Shown here piece after piece: positions 1 to 64,000 of a stretch of 64,000 nt of DNA. The first letter of the stretch is position 1. Each line of letters begins with the position of its first letter. This stretch comes from Clostridia bacterium (GTDB lineage: Bacteria > Bacillota > Clostridia > UBA1381): NCBI GenBank assembly GCA_045647245.1, contig JAZRMB010000025.1, positions 12,285 to 76,284 of the forward strand, given 5' to 3'. The translations under genes were made by a program, and so were the position numbers. Below the pieces are notes generated by a model. It was not told the origin of the DNA. It searched no databases and worked only from the letters and a program-made list of their open reading frames with translations.

Positions 1-150
1 ACCGAAACAACCTGTTTTAATAACTTTGATTTCTTTTTCAAGTCCGTTTGCTGCAAGCTGAGCTTCCATCTCTTTGATGATAGCTTCACAACCTGAAGAG
101 GTACAACCTGTACCGCCGCAACAAAGGACGTGAGATCTTACCATATCCAT
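1..150 (-). CDS. NuoF-like flavoprotein subunit of NADH-dependent [FeFe] hydrogenase, N-terminal fragment (gene runs off the left edge)
   Basis: Reverse strand from ATG at 150-148 reads MDMVRSHVLCCGGTGCTSSGCEAIIKEMEAQLAANGLEKEIKVIKTGCFG. This is a thioredoxin-like 2Fe-2S N-domain typical of HydB/NuoF-like subunits. It follows the 2Fe-2S and NuoE-like genes in the same operon. Confidence 0.6.
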   Translation of the reverse strand, partial: MDMVRSHVLCCGGTGCTSSGCEAIIKEMEAQLAANGLEKEIKVIKTGCFG

Positions 151-177
151 TGTATATGCTGTCCTTTCTATCGAATT

Positions 178-549
178 TTATTTCTCAGCTGCACCGATTG
201 TGTACTCGGTTACAACCTGCTTGTTTACAATGTGGTCTGCAACAACCTTTGCCACCTTTTCGGGAGTCATCTTAACGTATGTTACCTTCTCCTCGCCGGG
301 CATTAATATTTCAACGATAGGCTCTAAACGGCAAACACCGATACAGCCGGTCTGTGCAACCGATACATTTGAAAGATTACGCTTTGCAATCTCTTCAACG
401 AATGCACTCATTACCGGACGTGCACCTGCTGCAATACCGCAGGTAGCCATTCCTACTACAACTCTTACGCCGTCAGCATCTTCTGTACGGAGTGTAAGAT
501 TGCCGATTGTTCTGTTTCTGATTTCCTGCAATTCGGCAAGACTCTTCAT
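178..549 (-). CDS. thioredoxin-like [2Fe-2S] ferredoxin of the hydrogenase operon
   Basis: 123 aa with the ATCGIAAGA ... CIGVCRLEP Cys pattern of the NuoE/thioredoxin-like 2Fe-2S fold. Placed within the hydrogenase operon. Confidence 0.75.
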   Translation of the reverse strand: MKSLAELQEIRNRTIGNLTLRTEDADGVRVVVGMATCGIAAGARPVMSAFVEEIAKRNLSNVSVAQTGCIGVCRLEPIVEILMPGEEKVTYVKMTPEKVAKVVADHIVNKQVVTEYTIGAAEK

Positions 550-555
550 AACAAA

Positions 556-1113
556 TCATTCCTTTCCGTCATGTTTGTACAGTAAATCCTCATTTTCCTT
601 AAGGTACTCTAAAAGCCAGACCATAACCTCGTGGGTGGAAAGTGATACGCCGCCCAAAAGCTCTTTAACCTGTCTTGTGTCGAGCAAAAACTCGTTTGAG
701 TTCACCTTGTGAGTATAGAGGAAATCTGTGTTTTCATTCATAATAATCAACTGATGCATTGTTGATGCCATATCGCCAAGGGGCTGACGGTCAATGTGAG
801 ATAAGCCGAAGGTTGCACAAATTTTAGTGCCTTTTCCGACTTCAGATTCAATTGAAAGACAACCGCCCGTCATTTCAGCGGCAAGCTTCAAAAGCGGTAT
901 TCCGAGTCCGACACGGCGTGTGGTACGGCCTGTGGTAAATGGGTCTGTAACATTCTTCACCATATCCTCAGGCATTCCCTTTCCGTTGTCGGTAACCGTT
1001 ATTGTAAGCTCATCCGATTCGTTATCTTCGACTACGGCAACATCAATAAGCTTTGCACCTGCTGTGATAGAGTTCTGCACAATATCAAGTATGTGCAGTG
1101 ATAACTCCTCCAT
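556..1113 (-). CDS. histidine-kinase-like ATPase (HATPase_c) protein
   Basis: HILDIVQNSI, DNGKGMP and GLGIPLL motifs (N, G1, G2 boxes of GHKL ATPases). This is a common accessory gene in Clostridial hyd operons. Confidence 0.7.
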   Translation of the reverse strand: MEELSLHILDIVQNSITAGAKLIDVAVVEDNESDELTITVTDNGKGMPEDMVKNVTDPFTTGRTTRRVGLGIPLLKLAAEMTGGCLSIESEVGKGTKICATFGLSHIDRQPLGDMASTMHQLIIMNENTDFLYTHKVNSNEFLLDTRQVKELLGGVSLSTHEVMVWLLEYLKENEDLLYKHDGKE

Positions 1114-1115
1114 AA

Positions 1116-1604
1116 TTAATATTTTGCGAGTATTGCGCCGATTTCACCCTTTACGAGACGTCCGTAAACATCCTCGTTGATAGTTACAACCGGTGCGAGA
1201 CCGCATGCGCCGACACATCTTGTAGCCTCTAATGAGAACTTACCGTCGGGTGTACATTCGCCTACGTCGATTCCTAAAATCTGCTTGATTTCCTCCAAAA
1301 TGTCGCCTGAACCCTTAACGTAGCAAGCAGTACCGAGACATACGCCGATCTGATATGCACCCTTCGGATTCAATGAGAACTGTGTGTAGAAGGTAACAAT
1401 ACCGTAGATTTCAGCTAAGGGTACATCAAGACCCTCTGCAATCATTGTCTGAACCTCAATGGGGAGGTAGCCATAGATTTCCTGTGCCTTATGAAGTACG
1501 GGAATTGTAGCACCGTCTTGACCCTTGTGTTCAGCAATAACCTCCATCAGTTTTGCTTCCTGCTCTTTTGTGCCCTTAAATGGCAGTGTAGCGGTTTTTT
1601 CCAT
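1116..1604 (-). CDS. NuoE-like [2Fe-2S] subunit of NADH-dependent hydrogenase (HydC-type)
   Basis: 162 aa. Has the NuoE pattern GVCLGTACYVKG ... EATRCVGACGLAPV. RBS ggaggt lies upstream. Confidence 0.85.
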   Translation of the reverse strand: MEKTATLPFKGTKEQEAKLMEVIAEHKGQDGATIPVLHKAQEIYGYLPIEVQTMIAEGLDVPLAEIYGIVTFYTQFSLNPKGAYQIGVCLGTACYVKGSGDILEEIKQILGIDVGECTPDGKFSLEATRCVGACGLAPVVTINEDVYGRLVKGEIGAILAKY

Positions 1605-1626
1605 TTATAGACCTCCTGTCATTACT

Positions 1627-1666
1627 TATGTATATTTATACATAGTATATCTTTTACATTATATCA
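1627..1666 (-). promoter_or_regulatory. candidate extended -10 promoter plus palindromic operator ahead of the NuoE-like gene
   Basis: Minus-strand TGATATAAT (1666-1658) is followed by the perfect inverted repeat TATGTATA-tt-TATACATA (1627-1644), upstream of RBS/ATG at 1604. Confidence 0.3.
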
Positions 1667-1695
1667 TTAAATTTGACAAATTTCCATCAATCTTT

Positions 1696-2412
1696 TTAAA
1701 ATAAATTAAATTGGTTATTATTGCACAAAAAATCTATTACGGATTGTGCGGTTTTATGAGATAATTCAAGCGAATAATACCTCTCGGAAATATTTTCAAG
1801 ATAATGTGCGTCGGAATTGGTTATAATCTGAAAATCAGGGTATTTTTCCGACATAGCATTCCTTGCTTTTTCGGTAATTTCAAGCGTCGGTGTTTTTAGG
1901 TCGGGAGGGATAAAACCGAGGTTTGAAAGAATGGAATAACTGCTTCTGTCGATGTGAGCCGGAACGGCAATTCCTCCAAGCTCCCGGCAGATGGTTACAA
2001 CCTCGTAAATATCAAGTCCCGAGGCTCTTACGAGCATATTTTTCTCCACACCAATAACCTCATCCTGTGCATTCATATAAAGCTGCCTTCCGAAAATCTC
2101 GGGGCGGTTTTCAATGAAGGGAGTACTGTTTTTTACAGCCTTTTCCATCTTTTCTGCCGCTTCGACATCGGGAAAGTAGCATACAACGTGAACCTCCTCT
2201 GAGGTCTCGACCTCAAGCCCCGGAATTACAAGTATATTATCACCCGCAGCCTCCATAACAGCCCGGCAGTTTCCTGCGGTATTATGGTCTGTTATTGCTA
2301 TCATATCAAGTTCCTTTAAAAGGGACATATTAACAATATTGTTGGGTGTCATATCGTCATCTCCGCAGGGGGAGAGGGCGGTGTGTATATGAAAATCATA
2401 GTAAAGCTTTAT
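1696..2412 (-). CDS. PHP-domain metal-dependent phosphoesterase, probable non-ATG (ATA) start
   Basis: The ORF track starts at Met 2352. The frame stays open upstream as I-KLYYDFHIHTALSPCGDDD-MTPNN, which contains the HxH metal motif of PHP domains. The codon at 2412-2410 is ATA, preceded by TAA-ACC and a ggagg RBS about 9 nt upstream. Confidence 0.7.
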   Translation of the reverse strand: MKLYYDFHIHTALSPCGDDDMTPNNIVNMSLLKELDMIAITDHNTAGNCRAVMEAAGDNILVIPGLEVETSEEVHVVCYFPDVEAAEKMEKAVKNSTPFIENRPEIFGRQLYMNAQDEVIGVEKNMLVRASGLDIYEVVTICRELGGIAVPAHIDRSSYSILSNLGFIPPDLKTPTLEITEKARNAMSEKYPDFQIITNSDAHYLENISERYYSLELSHKTAQSVIDFLCNNNQFNLF

Positions 2413-2425
2413 GGTTTATCGCCTC

Positions 2426-2758
2426 CTATATTCCGAGCTTTGAAAGTAATACTGCAAGCTCATAAGCTGATTTATCGCTCACTAAAAGCGGAACGCCTTC
2501 GATATTAGCTTTCTTTTTTGCGTTTTCATCAGGCTCTTGCGAGGCGCAAAGTATTACGCACGCACCTTCTGTAAGAACTGAAACTGCGACGATATTCACG
2601 CTTGTTTGTATGGTAATCCAGACATTTGATTTTTGAATACTGCTCATTGCAAGGCTTAATAAGTCGCCTATATAGCATCCCGAAACATCGAAGTCAAGAC
2701 CGTCCTCGCCTGCCTTTACGGTGAGAGAAAGCTCCTTCACCAAGTCTCTTACTGTCAC
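2426..2758 (-). CDS. DRTGG domain protein
   Basis: 110 aa; YIGDLLS...VWITIQT...VAVSVL pattern resembles DRTGG domains in hydrogenase regulatory clusters. Only gene in the window ending in TAG. Confidence 0.6.
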   Translation of the reverse strand: MTVRDLVKELSLTVKAGEDGLDFDVSGCYIGDLLSLAMSSIQKSNVWITIQTSVNIVAVSVLTEGACVILCASQEPDENAKKKANIEGVPLLVSDKSAYELAVLLSKLGI

Positions 2759-4059
2759 TCGGTATCACTCCTTTCAACATCCTCTTTTAACTGTTCATAT
2801 TTTGTCTTTAGCTCAAGCATATGCTCCTTCAGAATGAAAATACAATCGTCGGGGTGTGCATAGCCTTTTATAACATCCTCTGCAAAACAGCTGCAGCTTG
2901 GTGAACCGCAGGAGCCGCAATCAAGACCGGGAAGCTTTTCGGCGAATTCGTCGATTTTTAAAATCATTTCCATCGCTCGCTTCATATCGGTGTTGAGCTT
3001 CATCACAGGGCGGTAAACCACCGTTTTATCCCAGTCGGAATTTATGTCGCTATCAACGCTTTTGCCTGTCTCTTTAAGAGATTTTGCAAGGGCTGTAAGG
3101 CGTGAACGTGCGACAAAATTATTCTCGGCTGTAAGAGGTCCTCCCACACAGCCGCCGGGGCAGGCAAGAGCCTCTATGTAATCAATGTCGAACAGCTTGT
3201 CATCTTCGACATCTTCCAAAACACGTATTACATTATCAATTCCGTCCACCGAAACGGTACGCTCGGTGTGTGTGGCATTTGCTTCGCCGCCCGAGACTGC
3301 CCATAGGACACTCTCTCTTCCGGCGATACTTTTCACATCAATGTCATCTTCTGTCATTCTGCCGATTTGCTGTGCCATTTTGAGATATATCTCCTTCATT
3401 GACACTACAAAATCCACATCCGTTTTCCCGTCCGCTTTTTCAATACGAACCTCGGTAGCCTTTGATGCACAAGGGCTTATGAAAACTATTGCAATTTCTT
3501 CAGGCTTTAATCCTGTTTTCTTAACAGCCTCGCGGCGTGCCATGGATGCTGCAAGCTCCATGGGAGCCTTCAAAGGAATTATATGGTCGATAAGCTGTGG
3601 GAATCGTATTGTTATGAGCTTTACAACGGCAGGGCAGGCCGAGGAGATGATAGGCTTTTTCAAAGCACCGCTCTTTAAAAGCTCTCTTGTTTTTTCACTT
3701 ATTGCCTGTGCTCCGCGTGCAACGTCAAATACATCGTCAAAGCCTATTTTTAAAACTGCCGATAAAATCATTTCAATGCTTTCTGCACGTGAAAACTGTC
3801 CGTAAAATGCTGGTGCAACAAGTGCAACCTTGTATTTATAATCCTTGTAGGCATCCATGCTGTCTGTGACTGCTTTTTTTGCACGATAGGGGCATACCCT
3901 AACACATTCGCCGCAGTCAATGCATCGTTCTTTTAATATTTTTGCCTTTGAATTCTGAACACGGATAGCCTGGGTGGGACAGTTTTTAAGACAGTTGGTA
4001 CAGCCCTTACACATATCCTTCTCAAGAGTGACCGAATGCCAATATAGTTTCTCGTCCAA
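2755..4059 (-). CDS. [FeFe]-hydrogenase-like H-cluster protein, putative sensory type
   Basis: N-terminal 2x[4Fe-4S] ferredoxin motifs (CKGCTNCLKNCP, CIDCGECVRVCP). H-cluster motifs are SSACPAV, ISPCASKATE and LACPGGCVGGP. A C-terminal CGSCGSPSCSC Fe-S domain is present. Confidence 0.8.
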   Translation of the reverse strand: MDEKLYWHSVTLEKDMCKGCTNCLKNCPTQAIRVQNSKAKILKERCIDCGECVRVCPYRAKKAVTDSMDAYKDYKYKVALVAPAFYGQFSRAESIEMILSAVLKIGFDDVFDVARGAQAISEKTRELLKSGALKKPIISSACPAVVKLITIRFPQLIDHIIPLKAPMELAASMARREAVKKTGLKPEEIAIVFISPCASKATEVRIEKADGKTDVDFVVSMKEIYLKMAQQIGRMTEDDIDVKSIAGRESVLWAVSGGEANATHTERTVSVDGIDNVIRVLEDVEDDKLFDIDYIEALACPGGCVGGPLTAENNFVARSRLTALAKSLKETGKSVDSDINSDWDKTVVYRPVMKLNTDMKRAMEMILKIDEFAEKLPGLDCGSCGSPSCSCFAEDVIKGYAHPDDCIFILKEHMLELKTKYEQLKEDVERSDTE

Positions 4060-4077
4060 AGAATCACCCCCCCGGTT

Positions 4078-4500
4078 TTAAACATTAACTGTCAGAGTAA
4101 CCGTTGTACCTACTCCGGCAACGGTGTCTATTTGCATATCATCAGTATATTTTTTCATATTGGGAAGCCCCATTCCCGCGCCGAAGCCAAGCTCCCGTAC
4201 GGTGTTTGAAGCTGTTGAAAAGCCTTCCTGCATTGCCTTTTCGATGTCGGGAATACCAGGGCCTGAATCCTTCAAAACGGCAACAATTTTCTCCGGCGAA
4301 ATTTCAACATCAATGGTACCGCCGTTTGCGTGAATGACCATATTGATTTCGCCCTCGTACATTGCAATTGCAACTCTGCGTATCACCTCGGGCTCAAAGC
4401 CGAGCTTTTTTAACGTCTTTTTAACCTTGGATGAACATTCGCCTGCAACTGTAAAATCGGTGCCGTCAACGGTAAAGCTGAGATTGAGAATATCTGCCAT
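4078..4500 (-). CDS. anti-sigma-factor-like serine kinase (HATPase_c, RsbW/SpoIIAB family)
   Basis: 140 aa. MYEGEINMVIHANGG and DSGPGIPDIEKAM ... GFGAGMGLPNM are GHKL motifs. Confidence 0.7.
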   Translation of the reverse strand: MADILNLSFTVDGTDFTVAGECSSKVKKTLKKLGFEPEVIRRVAIAMYEGEINMVIHANGGTIDVEISPEKIVAVLKDSGPGIPDIEKAMQEGFSTASNTVRELGFGAGMGLPNMKKYTDDMQIDTVAGVGTTVTLTVNV

Positions 4501-4856
4501 TAATTAATCCCCCTCTTTTTACCGATTAGTCCGTTTGAATATAAAAGACCTGATGCAATATAAAGGTGATGTTCTGTTGTCATCAGCACCATATCCTTTG
4601 CTTTTGCCATTTCTACAAGACTTTCGTCGGGACGTTTTCCTCTTACGAATACGATAGCTGTTATATCCAGCATCTCTGCGGTGCGGATAACCTGCGGATT
4701 CATAAGACCGGTAAGAAGAAGTGCGTTATCCTTGACAAATGCAAGCACATCACTCATTAAATCTGAGCCGAATGCAGAGTCAACCTCTTGCTCAAGAAGG
4801 TCTCCTCCCGAAAGCACTTCTGCGCCGAGAATGTCTTTTACCTCACTTAATTTCAT
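4500..4856 (-). CDS. DRTGG domain protein
   Basis: 118 aa; GSDLMSDVL ... LLLTGL ... IVFVRGKRP pattern. Its stop overlaps the start of the downstream kinase gene. Confidence 0.6.
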   Translation of the reverse strand: MKLSEVKDILGAEVLSGGDLLEQEVDSAFGSDLMSDVLAFVKDNALLLTGLMNPQVIRTAEMLDITAIVFVRGKRPDESLVEMAKAKDMVLMTTEHHLYIASGLLYSNGLIGKKRGIN

Positions 4857-4985
4857 ATGCTCATTCCTTTCCCGGATAAATTTTTACCATATCACTTCGA
4901 TTATTACAATTATACAATAAAAAAGCAAAAATATCAATAGCTTTGTTAAAATAGCTACAAATTTCCTTGAAAAATAAAAAACTGT

Positions 4986-5022
4986 AAAAAAATTCACCCC
5001 ACATTCCTTTGGGAAGTGGGGC
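4986..5022 (-). terminator. rho-independent terminator of hpt
   Basis: The minus-strand transcript forms cgccccac-loop-gtggggtg followed by a U-tract (aaaaaaa at 4986-4992 on the plus strand). Confidence 0.6.
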
Positions 5023-5057
5023 GATTGCTTTGTAGTTTTTTTGATTATAAATTTTAA

Positions 5058-5594
5058 TCAGCTATACACCGATTCATCCAAAATGCCTATGTACGGAAGA
5101 TTTCTGTATCTTTCGGCGTAATCAAGACCATAACCTACAACGAACTCATTAGGGATAACCTTTCCGGAATAATCGGGATTGACATCAACTTCGCGACGTT
5201 CGGGCTTGTCAAGAAGTGTGCAGATTTTTACACTGTTTGCATTTCTGTTGGCAAGAAGTGATTTGAGTTTGGAAAGTGTATTTCCGCTGTCTATAATATC
5301 TTCAATAATCAGCACGTCGAGTCCGGATAAGTCGTCAAGTGTGTCCAAAGAAAGGCTGACAACACCTGATGATACAGATGCGTTAGCATAACTTGACACC
5401 TTCATAAAATCGAGAGTTACCGGCATATTGAGCTTTTTCAAAAGGTCGGATGCGAAAAACATACTGCCCTTTAATATGACTATTGCAAACAAAGGCTTTC
5501 CCTCAAAATCGCGGTTAATTTCATCTGCAAGGCGTGTTACAACCTTTGAAATCTCTTCCTCTGTCATCAAAACTGCTTTTAAATCCTTATGCAT
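5058..5594 (-). CDS. hpt: hypoxanthine phosphoribosyltransferase
   Basis: 178 aa; PRPP-binding motif VLIIEDIIDSGNTL and the C-terminal FVVGYGLDYAERYRNLPYIG signature. Confidence 0.92.
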   Translation of the reverse strand: MHKDLKAVLMTEEEISKVVTRLADEINRDFEGKPLFAIVILKGSMFFASDLLKKLNMPVTLDFMKVSSYANASVSSGVVSLSLDTLDDLSGLDVLIIEDIIDSGNTLSKLKSLLANRNANSVKICTLLDKPERREVDVNPDYSGKVIPNEFVVGYGLDYAERYRNLPYIGILDESVYS

Positions 5595-5635
5595 AGCCTT
5601 CTCCTTTTCTGCATTTTTTCTTATGCACTTTAATT

Positions 5636-6151
5636 TTATATATTGTCAATGAAATTCTTTATGATTCTTTTTCCGTCCGGGGTGAGACCGGAGGAAAGAT
5701 GAAAGTTTACGGCGTATATTCCGGCTTCCTCTGATGCGAAGGCGATAATTTCGCCTGTTTCGGCACGTGCCGTACAATCAAATCCGCCTGTCAGTGCCGC
5801 AGGAATCAATACCGTCGGATTGCCTCGGCAAATTTTAATCACCGTTTCAAGCCCTTTGAAAACAGGGGAGGTGGTGTCGAGTATTGCAAATTCCTGCTTT
5901 CCCTCGCTGCAGGTCTCACAATTTTCAAATCGTAGCTGACAAGCCGATGCAACTGCGTTGTGTCCGCCGAGTATTCCTAATACGGGAAGGTTTATAAGCG
6001 TTGCCGCCCTTACTGCCGAAACCGCCTGGTCGGAGGAGTCACACACAATTAACTTGTCTGCCGCTTCTATGCCGATATCGTATGTGACATCGGGAGTAAT
6101 CGTCGAAATAAAGTCATATATTTCCTTATCTCCTATAAAAAGTATCATCAA
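5636..6151 (-). CDS. class I glutamine-amidotransferase-like protein lacking the nucleophile Cys
   Basis: PVLGILGGHNAV aligns with the GATase1 motif P-LGIC-G-Q, with Leu at the Cys position. AVNFHLS aligns with GVQFHPE. Confidence 0.5.
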   Translation of the reverse strand: MMILFIGDKEIYDFISTITPDVTYDIGIEAADKLIVCDSSDQAVSAVRAATLINLPVLGILGGHNAVASACQLRFENCETCSEGKQEFAILDTTSPVFKGLETVIKICRGNPTVLIPAALTGGFDCTARAETGEIIAFASEEAGIYAVNFHLSSGLTPDGKRIIKNFIDNI

Positions 6152-6420
6152 GTTGCCTCCTTTTCAGAGATAATACTTGCAAAATATTATGTAATATGCT
6201 ATAATTTAAAGGTAATATTATATAGTAATTTAATATAGATATATAAAGGGATTATACATCAAACTCTGACAATTTTCAAGAGTATTTTATTATTTTTGTC
6301 GTTTTTTTATATAAAAATGATGTGTGATTCTTACCGTAACGCATATTTGCAAATTTGGTTTGAGGAGTTTCTTCCTATTTATAATGCCGTTACAATAATT
6401 TAAAGGAGAGTATAATTCGT

Positions 6421-7536
6421 ATGAAGGTTTTGTTAATATCCGTAAAGGCAGGATACGGACATCATTCGACGGCTCAGGCGATTATGGATTGTCTGGCTGA
6501 GCGTGGGATAGAGTGCAGTATGCTCGATACGTTTGATTATATAAATACGGTTTTGTGCGAATCCATAGACAAAGGATATATGTTTGCAACGAAAAATTTT
6601 CCCGAAACCTATGGTAAAGCATACTCCTATCTTGACAAAAGGGTGGAAAGATATAAGCCCTCATCGCCTATTGCGCTTCTGTCAAAAATAGTGTCGCACA
6701 AATTGAAGGACTACATAATGGACTTTGCACCCGATATTATCATAGGAACACACAGCTATGCGTGTATGGTTATGACATATCTGAAGGAAAAGGGCGACAT
6801 AATCTGTCCGACTATCGGAATAGTTACCGATTTTACCGTTCATCCGTTCTGGGAAAGCACAAATGTTGATTACTATGTGACGGCGGATTCTCTTTTGGAT
6901 AACCAGATGAAAAAGAAGGGAATACCGCAGGAGAAAATTCTGCCATTTGGTATTCCGATTAAAAATAAATTCAGAAACAAAATTCCGAAAGAGGAAGCAA
7001 GAAGTATTTTAAAGCTCGATAATAAAAAAACCGTACTTATAATGATGGGTTCGATGGGCTTTGGAAATCTTGAAAAACAGCTTGAAGCGATTGACAGCCT
7101 TGATATGGATTTTCAGGTGTTGTGCGTTTGCGGTAAGAATGAAAAGGTGAAAAAAGAAATCGATAAGCACATATGGAATAAAAAGATTATTACATACGGA
7201 TTTGTAGATAATGTGGACGTTTTAATGGATGCATCAGACTGTATCATCACAAAACCCGGCGGACTTACAACGTCGGAGCTTCTGGCAAAGAGGCTTCCTG
7301 CCATAATCATGAATCCGATTCCCGGACAGGAGGACCGCAATATGGACTTCCTTGTAAATAACGGAGCGGCTATTATGGCGAATGATATATTCGGTGTAGA
7401 TGAAGCTTTGTTTGAAATTTTCAGCCACAAATGGAGACTCAGGCTCTTAAAGCTTTCTGTAACAAGGCTTGGTAAGCCTCATTCAACGATAAATCTTTGT
7501 GATTTTATGGAAAGATTGGTAGAAAAGGGACACTAA
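6421..7536 (+). CDS. diacylglycerol glycosyltransferase (MGDG synthase / UgtP-like, GT28 family)
   Basis: 371 aa. N-terminal KAGYGHHSTAQAI and C-terminal ITKPGGLTTSELLAKRLP ... PGQEDRN motifs are typical of the MGDG-synthase/GT28 family. Confidence 0.8.
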   Translation: MKVLLISVKAGYGHHSTAQAIMDCLAERGIECSMLDTFDYINTVLCESIDKGYMFATKNFPETYGKAYSYLDKRVERYKPSSPIALLSKIVSHKLKDYIMDFAPDIIIGTHSYACMVMTYLKEKGDIICPTIGIVTDFTVHPFWESTNVDYYVTADSLLDNQMKKKGIPQEKILPFGIPIKNKFRNKIPKEEARSILKLDNKKTVLIMMGSMGFGNLEKQLEAIDSLDMDFQVLCVCGKNEKVKKEIDKHIWNKKIITYGFVDNVDVLMDASDCIITKPGGLTTSELLAKRLPAIIMNPIPGQEDRNMDFLVNNGAAIMANDIFGVDEALFEIFSHKWRLRLLKLSVTRLGKPHSTINLCDFMERLVEKGH

Positions 7537-7554
7537 AAAATTTTATCATAACTA

Positions 7555-7583
7555 TTTACAAAACCAAAAAAAAGATATATAAT
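7555..7583 (+). promoter_or_regulatory. candidate sigma-A promoter of the BMC operon
   Basis: TTTACA (7555-7560), 17 nt spacer, TATAAT (7578-7583), about 65 nt upstream of the aldolase ATG. Confidence 0.4.
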
Positions 7584-7649
7584 AAAAGCAAAACCAAGAA
7601 AAACAAAATAAAACCAAAAGAAAAACAAAATTTTACGGGAGGTAAAGAT

Positions 7650-8537
7650 ATGTACAAGACAGATTTTGAAATCAAGAAGGAGATCTGCGAAATAGGCAGA
7701 AGAATCTATCAGGACGGCTTTGTTGCTGCAAATGACGGTAACATTTCAGTTAAGGTTGATGAGAACACCTATTTCACAACACCGACAGGCGTATCAAAGG
7801 GCTTTATGACACCTGATATGATTTGTAAGGTGGACGGAAACGGTAACCCCAAGGAGAAGGCAGGAAAGTATCGTCCGTCATCGGAGTTCAAGATGCACCT
7901 TAAGGTGTACAAGGAGCGTCCCGACGTAAACGCAGTAGTTCACGCTCATCCCCCGATTGCAACCTCCTTTGCAATTGCAGGAATAGCTCTTGATAAGCTT
8001 ATTATGCCTGAGGCTATTATATTCCTCGGTGCAGTGCCCATCGCTCAGTACGGCACACCTTCAACAATGGAAATCCCCGAGTCACTTGAGCCGTACATCC
8101 AGGAGTATGATGCAATACTTCTTGCAAACCACGGTGCACTTTCGTTCGGCTGTGACTTAAATACTGCATTCTTCAGAATGGAATCAACAGAATTCTACGC
8201 AAAGCTTACATATTACGCAACAATGCTCGGCGGAGCAAAGGAAATCCCCTGCGGCGAGGTTAAGAAGCTTATCGACCTCAGAAAGCAGTTCGGAGTTCCC
8301 GGACGTCATCCGATGGAAAAGCTTTGTCCGGGTTGCTACGAGGATGGTACTTGCGAAATGTCTCCGACAGATGCAAATGCTAAGTACAATGTAGAATCAC
8401 CTGCTGCTTACCACGGTTTCCAGCCGCTTCCCTCACAGGTATGCGATAACGGCGGATGCTCTTGCGGTAAGGACGGCGATATCGAAAAGATAGTTGCTGA
8501 AGTAACAAAGCGTGTACTTGAACAGTACAGAAAGTAA
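7650..8537 (+). CDS. class II (fuculose/rhamnulose-phosphate-type) aldolase with an 80-aa Cys-rich C-terminal extension
   Basis: The core (aa 1-215) has the class II aldolase motifs NDGNISV, AVVHAHPP and LLANHGALSFG. Residues 218-295 are an extension ending in an amphipathic helix. Confidence 0.85.
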   Translation: MYKTDFEIKKEICEIGRRIYQDGFVAANDGNISVKVDENTYFTTPTGVSKGFMTPDMICKVDGNGNPKEKAGKYRPSSEFKMHLKVYKERPDVNAVVHAHPPIATSFAIAGIALDKLIMPEAIIFLGAVPIAQYGTPSTMEIPESLEPYIQEYDAILLANHGALSFGCDLNTAFFRMESTEFYAKLTYYATMLGGAKEIPCGEVKKLIDLRKQFGVPGRHPMEKLCPGCYEDGTCEMSPTDANAKYNVESPAAYHGFQPLPSQVCDNGGCSCGKDGDIEKIVAEVTKRVLEQYRK

Positions 8538-9466
8538 TGGACAAGCTTTATACCGGCGGCGGTGACAAGGGTTATACCTCGACGCTGTCGCAAAGAAGGA
8601 TATCAAAATCTGATATTCTGATTGACCTTTTGGGAACTGTTGACGAGCTTGAGGCGGCGCTCGGAGTTGCAAAGACTTTTATGAGTGATAAAAAGCTTAT
8701 AAAGGATACGGAAGCAATTCAGAAAAAGCTTTTCGGTATAATGGAAGAGCTCTCGGGCGGAAAGCAGTCGGTAACGGCTGAATGTGTTGCAACGGTTGAA
8801 AATATGTGTGACAGTTATATGACTGAATGTGACGGCTTTGTAATCAGCGGACACAACAGCGTAGAGGCACACCTTAATATGGCAAGAGTAATTGCAAGAC
8901 GTGCCGAGAGGCTTATAGTTAAGTCAAGTCAGCTCGGACGTGTTAAGCCGGATACTCTTGTGTGGTTCAACAGAATCAGTGATTTGATATATGCTATGGC
9001 AAGATATTCCGCAAAGGAAAGACAGCTTCCAAAGGTAGAAGCGGGGGAATATGCGGCTGATAAGATGTCGCTTTCGCTTGCAAAGGAGCTTTCACTTGCG
9101 GTTGAAAAATATGCGGTAACTGTCGGCGTTAAGCCGGTAGTTGCGGTGGTAGATGCCGGAGGAAACCTTGTTCTTCTTCATTCTGCGGATGACAGCTATA
9201 TAGCAAGCAGAAAGATAGCAAAGGATAAGGCGTACACTGCGGTATCGTTGAAGATGCCTACTGCAGTTGCACTTAAGGAATCAAGAGGAGGCGCTCTTGA
9301 CGGACTTTGTGCAGGAGACGGAATCTGTTTGTTAGGTGGCGGTGAGCCGCTTATCGCAAACGGACAGATTATCGGCGGTATAGGCGTTTCAGGCGGCAGT
9401 GCAGAGCAGGATACCTTGCTCGGACACTTTGCGGCTGAGTATTTATTAAGGAGGCAGACGTTGTGA
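8537..9466 (+). CDS. pduO: PduO-type ATP:cob(I)alamin adenosyltransferase fused to a GlcG/DUF336 domain
   Basis: N-terminus is YTGGGDKGYTS ... DLLGTVDELEAALG (PduO-type ATR). C-terminus is VVAVVDAGGNLVLLH ... GGIGVSGGSAEQD (GlcG/heme-binding-like). Confidence 0.85.
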   Translation: MDKLYTGGGDKGYTSTLSQRRISKSDILIDLLGTVDELEAALGVAKTFMSDKKLIKDTEAIQKKLFGIMEELSGGKQSVTAECVATVENMCDSYMTECDGFVISGHNSVEAHLNMARVIARRAERLIVKSSQLGRVKPDTLVWFNRISDLIYAMARYSAKERQLPKVEAGEYAADKMSLSLAKELSLAVEKYAVTVGVKPVVAVVDAGGNLVLLHSADDSYIASRKIAKDKAYTAVSLKMPTAVALKESRGGALDGLCAGDGICLLGGGEPLIANGQIIGGIGVSGGSAEQDTLLGHFAAEYLLRRQTL

Positions 9467-10881
9467 ATATTGATGAAAAGCAATTGGAACAAATAGTCAG
9501 AAACGTTCTCTCCGGTATGGAAGAAAAGAAGCCTGAAAGACATCAGCTCGGCGTTTTCGATAAGATGGAAGATGCTATTGAAGCTGTAAACAAGGCTTAT
9601 GCACTTTTCAGAAGCTACAATAAAGAGCAGAGAGAGAATATTATAAAAGAAATCAGACGTTTGACCCACGAAGAAGCTGAAACAATGGCAAAGCTTGCTG
9701 TTGAGGATACAAAGATGGGTAACGTTTACCACAAGGTTTTAAAGCATCATCTTGTTGCTGACAAAACCCCCGGTACAGAGGATTTAGAGGTTCGTGCACT
9801 TTCGGGAGATAAGGGACTTACTCTCGTTGAAATGGCTCCCTACGGAATCATCGGTGCAATCACACCTTCAACTAATCCGAGCTGTACTGTAATTTGTAAC
9901 AGTATAGGAATGCTTGCAGGCGGAAACGGTGTTATTTTCAACCCCCATCCCCACGCAAAGAGAATTTCAGCATATGCGGTTGACCTTGTAAACCGTGCAG
10001 TTCTTGCAGCAGGCGGCCCTGAAAACATTGTAGCAACGGTTAAGAACCCGACTATGGAAACATCGAATATGATGGTAAATCATCCGTCGGTAAGAATGCT
10101 CGTTGCAACAGGTGGCCCCGGAGTTGTTAAGATGCTTCTTTCAAGCGGTAAGAAGGCAATCGGTGCAGGTGCGGGAAATCCGCCGGTAGTGGTTGACGAT
10201 ACGGCAGATATTAAAAAGGCCGCAAAGGATATCATTGACGGATGTACATTTGATAATAACCTTCCCTGTATTGCGGAGAAAGAGTGTTTCGTAATGGACA
10301 GCGTTGCTGACGAGCTTATCGCAGGAATGCAGAAGAACGGTGCATATCTTTTGAACAGCAAGCAGGTTGAAGAGCTTGAGAAGGTAGTATTGGTTGAGCT
10401 TCCTCCGAAGAATCCCGGGGACAAGCCCAAGAAGGTTATTAATAAAGATTATGTAGGCAGAGATGCAAAGGTAATACTTGCACAGATTGGAATAAACGTA
10501 GGCGATGAGGTAAGATGTATCATTTGTGAAACAGAGTTCTCACAGAGCTTTGTACAGACGGAGCTTATGATGCCGATACTTCCGATAATTCGTTGCCGTA
10601 CTTTTGAAGAGGCAATGGAAATGGCTGTAAAAGCTGAGCATGGCAACCGTCATACAGCACATCTGCACTCAAAGAATGTAGACCATATGACAGCTTATGC
10701 AAAGGCTGTATGCACTACAATATTTGTTAAGAACGCTCCGAGCTATGCCGGAATCGGTTTCGGAAGCGAAGGACATACAACATTTACGATAGCAGGCCCC
10801 ACAGGCGAGGGTATAACCTCGGCAAGAAGCTTTACAAGACAGCGCAGATGCGTGCTTGTTGACAGCCTGTCTATCATATAA
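9463..10881 (+). CDS. CoA-acylating aldehyde dehydrogenase (PduP/EutE family) with N-terminal encapsulation peptide
   Basis: 472 aa; GAGAGNPPVVVD and catalytic-Cys region NNLPCIAEKE. GTG start overlaps the upstream stop (GTGA). N-terminal amphipathic IDEKQLEQIVRNVLSGM. Confidence 0.9.
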   Translation: MNIDEKQLEQIVRNVLSGMEEKKPERHQLGVFDKMEDAIEAVNKAYALFRSYNKEQRENIIKEIRRLTHEEAETMAKLAVEDTKMGNVYHKVLKHHLVADKTPGTEDLEVRALSGDKGLTLVEMAPYGIIGAITPSTNPSCTVICNSIGMLAGGNGVIFNPHPHAKRISAYAVDLVNRAVLAAGGPENIVATVKNPTMETSNMMVNHPSVRMLVATGGPGVVKMLLSSGKKAIGAGAGNPPVVVDDTADIKKAAKDIIDGCTFDNNLPCIAEKECFVMDSVADELIAGMQKNGAYLLNSKQVEELEKVVLVELPPKNPGDKPKKVINKDYVGRDAKVILAQIGINVGDEVRCIICETEFSQSFVQTELMMPILPIIRCRTFEEAMEMAVKAEHGNRHTAHLHSKNVDHMTAYAKAVCTTIFVKNAPSYAGIGFGSEGHTTFTIAGPTGEGITSARSFTRQRRCVLVDSLSII

Positions 10882-10896
10882 GAAAGGACTGATACC

Positions 10897-12102
10897 ATGG
10901 ATGAAAAGCAGATAGCGAGCCTGGTACAGCAGGTGCTTGCGCAGATGGGTAATCCTCAGTCAGCTGCTCCTGCGGCTAAAAAGAGCGGTGAAATACCCAA
11001 GACAGCAAGAGTTGCAATGCTCACAGCACTTAACACCTTTGAGGTTAAGGAATATCCCATCCCCGAGCTTGGAGATGACGATATCTTAGTAAGAGTTGAG
11101 GGCTGCGGCGTTTGCGGTACAGATGCTCACGAATGGAAAAATGACCCCTTCGGTCTTATCCCGGTAGCGCTCGGTCACGAGGGTTCGGGTGAGATTGTTG
11201 CAATGGGTAAGAACGTTAAGAAGGACAGTGCAGGAAAGCCCCTTAATATCGGTGACAAGGTTGTTACCTGTATGATATTCAAGGACGATCCCGATATCAC
11301 AATGTTCGACTTAAACAAGCAGAATGTCGGCGGTGCAGACGTTTACGGACTTCTCCCCGATGACGATATTCACTTAAACGGCTGGTTCAGCGATTATCTT
11401 GTAGTAAGAGGCGGTTCAACAGTATTTAATGTAAGTGACTTAGACCTCGATTCAAGAATACTCATCGAACCGTGTGCAGTACTTATTCACGCAGTAGAGC
11501 GTGCTAAAACTACAAATATCTTAAAGTTCAACTCAAGAGTTGTTGTTCAGGGTTGCGGACCTATCGGACTTATCTGTATCGCAGTATTAAGAACAATGGG
11601 TATTGAAAATATCGTAGCTGTTGACGGTAACGACCAGAGACTTGAATTTGCAAAGAGAATGGGTGCTAATGAGTCTGTAAACTTTATGAACCATAAGGGT
11701 CAGGATGCTTTGGCAGGTGCTGTTAAGGATGCATTCGGCGGATATCTTGCTGATTTTGCATTCCAGTGCACAGGCTCACCGATTGCTCACAGCAATATCT
11801 ATAAGTTTATAAGAAACGGCGGCGGTCTTTGCGAGCTTGGCTTCTTCATCAACGGCGGAGATGCTCAGATTAACCCGCACTTTGACCTCTGTTCAAAGGA
11901 AATCACACTTGTAGGTTCATGGGTATATACTTTGAGAGATTATGCAACAACCTTCGATTTCTTAAAGAGAGCACAGGCTATCGGACTTCCGATGAAGGAC
12001 CTTATCACACACCGCTTCGGCCTCGATGAAATGAATGAGGCTATGGAAGTGAATGTGGCACAAAAGGGACTTAAGGTTGTCTATATCAATAAGGAGATAT
12101 AA
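10897..12102 (+). CDS. zinc-dependent medium-chain alcohol dehydrogenase with N-terminal encapsulation peptide
   Basis: GCGVCGTDAH and GHEGSGEIV zinc motifs; Rossmann motif VVVQGCGPIGL. About 40-aa N-terminal extension beginning DEKQIASLVQQVLAQM. Confidence 0.85.
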   Translation: MDEKQIASLVQQVLAQMGNPQSAAPAAKKSGEIPKTARVAMLTALNTFEVKEYPIPELGDDDILVRVEGCGVCGTDAHEWKNDPFGLIPVALGHEGSGEIVAMGKNVKKDSAGKPLNIGDKVVTCMIFKDDPDITMFDLNKQNVGGADVYGLLPDDDIHLNGWFSDYLVVRGGSTVFNVSDLDLDSRILIEPCAVLIHAVERAKTTNILKFNSRVVVQGCGPIGLICIAVLRTMGIENIVAVDGNDQRLEFAKRMGANESVNFMNHKGQDALAGAVKDAFGGYLADFAFQCTGSPIAHSNIYKFIRNGGGLCELGFFINGGDAQINPHFDLCSKEITLVGSWVYTLRDYATTFDFLKRAQAIGLPMKDLITHRFGLDEMNEAMEVNVAQKGLKVVYINKEI

Positions 12103-12105
12103 GCT

Positions 12106-12444
12106 ATGGAAGCTGTAGGCATTATTGAAATGTTTGGCTTTGTGGCGGCAATAAAGGCGGCAGATGCGGCGGCAAAGGCGGCAGATGTTAAAGTTATAGC
12201 AATTGACTCTAACAAGCCTGCAAATGCAGAGTCTGTTGAAGTACCGCTGATTATGTGTGTAAAGGTTCAGGGAAGTGTTTCTGCGGTTACTGCGGCAGTT
12301 GAAGCTGCGGCAGAAGCGGCACAAGCTTGTACGGGACTTATACAAAAGCACATTATTGCACGTCCCACTGAAGATACCGAAAAAATGGCTCTTCGCTGCA
12401 GCGTAGGACGCGACAGGGTAGGGCATATAAAGAACAATGCGTAA
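12106..12444 (+). CDS. BMC-H shell protein, divergent (single BMC domain with insert)
   Basis: EAVGIIEMFGFVAAIKAADAAAKAADV ... VQGSVSAVTAAVEAAAEAA ... IIARP is the Pfam00936-type pattern. Confidence 0.75.
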   Translation: MEAVGIIEMFGFVAAIKAADAAAKAADVKVIAIDSNKPANAESVEVPLIMCVKVQGSVSAVTAAVEAAAEAAQACTGLIQKHIIARPTEDTEKMALRCSVGRDRVGHIKNNA

Positions 12445-12456
12445 AAAAGTCCCAAT

Positions 12457-12542
12457 AAAATCGCCCACAGCACTACCTTGCAGCTCGGGGCTGTATCAAT
12501 ATACAGCACCGCTCGCGGCAAAGCAGCACTGTGAACGATTTT
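12457..12542. repeat. B-type palindromic intergenic element, copy 1
   Basis: Termini AAAATCGCCCACAGC ... GCACTGTGAACGATTTT are inverted repeats. The inner hairpin is ggctgtat-caat-atacagc. The same termini recur at 57600-57682 and 57764-57908. Confidence 0.7.
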
Positions 12543-12597
12543 CTTCGGGCCTTATGTTAAGTGCCTTACGGCACATAAATGAAAGGAGTATATAAAA

Positions 12598-12867
12598 ATG
12601 GAAGCACTTGGTATGATTGAAACAAGAGGTTTAACAGCATCAATTGAAGCAGCAGATGCTATGACAAAGGCAGCAAACGTAACACTCGTAGGAACAGAGA
12701 AGATCGGTTCAGGTTTGGTAAGTGTTATCGTAAGAGGAGACGTTGGCGCAGTAAAAGCTGCTGTTGAAGCAGGCGCACAGGCAGCAAGCAGACTTGGTGA
12801 GCTTGTTGCTCAGCACGTAATTCCCCGTCCTCACGGCGATGTTGAAAAGATTCTTCCCACCATCTGA
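12598..12867 (+). CDS. BMC-H shell protein (PduA/EutM-like)
   Basis: [28 protein letters not shown] ... [19 protein letters not shown] ... VIPRPH is a canonical BMC-H sequence. Confidence 0.92.
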
Positions 12868-12888
12868 TTTTAAGAGAGGAATATAATT

Positions 12889-13323
12889 ATGGAATTTTCC
12901 TTAGGTCTTGTGGAGGTTTCTTCACTGGGACATGCGATAATGATGCTTGACGAGATGACAAAGGCGGCAGACGTTGAGTTTGTGGCAGTTGAGCGAAAGC
13001 TTGGCGGTCGTCTTGTTACAATCGTTGTAAGGGGCAGTGTTTCATCTGTAACAGCATCTGTTGAAGCAGGAAAAGCGGCGGCAGAGCGGATGAACTGTTT
13101 AAAAGCGGCAGAGGTTATTGCACGTCCGCATCCGGAGATATTCAAATTCCTTCATCTGGATGATCAGGAAGAGACAACTCCGAATTCGGAGAGTGCCGCA
13201 ACTCACACCGGAAAGGTTCCGGCTGAAAAAGAGGAAAAGCCTGTTGTAAAGACAGCAAGAAAAACCTCACAGGAAACAGCGGCAAAGAAAAAAGCTCCCG
13301 CAAAGAGGAGCAAAAAGTCCTGA
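12889..13323 (+). CDS. BMC-H shell protein with a 60-aa basic disordered C-terminal tail
   Basis: BMC domain LGLVEVSSLGHAIMMLDEMTKAADV ... VRGSVSSVTASVEAG ... VIARPH. It is followed by DDQEETTPNSE...KVPAEKEEKPVVKTARKTSQETAAKKKAPAKRSKKS. Confidence 0.8.
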   Translation: MEFSLGLVEVSSLGHAIMMLDEMTKAADVEFVAVERKLGGRLVTIVVRGSVSSVTASVEAGKAAAERMNCLKAAEVIARPHPEIFKFLHLDDQEETTPNSESAATHTGKVPAEKEEKPVVKTARKTSQETAAKKKAPAKRSKKS

Positions 13324-13397
13324 TAAAAGGACAAAAAACAGTTATTAATAAATTAATATAAATTAGAGCGAAAGCTCGGAAAGTGGAGGTCATTAAA

Positions 13398-13673
13398 ATG
13401 GCAGTAGAAGCATTAGGAATGGTAGAAACAAGAGGTTTGGTAGCAGCAATCGAGGCAGCAGACGCAATGGTAAAGGCAGCTAACGTACAGTTAATCGGTA
13501 CCGAGAGAATCGGTTCAGGTCTTGTAACTGTAATGGTTAGAGGCGACGTTGGTGCTGTTCAGGCAGCTACAGATGCAGGTGCAGCTGCAGGCGCTAAGCT
13601 TGGTGAGCTCGTATCTGTTCACGTAATTCCCCGTCCTCACGGCGACGTTGAGAAGATTTTGCCGGTTCTTTAA
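13398..13673 (+). CDS. BMC-H shell protein (PduA/EutM-like)
   Basis: [30 protein letters not shown] ... VIPRPH. ATG at 13398 is preferred over the tracked GTG at 13383, because ggagg sits 8 nt upstream of the ATG. Confidence 0.92.
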
Positions 13674-13714
13674 TTTAAAGCTTTGGCAAATAGTCCGGGA
13701 TAGAATTTCGGAAA

Positions 13715-13740
13715 AATACGCAGTCGGAAGACCTTAATTA
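13715..13740 (+). promoter_or_regulatory. perfect 26-nt palindrome (intra-operon stem-loop)
   Basis: cggaagaccttaattaaggtcttccg lies between the last BMC-H gene and pduL. No U-tract follows, so it is more likely an RNA stability or processing hairpin than a terminator. Confidence 0.5.
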
Positions 13741-13775
13741 AGGTCTTCCGGTTGTGTCAGTTCTTGGAGGGTATT

Positions 13776-14420
13776 ATGATAGACGAAAAAGTTGTACAGC
13801 AGGTTACTAAAAGCATACTTGAAATATTAAAGAGTGAAAATGCAGACGACGGCATAAAGGTCGGCGTTTCGGCACGTCACGTTCATTTGTCACAAAGTGA
13901 TCTTGAAACCCTTTTTGGAAAGGGACATGAGCTTACACCTAAAAAAATGCTTATGGGTGACCAGTTTGCGGCAGAAGAGTGTGTAACACTTGTAAGCCCT
14001 TCACTCAAGACTATAGAGGGTGTAAGAGTTCTTGGCCCGGTAAGAAGTGAATCGCAAATTGAGATATCGAGAACAGACACCTTTAAACTGAAGGTAAGTC
14101 CTCCCGTTCGTCCTTCGGGCGAAATAAAGGGAAGTGCACCAATGGCACTAGTTGGCCCTAAGGGAAGTGTTTTCCTTAACGAGGGTTGTATTATAGCAAA
14201 CCGCCATATACATATGACACCGGCGGATGCCGAGAAGTACGGCATAAAGGATAATGATTTGGTAGATGTTGAAATTCAGAATCAGAAGCCTACACGCTAC
14301 TATGATGTGCAGGTGAGAGTTCGTGAGGATTTCAATACAGAAATGCATATAGATACCGATGATGCAAATGCGTCTGCTATCAAGACAGGCGACAGAGTAG
14401 AAATTCTGACTAAAGACTGA
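13776..14420 (+). CDS. pduL: phosphate propanoyl/acyltransferase PduL with N-terminal encapsulation peptide
   Basis: Two PduL repeats (VGVSARHVHLS ..., IIANRHIHMTPADA ...). Start chosen at ATG 13776 (ggaggg RBS), giving N-terminus MIDEKVVQQVTKSILEIL. Confidence 0.9.
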   Translation: MIDEKVVQQVTKSILEILKSENADDGIKVGVSARHVHLSQSDLETLFGKGHELTPKKMLMGDQFAAEECVTLVSPSLKTIEGVRVLGPVRSESQIEISRTDTFKLKVSPPVRPSGEIKGSAPMALVGPKGSVFLNEGCIIANRHIHMTPADAEKYGIKDNDLVDVEIQNQKPTRYYDVQVRVREDFNTEMHIDTDDANASAIKTGDRVEILTKD

Positions 14421-14468
14421 TAATCTTTTTGTGTGTATTTTGGTATGCACTTAAAAAGGAGAAAATAT

Positions 14469-14726
14469 ATGTTATTAGCAAAAGTAAAGGGAGCGGTTGT
14501 CTCCACCAGTAAAAATGAAAAATTGGTAGGCTACAAGCTTTTGATAGCCGAAATTATAGAGAATGACCAATTAACCGGAAGAGAACTTCTTGCGGTTGAT
14601 GGTGTAGGTGCAGGCATTGGCGAGACAGTTATTATAGCCTTGGGCAGTGCGGCAAGATTGGGAGTTGACAGAGCTGATTCGCCGGTAGATGCGGCGATTG
14701 TAGGTATAGTTGACGAGCAGCAGTGA
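14469..14726 (+). CDS. eutN: BMC-P pentameric vertex protein (EutN/CcmL family)
   Basis: MLLAKVKGAVVSTSKNEKLVGYKLLI ... AVDGVGAGIGETVII ... Start at ATG 14469 after aaggag. Confidence 0.9.
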   Translation: MLLAKVKGAVVSTSKNEKLVGYKLLIAEIIENDQLTGRELLAVDGVGAGIGETVIIALGSAARLGVDRADSPVDAAIVGIVDEQQ

Positions 14727-14751
14727 TATGACGAAAGGAGGGAGCACGGTA

Positions 14752-16092
14752 ATGGAGCTTACAGAACTTCAAAAGCTGATATACGATGCAGGAATAATCG
14801 GTGCAGGCGGTGCCGGCTTCCCTACACACAGAAAGCTTTCGGATAAAACTGAAATAATAGTTGTAAATGCGGCTGAATGTGAACCATTGATGATGGTTGA
14901 CCATCATATTATGCAAAAGCATCTTCACTTAATTGTTGATACTCTCAATATGCTTATGGATACGATGGGTGCAAAAGAAGCTATTATTGGCATAAAGGGT
15001 AAGAATATGCATCTTTTAGACAGCAAGGTTGTCAAAGAGATGAAAGGAACAAGAATCAGTGTTAAGGAGATACCAGATATATATCCGGCAGGTGACGAGG
15101 TTGTCTTAACATATGAAACAACAGGAAGAATCGTACCTGAGGGCGGTATTCCTATCGCTGTGGGTGTTATGGTAACAAACCTTGAAACGCTCTTTAATAT
15201 CTGGAAGCTTTTTAATGAGGATACCCCGGTGGTTGAAAAGTATGTAACAATCGGCGGTGACACAAAGGACAAGGACTTAACCGTAAAGGTTCCGGTGGGA
15301 ATGAAGGTTAAAGAGCTTCTTGCCGCTTGCGGATATGATAACCTTGAGGGTAAATGTGTCATAAACGGCGGACCGATGATGGGAAAGCTTGTTGACCTTG
15401 AAAATGATGTTGTAACAAAAACTACAAAGGGACTTTTGATATTCCCTGAAACTCATGAGGTAATACAGCTGAGAAAAAGACCGCTTTCGGTCAATTTAAA
15501 ACGTGCCGCGGCAGCTTGCTGTGAGTGCCATATGTGCAGTGACATGTGTCCGAGAATGCTTATGGGTTATAACTTTAGTGTACATAAGGTTTTAAGGGCG
15601 GCATCACACTCGCAGGTTTGTGATACGAAAAGCTTTTTACAAAGTTCACTTTGTTGCGGTTGCGGTGTTTGTACAGTGGTTGCGTGTCAGCAGATGCTTG
15701 ACCCGAGAGAGATTTCGATGGCTGTTAAGGGAGAGCTTGCAAAGCAGGGCTTTAAGTACAGCTCGGATAATCATCCCAAAGAGGTAAGAGCGGAAAGAGC
15801 AGGAAGGCTTGTTTCTTCCGATGTGTTGGTAAGTCGTCTCGGTGTTGGAAAATATCTTAAACCGGTAGTTCGTGATATGCGTCCGTTCAATCCTGAAAAG
15901 GTATATATTTTGACAAAACAGCACGTTGGTGCACCGGCAACTGTATTGGTTAAGGTTGGAGATAAGGTGAAACGCGGCGATGCTGTGGCAAGAACGCCGT
16001 ATGAAATTTTGGGTACTACTATGCATTCGAGTATTGACGGCGTTGTTACAAGAGCAGACAACGATATGATAGTAATTGAACGTAGGGCATGA
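14752..16092 (+). CDS. pduS: PduS-like RnfC-family flavo-iron-sulfur protein
   Basis: GAGGAGFPTHRKL nucleotide motif and two 4Fe-4S motifs (CCECHMCSDMCP, CCGCGVCTVVAC). Start at ATG 14752 after aaggaggg. Confidence 0.8.
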   Translation: MELTELQKLIYDAGIIGAGGAGFPTHRKLSDKTEIIVVNAAECEPLMMVDHHIMQKHLHLIVDTLNMLMDTMGAKEAIIGIKGKNMHLLDSKVVKEMKGTRISVKEIPDIYPAGDEVVLTYETTGRIVPEGGIPIAVGVMVTNLETLFNIWKLFNEDTPVVEKYVTIGGDTKDKDLTVKVPVGMKVKELLAACGYDNLEGKCVINGGPMMGKLVDLENDVVTKTTKGLLIFPETHEVIQLRKRPLSVNLKRAAAACCECHMCSDMCPRMLMGYNFSVHKVLRAASHSQVCDTKSFLQSSLCCGCGVCTVVACQQMLDPREISMAVKGELAKQGFKYSSDNHPKEVRAERAGRLVSSDVLVSRLGVGKYLKPVVRDMRPFNPEKVYILTKQHVGAPATVLVKVGDKVKRGDAVARTPYEILGTTMHSSIDGVVTRADNDMIVIERRA

Positions 16093-16102
16093 GGGTTAGA
16101 GT

Positions 16103-16651
16103 ATGATTAAATCTATAGGATTGATTGAAGTTAAGAATATTTCAAAGGGCATCCGTATTACAGATGAAATGCTTAAAAGTGCGGATGTTAACCTTATAGA
16201 ATCCGGCTCTGTATGTCCGGGTAAATATGTTACCGTAATAGGCGGTAGCTTGTCAGCTATTCAGGCAGCGGTAGAACGTGCAGCTATGATAGCAGAGGGA
16301 GCTTTGATTGATAAGTTTGTAATCGGAAACCTTGGCGACAAGGTGTATGAGGCTGTGTGTGGGACTGCGTGTGCGAAACCGAGAGGTGCGCTTGGCGTGA
16401 TAGAAACATTCACGGCGGCGTCAGCAATAATGGCGGCAGATGCGGCTGTAAAAGCAGGCGTTGTTGACCTTATAGAGGTTAGAATTGCAAGAGGTATGGG
16501 CGGAAAATGCTTTGCTCTTATGACGGGTGATGTTGCAGATGTAAAAGCGGCTGTTGATGCAGGTGCAAAAATTGCGGCAGAGGGCGGCGTGCTCATAAAT
16601 ACAGAGGTTATTGCAAATCCTCATCCTGATTTGTGGCAGACAATTATATAA
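16103..16651 (+). CDS. pduT: BMC-T tandem-domain shell protein (PduT-like)
   Basis: 182 aa with two BMC domains (IGLIEVKNISKG..., LGVIETFTAASAIMAADAAVKAG...). Cys in SVCPGKY lies at the position of the PduT pore Fe-S ligand. Confidence 0.85.
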   Translation: MIKSIGLIEVKNISKGIRITDEMLKSADVNLIESGSVCPGKYVTVIGGSLSAIQAAVERAAMIAEGALIDKFVIGNLGDKVYEAVCGTACAKPRGALGVIETFTAASAIMAADAAVKAGVVDLIEVRIARGMGGKCFALMTGDVADVKAAVDAGAKIAAEGGVLINTEVIANPHPDLWQTII

Positions 16652-16704
16652 TGTAAAAATGGGATGTGAAAGCATCCCTTATTTTATATGACGGAGGTAG
16701 TGTT

Positions 16705-17478
16705 ATGCTTGCTGTTGAAAGAAGAAATAAAATTGAAGAGATAATAACGAAAAATAAAAGCGTACTTGTGTTAGAGCTGGCAAAGCAGTTTGAGGTTACA
16801 ACAGAAACCATAAGAGGAGACCTTGAAAAGCTTGAAAAGCAGGGCGTTCTGGTAAGAACCTACGGTGGAGCAACACTTGTTGAAGGCTCGGACGCAGATA
16901 TGGCGTACACAGAGAGAGCTGCTGTAAATGCCGAAGGGAAGGAAAGAATAGGACAACGTGCGGCAAGACTTGTAAAAAACGGGGAGACAATATTCCTTGA
17001 TGCGAGTACATCGAGTCTTTATGTTGCAAAAAATATCAAGGATAAAAGCGGACTTACGGTTATCACAAATGCGGAGAGAGTTGTTGCAGAGCTTGCAGGG
17101 TGCGAGAATATAAAGGTGATATGTACCGGAGGAAGGCTTGTGCCTAAAAATATGTCCTACTGCGGAAGAACGGCAGAAGAAACAATCAGGTCAAAATATT
17201 ATGCAAATAAGCTGTTCTTTTCATGTCGCGGTGCGACAATATTAAGAGGTCTTGCAGATTCGACCGAAGAGGATGCCGAGATAAAAAAGGCAATGCTTGA
17301 AAGATCAGAAACATCGGTGTTTTTGTGTGACTATAAAAAGCTTGGTAAGCTGGGTGTGCCGATAATTTCCGATTTAAAATCAATTGATATCGTAATAACC
17401 GATATAAAGCTTAGTGAGGAATGGAACAGTGTTCTTGCAGAAAATGACGTTGAGCTTATAGAGGTTCCGAAAGAATAA
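16705..17478 (+). CDS. DeoR-family transcriptional regulator
   Basis: MLAVERRNKIEEIITKNKSVLVLELAKQFEVTTETIRGDLEKLEKQG is a DeoR HTH. The C-terminal sugar-phosphate-binding domain reads FLDASTS ... TNA. Start at ATG 16705 after ggagg. Confidence 0.9.
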   Translation: MLAVERRNKIEEIITKNKSVLVLELAKQFEVTTETIRGDLEKLEKQGVLVRTYGGATLVEGSDADMAYTERAAVNAEGKERIGQRAARLVKNGETIFLDASTSSLYVAKNIKDKSGLTVITNAERVVAELAGCENIKVICTGGRLVPKNMSYCGRTAEETIRSKYYANKLFFSCRGATILRGLADSTEEDAEIKKAMLERSETSVFLCDYKKLGKLGVPIISDLKSIDIVITDIKLSEEWNSVLAENDVELIEVPKE

Positions 17479-17486
17479 GCAAAAAA

Positions 17487-17517
17487 ATAAGAGGCTGTTT
17501 GTACCTCTTATTTTTTG
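17487..17517 (+). terminator. rho-independent terminator of the BMC operon
   Basis: aataagagg-ctgtttgta-cctcttatt followed by tttt. Confidence 0.8.
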
Positions 17518-17520
17518 CTT

Positions 17521-17703
17521 AATTAAAATAATTTATCGGTGCGATGCACCGATGAATTAAATGCAAAATGATAGATGAAATGCTCCGCATTTCTTGTATT
17601 GAATATAAGAAAACCGTAGGTTTTCAACATTCACTTTGCATTTTACATTTTGCACTTTGCATTTAAATTATAATTTTTCCATGAAGGGAAAAATTATAAT
17701 TTA
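17521..17703. repeat. A-type nested-hairpin element, variant copy (ATGCAAAATG arms)
   Basis: Has the end module AAATTATAATTT-hairpin-AAATTATAATTT (17665-17702) and the core hairpins gaaatgc-tcc-gcatttc and gaaaacc-gtag-ggttttc, as in the other A copies. The arms are atgcaaaatg / cattttgcactttgcat. It ends one base before the ZIP gene stop codon. Confidence 0.7.
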
Positions 17704-18507
17704 TCATCCAAGTAACACATCCGAAATCAGCATCAGGCAAAAGCCTGCCAAAAGTGCATAAGTTGCACCGCGCTCAGAGCCGTGGGCGTGAGTTTCGGGA
17801 ATCATTTCGTCGCTTACAACGTAAAGCATAGTACCGCCGGCAAATGCAAGTGCGAATGGGAGTATGGCTGATGCAATACTTACCGCAAAATAACCGATTA
17901 AGGTTCCTATAACCTCAACAAGTCCGGTTATTAAAGCACACACAAAGGTCCTTTTTGCAGAAACTCCCGAGGCAAGAAGAGGCCCTATAATTACCATTCC
18001 TTCGGGGATGTTTTGCAGGGCAATGCCTCCTGCAATCATAAGTGCCTGAGAGGTATTTCCCGAACCGAAGCCGACACCTGCGGCAATACCTTCGGGAAGG
18101 TTGTGTATTGCAATTGCAGTGACGAACAAAAGCACCTTGCCAAGCTCGGAGCTGCCATGCGATTCAATGTCGGGTCCTACAAGCTTGTGCAAATGAGGCA
18201 CGAGCTTATCTATGAGATTAAGACAAAAAGCACCGATAAAAATTCCCGCAATTGTTATGACAATGCCGTAGTTGCCACCGTACTCAATAGAGGGAAGAAT
18301 AAGCCCTAAAACAGCGGCAGATAACATAACACCGGCTGCAAATGAGAGTACAATGTCGGAAAATTTATGAGAAAGATTTTTGAAAATAAACCCGATAACC
18401 GAACCGATAAGCGTTGCACCGCCGACGCCTAATGCAGTTAATAATACCATTTCCATTATAATATGCACATCCTTTTGATATATTGGGGGTGTACACGATA
18501 AAGTCAT
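17704..18507 (-). CDS. zupT: ZIP-family divalent metal transporter (ZupT-like)
   Basis: Polytopic membrane protein with AIHNLPEGIA and LQNIPEGM motifs. The start may instead be Met18 at 18456. Confidence 0.85.
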   Translation of the reverse strand: MTLSCTPPIYQKDVHIIMEMVLLTALGVGGATLIGSVIGFIFKNLSHKFSDIVLSFAAGVMLSAAVLGLILPSIEYGGNYGIVITIAGIFIGAFCLNLIDKLVPHLHKLVGPDIESHGSSELGKVLLFVTAIAIHNLPEGIAAGVGFGSGNTSQALMIAGGIALQNIPEGMVIIGPLLASGVSAKRTFVCALITGLVEVIGTLIGYFAVSIASAILPFALAFAGGTMLYVVSDEMIPETHAHGSERGATYALLAGFCLMLISDVLLG

Positions 18508-18524
18508 ACTAAAGCCCCTATAGC

Positions 18525-18539
18525 TAATTAAATTAATTA
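18525..18539. promoter_or_regulatory. 7-1-7 palindrome, candidate Fur-family operator
   Basis: TAATTAA-A-TTAATTA lies 18 nt upstream of the ZIP gene ATG. It has the same 7-1-7 architecture as Fur/Zur/PerR boxes (for example TGATAATnATTATCA). Confidence 0.3.
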
Positions 18540-18658
18540 TATCTTATTTATAACTGAATGTCAATGATTTTGGAACTGACTTACAGTATTCTGAAAAAAG
18601 CAATAGGGAACTGATGGTTTTAATTTTAAGTATAAAAATCCTGTGAATTGAAAAGTAT

Positions 18659-18700
18659 TAAAAAATAACGGTAGGCTTCAAAATTGCCTGCCGTTATTTT
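18659..18700 (-). terminator. rho-independent terminator of the rubredoxin-ferritin unit
   Basis: Minus-strand ataacggcagg-loop-cctaccgttat (one mismatch) followed by uuuuuu. Confidence 0.6.
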
Positions 18701-18713
18701 GGAATAATTAATC

Positions 18714-19226
18714 TTATAAAACTAAAGACGGTGCAGAGTATATGCGTGCACCGAGCTCGCTGTTAAGCATATAAAGACTCTTGGGATCAGAACCAAAAAG
18801 CTCCATCTTGGTGATTAAATCGTTAGCATTTGTCTCTTCTTCGCCCTGTTCCTTAACAAACCAGTCTAAAAACTGCATTGTACGGAAATCTTTCACATCA
18901 TATGCTGCTGCATAGATATCATTGATTAGTGATGTTACGTATTCCTCGTGCTCAAGTCCTGCTTTTAAAACAGTCATATCACTGTCTAAAACCTTATCGG
19001 GCTTTGCAATAGCATCAAGTGTTACCTTTTCGTTATTGTTGATAAGATAACGATAGAATAACATTGCGTGGTCTCTTTCTTCCTGCGCCTGAATAAAATA
19101 CCAGTTTGCAAAGCCGTTAAGACCTCTTTCTTCAAAATAGTTTGAAAAATCAAGATACAGATATGCAGAATAAAGTTCTTTATTAATCTGCTGATTTAAA
19201 AGCTCTCTTACTTTTTCGTTCATCAT
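18714..19226 (-). CDS. non-heme ferritin
   Basis: 170 aa with ferroxidase-centre residues in ELYSAYLYL ... QAQEERDHAM ... LEHEEYV. Confidence 0.9.
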   Translation of the reverse strand: MMNEKVRELLNQQINKELYSAYLYLDFSNYFEERGLNGFANWYFIQAQEERDHAMLFYRYLINNNEKVTLDAIAKPDKVLDSDMTVLKAGLEHEEYVTSLINDIYAAAYDVKDFRTMQFLDWFVKEQGEEETNANDLITKMELFGSDPKSLYMLNSELGARIYSAPSLVL

Positions 19227-19244
19227 AATACCAACCTCCGACTT

Positions 19245-19403
19245 TTATTCTTCTGAGAACATATCCTTGCCTACTGCACAAAGCGGACAAGCAAAATCTT
19301 CCGGTAAATCCTCAAACTTTGTTCCGGGTGCAATTCCTGCATCGGCATAGCCTTCAGCTTCGTCATAAACCCAGCCGCAAACGTCACATACATACTTTTT
19401 CAT
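19245..19403 (-). CDS. rubredoxin (52 aa, absent from the ORF track)
   Basis: Reverse translation gives [52 protein letters not shown], with CxxCG ... CPxCG rubredoxin knuckles. RBS aaggagg lies 8 nt upstream. Confidence 0.9.
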
Positions 19404-19473
19404 AATAAAATTCCTCCTTGAATTGTATTTGTAATTAGTATAATCCGTAATGAATTATATTAAACATATTGAT

Positions 19474-19502
19474 ATTGTATCATAAGGTGAGTACATTGTA
19501 AA
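19474..19502 (-). promoter_or_regulatory. candidate sigma-A promoter of rubredoxin-ferritin
   Basis: On the minus strand: TTTACA (19502-19497), 17 nt spacer, TACAAT (19479-19474). Confidence 0.4.
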
Positions 19503-19506
19503 CAGA

Positions 19507-19995
19507 TTATCGTCTCTTATAAGTACAAAATCTGATTATATGACCATTATCCTCAATGTCGTCACTCTCTTCTGCTAAATACCACTCGGGGTCATTATCG
19601 AAGTCGTGAATGAATGTGTCGGCATCTGCATCCTCATATACTCTTGTTATAAGTGCGGTATCGCAGTAGGGAAGCATCTGTTCATATATATTGCCGCCGC
19701 CTATAACAAAGACCTTTTTTTCGGGATAATCTCTGCTGATTCTTTCTGCTTCTTCAGGGCTGTGTGCCGTTATAACATTTTCTGCAGAAAAGTCTGCGTT
19801 TCTTGTTATTACAATGTTTACCCTCTTTGGAAGAGGTTTTTTGTTGGGGAAGCTTTCAAGCGTTTTTCTTCCCATTATAACAACCGAGTCTGTTGTTGTT
19901 TCTCTGAAAAATTTCATATCAAGCGGCAGACGGAACATAAGGTCGTTGTTTTTTCCGATACCGTTGTTTTTGTCTGCATGAGCAATTATTATCAT
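19507..19995 (-). CDS. folA: dihydrofolate reductase
   Basis: 162 aa with IGKNNDLMFRLPLDMKFFRETT ... VIMGRKT ... VFVIGGGNIYEQ motifs. Confidence 0.9.
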   Translation of the reverse strand: MIIIAHADKNNGIGKNNDLMFRLPLDMKFFRETTTDSVVIMGRKTLESFPNKKPLPKRVNIVITRNADFSAENVITAHSPEEAERISRDYPEKKVFVIGGGNIYEQMLPYCDTALITRVYEDADADTFIHDFDNDPEWYLAEESDDIEDNGHIIRFCTYKRR

Positions 19996-20013
19996 AGTAA
20001 AATCCTTTCCGCT

Positions 20014-20237
20014 AATTATAATTTATCGCTTCGCTCTAAATTATAAAGTTAGGAGTTTGGAATTAGGAGTTAGGAGTTAATGTGCAAAAGCTTACGCTTT
20101 TGAAATGACTGAAAAAGAAATGCTTTGCATTTCTAAATATTAATATCAGAAAACTGTAAGGTTTTCTACCATAACTCCTAACTCCACACTCCTAACTTCT
20201 AACTAATTATAATTTTGCTCCGCAAAATTATAATTTA
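20014..20237. repeat. A-type nested-hairpin element (TTAGGAG-heptamer arms), copy between folA and thyA
   Basis: Layout: AATTATAATTT-hairpin-AAATTATAA, then GTTAGGAGTTTGGAATTAGGAGTTAGGAGTT, three tetraloop hairpins (caaaagc-ttac-gcttttg, gaaatgc-ttt-gcatttc, gaaaac-tgtaa-ggttttc), then AACTCCTAACTCCACACTCCTAACTTCTAAC, then AATTATAATTT-hairpin-AAATTATAATTTA. It is close to the reverse complement of 40085-40310. Confidence 0.85.
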
Positions 20238-21065
20238 TATTGCAATCGGTATTTTCACATCAAGTTCGTGGCATTTATAGCCGTCAAGCTTGAAGCTGTC
20301 TGTGGTGTATTTATAAAAATCGGTATTGTCGTCACATTTGATAAGCTTCGGAGCTTCAAGGGGTTCACGTTTTAATATCTCTTTAACAATCGGAACGTGG
20401 CGGTCGTAAATATGTGCATCAGCAATTACGTGCACAAGCTCACCTACTTCAAGTCCGCTTGCCTCTGCCATCATATACTGCAAAAGTGCGTACTGAACAA
20501 CATTCCAGTTATTTGCCATAAGCATATCCTGAGAACGCTGGTTTAATATACAGTTTAACGTCTTTTTGCTTACATTAAATGTTACCGAATAAGCACATGG
20601 GTAGAGATTCATTTCAGATAAGTCGCTGTGGTTGTAGATGTTTGTCATAATTCTTCTTGACTGCGGATTGTTTTTGAGGTCAAAAAGAACTCTGTCTACT
20701 TGGTCAAACTCGCCCTCGGGATACTTATGCTTTACGCCAAGCTGATAGCCGTAAGCTTTTCCAATTGAACCGTTTTCGTCTGCCCATTCATCCCAGATAT
20801 GGCTGTTCAAATCCTTTATGTTGTTTGACTTTTTCTGCCATATCCAAAGGATTTCGTCAAAGGCACTTTTAAAATATGTGCGTCTTAAGGTCAGGATGGG
20901 GAACTCTTCTTTAAGATTATAGCGGTTTACTACTCCGAATTTTTTTACCGTGTGTGCACTCGAGCCATCCTCCCATTTCGGGCGTACGTCGCAGTCGGTA
21001 TCCCACACGCCGTTTTCTATTATATCAGTCATATTTTTTATGAAAATTTCATCCGCTCTGCTCAT
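20235..21065 (-). CDS. thyA: thymidylate synthase (ThyA)
   Basis: 276 aa with RRIMTNIYN, LYPCAYSVTFNV (catalytic Cys) and QRSQDMLMANNWNVVQYALL motifs. Confidence 0.95.
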   Translation of the reverse strand: MSRADEIFIKNMTDIIENGVWDTDCDVRPKWEDGSSAHTVKKFGVVNRYNLKEEFPILTLRRTYFKSAFDEILWIWQKKSNNIKDLNSHIWDEWADENGSIGKAYGYQLGVKHKYPEGEFDQVDRVLFDLKNNPQSRRIMTNIYNHSDLSEMNLYPCAYSVTFNVSKKTLNCILNQRSQDMLMANNWNVVQYALLQYMMAEASGLEVGELVHVIADAHIYDRHVPIVKEILKREPLEAPKLIKCDDNTDFYKYTTDSFKLDGYKCHELDVKIPIAI

Positions 21066-21128
21066 TGGGACATCTCCTTTGTTCTATTTTTTTCTATTGT
21101 ACCATAAATTAGGAATAAATACAACAGG

Positions 21129-21361
21129 AATTTATAATTTAGCTGACGCTAAATTAGTTAGGAGTTAGGAATTAGGAGTTAGGAGTTATGGTAGAAAACC
21201 TTGCGGTTTTCAATGATTTATATTTATAAAAGCCAAATTTGTTGACATTATTTTAAATATATCAGAAAAATGCACTGCATTTTTCTTTCAATCAACTCCT
21301 AACTCCTAATTCCTAACTCCTAACTATTATAATTTATTGCGAAGCGATAAATTATAATTTA
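21129..21361. repeat. A-type nested-hairpin element, copy between thyA and spmA (opposite orientation to 20014-20237)
   Basis: Same end modules and TTAGGAG/CTCCTAA arms. Core hairpins are gaaaacc-ttgc-ggttttc and gaaaaatgc-act-gcatttttc. It ends 13 nt before the spmA start. Confidence 0.85.
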
Positions 21362-21374
21362 AGGGGGTTTTTCA

Positions 21375-21968
21375 TTGAATTATATCTGGTCTTTTATGGT
21401 TATTGCATCACTTGTATCGGGTGCATTTAACGGGAATATTCAGGATGTTTTGACGGCAGGGCTTTCGGGTGCGGAAAATGCGGTGAAGGTGTGTCTGTCC
21501 TTTGCAGGTATGATGTGCTTTTGGTCTGGTATGCTTGCTCTTTCGGAAAAAAGCGGTATGTCGGAGAAAATTGCAAGGCTTCTCTCGCCCTTGCTGTCGG
21601 GGATATTCGGTAAAGACTCACCGGCACTCGGAGCCGTTGCGATGAATGTTACAGCCAATATGCTCGGGATGGGCAATGCGGCGACTCCTGCGGGTATGAC
21701 GGCTATGCGTTTGCTTGATAAAGAAAACAACCGTAGCTATCCCAACAGAAAAATGGCTGTTTTTGCGGTTATGAATACTGCCTCACTTCAGCTTGTGCCT
21801 ACGACGGTCGCATCGATGCGTGCCTCGGCGGGTTCGGGTGAGCCGTTTGATATAATTGTGCCTGTATGGATAACATCTGCAGTGAGTCTTGTGTGTTCGA
21901 TAGCGGTAGTGTGTTGTCTGTTTAATAAGAAAACTGAAGGTGTCAAACGACTAATTAATGAGAGCTGA
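21375..21968 (+). CDS. spmA: spore maturation protein A (nucleoside-recognition domain)
   Basis: 197 aa membrane protein; IWSFMV...GAENAVKVCLSFAGMMCFWSGM...NMLGMGNAATPAG pattern. TTG start after aaggggg. Confidence 0.85.
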   Translation: MNYIWSFMVIASLVSGAFNGNIQDVLTAGLSGAENAVKVCLSFAGMMCFWSGMLALSEKSGMSEKIARLLSPLLSGIFGKDSPALGAVAMNVTANMLGMGNAATPAGMTAMRLLDKENNRSYPNRKMAVFAVMNTASLQLVPTTVASMRASAGSGEPFDIIVPVWITSAVSLVCSIAVVCCLFNKKTEGVKRLINES

Positions 21969-21980
21969 CGGCGGTGGTGT

Positions 21981-22487
21981 ATGACGGAATTTATCGTACC
22001 TTTATTTATAATAATATGCATATTACTTTGCTTAAAAAGAAGGGAGGCGGTTTATTCTCTTTTCATTGACGGAGCAGAGGGAGGTATGCAGACCGTAATA
22101 AGGATATTGCCTGCAATGATTGCGGTTATGTCTGCATCTGCAATGCTTAATGAATCCGGCATTATGGATTTTATAACAAAAAGTCTTTTAAAACTTCTGC
22201 CGATAAAGCTTCCGGCAGAAGTTTTATCGCTTGCATTGCTGCGGCCCGTATCGGGAAGCGGCTCGGTCGGACTTTTAGCAGATATTATAGACCGGACCGG
22301 GGCAGACTCTATGGTGGCAAGGATGGCTTCTGTTATATGTGCGTCGAGTGAAACAACTTTGTATGTGTTGACGGTATATTTTGGCTCAACAAGGGTAAAA
22401 TATACAAAAAGAGTTTTATTTGCCGCTTTAATAGGTGATTTTGTATGTGTTTTGACCGCAATTTTGACCTGCAAGATATTTTTTTAA
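21981..22487 (+). CDS. spmB: spore maturation protein B
   Basis: 168 aa membrane protein immediately after spmA; LLRPVSGSGSVG ... SETTLYVLTVYFG pattern. Confidence 0.85.
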   Translation: MTEFIVPLFIIICILLCLKRREAVYSLFIDGAEGGMQTVIRILPAMIAVMSASAMLNESGIMDFITKSLLKLLPIKLPAEVLSLALLRPVSGSGSVGLLADIIDRTGADSMVARMASVICASSETTLYVLTVYFGSTRVKYTKRVLFAALIGDFVCVLTAILTCKIFF

Positions 22488-22516
22488 CAAAAAGTAATAA
22501 AATTGTAAAAATATAC

Positions 22517-22545
22517 TTGAAAAATTTAAAGATTTACGATACAAT
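22517..22545 (+). promoter_or_regulatory. candidate sigma-A promoter of pgk-tpiA-gpmI
   Basis: TTGAAA (22517-22522), 17 nt spacer, TACAAT (22540-22545). Confidence 0.45.
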
Positions 22546-22604
22546 ATTAGGGAATGGGAAAAACTGTTCCCAAAGATAAAATTATATAATAAGAGGTGTC
22601 GAAA

Positions 22605-23798
22605 ATGTTAAACAAGAAAAGCGTTGAGGACATTCAGGTAAAGGGAAAGAGAGTACTCGTAAGATGTGACTTTAACGTTCCCCTGGATGAAAACAGAAAC
22701 ATTACTGACGAAACAAGAATTGACGGTGCACTTCCCACCATCAAGTATCTTATTGATAACGGTGCAAAGGTTATCCTTTGCTCACATATGGGTAAGCCCA
22801 AGGGCGAGCCGAAGCCGGAGCTTTCACTTGCTCCCGTTGCAGCTTCTTTGTCAAAGAAGCTCGGCAAGGATGTTATTTTTGCTGCTGATGCAAACGTTGT
22901 AGGCGAGAATGCAAAGAAGGCTGTTTCAGAAATGGCAGAGGGCGATGTTGTTCTTCTTGAGAACACACGTTATCGTGCAGAAGAGACAAAGAATGTTGCG
23001 GAGTTCTCACAGGAGCTTGCTTCACTTGCTGACGTATTTGTAAACGATGCTTTCGGTACAGCTCACAGAGCACACTGCTCAAACGTAGGCGTTACAGAGT
23101 ATATTGAAACAGCTGCTTGCGGATATCTTATCCAGAAGGAAATTGAATTCCTCGGCAATGCAGTAAATAACCCCGTAAGACCGCTCGTTGCAGTTCTTGG
23201 TGGTTCAAAGGTTTCATCAAAGATTTCTGTTATCAACAACCTTCTTGAAAAGGTTGATACACTTATCATCGGTGGCGGTATGGCTTATACATTCATGAAG
23301 GCTCTCGGAATGAATGTTGGTGACTCACTTTTAGAGGCTGACTACATCGACTATGCAAAAGAGATGATGGACAAGGCAGAGGCAAAGGGTGTTAAGCTCT
23401 TAATCCCTGTTGACACAGTTGTTGCAAAGGAATTCAACAACGATGCTGAATCAAAGATTTCTGAAAAGGGTATGGAAGACGGCTGGATGGGTCTTGATAT
23501 CGGACCTAAGACCGTTGAACTCTTCAGCGATGCTTTGAAGGAAGCAAAGACAGTTGTATGGAACGGACCTATGGGCGTGTTTGAAATGCCGAACTTCGCA
23601 AAGGGTACAAACGCAATTGCCAATGTTCTTGCAGAAATTGATGCTACAACAATCATCGGCGGCGGTGACAGCGTTGCGGCTGTTAACCAGGCAGGTCTTG
23701 GTGATAAGATGAGCCACATTTCAACAGGCGGCGGTGCTTCAATGGAATTCTTGGAGGGTAAGGACCTTCCGGGTATCGTTGCAATCAACGACAAATAA
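22605..23798 (+). CDS. pgk: phosphoglycerate kinase
   Basis: [21 protein letters not shown] and GGGMAYTF motifs. ATG 22605 is preferred over the tracked GTG at 22596, which lies inside the RBS aagagg. Confidence 0.95.
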
Positions 23799-23882
23799 TT
23801 TTAAATATTAAAGGATTCTCCGGCGGTATTTAATGCCTACCGGAGAATTCTTGTGTAATTTTTCGGAAAGGAATTGATAAAA

Positions 23883-24635
23883 ATGGGTAAGTATATTATT
23901 GCAGGTAACTGGAAGATGAACAAGCTTCCGTCAGAAACATATGATTTTGTAAAGGAAATTGCAGCTAAAAATGCAGATGCTTCATGTGAAGTTGTATGTT
24001 GCACACCGTATGTATGCCTTCAGAATGCTGTTGAGGCTGCAAAGGGCACAAACGTAAAAATCGGTGCAGAGAACCTTCACTTTGAGGACAAGGGTGCATT
24101 CACAGGCGAGGTTTCTGCTGATATGCTTCTTGATTTGGGCGTTACCTATGTAATCATAGGCCATTCGGAGAGAAGACAGTATTTTGCTGAAACAGACGAA
24201 ACTGTAAACTTAAAGACAAAGAAGGCTCTTGAAAAGGGTCTTATCCCCATTGTTTGCGTAGGTGAGAGCTTAGAAGAAAGAGAAGCAGGCGTGACAATGG
24301 ACTTAATCGCATTCCAGACAAAGAAGGCATTCCTCGGAATCAACGCTGATGATGCGAAGAAGGTTGTTATCGCATATGAGCCTATCTGGGCTATCGGAAC
24401 AGGTAAGACTGCAACAGCAGAGCAGGCTGAAGAGGTTTGCGGCGGAATCCGTAAGATTATTGAAGGTCTTTACGACGCTGAAACTGCAAAGGCTGTTACA
24501 ATCCAGTACGGCGGAAGTATGAATGCTGCTAATGCTGCAGAGCTCCTTTCAAAGGAAAACATTGACGGCGGACTTATCGGCGGTGCTTCACTTAAGGCTG
24601 ATGATTTCTCGGTAATCGTTGCAGCTGCAAAATAA
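23883..24635 (+). CDS. tpiA: triosephosphate isomerase
   Basis: IIAGNWKMN, VIIGHSERR, AYEPIWAIGTG and GGLIGGASL motifs. ATG 23883 follows ggaaagga. Confidence 0.95.
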   Translation: MGKYIIAGNWKMNKLPSETYDFVKEIAAKNADASCEVVCCTPYVCLQNAVEAAKGTNVKIGAENLHFEDKGAFTGEVSADMLLDLGVTYVIIGHSERRQYFAETDETVNLKTKKALEKGLIPIVCVGESLEEREAGVTMDLIAFQTKKAFLGINADDAKKVVIAYEPIWAIGTGKTATAEQAEEVCGGIRKIIEGLYDAETAKAVTIQYGGSMNAANAAELLSKENIDGGLIGGASLKADDFSVIVAAAK

Positions 24636-24715
24636 TTTAACGAAAATTTTGCCCATGCGTTTTATAATAAAGCGTATGGGCAAACCTTTATACAATCGAA
24701 AGGAATGATAAAACT

Positions 24716-26239
24716 ATGGCTAAAAAACCAGTTGCATTGCTTATTATGGACGGCTACGGCTTATCGTCTGTTACAGAGGGCAATGCTGTAAAAGCGGCAA
24801 AGACTCCGCGTCTTGATGCAATGTTTTCTGATTATCCCAATACAGTTCTTTATGCAAGCGGTCTTGCAGTAGGACTTCCCGACGGACAGATGGGAAACTC
24901 AGAGGTAGGACATACCAATATCGGTGCAGGAAGAGTCGTATATCAGATGCTTGTTAAGATTTCAAAGGATATCGAGGACGGCGTGTTCTTCTCAAACAAG
25001 GCGCTTTTGGGTGCTATGGAAAACTGTAAGAAGAATGACAGCGCACTCCACCTTTTCGGACTTCTTTCAGATGGTGGCGTACATTCACATATCGGACACC
25101 TTGTAGGTCTTGTTGACATGGCAAGAAAGAACGATGTTAAAAAGGTATTTGTTCACGCATTTTTAGACGGACGTGACGTTTCTCCTACATCGGGCATTGA
25201 TTTTATCAAGGAGCTTGAAGGCGAGCTTGAAAGAATAGGTCTTGGAAAAATTGCAACCGTAATGGGAAGATATTATGCAATGGACAGAGACTTTGCATGG
25301 GACAGAGTTGAAAAGGCATATAACGCAATGGTTATGGGCGAAGGAAACTTTGCCGAGAGTGCGGCTTTGGCTGTTGAAAAGTCATACGCAGAGGGTGTTA
25401 CAGACGAGTTTGTAGTGCCGACTGTTATTGAAAAGGACGGTATGATAGGTGAGAATGACAGCATCGTAAGCTTCAACTTCCGCCCCGACCGTGCAAGACA
25501 GATTACAAGAACCTTTGTTGACCCTGCATTTGACGGCTTTGAGAGAAAGAAGGGCTATTTTAAGAATACATTCGTGTGTATGGCACAGTATGATGCACTT
25601 ATGCCTAATGTAACTGTTGCATATCCGCCCGAAGAGCTTTCAATGACCTTCGGTGAGTATATCAGCAAAAACGGACTTACACAGCTCCGTATTGCAGAAA
25701 CACAAAAGTATGCACACGTTACCTTCTTCTTCAACGGCGGAGAGGAAACACAGTTTGACGGCGAGGAGAGAATTCTTATCCAGTCACCCGATGTTCCGAC
25801 ATTTGATTTAAAGCCCGAAATGAGTGCATATGAGGTTACGGATGCAGTATTAAAGGCAATTGACGAGGATAAATTCGACGTTATAATCTTAAACTATGCA
25901 AACTGCGATATGGTAGGACATACAGGTATTTTTGATGCGGCTGTTGCGGCTGTAGAGGCAGTAGATGAGTGCGTAGGTAAGGTTGTTGATAAAATATTAG
26001 AGCATAACGGAAAGGTTCTTATCACAGCAGACCACGGAAACGCTGATTGCCTTGTAGACCCCGAAACAAAGGGTGTGTTCACTGCTCATACAACAAACCC
26101 CGTTCCGCTTATTGTAATTGGTGAGGGCGATGTTAAATTAAAGCATGGTAAGCTCGGCGATATAGCTCCGACAATGCTTGATATGATGAAGCTTGATAAG
26201 CCGTCGGAAATGACAGGCGAAAGCCTTATCGAAAGATAA
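24716..26239 (+). CDS. gpmI: 2,3-bisphosphoglycerate-independent phosphoglycerate mutase
   Basis: 507 aa with [27 protein letters not shown] and ITADHGNA motifs. Confidence 0.95.
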
Positions 26240-26244
26240 TCCTG

Positions 26245-27030
26245 ATGGACGAAAGATTAGACGCCGGAATTATCAGGAAAGTACTTGGTGATGCTTCGGA
26301 GGATATTGATATAATTTTGCTTGATAGTGTGGATTCAACAAACACTTATGCAAAAAGAATAGCCGACGGAACAATGCGCCTTGTTACGGCACAATACCAG
26401 AGTGCAGGGCGGGGAAGACTTGGAAGAAGCTTCTTCTCACCCGACGGTAAAGGAATATATATGAGTCTTTCTCTCCCGATTAAGGGGGAGAAGGACCCTG
26501 TAATATACACCGTCATTGCGGCTGTTGCGGCGGCAAGGGTTATTGAGAAGGTATCAGATAAAGAGCCGAAAATCAAATGGGTAAATGATGTTTTTTGCTC
26601 GGGGAAAAAGGTTTGCGGAATTTTGTGCGAGGGAATTATAAATGCACAAAAAGGAAGCCTTGATGAGGTGATTGTCGGGATTGGTATGAATCTTTACACC
26701 AAAGAACAAGACTTTCCGGATGAAATATCCCAAATTGCATCATCTGTATTCCCGAAGGATGTAACGAGAAGTGAAATAATAGGTATACTGTGCAGGGAAA
26801 TTATAGGAATTTTCCAAGGTTCAGATATTTGTGAAATAATTTCAGAATATAAAAGCCGTCTTTTTATTCTCGGAAAAAGAATAAAGTTTACCAGAAACGG
26901 CGAAGAATATGAAGCTGTTGCATCAGATGTAAATGAAAAAGGCAATCTCGTGGTGATTACCGATGAAGGCGAAGAGGTACTATCATCAGGCGAAATCACA
27001 CTTGGCAGCGGATGTTATACTGATGCGTGA
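26245..27030 (+). CDS. birA: biotin--[acetyl-CoA-carboxylase] ligase (no N-terminal HTH)
   Basis: QSAGRGRLGRSFFSP and KWVNDVF ... KVCGIL motifs of BPL_LplA_LipB ligases. Confidence 0.85.
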   Translation: MDERLDAGIIRKVLGDASEDIDIILLDSVDSTNTYAKRIADGTMRLVTAQYQSAGRGRLGRSFFSPDGKGIYMSLSLPIKGEKDPVIYTVIAAVAAARVIEKVSDKEPKIKWVNDVFCSGKKVCGILCEGIINAQKGSLDEVIVGIGMNLYTKEQDFPDEISQIASSVFPKDVTRSEIIGILCREIIGIFQGSDICEIISEYKSRLFILGKRIKFTRNGEEYEAVASDVNEKGNLVVITDEGEEVLSSGEITLGSGCYTDA

Positions 27031-27106
27031 CAGTGGGGGCGTACATTTTTTGTCACCTTTTCAAACAAGCCAAAAGATTATTAAAAATAAAGAAATTATA
27101 AAAAAT

Positions 27107-27165
27107 AAAACTGCTTTATGTGAAGGTATCGAATAAGATACAGTCGGATAAAGCAGTTTTTTTAT
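27107..27165. terminator. bidirectional terminator between birA and noc
   Basis: aaaactgctttat ... ataaagcagtttt stem, flanked by an A-run upstream and a T-run downstream. Confidence 0.65.
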
Positions 27166-27183
27166 TTAGGTAATCAAGTTTTG

Positions 27184-27984
27184 TTACTCAGCGGTTTTGA
27201 CGGTTATTTTATATTCTATACCCCAATCGTATTCGTGCTTTTCCATGTCGCAGGGTGCACCTGACTCCTTTATCAACTCAATGGCACGTTTGACGGTGTT
27301 TGTAAACATACGGAAATCACTCCGGCTTGTGACCTTTATGCTTCTGTGGGCTTTTTTATGCTCGGCTTTGAGCATTGAGTGAATAAGGTCCTCGCTTTGT
27401 ACCACATTGAGTCTTTTTACGCAGATTTCTTTTGCGGCTTTAAGCTGTTGCTCTTCGTCTGAAAGATGCAAAAGAGCTCTTGCATGACGCTCGGTAAGGG
27501 AATATTCACGAATCAGCCTCTTTACTCTCGGAGAAAGTCTTAAAAGTCGTATCTTATTAGCGACGGTTGATTGTGATTTACCAAGCTTTTGCGCTAATTC
27601 CTCTTGCGTAAAGCCCATATCCTGAATGAGATTGCGATAACATTCGGCAACCTCGAAAAAGCATAAATCCTCACGTTGCAGATTTTCTAAAAGTGCAATG
27701 AGAGCTGATTTTTCTTCGTCTGCGTTGATAATTATGGCAGGAATGGTATCAAGCCCTGCAATTTCTGCAGCTCGATATCTTCGCTCGCCCGCTACAATTT
27801 CAAACCCGTCAAAGACCTTTCTTACGGTTATCGGCTGAATAACACCGAATTCCTCGATTGACCGTGAAAGCTCTTCAAGGCTTATGGTATCAAAATATTT
27901 TCTTGGCTGATTCGGGTTGGGGCGGATTGCGTACAGCGGCAGGCTGTAAACCCTTGTTAGCCCGTCAGTTTTTTTCTTAAACAT
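27184..27984 (-). CDS. noc: ParB-family nucleoid occlusion protein (Noc-like)
   Basis: IRPNPNQPRKYFD, VIQPITVRK and IVAGERRYRAA ParB boxes, with HTH FTQEELAQKLGKSQSTVANKIRLL. Start taken at Met31 of the tracked ORF (MFKKK). Confidence 0.8.
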   Translation of the reverse strand: MFKKKTDGLTRVYSLPLYAIRPNPNQPRKYFDTISLEELSRSIEEFGVIQPITVRKVFDGFEIVAGERRYRAAEIAGLDTIPAIIINADEEKSALIALLENLQREDLCFFEVAECYRNLIQDMGFTQEELAQKLGKSQSTVANKIRLLRLSPRVKRLIREYSLTERHARALLHLSDEEQQLKAAKEICVKRLNVVQSEDLIHSMLKAEHKKAHRSIKVTSRSDFRMFTNTVKRAIELIKESGAPCDMEKHEYDWGIEYKITVKTAE

Positions 27985-28194
27985 CAGTTGCACAGAAAAC
28001 ACCTCTTTTTCTTGTGTAGACACCCGGTAAGGTGGAAGGTGTAAGGCGGCTGAAAGAGGTCGGGGGTCACACACCGCAAAATTGGGAGCTACGGTATGTA
28101 TAAAGTCCTAATTCCTCCGCCTTACAAATCCATTATAACACAGTATTCCAAAAAAGAAAGCATTTTTGTACGACAGTTTTCGACATAAAAATCG

Positions 28195-28926
28195 TTATTT
28201 TACACGTTTCTTCAAATTATAACATCCTCCGATAGGGGATTTTGCCGCAATTCCCGGTTTTCTCGGATATTGCATCGGAGTTTGTCTTACTTTTTTTACA
28301 ATAATTATCTTATGGTTGAGGTCTGTGAAGGGAATTTCGGCAGAAAATACGCCTTCAACCTTACCTCCGAGTATTTCAATCGCTTTTTTTGCGGCGGAAA
28401 GCTCCTCGTCGGCAAGTGGCCCTTTTAGTGCGAGGAAGTATCCGCCTACCTTTAAAAAGGGAAGACATAACTCTGAAAGCACCGTCATATTTGCAACGGC
28501 ACGTGACACTACGGTGTCAAATGATTCACGCATCATACGTGCACCATCTTCAGCACGCTGATGAACCGTTGTAACACCTGAAAGACCAAGCGCGTCTTTG
28601 ACTGTATTTAAGAAGGTAAGCCTCTTTGCAAGTGAGTCAAGAAGGGTTAGTTCGATTTCAGGGTTCATTATTTTAAGAACAAGCCCGGGAAAGCCCGCAC
28701 CGCATCCGACATCTATAACCTTTCCTGAAACCTTATCTGTTAAAAGTGCAGTCATACTGTCTAAAAAATGCTTGGTTGCTATTCCCTCATCATCGCATAT
28801 TGCGGTAAGGTTCATTTTTTCGTTCCATTCCTTCAGCATATCGGAATATGTGCATAGTTGCACGATTTTTTCGCTGTCGCAGTCAATTCCGAGTTGCATG
28901 GTTCCGTTTTTAATAATATCAATCAT
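28195..28926 (-). CDS. rsmG: 16S rRNA (guanine527-N7)-methyltransferase
   Basis: VIDVGCGAGFPGLVLKI SAM motif and NLTAI ... HFLDS pattern. Start taken at Met48 of the tracked ORF (MIDIIKNG). Confidence 0.9.
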   Translation of the reverse strand: MIDIIKNGTMQLGIDCDSEKIVQLCTYSDMLKEWNEKMNLTAICDDEGIATKHFLDSMTALLTDKVSGKVIDVGCGAGFPGLVLKIMNPEIELTLLDSLAKRLTFLNTVKDALGLSGVTTVHQRAEDGARMMRESFDTVVSRAVANMTVLSELCLPFLKVGGYFLALKGPLADEELSAAKKAIEILGGKVEGVFSAEIPFTDLNHKIIIVKKVRQTPMQYPRKPGIAAKSPIGGCYNLKKRVK

Positions 28927-29025
28927 TGGTAAATTTCCTTTCGTATTTATTATTAAACATAATTGCAAATTAGCATATAATGTGTTATAATAACAGCACA
29001 TTATAATAATTGGGGGAATTACAGT

Positions 29026-29244
29026 ATGTATCGTAATATAGGTGATGCGATTAAGTATTATCGGCAAAAATTGGGAGTAAGCAGGGCAATGCTTGCCGAG
29101 AAACTCGGCGTGAGTGAAATGACCGTTTCAAATTATGAAAACGGCGTAACAACTCCTGATATGGAAAAAGTTGTAACAATGGCACACTACTTTTGTTGTA
29201 CCACAGATGAGCTTTTGTCCTTTTCGCCGCTACTTCGCAGGTAA
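29026..29244 (+). CDS. XRE-family helix-turn-helix regulator
   Basis: IKYYRQKLGVSRAMLAEKLGVSEMTVSNYENG is a classic Cro/C1 HTH. Confidence 0.8.
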   Translation: MYRNIGDAIKYYRQKLGVSRAMLAEKLGVSEMTVSNYENGVTTPDMEKVVTMAHYFCCTTDELLSFSPLLRR

Positions 29245-29382
29245 ACTATATAAATATGATACATTTTTTTTATGGTTGTGTCAATAGCAAATAAAGAATA
29301 ATGTATAGCTTTTTGTGTTAAATACACATATTGATAGCACGAAAAATGTGGAAAAATTAATAGATGTCATCTTTAAATTTGC

Positions 29383-29411
29383 TTGACAAGATGGTATGTG
29401 TGTGATATAAT
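29383..29411 (+). promoter_or_regulatory. consensus sigma-A promoter of the SLH protein gene
   Basis: TTGACA (29383-29388), 17 nt spacer, TATAAT (29406-29411). Confidence 0.6.
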
Positions 29412-29464
29412 TGGAATAAGTAGTTTAGTGTTTTTATATTAGAATAAATAGGAGGTAAAACAGC

Positions 29465-31522
29465 ATGAAAAAATCAAAGATTTCACTGTTTGCGGCGCTT
29501 ACACTTGTAGCGTCTATGTTAATGAGCACAATGACAGCATTCGCAGAAACACCTGAAGTGGCAAAGGTTGACAGCTATGCCGATGTAGGGGAAAATCACT
29601 GGGCATATCCGTGGGTTACTTTTATGACAAATGAGGGATATATACACGGTTATCCGGCGGCAGAAAATGAAGGATTGGAGGTTTACAAGCCTGATCAGAA
29701 CATCACAAGAGCAGAGTTTGTTACAATTCTTTACTTTATGCTTAATCCGTCTGCTGATATGACACAGAGCTTTACTGACGTTTCTGTTGATGACTGGTTC
29801 TATAACTACATCAGCAAAGCGGTAGGAACCGGCTATATGTCAGGTTATGGAGACGGTACGGTTGGTCCGAACAGATTTATTACAAGAGAAGAAGCATCTT
29901 CAATTGTTTACCGTGCATTCAAGATTGATAAGTATGTGAATGAGACTCATTTCTCTGATGAGGCTGATATCAGCCCTTGGGCACATGAGGCAATTATGTC
30001 ACTTGCTGAGCTTGGTGTAGTTGTTGGTTATACAGGCGAGGAAGAATCGCTTGCAAAGATTCAGCCTAAGGTAAACATTAAGAGAGCTGAGGTTGCATCA
30101 CTTCTTGCAAATGCAGATAAGTTCTATCCCACTTCTGTAATCCTTTCAGATGAAGCAATAGTTTCATATAAGGATGGTGAAGGTGCTGAGGCTTCAATTA
30201 TTGCAAAGCCGAAGAATACATCTGATGAACTTAATGTTGCTGTAGCTGTTGAGCCTGAAGCTAATATGCAGATTGTTTATACGATTGCAGGTGAAGAAAA
30301 GACTGTAACGCCAGCGGAGCTTGCAGGTACTGAATTTACAGCAGAGCAGGTAAGAGACGCAAACTTCAAGTTTGTATTCCCCGATGCTAAGCCGGGTGAT
30401 AAGTATACAGTTACTGTTACTGTAACAGATAATGCAATTGAGGGCGAGGATAAGACAGTAGGTCAGAAGATTTATGAGATTGTAGTTCCTGATGAGACAG
30501 ATGTTCCGACACCCACACCGACTCCTACTCCGACACCATCAACGGGTGGTTCAATTTCGGGTGGACACAGCGGTCCTGTAATTCCTACCTATAAAGTAAC
30601 ATTTATGGATATGAATGATAATGTTCTTTCAACAGAAAATGTTAAAGAGGGTGGAAAGATATCAAAGGCTCCTGTTCGTGGCGGAGACGAAGATGTTGAT
30701 ACTCCGTACGTGTGGTATACTGATAAGAGCAAATCTCAGGTTTTTGATATAACTACAGAGACAATAACTGCAGCAGTTACAATCTATACAGAAGTTGTTT
30801 ACCGTGACCGTGTTGTAGAAGCACTTCAGGCTTATCAGGCAATGAAGGGTAAGACAGGAGCAACTGTAGTTGCTGAAAAGATTGCAGCAGATAACGACGG
30901 ACTTAAGAGCGGAAAAGCTTATGATAAAGCTACTAACAAGTGGTGGACAAAGGATATGCTCAGCATAATCGTTGCAAACGACCTTAACAAGCTTAATGAC
31001 AAGGGTACGCTTTCTGCTGATGATGATATTGTAGACGAAAGTAAAGCCGTTGCTGCTATTTATGATGATGTGGCAAGATATGTTGTAGATAACTCAAAGG
31101 CTCCACTTGAATTTGCAATTGCTACTGTGGATGCAAACTCAAAGATTAAGTATATAGAGTTCTTCCGTGCGATGGTTAATACTATTGACAGTGCACTTGA
31201 GATTGCTGTTCAGGAGTACACAAAAGCTTTTGATGCAGGGGATATACCGGCAAAGGATGCATATGATGCATTTATTGCAGGTGCTGTAGAGGGGGCTGCT
31301 TCTGGTCTTAATAAGGCAATAGAAAGTATGTCACTTCCGACAGCTGACAAAAATGAGATTATCAGACTTGCAATCGCTTATGTAACAGATCTTACTACAA
31401 ATGCAGGCGAACTTGATGGAATTAAGAATACACTTGCTACTATAGATTTTAGCGTGCTTTCTAAAGAAGAAGCAATAGATAAGGTTGCAGAATTGATAGT
31501 TGCAAAGCGTATATACAACTAA
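29465..31522 (+). CDS. secreted S-layer-homology (SLH) domain surface protein
   Basis: Signal peptide ending AFA-ET. Three SLH repeats (YADVGENHWAYPWV..., FTDVSVDDWFYNYI..., FSDEADISPWAHEAI...). PTPTPTPTPTP linker. Confidence 0.85.
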   Translation: MKKSKISLFAALTLVASMLMSTMTAFAETPEVAKVDSYADVGENHWAYPWVTFMTNEGYIHGYPAAENEGLEVYKPDQNITRAEFVTILYFMLNPSADMTQSFTDVSVDDWFYNYISKAVGTGYMSGYGDGTVGPNRFITREEASSIVYRAFKIDKYVNETHFSDEADISPWAHEAIMSLAELGVVVGYTGEEESLAKIQPKVNIKRAEVASLLANADKFYPTSVILSDEAIVSYKDGEGAEASIIAKPKNTSDELNVAVAVEPEANMQIVYTIAGEEKTVTPAELAGTEFTAEQVRDANFKFVFPDAKPGDKYTVTVTVTDNAIEGEDKTVGQKIYEIVVPDETDVPTPTPTPTPTPSTGGSISGGHSGPVIPTYKVTFMDMNDNVLSTENVKEGGKISKAPVRGGDEDVDTPYVWYTDKSKSQVFDITTETITAAVTIYTEVVYRDRVVEALQAYQAMKGKTGATVVAEKIAADNDGLKSGKAYDKATNKWWTKDMLSIIVANDLNKLNDKGTLSADDDIVDESKAVAAIYDDVARYVVDNSKAPLEFAIATVDANSKIKYIEFFRAMVNTIDSALEIAVQEYTKAFDAGDIPAKDAYDAFIAGAVEGAASGLNKAIESMSLPTADKNEIIRLAIAYVTDLTTNAGELDGIKNTLATIDFSVLSKEEAIDKVAELIVAKRIYN

Positions 31523-31546
31523 TCGTAGTTTTATATGAAATGAATA

Positions 31547-31574
31547 AAACGGCGGAATTTCCGCCGTTTTATTG
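31547..31574 (+). terminator. rho-independent terminator
   Basis: aaaacggcgg-aattt-ccgccgtttt followed by a T-run. Confidence 0.8.
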
Positions 31575-31842
31575 ACTCTTTATCAAGAGTTGGGGTGAAA
31601 AAGCCTGAAAAGGAATTTTGAGGTAGTGTAGAGATATCTATGCTACCTCTTTTTCGATGTTTATATTTTGGCTCTATAATATATGTTGGGGTGTCCAACA
31701 AATAGAGCTTGAAAAAATCGAAATATGTTTAGAAATATTAGCAAGATAATGCATCTGACCAAATTGCAAAGAACCTTTTTATTTAACGTGGTATATTACA
31801 CAGCTTCCATAAAAAAGAACTTTAAAGCGGATTTGGATTTAT

Positions 31843-31869
31843 AAAAAAAGAACGCGAAAGCGTTCTTTT
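31843..31869 (-). terminator. rho-independent terminator of the zinc-ribbon gene
   Basis: Minus-strand aagaacgc-tttc-gcgttctt followed by uuuuuu. Confidence 0.65.
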
Positions 31870-31952
31870 GTATACATTTTTATGTATTGCGGTGATACTT
31901 TATTAATAATAATAGGATTCAAAACCTTCCCGGTGCGATTCAGTGCAGGGAA

Positions 31953-32219
31953 TTATTTGTGTTTTTCAAAGCACTCACTGCAGTATACCGGTTTGTCGTT
32001 CTTCGGCATAAAGGGCACTTTGTCAACCTTGCCGCAATCAGCGCAAACTATTTCATAAAATTCTCTTTGTCTCTGCGAATTCTTTCTCGCCTGACGGCAT
32101 TCGCGACAACGTGTAGGCTCGTTCTGGAAGCCTTTCTCTGCATAAAATTCCTGTTCTCCTGCTGTAAAGACGAACTCAGCTCCGCAATCTTTACATACAA
32201 GTGTCTTGTCTTCGTACAT
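31953..32219 (-). CDS. zinc-ribbon protein (two CxxC...CxxC knuckle pairs)
   Basis: MYEDKTLVCKDCGAEFVFTAGEQEFY...CRECRQ ... CADCGK ... CSECF. Start at Met22 of the tracked ORF. Confidence 0.6.
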   Translation of the reverse strand: MYEDKTLVCKDCGAEFVFTAGEQEFYAEKGFQNEPTRCRECRQARKNSQRQREFYEIVCADCGKVDKVPFMPKNDKPVYCSECFEKHK

Positions 32220-32313
32220 AATAAATTCCCTCACTTTGATTTTTTTTATATTTCTTTTCCGCCCGATGGGATTTGCACCCATATCGTATCACCGACTTCT
32301 TATACAGACGGAT

Positions 32314-32922
32314 TTAATCATTGTTTTTGCAAAGTAAAAATAACAGCTTTTTCTTAATGCGATAAAGAGCATTATCGATTGACTTCGGATCCTTTCCCAC
32401 TATTGCGGCAATTTCGTTATAAGACATACCGTCAAGGTAACAAAAAAGCACCCTTAGTTCAAACTTACTCAATACGCGATTGATTTTTAAAGAGATGCTG
32501 TGGCGGTATTCCTTGTCAAGAATAACAGAGAGAGGCTCTTCTACTTCGGGGGCAAGCGGTGATTGCTCGGTTTCCTTGTCAGAAAGGGATACATAAGAAT
32601 TAAGCGGAAGATGCTTTTTTCTTGTGGAGGCTTTTACGGCAGAAATAATCTGTCTTTTAACACAGGTTGCCGCAAATGCACCGAAGCTGCTTTCAGCCTT
32701 TTTGTCATAGCCCTGTATGGCTTTGTAAAGACCGATCATTCCCTCTTGAACAATATCATCCGTTTCTCCGCCGTTTACAAAATAGTTGCCTGCCGTCTTA
32801 TAGACAAGATTTCTGTATCTTGCCATAAGATGATTAAGCGCCGTTTCGTTTCCATGCTTTGCAAGCTCAACTACTTCCTCGTCCGATAATCGGCAGAGTG
32901 TTTTCTCGGTATATTCTTCCAT
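32314..32922 (-). CDS. sigH: sporulation-initiation sigma factor SigH
   Basis: LMARYRNLVYKTAGNYF...DDIVQEGMIGLYKAIQGYD...FGAFAATCVKRQIISAVKASTRKKH and C-terminal LDGMSYNEIA...KSIDNALYRIKKKL are the sigma-70 region 2/4 SigH pattern. Confidence 0.85.
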   Translation of the reverse strand: MEEYTEKTLCRLSDEEVVELAKHGNETALNHLMARYRNLVYKTAGNYFVNGGETDDIVQEGMIGLYKAIQGYDKKAESSFGAFAATCVKRQIISAVKASTRKKHLPLNSYVSLSDKETEQSPLAPEVEEPLSVILDKEYRHSISLKINRVLSKFELRVLFCYLDGMSYNEIAAIVGKDPKSIDNALYRIKKKLLFLLCKNND

Positions 32923-33180
32923 CTCACATTTCTCCGGTTAAGTATTTTGTTGAATTGACACCGATGAATAAACTGCAATACTTAAAATTGCACGTATTTT
33001 CTTCACATATACAATATACAAATTATATCATCTGCGGTAGAATTTGTCAATACTTCAATAGGTATATTCTACAAAAATGACATATAACAGGAATTTATGT
33101 TGTGCAATATATCATATATTTTGTAAGAATATATCGAAAAATGACAGTAGCGCATATTGAGTGTCGCTACTGTCATTCTA

Positions 33181-33582
33181 TTACAGCGAGCTTCGGTATT
33201 TCCCCGGGGGGATATCCTCGTACTTTTTAAATATTCTTATAAATGTTCTGCTGTCGCTGTAGCCTACCATTCTTGAAATGGTATTTAAGTTATGGTCAGC
33301 AGTATTTAAAAGCTCCTTTGCCTTTTTGATACGGTACTTGTTTATATATTCGTTTATGCCGATTCCGAACTGCTCCTTGAATTTAGTAGAAACATATGAG
33401 CGGCTCATGCCGAGCATATCGGCAATTGACGATACTCCGAGGTTTATGTCGGAATAGTTTTCTTCTATACAATCAAGTATTGAATCTGAAATCTTGTTTG
33501 CCTTACTGCTTGCAAAGCTTTCGGTAACAAGTTTCAGAATATCGGTTATAATAAGATATGATTTCTTCCATATCCTCCTGAT
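33181..33582 (-). pseudogene. AraC-type HTH domain reading frame without a usable start (frameshifted C-terminus of the upstream sensor gene)
   Basis: The frame is open from 33582 to 33181. It encodes ...ILDCIEENYSDINLGVSSIADMLGMSRSYVSTKFKEQFGIGINEYINKYRIKKAKELL...MVGYSDSRTFIRIFKKY, a complete two-HTH AraC domain. The first ATG (33417) lies inside HTH-1. The frame overlaps the last 26 codons of ORF 33503-35479, offset by one nucleotide. Confidence 0.65.
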
Positions 33583-35479
33583 TTATTATGCGGCGCAGAA
33601 TATCATCTATGGATGCAGGAAGTATATCTGTGATGTTTTTCTTATCAAGCAGACTGCCAATAGTGCTCATTATATTGCAGGCTTTTGTTTTGGTCAGTTG
33701 GAGGAATGTAACGTCACTTTCTGAAGATGGCGGAAACAATTCCGAAATAATTGATATAGCGGCATCAAGATTGCCTATTTCAACAAAATTTATAAGCCGC
33801 TGCTCAATTTCGGCTGTGTACTGATATTCTGCCAAAAGTCCCTTTTCCTTCTGCTTTGCATCGCTGTATGTGACAATGCAAGGAGCGTTTTGGTGCTCAT
33901 TGCAGGAAAGAGCACTTTTTGTCTGAATATATGCGAGAGACAGATTATTTGCTCCGACAACAGAGTTGCTTACTGCAAGCTTTAAAAATACTGTAAGCTT
34001 TTGTTCAAAGAAATCACATAAGAATTCACAAAGCTCAATTGTGTTTTTGTATTTTTCTTCGCTGTTTTCGGCAGGGAAGGATATAATAAAGCATATTCCG
34101 CTGTCAAAGTTTACAGTGTGAATTTCAATGTGCAGTACCTCTTTTGCGTATTCTTCGCATACATTTTTTACTGCAAAGAGTATTGTATCGAGCTTTTTAG
34201 CCTCATCCGTATCAGGGGGCATATCGTCAAAGAGTGAATCGTATGAGTCCACAACACAGTTTATTACAAAAAAACCGTTTCCACCGAAGTCTATATTATG
34301 AATTTTAAGGTTGTTTTCTATGACCTTATCGGAAAGGGTACTGCTTGTTAAAAGCTTGGTTAAAAACTCATTTGTGATTATGCGGTTTTGCTGTTCAAGC
34401 TTTGATGTGGCATTTCTGTTTTCCGACTGCATCTTTTCGATTGAATATTTAACTACATCATATTCATTCGCAAGATTATCACTGCTGACGGTATCTCGAA
34501 GTGTGTCGAGTATATTTTCAATCGGTGAATATTGAATTTTTATATACCTTGATATGACGATTATCCCTAAAAGTGCCGTCAGGATAATGACCGCTACGCA
34601 GGTCATATTGAGCGTATTTATATTTTTTGAATATCTGCTGTGCTCGAAAAGACATACAAGCTTATAGTTGTTGTCAAGGTATTTTGTGTTCACATCAAAT
34701 CTCTTATCCTTAAGCTTAATTGAATCCTCGTTACCTGCAAGCTTTAATGTTTCCAAAAGCTTGTTGTCTATGTTAAATGAGGACATTGCAATCCTTTCGT
34801 TCTGGTCAAGCACCGCATATTTAAAATCAATTTTATCCTGGATATTCAATGCTATCGCATTTTCGTTGATGTTTGTAATAAGTGTTGCGGTCGACTGTGC
34901 AGGTCCTGACGGGAATCGGTATATGGAAAGAAGCAGAGATTTTCCTTCACTGCCGGTAAGTCGCACGAAATTGTCACGTCCGGTGCTTATACTGTTAAAC
35001 CAGTCGCTGTATTCGGAGCCGATGTCGATGTTGAATGTATCAAAATAGTTTTTAGGTTGATATACACCGGTGTTTGAAACTATTATATCAAGATTGTTGA
35101 AGTAGATATAAAAGTCATTCTTCGCGGCTATGTTCTGATTATACTTTGATATCTCCTTTGAGAGGGATAAAAAGGTATAATACTCACTTCCCGAGCTGTA
35201 GGATGAAAGATTAAGACAGCTTAGGAATGAGGGAGAGTGTGAAACGAAATTTATATAGCTTGTATTATCGTTTAAAATTGTATTTATATTTTGCGTTACC
35301 GAGCTTATCATCAACTCGTTCTGGTAATCTATATTCTTTTCGGTTATGTTGTTTGAAAGAAAATAGAAGGAGGAGAGAAACACAATCGGTATCAGCAACG
35401 TGGCAACATATGAAACAAGCCATGTTTTTACAATACTTTTTCTGAAAATATCACTTTTTAGTATTTCCTTGAGTTTCAC
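33503..35479 (-). CDS. membrane-anchored extracytoplasmic sensor portion of an AraC-type regulator
   Basis: 658 aa. It has an N-terminal TM helix (TWLVSYVATLLIPIVFLSSFYFL), a roughly 270-aa extracytoplasmic region, a second TM helix (CVAVIILTALLGIIVI), then a cytoplasmic domain. It ends exactly where the AraC HTH frame begins. Confidence 0.7.
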   Translation of the reverse strand: MKLKEILKSDIFRKSIVKTWLVSYVATLLIPIVFLSSFYFLSNNITEKNIDYQNELMISSVTQNINTILNDNTSYINFVSHSPSFLSCLNLSSYSSGSEYYTFLSLSKEISKYNQNIAAKNDFYIYFNNLDIIVSNTGVYQPKNYFDTFNIDIGSEYSDWFNSISTGRDNFVRLTGSEGKSLLLSIYRFPSGPAQSTATLITNINENAIALNIQDKIDFKYAVLDQNERIAMSSFNIDNKLLETLKLAGNEDSIKLKDKRFDVNTKYLDNNYKLVCLFEHSRYSKNINTLNMTCVAVIILTALLGIIVISRYIKIQYSPIENILDTLRDTVSSDNLANEYDVVKYSIEKMQSENRNATSKLEQQNRIITNEFLTKLLTSSTLSDKVIENNLKIHNIDFGGNGFFVINCVVDSYDSLFDDMPPDTDEAKKLDTILFAVKNVCEEYAKEVLHIEIHTVNFDSGICFIISFPAENSEEKYKNTIELCEFLCDFFEQKLTVFLKLAVSNSVVGANNLSLAYIQTKSALSCNEHQNAPCIVTYSDAKQKEKGLLAEYQYTAEIEQRLINFVEIGNLDAAISIISELFPPSSESDVTFLQLTKTKACNIMSTIGSLLDKKNITDILPASIDDILRRIINQEDMEEIISYYNRYSETCYRKLCKQ

Positions 35480-36996
35480 TGTCGTTCACCTCGCATTGTA
35501 TATCGCTTATAAGCGTTATTGTAGATTTCAAGATATCTTTTTATTCCGCGTGCTTCAAGCTCTTTTAAGTACAAATCGAAGTTTTCAAGCGGTTCAACTC
35601 CGAGTACAAATTTTAAAAACATATCATCAACATACTCATTTATTGTGGTTGAGAAAACAGAAACCTCAAACTGTTCCGAATCGATAAATGTAATTGGGGG
35701 AATTACTGTGCTTTCAAAGGGCTGAGAGCTCCAAAGCTCAAATGCTTCCTTCTGTGCGGTGTGGGTAAAGTACTGGTCAAGATATCCACGCATCTGTATA
35801 AACGGACCGCTTAAGTGTCCGAGTATATATTTTCTTAAAGTAACAGTGTCTGCAACCTGATTTCCCTGAATAATCAAATCGGTATACACAGGTTCGTTAG
35901 CCTTTAACTGATAGCTTTCGCCTTCCGTTCCGAAATTGTATGTAAGCATTCCTTTGTCGCTGTAGCCGTAATCAAGAAGGCGTGCGGCAAGCTCAATGTT
36001 TTTACAGTTTTTTGTAATGGCGTACTGGCAGTAGTCGTTGTCGTAATATCCGAAACGGTTTACTTCGCCTTTGTTTAAAACAGGGTATGGGACGGCTGTA
36101 AGCTCGATATCAATACCATTTTCGGCACAATAAGCGTATATCTGCCCCATACCGCTTCCGATAGGCAGAGCAAAGGCACCGCTTTTTCCGGAACATATTT
36201 TGTATCTTGTGTCAGAATCGCCGGAGAATGAAGGAGTTTTTCCTAACAGTCCGTTTGTATACCATCTGTTTAAAAGGGTAAGATACTCAAGATACTGCTG
36301 TTCGTAGGGGCCAAAATGAACACTGCCGTTATCTACATAGAATGAATTGCCTATACCGAATGCACCTGCAAGCGGACTTGAAGCAAACGGCGTTATAATA
36401 TTTGCCAGAGGATGAGATGCGCCAAGCTTATCCTTGAAAAGTGTGAGAGCTTCTTCCCATTCCGAAATTGTTTCGGGTACGGGAAGGGAAAGTGCATCAA
36501 GCCAGTCCTTTCGGAAAAAAGGTCCTTCGTAAATCTTCATGGCATCCTCTTCTCGGATGAAGGGGTATGCATAGTAGTTTCCGTTATCGGATGTTATATC
36601 CTTTTTTATGTCCGGATGCTCGCCGATATACCTTTTCAGGTTAGGTGAGTATGAATCAATTACATCGTTTAGCGGAATAATTATTCCGTCGGAAATTGCC
36701 TTCTCCGGACCTCCCGGATAGTCATTCCAGGGGTAGGCTATAATGTCAGGCAGGTTTGATGATGCAAGTCTCGATAAAAGCTCCGGATAATAGTTGCTGT
36801 TATTATAATTTATAAATTTAACGTCAATCCCGGTCTTTTCTCTGATTTCATCTGCTATACTGGAAGAATCCGATATGTGCTGAAAAAGGAATACCAGATG
36901 TTCATTTTGGGATTGTTCACTATCGCCTTTTTGCGCACAGGAGGCAAAAAGCATAGTGCCGAGTACTGCAAAAAGGCAAAAATATGATTTTTTCAT
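35476..36996 (-). CDS. ABC sugar transporter solute-binding lipoprotein (large LplA-like family 1 SBP)
   Basis: Lipobox LFASC; 506 aa; typical extracellular SBP length and composition. Lies next to the permease pair. Confidence 0.8.
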   Translation of the reverse strand: MKKSYFCLFAVLGTMLFASCAQKGDSEQSQNEHLVFLFQHISDSSSIADEIREKTGIDVKFINYNNSNYYPELLSRLASSNLPDIIAYPWNDYPGGPEKAISDGIIIPLNDVIDSYSPNLKRYIGEHPDIKKDITSDNGNYYAYPFIREEDAMKIYEGPFFRKDWLDALSLPVPETISEWEEALTLFKDKLGASHPLANIITPFASSPLAGAFGIGNSFYVDNGSVHFGPYEQQYLEYLTLLNRWYTNGLLGKTPSFSGDSDTRYKICSGKSGAFALPIGSGMGQIYAYCAENGIDIELTAVPYPVLNKGEVNRFGYYDNDYCQYAITKNCKNIELAARLLDYGYSDKGMLTYNFGTEGESYQLKANEPVYTDLIIQGNQVADTVTLRKYILGHLSGPFIQMRGYLDQYFTHTAQKEAFELWSSQPFESTVIPPITFIDSEQFEVSVFSTTINEYVDDMFLKFVLGVEPLENFDLYLKELEARGIKRYLEIYNNAYKRYTMRGERQ

Positions 36997-37033
36997 AAAT
37001 GTTGCTCCTTATTTACCATAACAGGTACTTTTA

Positions 37034-37062
37034 CATTGTACCATAAATAATATGTACGGTCA
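37034..37062 (-). promoter_or_regulatory. candidate promoter of SBP gene 35476-36996
   Basis: On the minus strand: TTGACC (37062-37057), 17 nt spacer, TACAAT (37039-37034), with an upstream TG (extended -10). Confidence 0.45.
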
Positions 37063-37070
37063 ATAAAAAC

Positions 37071-37120
37071 TAAAGGCTGATGGTGTATTGTGTGAAAATA
37101 ATATACACCATCAGCCTTTT
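37071..37120. terminator. terminator hairpin after SBP gene 37130-38743
   Basis: aaaggctgatggtgtat ... atacaccatcagccttt is a 17-bp stem with flanking T/A runs. Confidence 0.7.
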
Positions 37121-37129
37121 TAAACCGAC

Positions 37130-38743
37130 TTAGTTTTTGCTTGTAAATCTGTCGTAAGCCTGTTGTTTGATTTTAATTGCATCCTCAATTCCCATCTTTT
37201 TGAGGGTCTCAAAGTATGTATCAAAGTTTTCCAACGGCTCAACGCCTGCAATGAACTTGTGAACCATTTCCATCTCATAGGTTGCAATGTCCTGCATGAT
37301 TTTGCCGTACTCTTCACTTTCCTCTTCTGTCATTGAAAGGTAAGGCATAGAATATACGGTTGCATCGGTATCTGACCAAAGTGTTAAGGCTTCACGCTGA
37401 ATCGGATTTGTCATATACTGATTTGAGTAACGCACATCCTGAACAAACGGGCCGTCGCTGTATGCTCTTAAATACTTACTCATCGCCTGATTGATTGCGA
37501 TACCGCCGTTTTTCTCTAAATCTACAATCTCGGGAGTATAAATCGGCTCGCCGTCTACCATATTATATGAAACGCCTTCCTTACCGAAGTTGTAAAGCAT
37601 ATGACCTGCCTCGGAATATCCGAAATCAAGGAAACGAACTGCAACCTCGGGGTTCTCGCACTGTGTTGAAATAGCCGTACATACGTTAAGAAGCGGCTGA
37701 TTCTTCTGACCTGTCATCGGACGTGCATCTGCAGTAGCTGCAGGGTAGGGAATGGGGATTAAGTCAACCTCTGAATTCTCTATTGCGGGGAGCCACTTAC
37801 CGAACTCACCGCCGCAGGTACAGAATGTTGCACCGATATCGCCGTTTATCATACCTGAATTATAAGCTGCCGATTCAATGTTGCTGAAGTTGTTATCAAG
37901 GATGCCGTCCTTGTACCAAGTGTTTAGCTGTGTGATATATTCCTTGAACTCAGGCATATACGGACCGTATTTAACGGTTTCGCCATCGTGGAAGAAGTCA
38001 TTTATAATTCCGAAGCAGCCTGCAAAGGGAGATACCATTCTGTAATGTGCTTCGCCAAGACGCATTGAAAGCGGAATTTTAACTCCCTGCTCCTTGAAGG
38101 AACGAAGTACCTTGTCCCAGTCCTCGATTGTTTTAGGAATATCAAGACCTGCCTTGTCAAGCAAATCCTTTCTTAAAATGAATCCCATATAGGTTGCAAG
38201 TCTGTCATCGCCGAGGATGAACGGATAAGCAAAGTAGGAGCTGTCATCGGTTGTGCACTGTGCCTTTACCTCGGGGCGTTCCTCCATAACCTTTTTGAAG
38301 TTGGGGGAAACCTTGTCGATATAGTCGTTAAGTCTTAAAATGATTCCTTCGTCAATAGCATTTTGAGCACCGCCCGGATATGTAAGCCAACCGCTTTCGA
38401 TAAGGTCGGGTAAATCCATGGATGCAATCATCAGGTTGAACGCCTCATTTTGCTGACCTACTGAAGGATGTATAAAGTTAATTGATACGCCGGTTGCTTC
38501 TTCTAACATATCATGAAGCGGTGTATCATTCATACTTCCCGTATACGATGCAACGGGGCCGGGAATAGCAACCCAGTAATCAAGTGTATAATCTGTTTCG
38601 ATAGGATAGGTGTCCGATGTAGTCGGAACAAAATTTGAACTGTCCTGTACAACAGGTGTTTTTGTGGTTGTGCCTGCACAGCCCGAGAGAATTGAAAGTG
38701 CAAGAGCCGCACAAAATAAACGTGACTTCTTCATTTGATTCAT
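37130..38743 (-). CDS. ABC sugar transporter solute-binding lipoprotein (LplA-like)
   Basis: Lipobox ILSGC; 537 aa; paralogous to 35476-36996 (shared ...AYPF..., ...TLW..., ...FIAGVEPLENFD... blocks). Confidence 0.8.
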   Translation of the reverse strand: MNQMKKSRLFCAALALSILSGCAGTTTKTPVVQDSSNFVPTTSDTYPIETDYTLDYWVAIPGPVASYTGSMNDTPLHDMLEEATGVSINFIHPSVGQQNEAFNLMIASMDLPDLIESGWLTYPGGAQNAIDEGIILRLNDYIDKVSPNFKKVMEERPEVKAQCTTDDSSYFAYPFILGDDRLATYMGFILRKDLLDKAGLDIPKTIEDWDKVLRSFKEQGVKIPLSMRLGEAHYRMVSPFAGCFGIINDFFHDGETVKYGPYMPEFKEYITQLNTWYKDGILDNNFSNIESAAYNSGMINGDIGATFCTCGGEFGKWLPAIENSEVDLIPIPYPAATADARPMTGQKNQPLLNVCTAISTQCENPEVAVRFLDFGYSEAGHMLYNFGKEGVSYNMVDGEPIYTPEIVDLEKNGGIAINQAMSKYLRAYSDGPFVQDVRYSNQYMTNPIQREALTLWSDTDATVYSMPYLSMTEEESEEYGKIMQDIATYEMEMVHKFIAGVEPLENFDTYFETLKKMGIEDAIKIKQQAYDRFTSKN

Positions 38744-38751
38744 CCTTTCTT

Positions 38752-38928
38752 TTTTGAATAAAAGTCATATTGTTGCGAATTAAATGTTTTTGTACCATTC
38801 GGGGACGGCTCCTGACAGACTTTGTTAGTCTTTTGGTCTAAAAAAGTTTTTTGGACCAAAACAGGACCGTCCCCATTTGGGAATGGGGCAAAAATATTTA
38901 ATTTGCAATTGACTTTTGAATAAAAGTC
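38752..38928. repeat. hairpin element flanked by a 15-bp direct repeat
   Basis: TTTTGAATAAAAGTC occurs at 38752-38766 and 38914-38928. Inside are inverted termini (attgttgcgaattaaat / atttaatttgcaattgac) and a long GC-rich stem ggggacgg...ccgtcccc. Confidence 0.65.
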
Positions 38929-39135
38929 TTTAATTATATTATATATATTAAATAGGAAAATTTCAATTCACAATATGCCGTATTGTATACACAAAATGTT
39001 AAGAATGTCGCTAAATGGTGCGGATTTAACAAATAGTAGATAGATTCCAACATTTTGTGAATTGAACTTTTTATAAGGGGCGTGTTATAATGTGTATGAT
39101 AAAATAAGCGACATATATGAAAGGGTGACTTAATA

Positions 39136-40086
39136 ATGAAACAGACGGCAACAAAAGAATATAAGCCTGTCCGAAAATATTCATTAGAAAATATCAGAAG
39201 GGATTTTAAGAAAAATTATTCGATATATATTCTTATACTTCCCGTGTTATTGTTCTATCTCTATTTTTGCTACGGACCGATGTACGGTGCAATTATCGCC
39301 TTTAAGGATTTTAGCCCTGCAAGAGGAATAATGGGAAGTAAGTGGGTTGGCTTTGAACATTTTGTTGATTTCTTTGAAAGTATATATTTCGGCAGAGTGC
39401 TGAAAAATACGCTTTCAATAAATATTATGAATCTTCTGTTCGGATTCCCGGCACCGATTATTTTAGCTCTTTTAATAAATGAGATTTCGCGTAAATGGTT
39501 TGCACGTACCATACAGACGATTACATATCTTCCGCACTTTATCTCACTTGTGGTAATGTGCAGTATGATAAAAGTATTTACGGGCCCGAACGGAATAATC
39601 GGCGAGGCTGTAGGTAAGATGATGGGAATAAATACAAGCTTGTTGTCGGTAGGAAAGCTTTTTGCACCGATATATGTCATATCGGATATATGGCAGCAGG
39701 TTGGCTGGAACTCTATTCTCTACCTTTCGGCGCTCGCAGGTATAGATCAGGGACTTTATGAGGCGGCAACCATTGACGGTGCAGGACGCTGGAAGCAGAC
39801 CATTCACGTTACAATCCCCTGTATTATGCCTACAATAATAGTAATGTTTATATTAAGAATGGGTTCAATGCTCAGCGTCGGCTATGAAAAGATAATTCTT
39901 CTCTACAGCCCCATGATATACGATACCAGCGATGTTATATCATCCTACGTATACCGAAGCGGTCTCCAGGAATTCAAATACGACTACGCAAGTGCCGTCG
40001 GACTCTTCAACTCCGTCATAAACTTCGCCCTTGTGTTGTCAATGAATATGCTGAGTAAGAAATACAACGAAACAAGCTTATGGTAA
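39136..40086 (+). CDS. carbohydrate ABC transporter permease (LplB-like)
   Basis: 316 aa, 6 TM. EAA loop is YEAATIDGAGRWKQTIHVTIP. Confidence 0.9.
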   Translation: MKQTATKEYKPVRKYSLENIRRDFKKNYSIYILILPVLLFYLYFCYGPMYGAIIAFKDFSPARGIMGSKWVGFEHFVDFFESIYFGRVLKNTLSINIMNLLFGFPAPIILALLINEISRKWFARTIQTITYLPHFISLVVMCSMIKVFTGPNGIIGEAVGKMMGINTSLLSVGKLFAPIYVISDIWQQVGWNSILYLSALAGIDQGLYEAATIDGAGRWKQTIHVTIPCIMPTIIVMFILRMGSMLSVGYEKIILLYSPMIYDTSDVISSYVYRSGLQEFKYDYASAVGLFNSVINFALVLSMNMLSKKYNETSLW

Positions 40087-40310
40087 ATTATAATTTAGCT
40101 GTCGCTAAATTAGTTAGGAGTTAGGAGTGTGGAGTTAGGAGTTATGGTAGAAAACCTTGCGGTTTTCAGATATTTAATATTGAGAAATGCGAAGCATTTC
40201 TTTATCAATCATTTCAAAAGCGTAAGCTTTTGTACATTAACTCCTAACTCCTAATTCCAAACTTCTAACTATTATAATTTCTCGCTCGAAGAGCGACAAA
40301 TTATAATTTA
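40085..40310. repeat. A-type nested-hairpin element inserted between the two permease genes
   Basis: Starts inside the TAA stop of the upstream permease (tggTAAATTATAATTT) and ends 17 nt before the next ATG. It has full arms of TTAGGAG heptamers and three core hairpins. Confidence 0.85.
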
Positions 40311-40327
40311 GAAAGGAATGTATAAAA

Positions 40328-41260
40328 ATGGTAAATACCAAAACAAAATCAAGAATTGCATTTGAAATATTCAATGTTATTTTTATGATAGCACTGGCGC
40401 TTGCGTGCCTTTATCCGATGCTGTACGTTGTATTTGCATCATTCAGTCAGCCCAATGATTTTATTGCACATTCGGGATTGCTTTTAAAGCCTCTCGGGTT
40501 TGATACTATATCATATGAAAGAGCATTCAGCCATCCGATGATATTGACGGGCTATAAAAATACGTTATTTGTGCTTGTTATCGGAACGTTGATAAGCTTT
40601 CTGTTAACAGCAATCGGCGCATACTTCCTCTCGCAGAAGGATATTTTGTGGCAGAAGGTAATTTCATTCTTTATAATTTTCACAATGTTCTTCTCGGGCG
40701 GTCTTATTCCTACATATTTCTCGGTAAAGAATTTTGCAATTCTCCTTCCCTGGTTTGAAAAAGGAGCATTTGTGTGGAAGAGTGTCGGAATATTTAATAC
40801 AATCTGGGCACTCATAATTCCCACAGCGATAAGCACATATAATATGATTGTACTGCGTACCGGATTTATGGCACTTCCCGACAGCTTGATAGAGTCGGCA
40901 AAGCTTGATGGTGCAGGTCATATCAGAATACTTTTCACAATAGTAATCCCTCTTGCAAAGGCAAGTGTTGCGGTTATAATTCTTTATTACGGAGTAGGCT
41001 ACTGGAACTCGTGGTTTAACGCCTCCATATACCTTTCCGATAATAAGCTTTTCCCGCTGCAGCTTGTTCTTCGTCAGATACTTTTAATAAATTCCGAAAG
41101 TGCAATGACGAGCGGCGTGGATTTGGGTGACCAGATGGCTGTGAGCGAAACAATCAAGTATGCGGTAATCGTTATAGCAACACTTCCTATTCTCTGTATC
41201 TATCCGCTTCTTCAGAAGTATTTTGTAAGCGGCGTTATGATAGGAGCGGTTAAAGGATGA
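40328..41260 (+). CDS. carbohydrate ABC transporter permease (LplC-like)
   Basis: 310 aa, 6 TM. EAA loop is IESAKLDGAGHIRILFTIVIP. Confidence 0.9.
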   Translation: MVNTKTKSRIAFEIFNVIFMIALALACLYPMLYVVFASFSQPNDFIAHSGLLLKPLGFDTISYERAFSHPMILTGYKNTLFVLVIGTLISFLLTAIGAYFLSQKDILWQKVISFFIIFTMFFSGGLIPTYFSVKNFAILLPWFEKGAFVWKSVGIFNTIWALIIPTAISTYNMIVLRTGFMALPDSLIESAKLDGAGHIRILFTIVIPLAKASVAVIILYYGVGYWNSWFNASIYLSDNKLFPLQLVLRQILLINSESAMTSGVDLGDQMAVSETIKYAVIVIATLPILCIYPLLQKYFVSGVMIGAVKG

Positions 41261-44200
41261 TTAAGAAATTATCAACGGCAGTTCTTTCGGCGGCTATGCT
41301 GTGTGCTGCTATGGGCAGCGTGTTTGCCGAAAGTGGTGAGATACCGATAGGTGTCAGTGTTAAATCTGCATCGCCCGCAGTTTCGGACAATCGGCTGTCT
41401 GATGAAAATTCAAATACCAAGTGGTCGGTAAGCGGCAGATGGGATTATGAGATTTTCTCAAATGTTCTTCTTAATATAAAAAAAGACGGCACACACGTTA
41501 AATTTTCACATAGCGGAGCACAATGGGCAAGACCTATGCTTTTTGACGGTATAGGGGACAGCGCAGAGGGAAAGCAATATGAAAATGCGTGGTATGATAC
41601 GGCGAGAAATGCGGACCGTTGGATTGAACTTCAGCTTGACAAGCCTGAGAAGGTAAACAGTCTTTTGTTTACAAGTGCTATGAGTCACAGCAGCTCCGGT
41701 CAGGTTAAAAATCTTATCGTGCAGTATAAAAATCTTGCCGGCGAGTGGATTGATGCATATTCGGTCACAGACAACCTGCAAAAAACGCTGACGTCAACCT
41801 TTGATACGGTGGAGTCTGATTGCTTCAGATTTTATTTCCCTACAACAGAGGCTGTCAGAATAAGAGAAATGAGTCTTTCCTTTGCAAAGGATGAAACCGC
41901 TGATTATGATGTCAGGGAAAATCTTCTTTATACGATACCTGCATCAAAAATCAAGGTGTCCGACGGTGAGATTCCGCTAAAGACAGCTCTTGCAGACGGA
42001 AAACGTGAGAGTGCGGACGGCAACGGAAGCACAAAATGGTTTGTTATTTCGCCGTACGGTACAAGTTATATAGAATATGACCTCGGCTTTAACCACAGCT
42101 TTGACACCCTTCGTGTTACAAGCGGATATGACAGCGGTCTGCAAATTATAGACAGCTATTATCTTATGTACCATGATGGTACGGCGTGGAAGAAGTTAGA
42201 GGGGAGTGAAGTAGTCGGAAACTCAAAAAAGATTTCCGAAATATCATTCAATAAGCTTTCCGCAAGCAAAATAAGAATTGCAACCAACACAAAAAATGCA
42301 TTCAGAATTCAGGAAATAGAGCTGTTTGATTCGGAATATAAAACGCAATATGATATGCCGATAAATCCTGCATATATTGAAGCAGAGACGAACAGCACAA
42401 TAAACACTCTTGTTTTTGAAGGCGACGGAATAAAGAATGTACGGCTTTTCAGTAAAGCTGATACGGCATCCGAATATGAGGCGGTAAGCATAAAAAGAGA
42501 GATATGTTCAGACGGTTTCACATCATACAGCTTTGATGAAACAAAGGGCAAGTATCTCAAAATTGAGTTTTGTTGTGATAATTTCAATCTTTCCGAAATA
42601 AAAGCATACAATACCGATGATATTTTATTTATGAGCAATCCGGAAGTTAGCAATGGCGTGTATGAATTTACATTGCCGACCGGAAAAAGCTTTGATACTG
42701 TAGATATATATTTTGATACCGACATCGCTGCTGAAGCTGATGCAATAATATCGGCAGGCACAGACGGAGTGTATAAAGCTTATAAAGCACTTAACAAAAG
42801 TATCAAAAACGGTTGTATGCATATAGAAACCGGAAGTATAAGTGCCCAAAAGCTTAAGGTTTTCACAAACGGAATGAAGGTTAGTGAAATAAGGGCATAT
42901 GATTCAAAAACTCAAAAAGTACCGGAAGAACAGCCCCCGGCTCTTTATAAAGGCTTTTTTGAGGAATATCCCACAGAGCTTAATATTCAGCCTGAGCTTG
43001 AATTTACCAAAACGCCTGATATTGGTAAATTCAGAGTAGTACCCGATGCAGAAACAAAGGTTACTGTAAATGGTACAAAAGCTGTTATCTCCTTCCCGAA
43101 GGGACTTGAGGGAAACAAAGAATACAAAATATATTATAATAATACTTTAGCGGCAAGCTTTGCTACCTTGCCTCTTGTTGAAGCAATAGGAAAATCTCTG
43201 ACCGATAAAAACGGCATTGCAGTTGCAAAGCTTGTTCCGGGCGGTGAATATACCTTTAAAGCGACAATAAAGAATAACGGACGATATAAGGATAATGCAA
43301 AAAAGGGAAGAGTATATTTTGTTCTTACCGAAAAGCTTTCGGGCAGAATTACGGCTCTTAAATTTGCGCCTTTTGATGTTCAATATCAGAGGGGGCAGGA
43401 AATATCAATTCCCCTTACTGCAAACGATGAAAGCAACGATTTTGCAGTTTATATCTGGGATGATAAAAACTCACCCTATACCGAAAAAATAAGTTTTGAA
43501 AATCTTTATTCGTCAAGTGCAAAGCCGTATGCATATTTTAACCGCAGTGAGTCACCGTATAAGGTGAGGTCACAAAATACAGAGGTTGAAGTTAAGGTTG
43601 CCGAAGAAGGAGATTTTGTTCATATTATATCGGATAGTGAAACAACTGTAGATATCATATATGAAGGAAAAATTTCATCAGCAGTTATAAGACCGCTTTC
43701 AAAGAATGTTGCCTTTGAACAAAATCAAAACACATTAAGCTTTAAGGCAACTCCCGGCAATTACTACAGCGTTGAAATAAACGGAAACGAAACAAGACCA
43801 TTACTTGTTTTCTGTGATAAAAAACAGCCTTTGCCCGAAGGCGATACAATAATTTTTAAAAACGGCGGTACATATGAAGTCGGAAGTTTAAAAATAGGAA
43901 GCGGACAGAACATTTATATAGAAGAAAATGCTGTGGTGCGTGGTAAAATAACAGTCGGGAATGCCGATGGCGTAAAAATTTGCGGCAACGGAACGTTAAT
44001 TGCCGATACCTTCGACCAATGTATTGGTGTTTCAAAATCAAAAAATGTTTACCTTTCGGGTATCACCGCTATGAATTGTGGTGACTGGGGTACGGTATTT
44101 ACCGATTCAGAAAATATACAAATAAATGGTTACAAGCTAATCGGTGCCCAAATGTATTCGGATGGTATCGACCTTGTTAATTGTGTGAATGTCGGAATTG

Positions 44201-44775
44201 ACAATGTGTTTATAAAAAATAACGATGACAGCATCTGTATAAAGCTTCAAGATGGTCACAGCCATAAGGGTTCGGAGAATATTACCGTTGAAAATTCCAC
44301 AATATGGAGCGGTAAGCACGGGAATTCACTTGAAATAGGCTATGAATTAAATGGCGATTATGTAAGAAATGTTACATATAAGAATATAGATGTAATCCAC
44401 CGTGAAATCACAGACTACTCCTTCAGGCGTGCGGCAATTGCCATACATCACGCAGGCAGAGCGGCAGTTTCCGACATAACATACGAGGATATAAGGGTTG
44501 AGGAAACGGACGAAGAGCTTGTGCATATAGAGCTTCTTGACCATGACCAGTTTGGCAGATGCACAGGCTCGGTAAGCAATGTTAATATAAATAATCTTGC
44601 GTATCTCGGGAATTCTGCTAAAAGCACTGTGCGTGACAGCTCTTATGGAGGAAAAGGTCTTGCGGTCACCTTCAAGGGGCTCACAATCGGAGGAAAAACA
44701 ATCACAAATCTTACCGAAGCAAAAAACAACGGCTTTACCGTTTCGGGAACAAATCAAGTGTCATTTATTAAATGA
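41257..44775 (+). CDS. secreted multi-discoidin (F5/8 type C-like) protein with C-terminal right-handed beta-helix glycoside hydrolase domain (GH28-like)
   Basis: Signal peptide ...SVFA-ES. Repeated modules contain NTKW / GNGSTKWFV ... FRIQEIELF. The C-terminal region (about 43504-44775) has YSDGIDLVNC, NNDDSICIK and SGKHGNSLEIGYE motifs of pectin-lyase-fold hydrolases. ATGA overlap with the permease gene. Confidence 0.75.
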   Translation: MIKKLSTAVLSAAMLCAAMGSVFAESGEIPIGVSVKSASPAVSDNRLSDENSNTKWSVSGRWDYEIFSNVLLNIKKDGTHVKFSHSGAQWARPMLFDGIGDSAEGKQYENAWYDTARNADRWIELQLDKPEKVNSLLFTSAMSHSSSGQVKNLIVQYKNLAGEWIDAYSVTDNLQKTLTSTFDTVESDCFRFYFPTTEAVRIREMSLSFAKDETADYDVRENLLYTIPASKIKVSDGEIPLKTALADGKRESADGNGSTKWFVISPYGTSYIEYDLGFNHSFDTLRVTSGYDSGLQIIDSYYLMYHDGTAWKKLEGSEVVGNSKKISEISFNKLSASKIRIATNTKNAFRIQEIELFDSEYKTQYDMPINPAYIEAETNSTINTLVFEGDGIKNVRLFSKADTASEYEAVSIKREICSDGFTSYSFDETKGKYLKIEFCCDNFNLSEIKAYNTDDILFMSNPEVSNGVYEFTLPTGKSFDTVDIYFDTDIAAEADAIISAGTDGVYKAYKALNKSIKNGCMHIETGSISAQKLKVFTNGMKVSEIRAYDSKTQKVPEEQPPALYKGFFEEYPTELNIQPELEFTKTPDIGKFRVVPDAETKVTVNGTKAVISFPKGLEGNKEYKIYYNNTLAASFATLPLVEAIGKSLTDKNGIAVAKLVPGGEYTFKATIKNNGRYKDNAKKGRVYFVLTEKLSGRITALKFAPFDVQYQRGQEISIPLTANDESNDFAVYIWDDKNSPYTEKISFENLYSSSAKPYAYFNRSESPYKVRSQNTEVEVKVAEEGDFVHIISDSETTVDIIYEGKISSAVIRPLSKNVAFEQNQNTLSFKATPGNYYSVEINGNETRPLLVFCDKKQPLPEGDTIIFKNGGTYEVGSLKIGSGQNIYIEENAVVRGKITVGNADGVKICGNGTLIADTFDQCIGVSKSKNVYLSGITAMNCGDWGTVFTDSENIQINGYKLIGAQMYSDGIDLVNCVNVGIDNVFIKNNDDSICIKLQDGHSHKGSENITVENSTIWSGKHGNSLEIGYELNGDYVRNVTYKNIDVIHREITDYSFRRAAIAIHHAGRAAVSDITYEDIRVEETDEELVHIELLDHDQFGRCTGSVSNVNINNLAYLGNSAKSTVRDSSYGGKGLAVTFKGLTIGGKTITNLTEAKNNGFTVSGTNQVSFIK

Positions 44776-44809
44776 AAATAAATTATAAAAAAGGAAAGGA
44801 CGAGGTAAA

Positions 44810-47800
44810 ATGAAAAAAGGTTTTAAAAAGCTGCTTGGAGCAGCACTTTCTGTGGCAATGTTGTCGCAGGGATTAACATTCGCAGTTTCAGCGGAGACGA
44901 CGTATGATTATGATACGTCAAAGAACATATTGTTTGGAATGGACACATCAGCGTCAAGTGTCGTAAACTCAAGAGTTAGCCAAGCTCACAGCTGTAACCG
45001 TAAATCATTAATGGACGGATACAGTGTATCTGCTATTGGAAGTATAGGTACCGGTACTGCGTGGTGTGCACCTGCTGCGGCTGATACTATAACGTATACG
45101 GAATTCAGACTTACTAAGGATTACACTGTTGATGCCGTAGAGGTAACAAGCGGATATCGTGAAGATGTTACGAGTGGAGATCATGAGTACCTTGACTCAT
45201 ATTGGATTGAATACTGGAACGGCTCAGGCTTTGTAAAGGCAGAGGGCAGTGAAGTTACGGGCAATGAAGAGGCTGTATCGGGTGCAACCTTTACGGCTGT
45301 TACAAGTAATAAGTTCAGACTTGTTACAAATACAGATAAAGCTGTAAGAGTAAGAGAGGTAAGACTCTGGCTTGAAGGAACAGTTCCCGAGATTATCGAA
45401 ACTCCGGAAGAGGTAAACCTTATCGGCGGCGTTGCTGTTTCGGATGCATCTCCTGCTGTGGATGCGGCTGTTTTAACAGACGGTTCAAAGGCAAACGGAG
45501 CTGCAGGCTGGACGGTAGGTCTTGGCTATGACTATGATGTGTCACAGAATGCGTTGTTCGGCATGGATATCGCAAACATTACGCTTTCGCACGCATCAAC
45601 AAAAGAGGCAAGAGCGGCACTTGTTGACGGTTACAGCACTAGTGCGCAAGGAAATGCCAGTACAAAATGGTATGTTGACGCAACTGAAGAGAAAAAATAT
45701 GTGGAATTCATACTCAGTAAGGAGTATTATGTTGATGCGGTAAGAATAGCAAACAGCTATAACTACGGCGGCAGTGAGAGACTTGAATCTTTCTATGTTG
45801 AATACTGGAACGGAACTGAGTTTGTAAAGATTGCAGACAGTGAGGTTACCGGTAATGAAGATATTAACGCATACAAGAAATTTACTGTAGTAAAGAGCAA
45901 TAGGTTCAGAGTTGTAACAGAAAGCCCGAAGGTAATGCGTATAAGATAGATTGAGCTTTTCATTGCCGATGTGGACGGATATGATAATACAAATACCGCA
46001 ATTGCGCCTGCATATGTTGTTCTTCCGCTTGCAGAGAAAGAGAATGTATCACACATTGCACTCTACTCAGGCTCGGGTGCGGCAGGTGCATTTGCACAGG
46101 GTATTAACGCAGAAAATGTAAAGGTATATTATAACGACGGTGTATCAACTGACTGGACAGCGGCTAAGGTTGCAAACATCAACACCGTTACGCAGGAAAC
46201 AAACAACCTTACATTAAAGGCACGTCAGATTACATATCTTGAAATTGAGCCTGTTATTGCAAAGAATATCAAGCTTGAAATCCTTGACACAGACTTTACA
46301 CTTCTTGAAACTGAGGTTTACTATGCAGATGCCAATAAGCTGTTCGGTACTGTAGCAACAACAGTTGTTGAAGCAGGCAGTCAGGACTGGGGAAATGCAG
46401 TTGATATGCCGGGCTTTGTTCTTACAGACGGTATTTCAAATAATCCCAACAACATAGGCAAGTGGTATGTCTATAATTCAGACGGTGCACCTTATGCACA
46501 GATGAATTTGAACGGCAAGACAATTGACACTGTTAAAATCTGGTCAGGTAATTCTTCAAGAGCTGAGGTGACTGACACATACAGAACAAAGATTGCATAT
46601 TCCGAGGACGGAGTAAAGTGGACAGAGGCAGATATTAAGAATGTTGAATATTCAAGAAGTGGAAGCACAGAGCTTAAGGACGTTATGACCGTAACAATCG
46701 GCTCTGTAACAGCAAAATTCTTAAGAGTTTATGTTAATTCACAGGAAGCGGCAATAGGTGCACTCAGAATAAAGGAAATTGCGGCATATAACAATGGCTT
46801 AGAGGCTGCAGAGGAGACATTTACAATAGTTTCTGCAAATCTTGACGGAGTAAAGGTTTCTGATATGCAGACAGATGTTGCAAATAGTGCCGACAAGCTT
46901 ACACTTAAGCTTCTTTCAACACCCGATGTTGTTAAGGTGAATGGTAAGAATACAAGCTTTACAACAACTGACGGTACAACAATTGTTGTTGATATGCCGA
47001 GCCTACCATACAACACATGGTTTAATGTAGAGGCAGACGGAATAAGACTTTTGAGCCTTAAGACAATTCCCGAGATTAGTGTTACAAACAAGTCATTTGT
47101 GAAGGCTGAAGGTAATATCATTTTCTACGGAGTGATTACTGACAATGCAGGCGTAGCAACTGATGATGCAAAGCTTATCTTCACAACAGAGAAGGACGGC
47201 GTATTAAACGGTGTTAAGATTGAAGATGTAACATTCGGCACTGAAAACAGCATAATGGTAGCTGACGGAGATAATCCTTCGGTATATCTCTGGGCAATGA
47301 ACACAGTTAAGCCTCTTGCAAAGAAGATTGTAAATTATAATCAGGATGAGGTAGTAGTAGAAGTTAACGAGGAAGGCTTTACAGCATATGTAAAGAATGA
47401 TGCATCAACAGATGCAGAGTACATCGGATACTGGTTCTGCCACGAGGTATCGGAAGCTGCAAACGCAGACCTTTACAGAATTAAGGGCACAAAGCTTTAT
47501 GAAAGACTCGACGATTTTGCGTTTACTCCTGTAAATGATGTAAACATTACATCTAACGGAGAATATGAAATGGCAATTAAAGAGACATCAGGTGACGGTG
47601 CTGACTTTGTCGGTGGCTTCCACGGCGATGAGATTATTGACAGCGTTACAATGACTGTTGATTCAAAAGAGGTTTCACTTTCAGAAAACGGCTTCTACAA
47701 GGGTTCAAGCATTGTGTTTGCACAGAATGCTACAGTAAATGCGAGTGGTACACCTGATTTAAAATTAATTGACCACGAGAAGATTTACACAATCACAAAG

Positions 47801-48223
47801 GACGGAATCAAGCTTAACCAGACAGCAAAATGGCTGAATGATTCAAGTGTATCCGAGGTTTATATGGCTATGCTTCCGGTAAATCACAGAGACGAAAACG
47901 GTGTTCAGATTAACGACACAATAACAGCTGGCTCAACAAGCTACTACAGACCAAGATATTTTGGTGGTGTTAAGTTCAATGTCGGCTATACAAACGCACT
48001 TTCAGTAACTGCATCAGGCGGTGCGCTGGGTGCAAAGGTTGAGGTTACAACAAAGCCTGTTCAGGGCTTTGCCGACAGCGACATTCAGTTCTTTATGTAC
48101 ACAAGAGAAACAAACGATAACAAGGTTTACTTCCGCTCACTGCGTGAAAATAACAATGTATTCGCAGTATCAAAAGGCGAGGTATGGGAAGTAGAGAATA
48201 CTTATAAGGTAACGGTTGAATAA
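44810..48223 (+). CDS. secreted multi-discoidin protein, one reading frame interrupted by an in-frame TAG at 45947-45949
   Basis: ORFs 44810-45949 and 45971-48223 are in the same frame (both coordinates are 2 mod 3). The TAG sits inside the conserved module-end motif: ...FRVVTESPKVMRIR-TAG-IELFIADVDG. Compare FRIQEIELF, FRIMEIQLE and VRVREVRLW in the paralogs. Confidence 0.7.
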
Positions 48224-48330
48224 ATTATAATTTGTGGGGGATATCGGGGACTGGTATGCGACGTTTTGTCCGCAGGATGAAACCAAAGCGTGCCTGTCCC
48301 CACCCCAAATCCCCTGCAAATTATAATTTA
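48222..48330. repeat. A-type element, minimal variant (AAATTATAATTT - GC-rich hairpin - AAATTATAATTT)
   Basis: The 12-bp palindrome occurs at 48222-48233 (overlapping the TAA stop) and at 48318-48329. The core is gtgggggatatcggggac ... gtccccaccccaaatcccc. Confidence 0.75.
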
Positions 48331-48347
48331 CGAAAGGATGGAGATTT

Positions 48348-50996
48348 ATGTTAAAAAAAGCACTTGCGCTTATATTATCAATGACAATGACTACACAGCT
48401 TTTTACACTACCTGTAAAAGCAGAAGGAGAATATGACTATGACGTTACGAAGAACGTCCTTTTTGGGTTGAATCCTTCTAAAGAGAATGTGGTTCTGTCC
48501 AGATGGAATATGGGACAGATGAGCTGGCACAGGTCATGTCTTATTGACGGAATCAGTACATCTGCGAGCGGATGGGAATCAAAAGGCGATGTGTGGTTCT
48601 GTAATACGGGCGATGTGCCGACTACAGCAACATTTAATCTCCCGGATGAGCAATGCGTAGATGCAATCGAGATAACATCGGGTGACCAAAACGGCACCGA
48701 CATACTTTCAGACTTCCATCTTGAATACTGGAACGGCTATGATTTTGTGAAGGTTGAAGGCAGTGAGGTTACGGCAAACAATCAAAAGGTAAGAAGACAG
48801 GAATTTCCCGTTATAAAGAGCAGTAAATTCAGAGTGGTTGTAAATATCCCGAGATTCAGAATATGTGAGGTGTCATTGGAAAGAAGCGACGAAGTGCCTG
48901 CACCTACTCCGACACCTGATGTGACACCAACACCTACTCCGACACCGGGTGGTGACGTTGTGCCGGACGGATATGACTACGATATAACTAAAAACGTTCT
49001 CTTTGGCTCTGATGTATCGATAAATCAGGGCGATTGTCCGTTTCCTGCATCCCTTGCAGACGGAAAGCGTGAGAGCGTTGACGGAAACAGAGATACAAAA
49101 TGGTTTGTCCAGAGTCCGAGCGGTGAGGACTGGGCAGAGTTTATACTTAAAAAGAATCAAACAGTTGCAAAGGCTGTAATATATTCTTTTGGCAGCCAGG
49201 ATCAGGATATAATAGACAGTGGTTGTTTTCAGGTGTTTGCAAACAATGAATGGAGAACAATAGAGGGCAGTGAATTTTCGGAAAATTCAGAGCGTATGAT
49301 TGAGGTTACATTTAACCCGGTAAGAGGAAATCAGTTCAGATTTTTAACAAATACCACAAAGCGTTTCAGAATTATGGAAATTCAGCTTGAAAGCCCTGAA
49401 AGAAAAATGAATTTTGAAAAAACTCAGCAGGGGACAGTTTATGCCCCGGGTGCTGTTAGCGATATATTTTATGCGGAGAACTCAAAGGACTGTGAGGTTA
49501 AGCTGTATATCGATTCTGATGAGATAGAGTATGAGAATGCAGAGGATGATAAATACAGCTTTACGGCTTTGGTTGACAAGGTTGGGGAACACACGTTAAA
49601 AGCCGAAATACTTGTGGATGGAATGATTTGGAATGAGTATTCGGTTACATTCATAATATCCAATATTGATGCTTTATATAATCTGATTACAGTTGATAAG
49701 GACAAGGAAAAAATTGATTCTATCCTTATTAATATGGTGGATGATTTTGCACTGTATGGTAAGGATATTTCGTATTATAAAGAAATGAGCAAGAGTGTAA
49801 GAGATACTCTTATAGACGAGCTTTTAAAGGACTCATCATACGAAAAAGAAACGCTTATTGAAAAGCTTTATGAAAATATGAAAGCAGGCGAGCTTCTTGC
49901 ATACATAAACGGTGCAGAAACAGCAGCCGATATAGAAAAGGCAATCAAGCTTGCAGATAGCCAAAACAGCGGTTTTTCAGAGGATTTTTCACTCCTGTCC
50001 GAAGAAGCAAAACAAAAAATCAGTGATGAAATAGTATCAATCCGTGAAGTTGACGGCGATTTCAGAAACGGTGAGGATTTAATGAATATTCTGCCGTATT
50101 TGCAGGCACTTTATGTTTATGAAAATACATATGCTCTGTCCCTGCCTGAAGTGTTTGAAAGATATAAGGACGTTGCAGAGGTTGACACATCATATATTGA
50201 AAAGGGTATTTATGATGATGTGCTTGAAAGATTAAAGGAAAAGAAGGTTTCGGATTACGGCGATATTCCCACTCTTCTGGATGAAGCATATGACGAAGTG
50301 AAGAAGGAAAACAACAAAGGCTCCGGTGGAGGCTCGGGCGGAGTCGGAGGCGGTGGAGGCGGCGGCTCATCAAAGCCTTCGGGCACAAGCTCCGGCTATG
50401 TTTACACCGCACCGACAGCTTTTGAAAAGGAAGAGGAAAGCTTTGATATAAATAATGAATTTTCTGACCTTGCAGGTTTCTCATGGGCGGAAAAAGCAAT
50501 CGAAAGACTATACCGCGAGGAAATTGTGAGCGGTAAGGCAGAAGGAGAATTCTGCCCGTCTGACTTTGTAAAAAGAGAAGAGTTTGTAAAGATGGTAATG
50601 TGTGCCCTTGATTTTGAAGAGGGTGAGGGAGAGCTCGATTTTGAGGATATAGAAAAAGATAACTGGGCTTATCCGTATCTTCTTTCGGCTGTCAATAAGG
50701 GTATAGTAAGCGGAAAGACTCAAAATACTTTCGGTATGGGCGAATATATCACAAGAGAGCAGATTGCAGTTATTCTTGCAAGAGCGGCAACGTTAAAGGG
50801 TGCAGAGCTGAAAAGCCCAACCGATGAGAAGTTTTCTGATGAGGCTGATATATCGGATTATGCTCTTACCTTTGTCAAGATAATGAAGGCATCGGGTCTT
50901 ATAAGCGGATATGAAGACAATACCTTCAAAGCAAAGAACAACGCTACAAGAGCAGAAGCGGCAGTAATGATAGCAAGACTTTTAGATCTTATATAA
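48348..50996 (+). CDS. secreted discoidin-repeat protein with C-terminal SLH cell-wall anchor
   Basis: Signal peptide ...VKA-EG. Two YDYD..KNVLFG ... TKWF ... FRI.E modules, a PT-rich linker and a Gly-rich linker (GSGGGSGGVGGGGGGGS). Three C-terminal SLH repeats (FSDLAGFSWAEKAI, FEDIEKDNWAYPYL, FSDEADISDYALTF). Confidence 0.8.
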   Translation: MLKKALALILSMTMTTQLFTLPVKAEGEYDYDVTKNVLFGLNPSKENVVLSRWNMGQMSWHRSCLIDGISTSASGWESKGDVWFCNTGDVPTTATFNLPDEQCVDAIEITSGDQNGTDILSDFHLEYWNGYDFVKVEGSEVTANNQKVRRQEFPVIKSSKFRVVVNIPRFRICEVSLERSDEVPAPTPTPDVTPTPTPTPGGDVVPDGYDYDITKNVLFGSDVSINQGDCPFPASLADGKRESVDGNRDTKWFVQSPSGEDWAEFILKKNQTVAKAVIYSFGSQDQDIIDSGCFQVFANNEWRTIEGSEFSENSERMIEVTFNPVRGNQFRFLTNTTKRFRIMEIQLESPERKMNFEKTQQGTVYAPGAVSDIFYAENSKDCEVKLYIDSDEIEYENAEDDKYSFTALVDKVGEHTLKAEILVDGMIWNEYSVTFIISNIDALYNLITVDKDKEKIDSILINMVDDFALYGKDISYYKEMSKSVRDTLIDELLKDSSYEKETLIEKLYENMKAGELLAYINGAETAADIEKAIKLADSQNSGFSEDFSLLSEEAKQKISDEIVSIREVDGDFRNGEDLMNILPYLQALYVYENTYALSLPEVFERYKDVAEVDTSYIEKGIYDDVLERLKEKKVSDYGDIPTLLDEAYDEVKKENNKGSGGGSGGVGGGGGGGSSKPSGTSSGYVYTAPTAFEKEEESFDINNEFSDLAGFSWAEKAIERLYREEIVSGKAEGEFCPSDFVKREEFVKMVMCALDFEEGEGELDFEDIEKDNWAYPYLLSAVNKGIVSGKTQNTFGMGEYITREQIAVILARAATLKGAELKSPTDEKFSDEADISDYALTFVKIMKASGLISGYEDNTFKAKNNATRAEAAVMIARLLDLI

Positions 50997-51017
50997 CTGT
51001 TCGGAAAGGAGAGAACT

Positions 51018-52799
51018 ATGATTAAAAGAATAACAGCCATTTGTATGGCGGCGACAATTGCAGTATCGGCTGTGCCGGTGTTTGCAAAGCCTATATACAA
51101 AAAGGGTGATAACATTGCATCAAAAGCAAAGATTTCGGCATCCGTTATGGGTGGTGACGCAACATCAACGCCACATTGCCTGAACGACGGCGAGGTTCCG
51201 TCTCTGGCTAACGGTTCAACAAAGTGGTTTGTGGTGTCGGGAACAGATGGTGCGTGGGCAGAGTTTACCTTTCCCGAGCCTGTAAATATAAAGGATGCAA
51301 AGGTTCATGGCGGTATGCAAAATGCCGCAGAAAAGGATATTATAGCAGGATTTAAAATCCAGTATTATACCCCCTCGGGTTGGAAGGATGCGGCAGAGGT
51401 TTCTGAAAATGCGGACTTTACCATTCCAGTCAGCTTTGACGGTGTGGTAACAAGTGACCGTTTCAGACTTCTTTCAACATCCAAGGTGAGATTCAGACTT
51501 ACCGAGGTTGAGCTTTATGAGGCTATTGAGAGCGAGGCGGCATCTGAGGGCGGCGATGTAAAGACTATTGAGGATGTGGACGGAAAATATAAAATTCCCG
51601 TTGAAACCGTTCTTAATATCGGACTTTTAGACGGCGAATATGTTTTGAACGATGAAGATATGATAAAGCGTGGTGAGTTTGTAAAGCTCCTTATGGACTT
51701 TATCGGCGAAACACTTCCCGAAAATATGCCAGACAGTATATTTTATGATGTAAAATCGGGAACAGATATTGCAAAATCGATTGCAAGGGCGACAGAGCCT
51801 TCGGCACTTTTAGGCATCACCGACAGACTTATCAGGTACCGCTTATCAAACGGCGAGATTTCTGCGGTGCAGATGCAGGAAAGTGAGCCCGAGAAAGAGC
51901 CTCTTTATCTTAAGGACACAGCGGGTGAATTTGTAAGATATAAGAACGCAAACGGTTATTACGGCACTAACAATGTTTTAAGTGCAAACGGTAACGGCAG
52001 AAATCTTATTCTTACAAGCGATACAATAATATTTAAAACCCTTGTAAACCGTACGGGCGATGAAAAGAAGGATTATGTTGTATTAAGAGGCGGCGGCATA
52101 TTCAACGGAAAATATTCGTCAAAAAGTGCCGAGGTATATAATATAAATACAGACGGTATTCCTGAGGCTATACATTTTAATGAGGAAAAGAGCGCACAGC
52201 AGCTTAGCTTGTCAAGTGCTGTAGGTGTAGTTAAAAAGGTATCAAAAATATATGATACGGTTGAAGAAGAATTGAAGACACATATTACATTCTTGTATAA
52301 CGGCAATGAACTTGAGCTTATAATGGACGAGGATGCGGTGTACAACGGTGCATACAACACATTTGGTGCAGGCTTTGCAGGCGGTGCGGTATACAGTGCC
52401 ATGACACCCGATCAGATTAAAAAGGGCGATGTAATACAGTTTAGTGTTGAGAACGGAAAAATTGTGACCTACAGAATAATTGCCGTTGCATCGGAAAGTG
52501 ATATTACGGGAATACTTCAGCAAACAGGTGGAGACAGACCGGGCGTTATGCCGCTTATTGAAAGTGCATATGGTCATATAGCAAGCTATTCCGATACAAC
52601 AATATCGGTTGATGTGAACGGTACAATTTACACCTATCTCAATGCGTCTCCGAATATCTACATATATTATAAAGACGGCGTTACTGTAGAAAAGGCGGAT
52701 TCAAGCTATATTGTATCAAAGCTCAATGACGGTGTGGGTTCTCGTGTCTTTGTGAGGGTAAGCTCAAAGGCTGTCAGGGATATTATAATATATAAATAA
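51018..52799 (+). CDS. secreted protein with one N-terminal discoidin module
   Basis: Signal peptide ...VFA-KP. ANGSTKWFVVSGTDG ... FRLTEVELYE module. The remaining 400 aa have no motif I can name. Confidence 0.65.
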   Translation: MIKRITAICMAATIAVSAVPVFAKPIYKKGDNIASKAKISASVMGGDATSTPHCLNDGEVPSLANGSTKWFVVSGTDGAWAEFTFPEPVNIKDAKVHGGMQNAAEKDIIAGFKIQYYTPSGWKDAAEVSENADFTIPVSFDGVVTSDRFRLLSTSKVRFRLTEVELYEAIESEAASEGGDVKTIEDVDGKYKIPVETVLNIGLLDGEYVLNDEDMIKRGEFVKLLMDFIGETLPENMPDSIFYDVKSGTDIAKSIARATEPSALLGITDRLIRYRLSNGEISAVQMQESEPEKEPLYLKDTAGEFVRYKNANGYYGTNNVLSANGNGRNLILTSDTIIFKTLVNRTGDEKKDYVVLRGGGIFNGKYSSKSAEVYNINTDGIPEAIHFNEEKSAQQLSLSSAVGVVKKVSKIYDTVEEELKTHITFLYNGNELELIMDEDAVYNGAYNTFGAGFAGGAVYSAMTPDQIKKGDVIQFSVENGKIVTYRIIAVASESDITGILQQTGGDRPGVMPLIESAYGHIASYSDTTISVDVNGTIYTYLNASPNIYIYYKDGVTVEKADSSYIVSKLNDGVGSRVFVRVSSKAVRDIIIYK

Positions 52800-52817
52800 G
52801 GAAGGAGAGTATATGCT

Positions 52818-55010
52818 ATGAAGATAATTAAATTGCTCAGCTGCGCTATAATTGCATTATGTGCGACTGCTTCGGTAGGCTTTGCGAAGGTTGCAGAGTA
52901 TGATATAACGCAAAATCTCCTTTATGATATCCCGATTGAGAATGTTTCAATTTCGGCAGGAACAATCGGAGGCTTCGGACAGAGAATAGACGTACTTTTT
53001 GACGGCAAATTCAATGTGTCGGGTAATGCAGGTACACGCTGGGCGGTAGAAAGCGGAATGCTTGGTGCAAGTATTGAATTTGAGTTTGAAAAGTTTGTAA
53101 CTTTAGACCGTATGCTTATCAAAAACGGATACCCAGGAGAGGGAGAAGAAGGCAAACAAAGACTTTTATCCTTCTCAATGTGGTACTGGGACGGTGCGGA
53201 ATATAAAAAGATTAACTTTATAAACAACAACTCACCGCTTTCGGATACTCATACATTCAGTTTTGATGCTGTCACAACAAATAAAATAAAGATAGTGTCG
53301 GAGCAGAATTCGATATTCAGAATGGTTGAGATTGTAATGCTTGCACCCGGAAGTGAATATGTTGAGGGTACATATGAGTATACACCGAAGAAGAAAATAG
53401 AGATTAAGTATAACAATGCTTTTCTTACCTTTGATAAGGATAAGCCTGAAATGGATAAAAACAGCGGTGTGATGTTTGTTCCTGTTCGTGAGATGAAAAA
53501 GCATCTTGGCTTTACCACAGACTGGATTGATTCCGAAAAGCAGATTGTTATGGAAAACGGAAGCCATAAGGGCGTATTCACAATCGGTAAAAACGTAGGA
53601 ACAATAGACGGCGAAGAGGTTACATTGAGCGCTGTACCGTATCTTAAGGAAAGCCGTGCATATCTGCCGGTAAGAGATTTTGCAAAGGCTTTAGGAGGCT
53701 GTGCAACGTGGTATGACTATGAGAGGGAAATTGACATTATAAGTGAGGAATTTATCCCGAATCTTGCTAAAGAATATATGGGAGAATCACCATTTGCTGT
53801 AGTGGCAGGCGGCGAACAAGAGGTTGTTTATCGTACTGCTAACTGTGATTTTGTGCAAACTGTATCGAATGATCAGCTTGATTTTGAAATAAACTATGAC
53901 GGTAAAATAACATCAGCTGTTTTAAAGCCGTTTTCAAAGGAAATAAAGCCCGAGGTTGTCGGCAATACAGTTAAGTTTACCGCAAAATCGCGTGACCAGC
54001 TTTGTCTTATCATAAACGGCGATAAAAAGTGTCCGCTCTTTATTTCGGTAAATCCCGAAATTGCAAGACCTGAGGATGACGGGAACACACTCTATTTTGA
54101 GGATGAGAAGGTATACCGCCCGGGTATTGTAGAGCTTTCTGACAATCAGACGGTGTATATCGCAAAGGATGTTGTAATAGATGGCGGTTTTGCGTCAAGC
54201 GGAAAGAAGAATATCAAAATCATAGGCCATGGTGTGATTAAAAATCTTTCAAAGAACAGCCTTATTGGAATGGATAACTGTGAGAATGTTACTATTAACG
54301 GACTCACCGTAATAGGTGCCGAGGCGTGGCACAATCCGTGGAACTACTGCAGTAATGTGCTTGCGGAGAACTACAAGATTTTCGGTAGTCTGACCTATTC
54401 TGACGGTATTGATATGGTATCTTGCAATAATGTTACACTCAGAAACATTATGATAAGGAACGAGGATGACGGATTATGCATAAAGCTTGATGGTGATAAA
54501 GGCTCGGAAAATATACTTGCCGAGGATTGCGTAATCTGGAGCGGTGAATCAGGAAACTCCACCGAAATCGGCTATGAACTTGTTGGACCGTACGTAAGGA
54601 ATGTTACATTCCGCAATATCGATGTTATAAACAGAGGAACGAAATCATCAAAGTTCAGACGTTCGGCAATGAGTATCCATAACGCCGGCTATGCAAAGGT
54701 TCACGATATTCTCTATGATAATATCAGAGTTGAAGAAACAGACGAAAACCTCATACATATGGAAAGAATCAGCTATAGTGAATGGGGTGTGTGCGAAGGC
54801 TCTATTGAGGATATTAAGATAGAAAATGTTACATACCTTGACGACAAGATAGTTCCGATTAATATGATTAATGAAGCGGCAGCACCCGGTAAGCACTCGG
54901 TAAGCTTTAAAAACTTAACCTACGGCGGTAAAAAGATAGATTCAATGGATGCATTAAAAGCAAACGGACTTGCAGTATCAGGTGACGTTGAAATCGGATT
55001 TCATGAATAA
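52818..55010 (+). CDS. secreted discoidin + stalk-domain + beta-helix glycoside hydrolase (GH28-like)
   Basis: Signal peptide ...GFA-KV. GNAGTRWAVESG ... FRMVEIVML module. The copper-amine-oxidase-N-like stalk is VPVREMKKHLGFTTDWID...YLPVRDFAKALG. The beta-helix domain has YSDGIDMVSC, NEDDGLCIK and SGESGNSTEIGYE motifs. Confidence 0.75.
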   Translation: MKIIKLLSCAIIALCATASVGFAKVAEYDITQNLLYDIPIENVSISAGTIGGFGQRIDVLFDGKFNVSGNAGTRWAVESGMLGASIEFEFEKFVTLDRMLIKNGYPGEGEEGKQRLLSFSMWYWDGAEYKKINFINNNSPLSDTHTFSFDAVTTNKIKIVSEQNSIFRMVEIVMLAPGSEYVEGTYEYTPKKKIEIKYNNAFLTFDKDKPEMDKNSGVMFVPVREMKKHLGFTTDWIDSEKQIVMENGSHKGVFTIGKNVGTIDGEEVTLSAVPYLKESRAYLPVRDFAKALGGCATWYDYEREIDIISEEFIPNLAKEYMGESPFAVVAGGEQEVVYRTANCDFVQTVSNDQLDFEINYDGKITSAVLKPFSKEIKPEVVGNTVKFTAKSRDQLCLIINGDKKCPLFISVNPEIARPEDDGNTLYFEDEKVYRPGIVELSDNQTVYIAKDVVIDGGFASSGKKNIKIIGHGVIKNLSKNSLIGMDNCENVTINGLTVIGAEAWHNPWNYCSNVLAENYKIFGSLTYSDGIDMVSCNNVTLRNIMIRNEDDGLCIKLDGDKGSENILAEDCVIWSGESGNSTEIGYELVGPYVRNVTFRNIDVINRGTKSSKFRRSAMSIHNAGYAKVHDILYDNIRVEETDENLIHMERISYSEWGVCEGSIEDIKIENVTYLDDKIVPINMINEAAAPGKHSVSFKNLTYGGKKIDSMDALKANGLAVSGDVEIGFHE

Positions 55011-55023
55011 TTAAACAAAAAAG

Positions 55024-55060
55024 CAGAAGCGGCAGGTGAACTTTGCGGCTTCTGTTTTTT
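55024..55060 (+). terminator. rho-independent terminator
   Basis: cagaagc-loop-gcttctg followed by tttttt. Confidence 0.6.
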
Positions 55061-55105
55061 ATGCAAAGATATAGAAAAAGTACAATTATCAGTAGAATAA
55101 ATCGA

Positions 55106-55134
55106 TTGACAAGTGACTGAGCGAGGAATATAAT
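55106..55134 (+). promoter_or_regulatory. consensus sigma-A promoter of the cytoplasmic beta-helix hydrolase gene
   Basis: TTGACA (55106-55111), 17 nt spacer, TATAAT (55129-55134). Confidence 0.6.
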
Positions 55135-55176
55135 TTTAGAAAACAGTAATTTGATAATAAAAGGGAAGTGTTTGTA

Positions 55177-56415
55177 ATGGGATGTACAGGAGAAAATATG
55201 TATTCTGTTAAGATTAATTCTATAGAAAAAAGAGTATATCGGGCTGACAGATGCGATTTTGTTCAGGCTGTGTCAGATGATACCGTAAAAATAGAGGTTA
55301 TCTGCAAAAGTGATATCAAAACGGCTGTTTTAAAGCCGCTTTCAATGGGAAAAGTACCTGCGGTTTCGGATAATACGGTTACATTTGAAGCCAAAAGTGG
55401 CGATAAGCTTTGTCTGGTTATAAACGGCGATAAAAAGCGTCCGCTCTTTGTATCGGTAAGCCCACGTATTGAACGACCGGAGGATAACGGAAACACTTTA
55501 TATTTTGAAGGTGAAAAGGACTATAATACAGGAATTATCGAGCTTTCGGACAATCAGACGGTATATATAGGAGAAGGCACGGTGATAAACGGAGGCCTCA
55601 GGGCAGAAAATAAGAAGAATATCAGAATTATCGGTCATGGTATCATAAAGAATCTCACTAAAAGTTGCGTTACGGAATTTAAATACTGTGACGGTATATA
55701 TATAGAAGGAATAACTGCTGTCGGATACGGTGCGTGGCATAATAACTGGCGGCATTGCACTAATATTGATGTTAATGACTATAAGATATATGGCGGTGAA
55801 ATCTATTCGGACGGTATCGACCTTGTCGCTTGCTCTGATGCACATCTTAAAAATATAATGATATGCAATAACGATGATGGCATATGTGTAAAGCTCTCGG
55901 GTGGTAAAGCTGAGAATATTGTTTCGGAGGATTGTGTAATCTGGAGCGGCGAGCGCGGTAATTCAACAGAAATTGGTTATGAGCTTGAGGGCGACTACGT
56001 AAGGAATGTTGTATTTAAAAATATTGATGTTATAAACAGGGGAACAAGAGAGTCAAAATTCCGACGATCTGCAATCAGCATACATAACGCAGGCAGTGCG
56101 AAGGTTTATGATGTTGTGTATGATAATATAAGGATTGAAGAGACTGAAGAAAATCTTTTCCATATCGAAAGAATCGAGGAGTGCCCGTGGGGTGAATGCA
56201 GGGGAAGTATAGAAAATATCAGGCTTGAAAATATTTCATACCTTGATACAAAAAAAGCTCCGATTAACATTATAAATAATGCAAAAGTGAAGGGGAAGCT
56301 TGATATAAGCTTTAAAAATCTTGTATGTGGCGGAAAAAGGATAGAGACAGTTGAAGAATTGAAGGAAAACGGACTTGTTGTTTCGGGTGAGGCTCTGATA
56401 AGCTTTCATAAATAA
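55177..56415 (+). CDS. beta-helix glycoside hydrolase (GH28-like) without signal peptide
   Basis: Close paralog of the C-terminal half of 52818-55010 (for example CVIWSGERGNSTEIGYELEGDYVRNVVFKNIDVINRGTRESKFRRSAISIHNAG). The start is ambiguous: GTG 55168, ATG 55177 or ATG 55198. Confidence 0.75.
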   Translation: MGCTGENMYSVKINSIEKRVYRADRCDFVQAVSDDTVKIEVICKSDIKTAVLKPLSMGKVPAVSDNTVTFEAKSGDKLCLVINGDKKRPLFVSVSPRIERPEDNGNTLYFEGEKDYNTGIIELSDNQTVYIGEGTVINGGLRAENKKNIRIIGHGIIKNLTKSCVTEFKYCDGIYIEGITAVGYGAWHNNWRHCTNIDVNDYKIYGGEIYSDGIDLVACSDAHLKNIMICNNDDGICVKLSGGKAENIVSEDCVIWSGERGNSTEIGYELEGDYVRNVVFKNIDVINRGTRESKFRRSAISIHNAGSAKVYDVVYDNIRIEETEENLFHIERIEECPWGECRGSIENIRLENISYLDTKKAPINIINNAKVKGKLDISFKNLVCGGKRIETVEELKENGLVVSGEALISFHK

Positions 56416-56495
56416 AGCAATATAAAAAGCTGTACATTATAAAAAGCCATTTTACAGCAAATTATCTAAAAATAGTATTTTTTTGCCGTAACCTC

Positions 56496-56524
56496 TTGAA
56501 TAATCGCGAAAATGGGTATATAAT
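56496..56524 (+). promoter_or_regulatory. candidate sigma-A promoter of pta
   Basis: TTGAAT (56496-56501), 17 nt spacer, TATAAT (56519-56524). Confidence 0.5.
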
Positions 56525-56586
56525 AAAAATGATGCGCACGGGGCATTTTTTCGTGCGTTAATAATATAATATAAGGAGCGATTTTG

Positions 56587-57588
56587 ATGAGCGCATTTAC
56601 AGACAAATTAAAACAGCGTGCAAAGGCAGATATTAAAACAATTGTCCTTGCAGAGGGTGAGGATATCAGAACTCTTGAAGCTGCTGATATGGTAATTAAA
56701 GAGGGTTATGCAAAGATTATAATTCTCGGAAATGTTGAAAAAATCAATGCTATGGCGGCTGAAAAGGGACTTGACCTTTCTGCTGCACAGATTATTGACC
56801 CTGAAAATTCAGATAAGACTGCAGCATATGCAGATAAGTTCTATGAAATGAGAAAAGCAAAGGGTATGACTCCCGAAAAGGCTCTTGAAACTGTTAAGAA
56901 CGTTCTCTACTACGGCGTTATGATGGTAGAAGAGGGTGCGGCTGACGGTATGGTTGCAGGTGCTTGTAACTCTTCTGCAAACGTTATTCGTCCTTCACTT
57001 CAGGTTCTTAAGACAAAGCCGGGAACAAAGCTTGTTTCTGCATTCTTTGTAATTGTAGTACCCGATTGTGAGTATGGTGAAAACGGTTCTTTCGTATTCA
57101 GCGACAGCGGTCTTGTTGAGAACCCCGATGCAGATGCACTTTCAGAGATTGCTATTGCGTCAGCATCAAGCTTTAAACAGTTAATTGGTGCTGAACCCAA
57201 GGTTGCTATGCTTTCATACTCAACCTATGGCAGTGCAAAGAGTGAGCTTGTTGATAAGGTTCAGGAAGCAACACGCCTTGCAAAAGAAAAGGCTCCCGAC
57301 TTGAAGCTTGACGGAGAAATGCAGCTTGATGCCGCAATCGTTCCTGAAATAGGCAAGTCAAAGGCCCCTGATTCAGACATAGCAGGCTCTGCAAACGTAC
57401 TTATTTTCCCCGACCTCAATGCAGGTAACATCGGCTACAAGCTCGCACAGCGTCTTGCAAAAGCCGAAGCTTACGGTCCTGTTCTCCAGGGTATCCGCAA
57501 GCCCGTCAACGACCTCTCCAGAGGCTGCAGTGCTGAAGATATAGCAGGAGTAGTGGCAATAACCTGCGTACAAGCCCAGGAAGCTTGA
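56587..57588 (+). CDS. pta: phosphate acetyltransferase
   Basis: 333 aa with IVLAEGEDIRTLEAA, DGMVAGA and NVLIFPDLNAGNIGYKLAQRLA motifs. ATG 56587 follows aaggag. Confidence 0.93.
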   Translation: MSAFTDKLKQRAKADIKTIVLAEGEDIRTLEAADMVIKEGYAKIIILGNVEKINAMAAEKGLDLSAAQIIDPENSDKTAAYADKFYEMRKAKGMTPEKALETVKNVLYYGVMMVEEGAADGMVAGACNSSANVIRPSLQVLKTKPGTKLVSAFFVIVVPDCEYGENGSFVFSDSGLVENPDADALSEIAIASASSFKQLIGAEPKVAMLSYSTYGSAKSELVDKVQEATRLAKEKAPDLKLDGEMQLDAAIVPEIGKSKAPDSDIAGSANVLIFPDLNAGNIGYKLAQRLAKAEAYGPVLQGIRKPVNDLSRGCSAEDIAGVVAITCVQAQEA

Positions 57589-57599
57589 TTTGGTTTGAT

Positions 57600-57682
57600 A
57601 AAATCGCCCACAGCGCCTTTCGCAGAGACTCGGAGTATCAGCATACACCTTCGTCTCTTTAAAATGCACTGTGAACGATTTT
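57600..57682. repeat. B-type palindromic intergenic element, copy 2
   Basis: AAAATCGCCCACAGCG ... GCACTGTGAACGATTTT with the inner stem agagac...gtctct. Confidence 0.7.
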
Positions 57683-57763
57683 CTCTGCACCAAATACGTT
57701 GGAATTTACAGTTTGCAAAATGGCAGTCTGAAAAAAATTATCTGTGCTTCAAGCTAAGCGGAA

Positions 57764-57908
57764 AAAATCGCTCCGTTTTCGGTTCGGGGCGGTACTGCTA
57801 ATGATTACAATCGGCAGAGCCGATTGCACTAATTCGATTATCCAAATCGAAGATTTGGAATCTCATTGAGCAGCACCCTCGTCGAGAAACAGAACTGTGA
57901 ACGATTTT
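57764..57908. repeat. B-type palindromic intergenic element, copy 3 (longer, nested hairpins)
   Basis: AAAATCGCTCCG ... AACTGTGAACGATTTT termini. Inner hairpins are aatcgg-cagag-ccgatt and ccaaatc-gaag-gatttgg. The 3' flank ctctgc matches copy 2. Confidence 0.6.
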
Positions 57909-57979
57909 CTCTGCGTTTCAAGCCAACGTAGGATTCACTATTCATTTTTTCATTATTATAAGAAAGGGAGTTAATTTAA

Positions 57980-59179
57980 ATGAAAGTTTTAGTTATAAAT
58001 GCCGGAAGTTCATCTCTTAAGTATCAGCTTTTTGATATGGATACGGTAACTGTTCTTGCAAAGGGTCTTTGCGAAAGAATAGGTATTGAAGGTTCAAACC
58101 TTCAGCATAAGAATATTGCAAAGGATATTGCAAAGAAGATTGAAAGCCCGATGAATAATCATGCTGACGGTATCAAGCTTGTTATCGAGGCTCTTACAAA
58201 CGAAGAGTACGGCGTTATTTCTTCAATGAGCGAAATAGGCGCTGTAGGTCACAGAGTTGTACACGGCGGAGAATTCTTTGCTGATTCCTTCGTTATTGAC
58301 GGAAAGGTTAAAGAAGCTCTTAAGATGTGTATTCCTCTTGCACCGCTCCACAATCCCCCGAATATTACAGGTATCGAGGCTTGTGAAGCACTTATGCCGG
58401 GCGTTCCGCAGGTTGCTGTATTTGATACTGCATTCCATCAGACAGTGCCCAAGAAGGCATATATGTATGCTCTTCCTTATGAGCTTTATGAAAAGCATAA
58501 GATAAGAAAGTACGGCTTCCATGGTACAAGCCACAAGTATGTTGCACAGGAAGCTGCAAAGATGCTTGGTAAGCCGATTGAAGAAGTTAAAATTATCACC
58601 TGCCACCTTGGAAACGGCTCATCAATTTCAGCTGTTGACGGCGGTAAGTGTGCTGATACATCAATGGGCTTTACACCGCTTGACGGTGTTGTAATGGGTA
58701 CAAGAACAGGTTCTATGGACCCTGCTGTTGTTACCTTCCTTATGGAAAATGAGAACCTTGATGTTAAGGGTGTAGACAACCTTATGAACAAAAAGTCAGG
58801 CGTCTTTGGTGTGTCGGGCGTAAGCTCAGACTTCAGAGACCTTTCTGCTGCTGCAAAAGAAGGCAATGACAGAGCACAGCTTGCACTTGATATGTTTACA
58901 TACAGCGTTAAGAAGCGTATCGGCGCAGGTTCTGCCGCAATGGGCGGTGTGGATGCTGTGGTATTCACTGCAGGTGTCGGTGAGAACGATGCTGCAACAA
59001 GAGCTTCAATAGTTGAAGGTCTTGAATTTATGGGAATCAAGATAGATAGCGAAAAGAACAAAAAGCGTGGCGAGGCTCTTGATATCTCTGCAGATGACGC
59101 AACTGTAAGAACTCTCGTTATTCCTACAAACGAAGAGCTTATGATTGCACTTGACACAGTAAGACTTGTTCAGGGATAA
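57980..59179 (+). CDS. ackA: acetate kinase
   Basis: 399 aa with [32 protein letters not shown] and VFTAGVGEN motifs. Confidence 0.95.
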
Positions 59180-59189
59180 TTAAATTTTC

Positions 59190-59240
59190 AAACAACAGCG
59201 TTTTGACTAAAAGCAACTGTCATAAACGCTGTTGTTTTTA
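59190..59240 (+). terminator. rho-independent terminator of ackA
   Basis: aacaacagcgttt ... aaacgctgttgtt stem followed by ttt. Confidence 0.7.
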
Positions 59241-59273
59241 CGTTATGTACATAATATTTTTTCGCAAAAGCTA

Positions 59274-59302
59274 TTGACAAGATGAGTAAAATTATGTATA
59301 AT
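59274..59302 (+). promoter_or_regulatory. consensus sigma-A promoter of ylxM-ffh-rpsP operon
   Basis: TTGACA (59274-59279), 17 nt spacer, TATAAT (59297-59302). Confidence 0.6.
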
Positions 59303-59355
59303 AACGTCTGTAAAGTTTAATGCCTTTACAGGCAGGGAGTGACGGTGCTTGAAAA

Positions 59356-59682
59356 ATGAGTAAGAATCTTACGATAACTGTACTGCTTGATTTTTACGGT
59401 GAGCTTTTGACGGCGAAGCAGGCGGATGCACTGAGGCTCTACTATGATGAGGATTGCTCTTTATCGGAGATTGCCGATGATATGGGAATCTCAAGGCAGG
59501 GAGCAAGGGACTTTATAAAGCGCGGCGAACAGCAGCTTTTTGAGTTTGAGGAAAAGCTGGGGCTGGCAAGGCGTTTTGAAGAAATCACAAAGGCTGCATT
59601 GAAGCTTGAGGAGTTTTTTGAAGAGCAGAATGTGAGCGATGAGGCGAAACAGCTTTTGGAGAGAATTAAGGATAACTTATAA
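59356..59682 (+). CDS. ylxM: YlxM/UPF0122 putative DNA-binding protein
   Basis: LLDFYGELLTAKQADALRLYYDEDCSLSEIADDMGISRQGARDFIKRG. It occupies the conserved position upstream of ffh. Confidence 0.85.
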   Translation: MSKNLTITVLLDFYGELLTAKQADALRLYYDEDCSLSEIADDMGISRQGARDFIKRGEQQLFEFEEKLGLARRFEEITKAALKLEEFFEEQNVSDEAKQLLERIKDNL

Positions 59683-59696
59683 AAAGAGGTGTAAAA

Positions 59697-61049
59697 ATGG
59701 CATTTGAAAATCTCGGCGATAAGCTGCAGGAGGTCTTTAAGGGACTTACCTCTAAGGGAAAGCTTACCGAAAAGGACATAAAAACAGCGATGCGTGAGGT
59801 TAAGCTTGCACTTTTGGAGGCGGATGTTAACTTCAAGGTTGTTAAAGACTTTGTAGCATCGGTATCCGAAAAGGCTCTTGAAGCAGGTGTTTTGGAGTCA
59901 TTGACACCCGGACAGAATGTTATAAAGGTAGTAAGAGACGAGCTTACCGTTTTAATGGGGTCGGAGAATGAAAGACTGAACTTTTCAAACAATCCTCCAA
60001 CCGTTATTATGCTCTGCGGTTTGCAGGGTGCAGGTAAAACGACAGCCTGCGGAAAGCTTGCACTTTCGCTTCGTAAGCAGTTTGATAAAAGACCGCTTAT
60101 GGTAGCGTGTGACGTTTACAGACCTGCCGCTGTTAAACAGCTTGAGGTTTTGGGCTCGCAGATAAATGTGCCGGTATTTTCTAAAGGTATAGCCGCAAAT
60201 CCGGTTGAAATTGCAAAGGAAGCCTTAGCACATGCACGTCAGCACGGGAATGACCCGGTTATCATAGATACTGCAGGTAGACTTCATATTGATGAAGAGC
60301 TTATGCAGGAGCTTAAAAATATAAAGGCAGAAACAAAGCCGAATGAAATACTTCTTGTTGTCGATGCGATGACAGGTCAGGATGCGGTTAACGTATCGGA
60401 AAGCTTTAACAACGAGCTTGATGTTACGGGTATCATCCTTTCAAAGCTTGACGGTGACACAAGAGGCGGTGCGGCACTTTCTGTAAAGGCTGTTACAAAC
60501 AAGCCGATAAAGTATGCATCAATGGGTGAGAAGCTGTCTGATTTGGAGCTTTTCCATCCCGAAAGAATGGCAAGCAGAATTTTGGGAATGGGTGATGTGC
60601 TTACCCTTATAGATAAAGCTCAGGATATAGTTGATGAGAAGGAAGCGGCACTTTTAGAGAAAAAGATGCGTGAGCAGAGCTTCGACTTAGAGGACTTTTT
60701 AACACAGCTTCAAAGTATTAAAAAGCTCGGTTCTATAAGTCAGATTCTCGGAATGCTTCCCGGAATAGATAAAAAGATAATGGAACAGGTTGACCCGGAG
60801 GAAAGTGAAAAGAGATTAAAGCGTACAGAAGCGATAATTCGTTCAATGACGCCGGAGGAGCGAAGAAAGCCGCAGATAATTGCTGCAAGCCGCAAGGTAA
60901 GAATTTCAAAAGGAAGCGGTACAAGGGTTCAGGATGTAAATGAGCTTTTGAAGCAGTTTGAACAGATGCGAAAGATGATGAAGGAATTATCCGGCCCCAG
61001 ACAGGCGAAATTGATGAAGCGTCTGAAGAAGTTTGGCGGCAAAATGTGA
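59697..61049 (+). CDS. ffh: signal recognition particle protein Ffh
   Basis: 450 aa with GLQGAGKTT, DTAGRL and the Met-rich M domain. Confidence 0.95.
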   Translation: MAFENLGDKLQEVFKGLTSKGKLTEKDIKTAMREVKLALLEADVNFKVVKDFVASVSEKALEAGVLESLTPGQNVIKVVRDELTVLMGSENERLNFSNNPPTVIMLCGLQGAGKTTACGKLALSLRKQFDKRPLMVACDVYRPAAVKQLEVLGSQINVPVFSKGIAANPVEIAKEALAHARQHGNDPVIIDTAGRLHIDEELMQELKNIKAETKPNEILLVVDAMTGQDAVNVSESFNNELDVTGIILSKLDGDTRGGAALSVKAVTNKPIKYASMGEKLSDLELFHPERMASRILGMGDVLTLIDKAQDIVDEKEAALLEKKMREQSFDLEDFLTQLQSIKKLGSISQILGMLPGIDKKIMEQVDPEESEKRLKRTEAIIRSMTPEERRKPQIIAASRKVRISKGSGTRVQDVNELLKQFEQMRKMMKELSGPRQAKLMKRLKKFGGKM

Positions 61050-61112
61050 TATATAAGCTACGTGCTTTTATATAAATAAATTTTAGAAAATAATTTATGG
61101 AGGTGAATCATA

Positions 61113-61355
61113 ATGGCAGTTAAAATCAGACTTAGAAGAATGGGTGCAAAGTAGGCTCCTTTCTATAGAGTTGTAGTTGCAGATTCAAGATATCCCAGAG
61201 ACGGTAGATTTATCGAAGAGATCGGAACATACAATCCGCTTACAGATCCCGCTACCGTAAACATTGATGCTGATCTTGCAAAGAAGTGGATTGGCAACGG
61301 CGCTCAGCCTACCGATACGGTAAAGGCTCTTTTGAAGAAGCAGGGAATTATGTAA
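61113..61355 (+). CDS. rpsP: 30S ribosomal protein S16 with an in-frame TAG at codon 14
   Basis: [45 protein letters not shown]... RBS ggaggtg lies upstream. Not in the ORF track because the TAG (61152-61154) splits it below the length cutoff. Confidence 0.85.
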
Positions 61356-61386
61356 TCCCGAATCGCTGTAAGAAGGAGATTTTATT

Positions 61387-61614
61387 ATGAAAGAGGTATT
61401 AGAGCTGATTGCGAAGGCTTTGGTTGACGACGTTGATGCTGTATCCGTAACTGAGGTTGAGGGCGAGCAGTCCGTTATACTTGAGCTTCGTGTAGCTGAA
61501 GGAGATATGGGCAAGGTAATCGGAAAGCAGGGCAGAATTGCAAAGGCAATCCGTACTGTTGTCAAAGCAGCCGCAAGCCGTGAGGACAAGCGTGTTGTAG
61601 TAGAGATTATTTAA
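61387..61614 (+). CDS. KH-domain RNA-binding protein (YlqC family)
   Basis: 75 aa; GKVIGKQGRIAKAIRTVV GXXG KH motif; conserved position between rpsP and rimM. Confidence 0.85.
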   Translation: MKEVLELIAKALVDDVDAVSVTEVEGEQSVILELRVAEGDMGKVIGKQGRIAKAIRTVVKAAASREDKRVVVEII

Positions 61615-61703
61615 CATAGCTCTTTGGGGGTGTAAAAAAGTCACGAAAATCCATAATGACTTTTTTACAGCCTCTTTTTCATATTACGAAAGGAATGATT
61701 TTT

Positions 61704-62204
61704 ATGAACCGTCTTGAAGTGGGAAAAATCGTAAATACTCACGGCTTAAAAGGTGAGGTTAAAATTATACCTTGGACGGATTATCCCGAGGTATTTGAAG
61801 AAATTGAAGAAATATATCTTCCCGATGGCACAATGTTTAAAGTAAAAGGTGTTAAGTATCAGAAGAATAACATTATAGTAAAGCTTGAGGGAATAAATTA
61901 TATAGATGAAGCAGAAAAGCTAAAAGGTAAGGTTATAACAGCGGACAGAGAGTTTTTAGGTGAGCTTGAAGAGGGTGTGTACTATGTTGCAGACCTTATC
62001 GGACTTTCGGTTGTGACGGAGGATGGCGAGCAAATCGGTAAAATATCCGATGTATTAAGAACCGGTGCAAACGATGTGTACGAGGTAAAAAGAGAGGGCA
62101 AAAAGGATTTGCTTATCCCGGTTATTGACAGTGTTGTAAAGGATGTTGATATAGAGGGCGGCAAGGTTTTGGTACATCTTATGGAAGGATTGCTTGACTT
62201 ATGA
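61704..62204 (+). CDS. rimM: ribosome maturation factor RimM
   Basis: LEVGKIVNTHGLKGEVKI ... YYVADLIGL ... C-terminal PRC barrel. Start at Met17 of the tracked ORF. Confidence 0.9.
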   Translation: MNRLEVGKIVNTHGLKGEVKIIPWTDYPEVFEEIEEIYLPDGTMFKVKGVKYQKNNIIVKLEGINYIDEAEKLKGKVITADREFLGELEEGVYYVADLIGLSVVTEDGEQIGKISDVLRTGANDVYEVKREGKKDLLIPVIDSVVKDVDIEGGKVLVHLMEGLLDL

Positions 62205-62947
62205 TGAAATTTGACGTTCTTACGTTGTTTCCGGCAATGTTTGAGGCTGTTTTGGGCGACAGCATCATTGCAAGAGCTGAGAAAAACGGTATTATAGAAA
62301 CACGATTTCTTAATATTCGTGATTTTTCAAAAAACAAGCATAAGAAAACCGATGAATACCCATATTCGGGCGGTGGCGGTATGCTTATGACGCCACAGCC
62401 TATTTATGATGCCTACCAAAGTATTGCGGAAGGTCTTTCATATAAGCCGCATACAATCTATATGTCACCGCAGGGCCAAACCTTTACCCAGGAAAGGGCA
62501 AAGGAGCTTTCAAAAATGGAGCATATAGTGATTTTGTGCGGACATTATGAGGGTGTGGACCAGAGAGTTCTTGATTTGATTGTGGATGAGGAAATATCAA
62601 TCGGGGACTTTGTTCTGACGGGTGGTGAGATACCTGCAATGGCGGTTATTGACTCGGTATCGAGAATGTTACCCGGAGTTCTTTCCGAAGAGTCAAGCTT
62701 TATGAACGAAAGCCACTACAGCGGACTTTTAGAGCATCCGCAGTACACACGTCCCGAGGAATTTATGGGAATGGGAATCCCCGACGTACTTTTATCGGGA
62801 CATCATAAAAATATCGAAAAATGGAAGAGAGAAAAATCTCTTGAAACTACACTCAAAAAAAGACCCGAACTCCTGGATAAAGCAGAGCTTGATAAAAAAG
62901 ATATTGAATTTTTAAAGAGTCTCGGGTATGAGCGTAAAAAAGATTGA
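62201..62947 (+). CDS. trmD: tRNA (guanine37-N1)-methyltransferase
   Basis: FDVLTLFPAMFE, CGHYEGVDQRV and SIGDFVLTGGE motifs. Confidence 0.95.
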   Translation: MMKFDVLTLFPAMFEAVLGDSIIARAEKNGIIETRFLNIRDFSKNKHKKTDEYPYSGGGGMLMTPQPIYDAYQSIAEGLSYKPHTIYMSPQGQTFTQERAKELSKMEHIVILCGHYEGVDQRVLDLIVDEEISIGDFVLTGGEIPAMAVIDSVSRMLPGVLSEESSFMNESHYSGLLEHPQYTRPEEFMGMGIPDVLLSGHHKNIEKWKREKSLETTLKKRPELLDKAELDKKDIEFLKSLGYERKKD

Positions 62948-63330
62948 TGTCAAGGGGAGAAAGCTATGAAAAGCAAAGTTATAGAAGCCATATAAAGAGA
63001 AAAGCTTATCGTAATTGTATACACTATAGTCAGGAATTAAAAAGAGGCTGTGTTAAACATATATTGTGTATAAAAGCACATATAGTGTTTAATGCGGCAG
63101 TCTTTTTTTGCGGTGCAAATCTGCGTATTGTAAATGTTTGCATTATATTTATACTTACGTTTTGTTGTGATAAATGCTTTTGAAAAGCACAAAAAGAACT
63201 TTGATGAGCTTTTTATGATTTTGTCGTTTTTGGGGGAAGCTGAGTAATTCCAGTTCGCGTGTGCAAAATTGCGCATCAAGATTTTGCTTAGAAAAAGGTT
63301 AGAAGTGGCGGGATATATTCGAACCACCGG

Positions 63331-63371
63331 GAAAACAAAAAACCTCACAAACCGTTTGGTTGTGAGGTTTT
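63331..63371 (-). terminator. rho-independent terminator directly after the tRNA-Lys 3' end
   Basis: Minus-strand aacctcacaa-ccaaacggt-ttgtgaggtt followed by uuuuuuguuuu. Confidence 0.7.
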
Positions 63372-63374
63372 TCT

Positions 63375-63420
63375 TGGTGAGCCATCGGAGATTCGAACTC
63401 CGGACAACTTGATTAAAAGT
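63375..63420 (-). tRNA. 3' fragment (anticodon loop to CCA) of tRNA-Lys(UUU); probable att-site half
   Basis: The minus strand reads ACTTTTAATCAAGTTGTCCGGAGTTCGAATCTCCGATGGCTCACCA. This gives the CUUUUAA anticodon loop, T-arm CGGAG-TTCGAAT-CTCCG and acceptor ATGGCTC-A-CCA, as in Firmicute tRNA-Lys. The sequence upstream (aaaataata) lacks the 5' half (expected GAGCCAT...). Confidence 0.7.
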
Positions 63421-63512
63421 TATTATTTTGGCGGTTTGTTGGGTGCGGTGTTGTTGTTAAATGGCTTTATTACTACATTTTTGAGGTTTGTATAATATAC
63501 TGCAATATGATA

Positions 63513-63545
63513 AACTACCGTACAACTACCGTACTTATACCGCAC
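63513..63545. repeat. tandem 11-bp direct repeats between att fragment and integrase
   Basis: aactaccgtac occurs at 63513-63523 and 63524-63534, followed by the degenerate ttataccgcac at 63535-63545. Confidence 0.6.
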
Positions 63546-63547
63546 TT

Positions 63548-64000
63548 TTATTCGAGTAATTCTATTGTACTTCTTTTGAGGTCGGGAGATACGTGACTGT
63601 AGATGTCGAGAGTTATTTGTATTGATTTATGCCCAAGAAGCTGTGATATTGTTTTTATATCAGCTCCTTTTTCGAGGAGTCTTGTGGCGAAGGTATGGCG
63701 GATTGAATGAAATGTTAAGTCGCTCATATCTTCTTCTATTTGTTCGAATTTATTCTCCATATCTCGGTACACATTTCTCTTCATCAGAGGAGTACCGGTC
63801 GTGGAGTAGAATACGAAGGGTGAGTTTTTATCGTTATTCTCTTTCTGTGCTTCGACTACTGCGGTTGCAGTCTTTGTCAGTGGGATTATTCTTATATTCT
63901 CTCTTTTTGTACTGGTCATTATTGTTTTACTTTTCTTTTCGGCTTCTTCGTCGTAATCTTTGACTATTTGTATATTAGAAGATACGGTAACGCCTGCATC
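63548..64000 (-). CDS. tyrosine recombinase / phage-type integrase, C-terminal part (gene runs off the right edge)
   Basis: LTFHSIRHTFATRLLEKGADIKTISQLLGHKSIQITLDIYSHV contains the R...HxxR...Y catalytic motifs. The frame stays open upstream of the tracked Met to position 64000. Confidence 0.85.
   Translation of the reverse strand, partial: DAGVTVSSNIQIVKDYDEEAEKKSKTIMTSTKRENIRIIPLTKTATAVVEAQKENNDKNSPFVFYSTTGTPLMKRNVYRDMENKFEQIEEDMSDLTFHSIRHTFATRLLEKGADIKTISQLLGHKSIQITLDIYSHVSPDLKRSTIELLE

Follow-up and report, generated by a model that had tools for sequence, protein, structure and literature searches.

In the model bacteria tested in this respect, the gene for bS16, rpsP, is essential and occurs as a single copy. 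Near-cognate read-through of a stop codon, at well under a few percent, is insufficient for a stoichiometric ribosomal protein. In the window analyzed here, a 64,000-nucleotide stretch of one contig from a Clostridia bacterium, rpsP is broken at its fourteenth codon by an in-frame TAG. The locus raises the question of whether this TAG belongs to the organism's working gene and, if it does, how the gene is expressed.

The interrupted rpsP gene and codon 14 in relatives

The gene and its neighbors are arranged as follows, where L081 is an ENA contig from a related species:

59697..61049, forward strand: ffh (SRP54), intact, 450 aa, TGA stop; Pfam SRP54_N, SRP54 and SRP_SPB (precomputed for P0001)
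61099..61105, forward strand: Shine-Dalgarno sequence GGAGGTG, 7 nt 5' of the rpsP ATG
61113..61355, forward strand: rpsP (bS16), 80 codons plus a TAA stop, broken at codon 14
61152..61154, forward strand: in-frame TAG at rpsP codon 14; AAG or AAA (Lys) in relatives, the T at 61152 being the sole difference
61387..61614, forward strand: KH-domain protein (KhpA-like), intact, 75 aa; PF13083
61704..62204, forward strand: rimM, intact; product 93% identical to RimM of L081
62201..62947, forward strand: trmD, intact; product 94% identical to TrmD of L081

Translation of the window reproduced the TAG that a sequence-only reading of this DNA had reported at 61152-61154, and it placed the true stop of the gene, a TAA, at 61353-61355. 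The encoded S16 is homologous to bS16 over its full length and is 94-96% identical over 80 residues to the intact S16 of L081, L001, L002, and L085; the orthologues are annotated as PF00886. The other properties attributed to the gene in that reading were also recovered. Specifically, the ribosome-binding site is a good one and occurs in the related contigs L082 and L083 as well, and the ffh-rpsP-KH-rimM-trmD operon was borne out by orthology to annotated relatives. The absence of a restart likewise held: the only in-frame start-type codons 3' of the TAG are a TTG at codon 73 and an ATG at codon 80, and thus no usable restart exists. The gene is bona fide in all respects but one: under the standard bacterial code, its frame is interrupted at codon 14. 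A recoding RNA structure 3' of the TAG was considered and rejected, as nothing unusual was found there (z = −1.9) and the same sequence is present in AAG-bearing relatives.

The ancestral residue had been taken to be Lys, with a single substitution leading from AAG to TAG. Indeed, position 14 of S16 is Lys in approximately 73 of 79 GTDB relatives, Arg in two, and Gly in three. The reading had also proposed examining the same codon in related genomes; in the closer relatives (L081, L085-L089, and L090-L099) it is AAG or AAA throughout, with no TAG, and only the T at 61152 sets the window apart. The same base was found in metagenomic data. In eight rumen or gut runs, every contig covering 61152 reads A. 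In four of these, DNA or RNA runs, A accounts for 100% of the contig depth at this position; the other four, rumen metatranscriptomes, include a 244-nt RNA contig that reads A and is 98% identical to the rpsP of the window. This contig differs from the window at 4 of 226 positions, one of which is 61152; over the same length, L081 differs at 8 of 226. The TAG allele was absent from all 99 fetched loci, and the degenerate pattern M-G-A-K-TAG-A-P-F-Y gave no match in 185,579 GTDB genomes or in JGI metagenome contigs. The rpsP TAG is private to one contig.

The strain itself was not found in public runs: the share of words in common was at most 0.26 for the conserved kilobase and at most 0.07 for 8.8 kb, and there was none for the surface-protein gene described below. 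The proteins of the window occur on one 81,222-bp contig only, so the base at 61152 is unreplicated; an exact-protein look-up returned no other records for Ffh and TrmD. Among GTDB species representatives, Clostridia MAGs with Ffh identities of 85% and 80% come closest. The nearest sequences overall are L081 (Ffh 96% identical in amino acids, DNA approximately 89%) and the short contigs L082 and L083 (Ffh 98%). The latter two were rejected as members of the same species, as their DNA is only approximately 91% identical; both break off shortly ahead of codon 14. An apparent match of approximately 99% in the rumen metatranscriptomes X7 and X14-16 was rejected, since the similarity covers only the conserved part of rpsP/KH and is absent from pta, ackA, and ffh.

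The quality of the contig was evaluated at conserved positions. At columns that are otherwise unchanged among 44 Ffh sequences, the Ffh of the window carries no private substitution. YlxM, RimM, and TrmD have none either, and the only such change in S16 is K14 to TAG, for a total of approximately 1,050 codons including Ffh; the power of this test is limited, in that 50 errors per 64 kb would still give zero approximately 40% of the time. Within that power, a generally noisy contig with errors of the long-read style was unsupported. The length of the contig, 81 kb, points to reasonable coverage, and few substitution errors would be expected at such depth.

A stretch of approximately 60-70 nt of rpsP around the TAG is nearly identical among many co-occurring species, and contig depth at the site jumps from 6-9x to 10^3-10^4x. 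The 21-mers spanning 61152 are common to 4-7 other loci when they carry A and unique when they carry T. Contigs L082, L083, and L084, from related species, end at window-equivalent positions 61141-61147, some 10 nt or less from the TAG and within the first 35 nt of rpsP. That three independent contigs end here identifies the ultra-conserved stretch as a recurrent assembly breakpoint.

Use of TAG across the window

Four further features bear on how TAG is used in this DNA and on the lesions that the contig carries:

44810..48223, forward strand: surface protein, secreted, 1137 aa, F5/8 type C domains; carries the second in-frame TAG
45947..45949, forward strand: second in-frame TAG, codon 380; conserved Glu (GAG/GAA) in paralogous F5/8 type C domains
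33181..35479, reverse strand: gene for an AraC-type regulator, disrupted by a +1 frameshift; one additional T in the coding strand at approximately 33549-33551
2426..2428, reverse strand: sole apparent TAG terminator, at the end of a 110-aa protein (2426-2758), with a TGA 10 codons further on as the following stop in this frame

The second TAG corresponds to the one that had been noted within 16 kb of the first. Its residue was read from paralogous domains within the window rather than from orthologues: the nearest such domain has KAVRVR-E(GAG)-VRLW where the TAG-bearing copy has KVMRIR-TAG-IELF, and two other copies also have Glu. On this basis, the second TAG stands for Glu. Contigs of relatives are collinear across the site but too divergent there for the residue to be read, and the 416-aa stretch spanning the TAG had no homologue at E ≤ 1e-10 in a database of 5.8 billion proteins except its own 379-aa fragment. 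The gene is part of a cluster of large secreted proteins (41257-55010) with F5/8 type C, GH28 pectinase-like, SLH, and Cu_amine_oxidN1 domains.

In the regulator gene, where TATATA has become TATTATA, a 658-aa open reading frame is detached from the C-terminal HTH portion; L081 has an intact orthologue of 764 aa. Either the gene is a genuine pseudogene or the sequence is in error here. As the frameshift is unrelated to TAG, the contig bears gene-disrupting lesions of more than one kind.

No gene in the window contains an in-frame TAA or TGA. Other in-frame TAGs, in the open reading frames of 13683-16651, lie 5' of the true start codons and were hence rejected as spurious. This leaves two genes out of 57 with one sense TAG each, against a total of 18,610 codons. 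By the codon usage of the genome, TAG makes up 39% of single-step nonsense outcomes, and two of two lesions would be TAG by chance with a probability of approximately 0.39^2 = 0.15.

TAG is also scarce as a terminator, ending one of 57 genes in the window, as compared to 38 for TAA and 19 for TGA. Near relatives end 8 of 68 or 15 of 107 called genes with TAG (12-14%; Fisher p = 0.03 and 0.007, respectively, versus the window), and across all 80 related loci the count is 225 of 1148 (approximately 20%). In individual sister species, 2 of 22, 2 of 10, 1 of 19, and 3 of 17 called genes end at TAG. The binomial p for the scarcity in the window is 0.002-0.03, and a beta-binomial model with lineage variation gave P(≤1/57) = 0.004, or 0.016 if GC-matched, for a test that is post hoc and uses ORF-based gene calls for the window. 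A value of approximately 5e-5, obtained against all 80 loci, was rejected as too optimistic, since near relatives and lineage heterogeneity give 0.004-0.03. A compositional cause was also rejected: the TAG trinucleotide is as frequent overall as in relatives, so the scarcity of TAG terminators is not due to composition. Among 46 standard-code loci with at least 14 genes, three had no TAG stop.

A reassigned codon would be expected to have many sense uses over many conserved genes, to stand for one consistent residue, to be a trait of its lineage, and to be lost as a terminator. In the window, the sense uses number two, in 2 of 57 genes, and these two sites correspond to Lys in S16 and Glu in the F5/8 type C domain. 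The relatives carry AAG at codon 14 and use TAG stops, and the one terminator that remains among 57 genes compares to the 12-14% of near relatives. Pyrrolysine (Pyl) would be expected at TAG codons of mtmB, mtbB, or mttB, and the TAGs found here are in rpsP and a surface-protein gene, with no such methyltransferase gene in the window. The 64-kb window holds no tRNA gene and no gene for Pyl, a release factor, an aminoacyl-tRNA synthetase, or a methylamine methyltransferase, and it gave no match to Rfam families. In the literature that was searched, recoding of TAG was confined to phages, Pyl systems, and E. coli strains engineered for it, and there was no natural free-living bacterium with a reassigned TAG. 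To our knowledge, no cellular bacterium reads TAG as a standard sense codon.

Explanations for the TAG codon

The options named in the sequence-only reading (an error, a second copy, or decoding of TAG) are still the right ones, except that insertion of Pyl at a Lys position is not supported. We judge, with only a little more confidence than doubt, that the T at 61152 is not the base of the organism's working rpsP, being wrong or non-representative. It would probably be an error of consensus or assembly, or else a read variant that is not representative, and would have become fixed in one metagenomic contig that nothing replicates; codon 14 would in reality be AAG, encoding Lys, and S16 would be made normally. 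Since the T makes the spanning k-mers unique, an error-bearing path could have let a small-k assembler cross the shared rpsP stretch and carry the contig on where those of relatives break. This bridging route is a conjecture, as the assembler and read type of the contig are not known, and it weakens at large k or high coverage. That the two TAGs replace different residues fits random nonsense changes rather than a clean reassignment to one amino acid. The second TAG and the frameshift both affect dispensable genes; they may have arisen through similar errors, or else the two genes may be true pseudogenes. An artefact is favored by the fact that the base is wholly unreplicated, by the occurrence of more than one type of lesion, by the replacement of two different residues, and by base rates; the cleanness of the contig, the identity of both nonsense lesions as TAG, and the scarcity of TAG terminators are left unexplained by it. 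The TAG-specific signal is modest and post hoc, with a joint p of roughly 10^-3, and our overall interpretation leans to an artefact.

A real T in a gene for an essential, stoichiometric protein would require efficient translation and hence a suppressor tRNA, loss of RF1, or both. This possibility, which we hold to be doubtful but worth serious consideration, is that an efficient amber suppressor tRNA-CUA, mutated or acquired and possibly accompanied by weak or lost RF1, represents an early stage of TAG capture. Read-through would have selected for replacement of TAG stops by TAA or TGA, and new TAGs would drift in where the inserted residue is tolerated, among them those at Lys14 of S16, a position that accepts Arg or Gly in some relatives, and at a Glu of the surface protein. 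One cause would then explain why both nonsense lesions are TAG and why TAA and TGA are never found in frame. The depletion of TAG terminators beyond what composition accounts for, the clean conserved sites of the contig, and the otherwise perfect conservation of rpsP, with its ribosome-binding site and operon, would be accounted for by the same cause. Non-canonical tRNAs, including those of the amber-suppressor type, have reportedly been found in Clostridia (PMC5389517). Against it stand the alignment of the two TAGs with different conserved residues, the small number of sense TAGs, the gene at 2426-2758 that still ends in TAG, the occurrence of standard-code lineages nearly devoid of TAG stops, and the lack of a tRNA-CUA or any other component within 64 kb. 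Precedent in cellular bacteria was likewise lacking in the literature searched. Timing is a further difficulty. As AAG is found in relatives with up to 98% rpsP identity, and sisters at 89-91% nucleotide identity terminate genes at TAG, the gain of the suppressor, the nearly complete purge of TAG stops, and the fixation of TAG in rpsP would all have to be very recent. Approximately 10% of terminators would have been purged within approximately 10% divergence from standard-code sisters.

It is very improbable that the TAG is real and this rpsP copy null, with survival through a second intact rpsP or low-level near-cognate read-through. Only 64 kb of the genome is visible, and the frameshift and the surface-protein TAG show that other genes on the contig are broken. 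However, the canonical operon, the intact ribosome-binding site, and the absence of other decay make this copy look like the functional one; the essentiality and single-copy status of rpsP in model bacteria and the low level of near-cognate read-through also argue against a null. We find it scarcely credible that the TAG encodes Pyl through a pylTSBCD system. TAG is the Pyl codon, and some Firmicutes use Pyl. Nevertheless, the second TAG replaces Glu rather than Lys, the window holds no pyl gene, methylamine methyltransferase gene, or tRNA, no structure was found downstream of the rpsP TAG, and the microcompartment locus of the window is of an aldolase/aldehyde-dehydrogenase type unrelated to trimethylamine. 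The Pyl use known to us is confined to a few methyltransferase genes and never involves ribosomal proteins.

Known systems resemble the locus in different respects. Like the sequence-error pseudogenes of drafts and MAGs, it has a single-base lesion in a conserved essential gene of one assembly, the ancestral base in relatives, and a second type of lesion, a frameshift, on the same contig. Unlike the usual examples, the rpsP lesion is a substitution rather than a homopolymer indel, conserved sites elsewhere on the contig are clean, and both nonsense lesions are TAG in a window nearly devoid of TAG stops. Gut phages that read TAG as Gln (code 15), such as Lak megaphages and some crAss-like phages, resemble the window in habitat (gut or rumen), in having in-frame TAGs within intact genes, and in avoiding TAG terminators. 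Those phages have hundreds of sense TAGs, mostly at Gln positions, and usually their own suppressor tRNA, whereas the window is ordinary bacterial chromosome, with glycolysis genes, the ffh operon, and a microcompartment locus; its two TAGs fall at a Lys and a Glu position, and it contains no tRNA gene. Bacteria and archaea that use Pyl also read UAG as an amino acid, and some under-use TAG stops; they differ from the window in inserting Pyl at set sites of methylamine methyltransferases by means of pylTSBCD. Amber-suppressor and RF1-deficient E. coli (supE/supF and C321.deltaA-type strains) provide the mechanism that a translated TAG would need: with a tRNA-CUA, loss of RF1, or both, TAG becomes readable, TAG stops become costly, and ambers in essential genes are tolerated. 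Such strains are engineered or laboratory-selected, and the literature searched contained no natural free-living case. By analogy, the TAG, if real, would act like those of such strains rather than like phage code 15.

If the T is an artefact, the locus provides a worked example of how a base that breaks an essential gene can enter a clean MAG contig where many species share sequence, and annotation pipelines should flag such sites instead of calling a pseudogene. If it is true, it would be the first natural sense use of TAG in a cellular bacterium outside Pyl, at approximately 10% nucleotide divergence from standard-code sisters. The 'codon capture' and 'ambiguous intermediate' models would become directly testable, and the case would bear on the interplay of TAG-recoded gut phages with their hosts.

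Other features of the window

The window is ordinary chromosome of an uncultured ruminant-gut Clostridia bacterium, with 41% G+C. It has words in common with runs from bovine, sheep, and other gut metagenomes. Its gene content includes pgk-tpi-gpmI, thyA-folA, parB-rsmG, pta-ackA, a [FeFe]-hydrogenase-like sensor cluster, a bacterial microcompartment (BMC) locus, ABC sugar transporters, and the GH28/F5/8/SLH surface-protein cluster. The tetranucleotide CTAG is nearly absent, at 0.03 per kb in the window and 0 in several relatives; this avoidance is clade-wide (window and L081-L089).

The KH protein encoded downstream of rpsP has exact 75-aa matches on 23 further contigs, with DNA identities to the window of only 78-89%. 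Complete identity of the protein at this level of DNA divergence points to extreme purifying selection on a small RNA-binding protein. These contigs were considered as candidates for the same species and rejected, as their nucleotide identities place all of them in other species.

The BMC locus, at 7650-17478, encodes a class II aldolase, an aldehyde dehydrogenase, a Zn-dependent alcohol dehydrogenase, five BMC shell proteins, PduL, and EutN. It also encodes a fusion of a PduO-type adenosyltransferase with an HbpS-like domain, together with a DeoR regulator and an RnfC-like Fe-S protein. The locus is of the aldolase type (fucose/rhamnose-like) and not of the choline/TMA type.

The spacer between pta and ackA (57589-57979) is 392 nt long in the window and 105 nt in L081; RNA contigs of relatives have 249 letters in this region where the window has 575. 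The extra DNA includes three copies of a unit of approximately 28 nt (…CTGTGAACGATTTTCTCTGC) with inverted partners and, judged from these repeats, resembles a small palindromic repeat element. The open reading frame at 57595-57801 (68 aa) is probably spurious.
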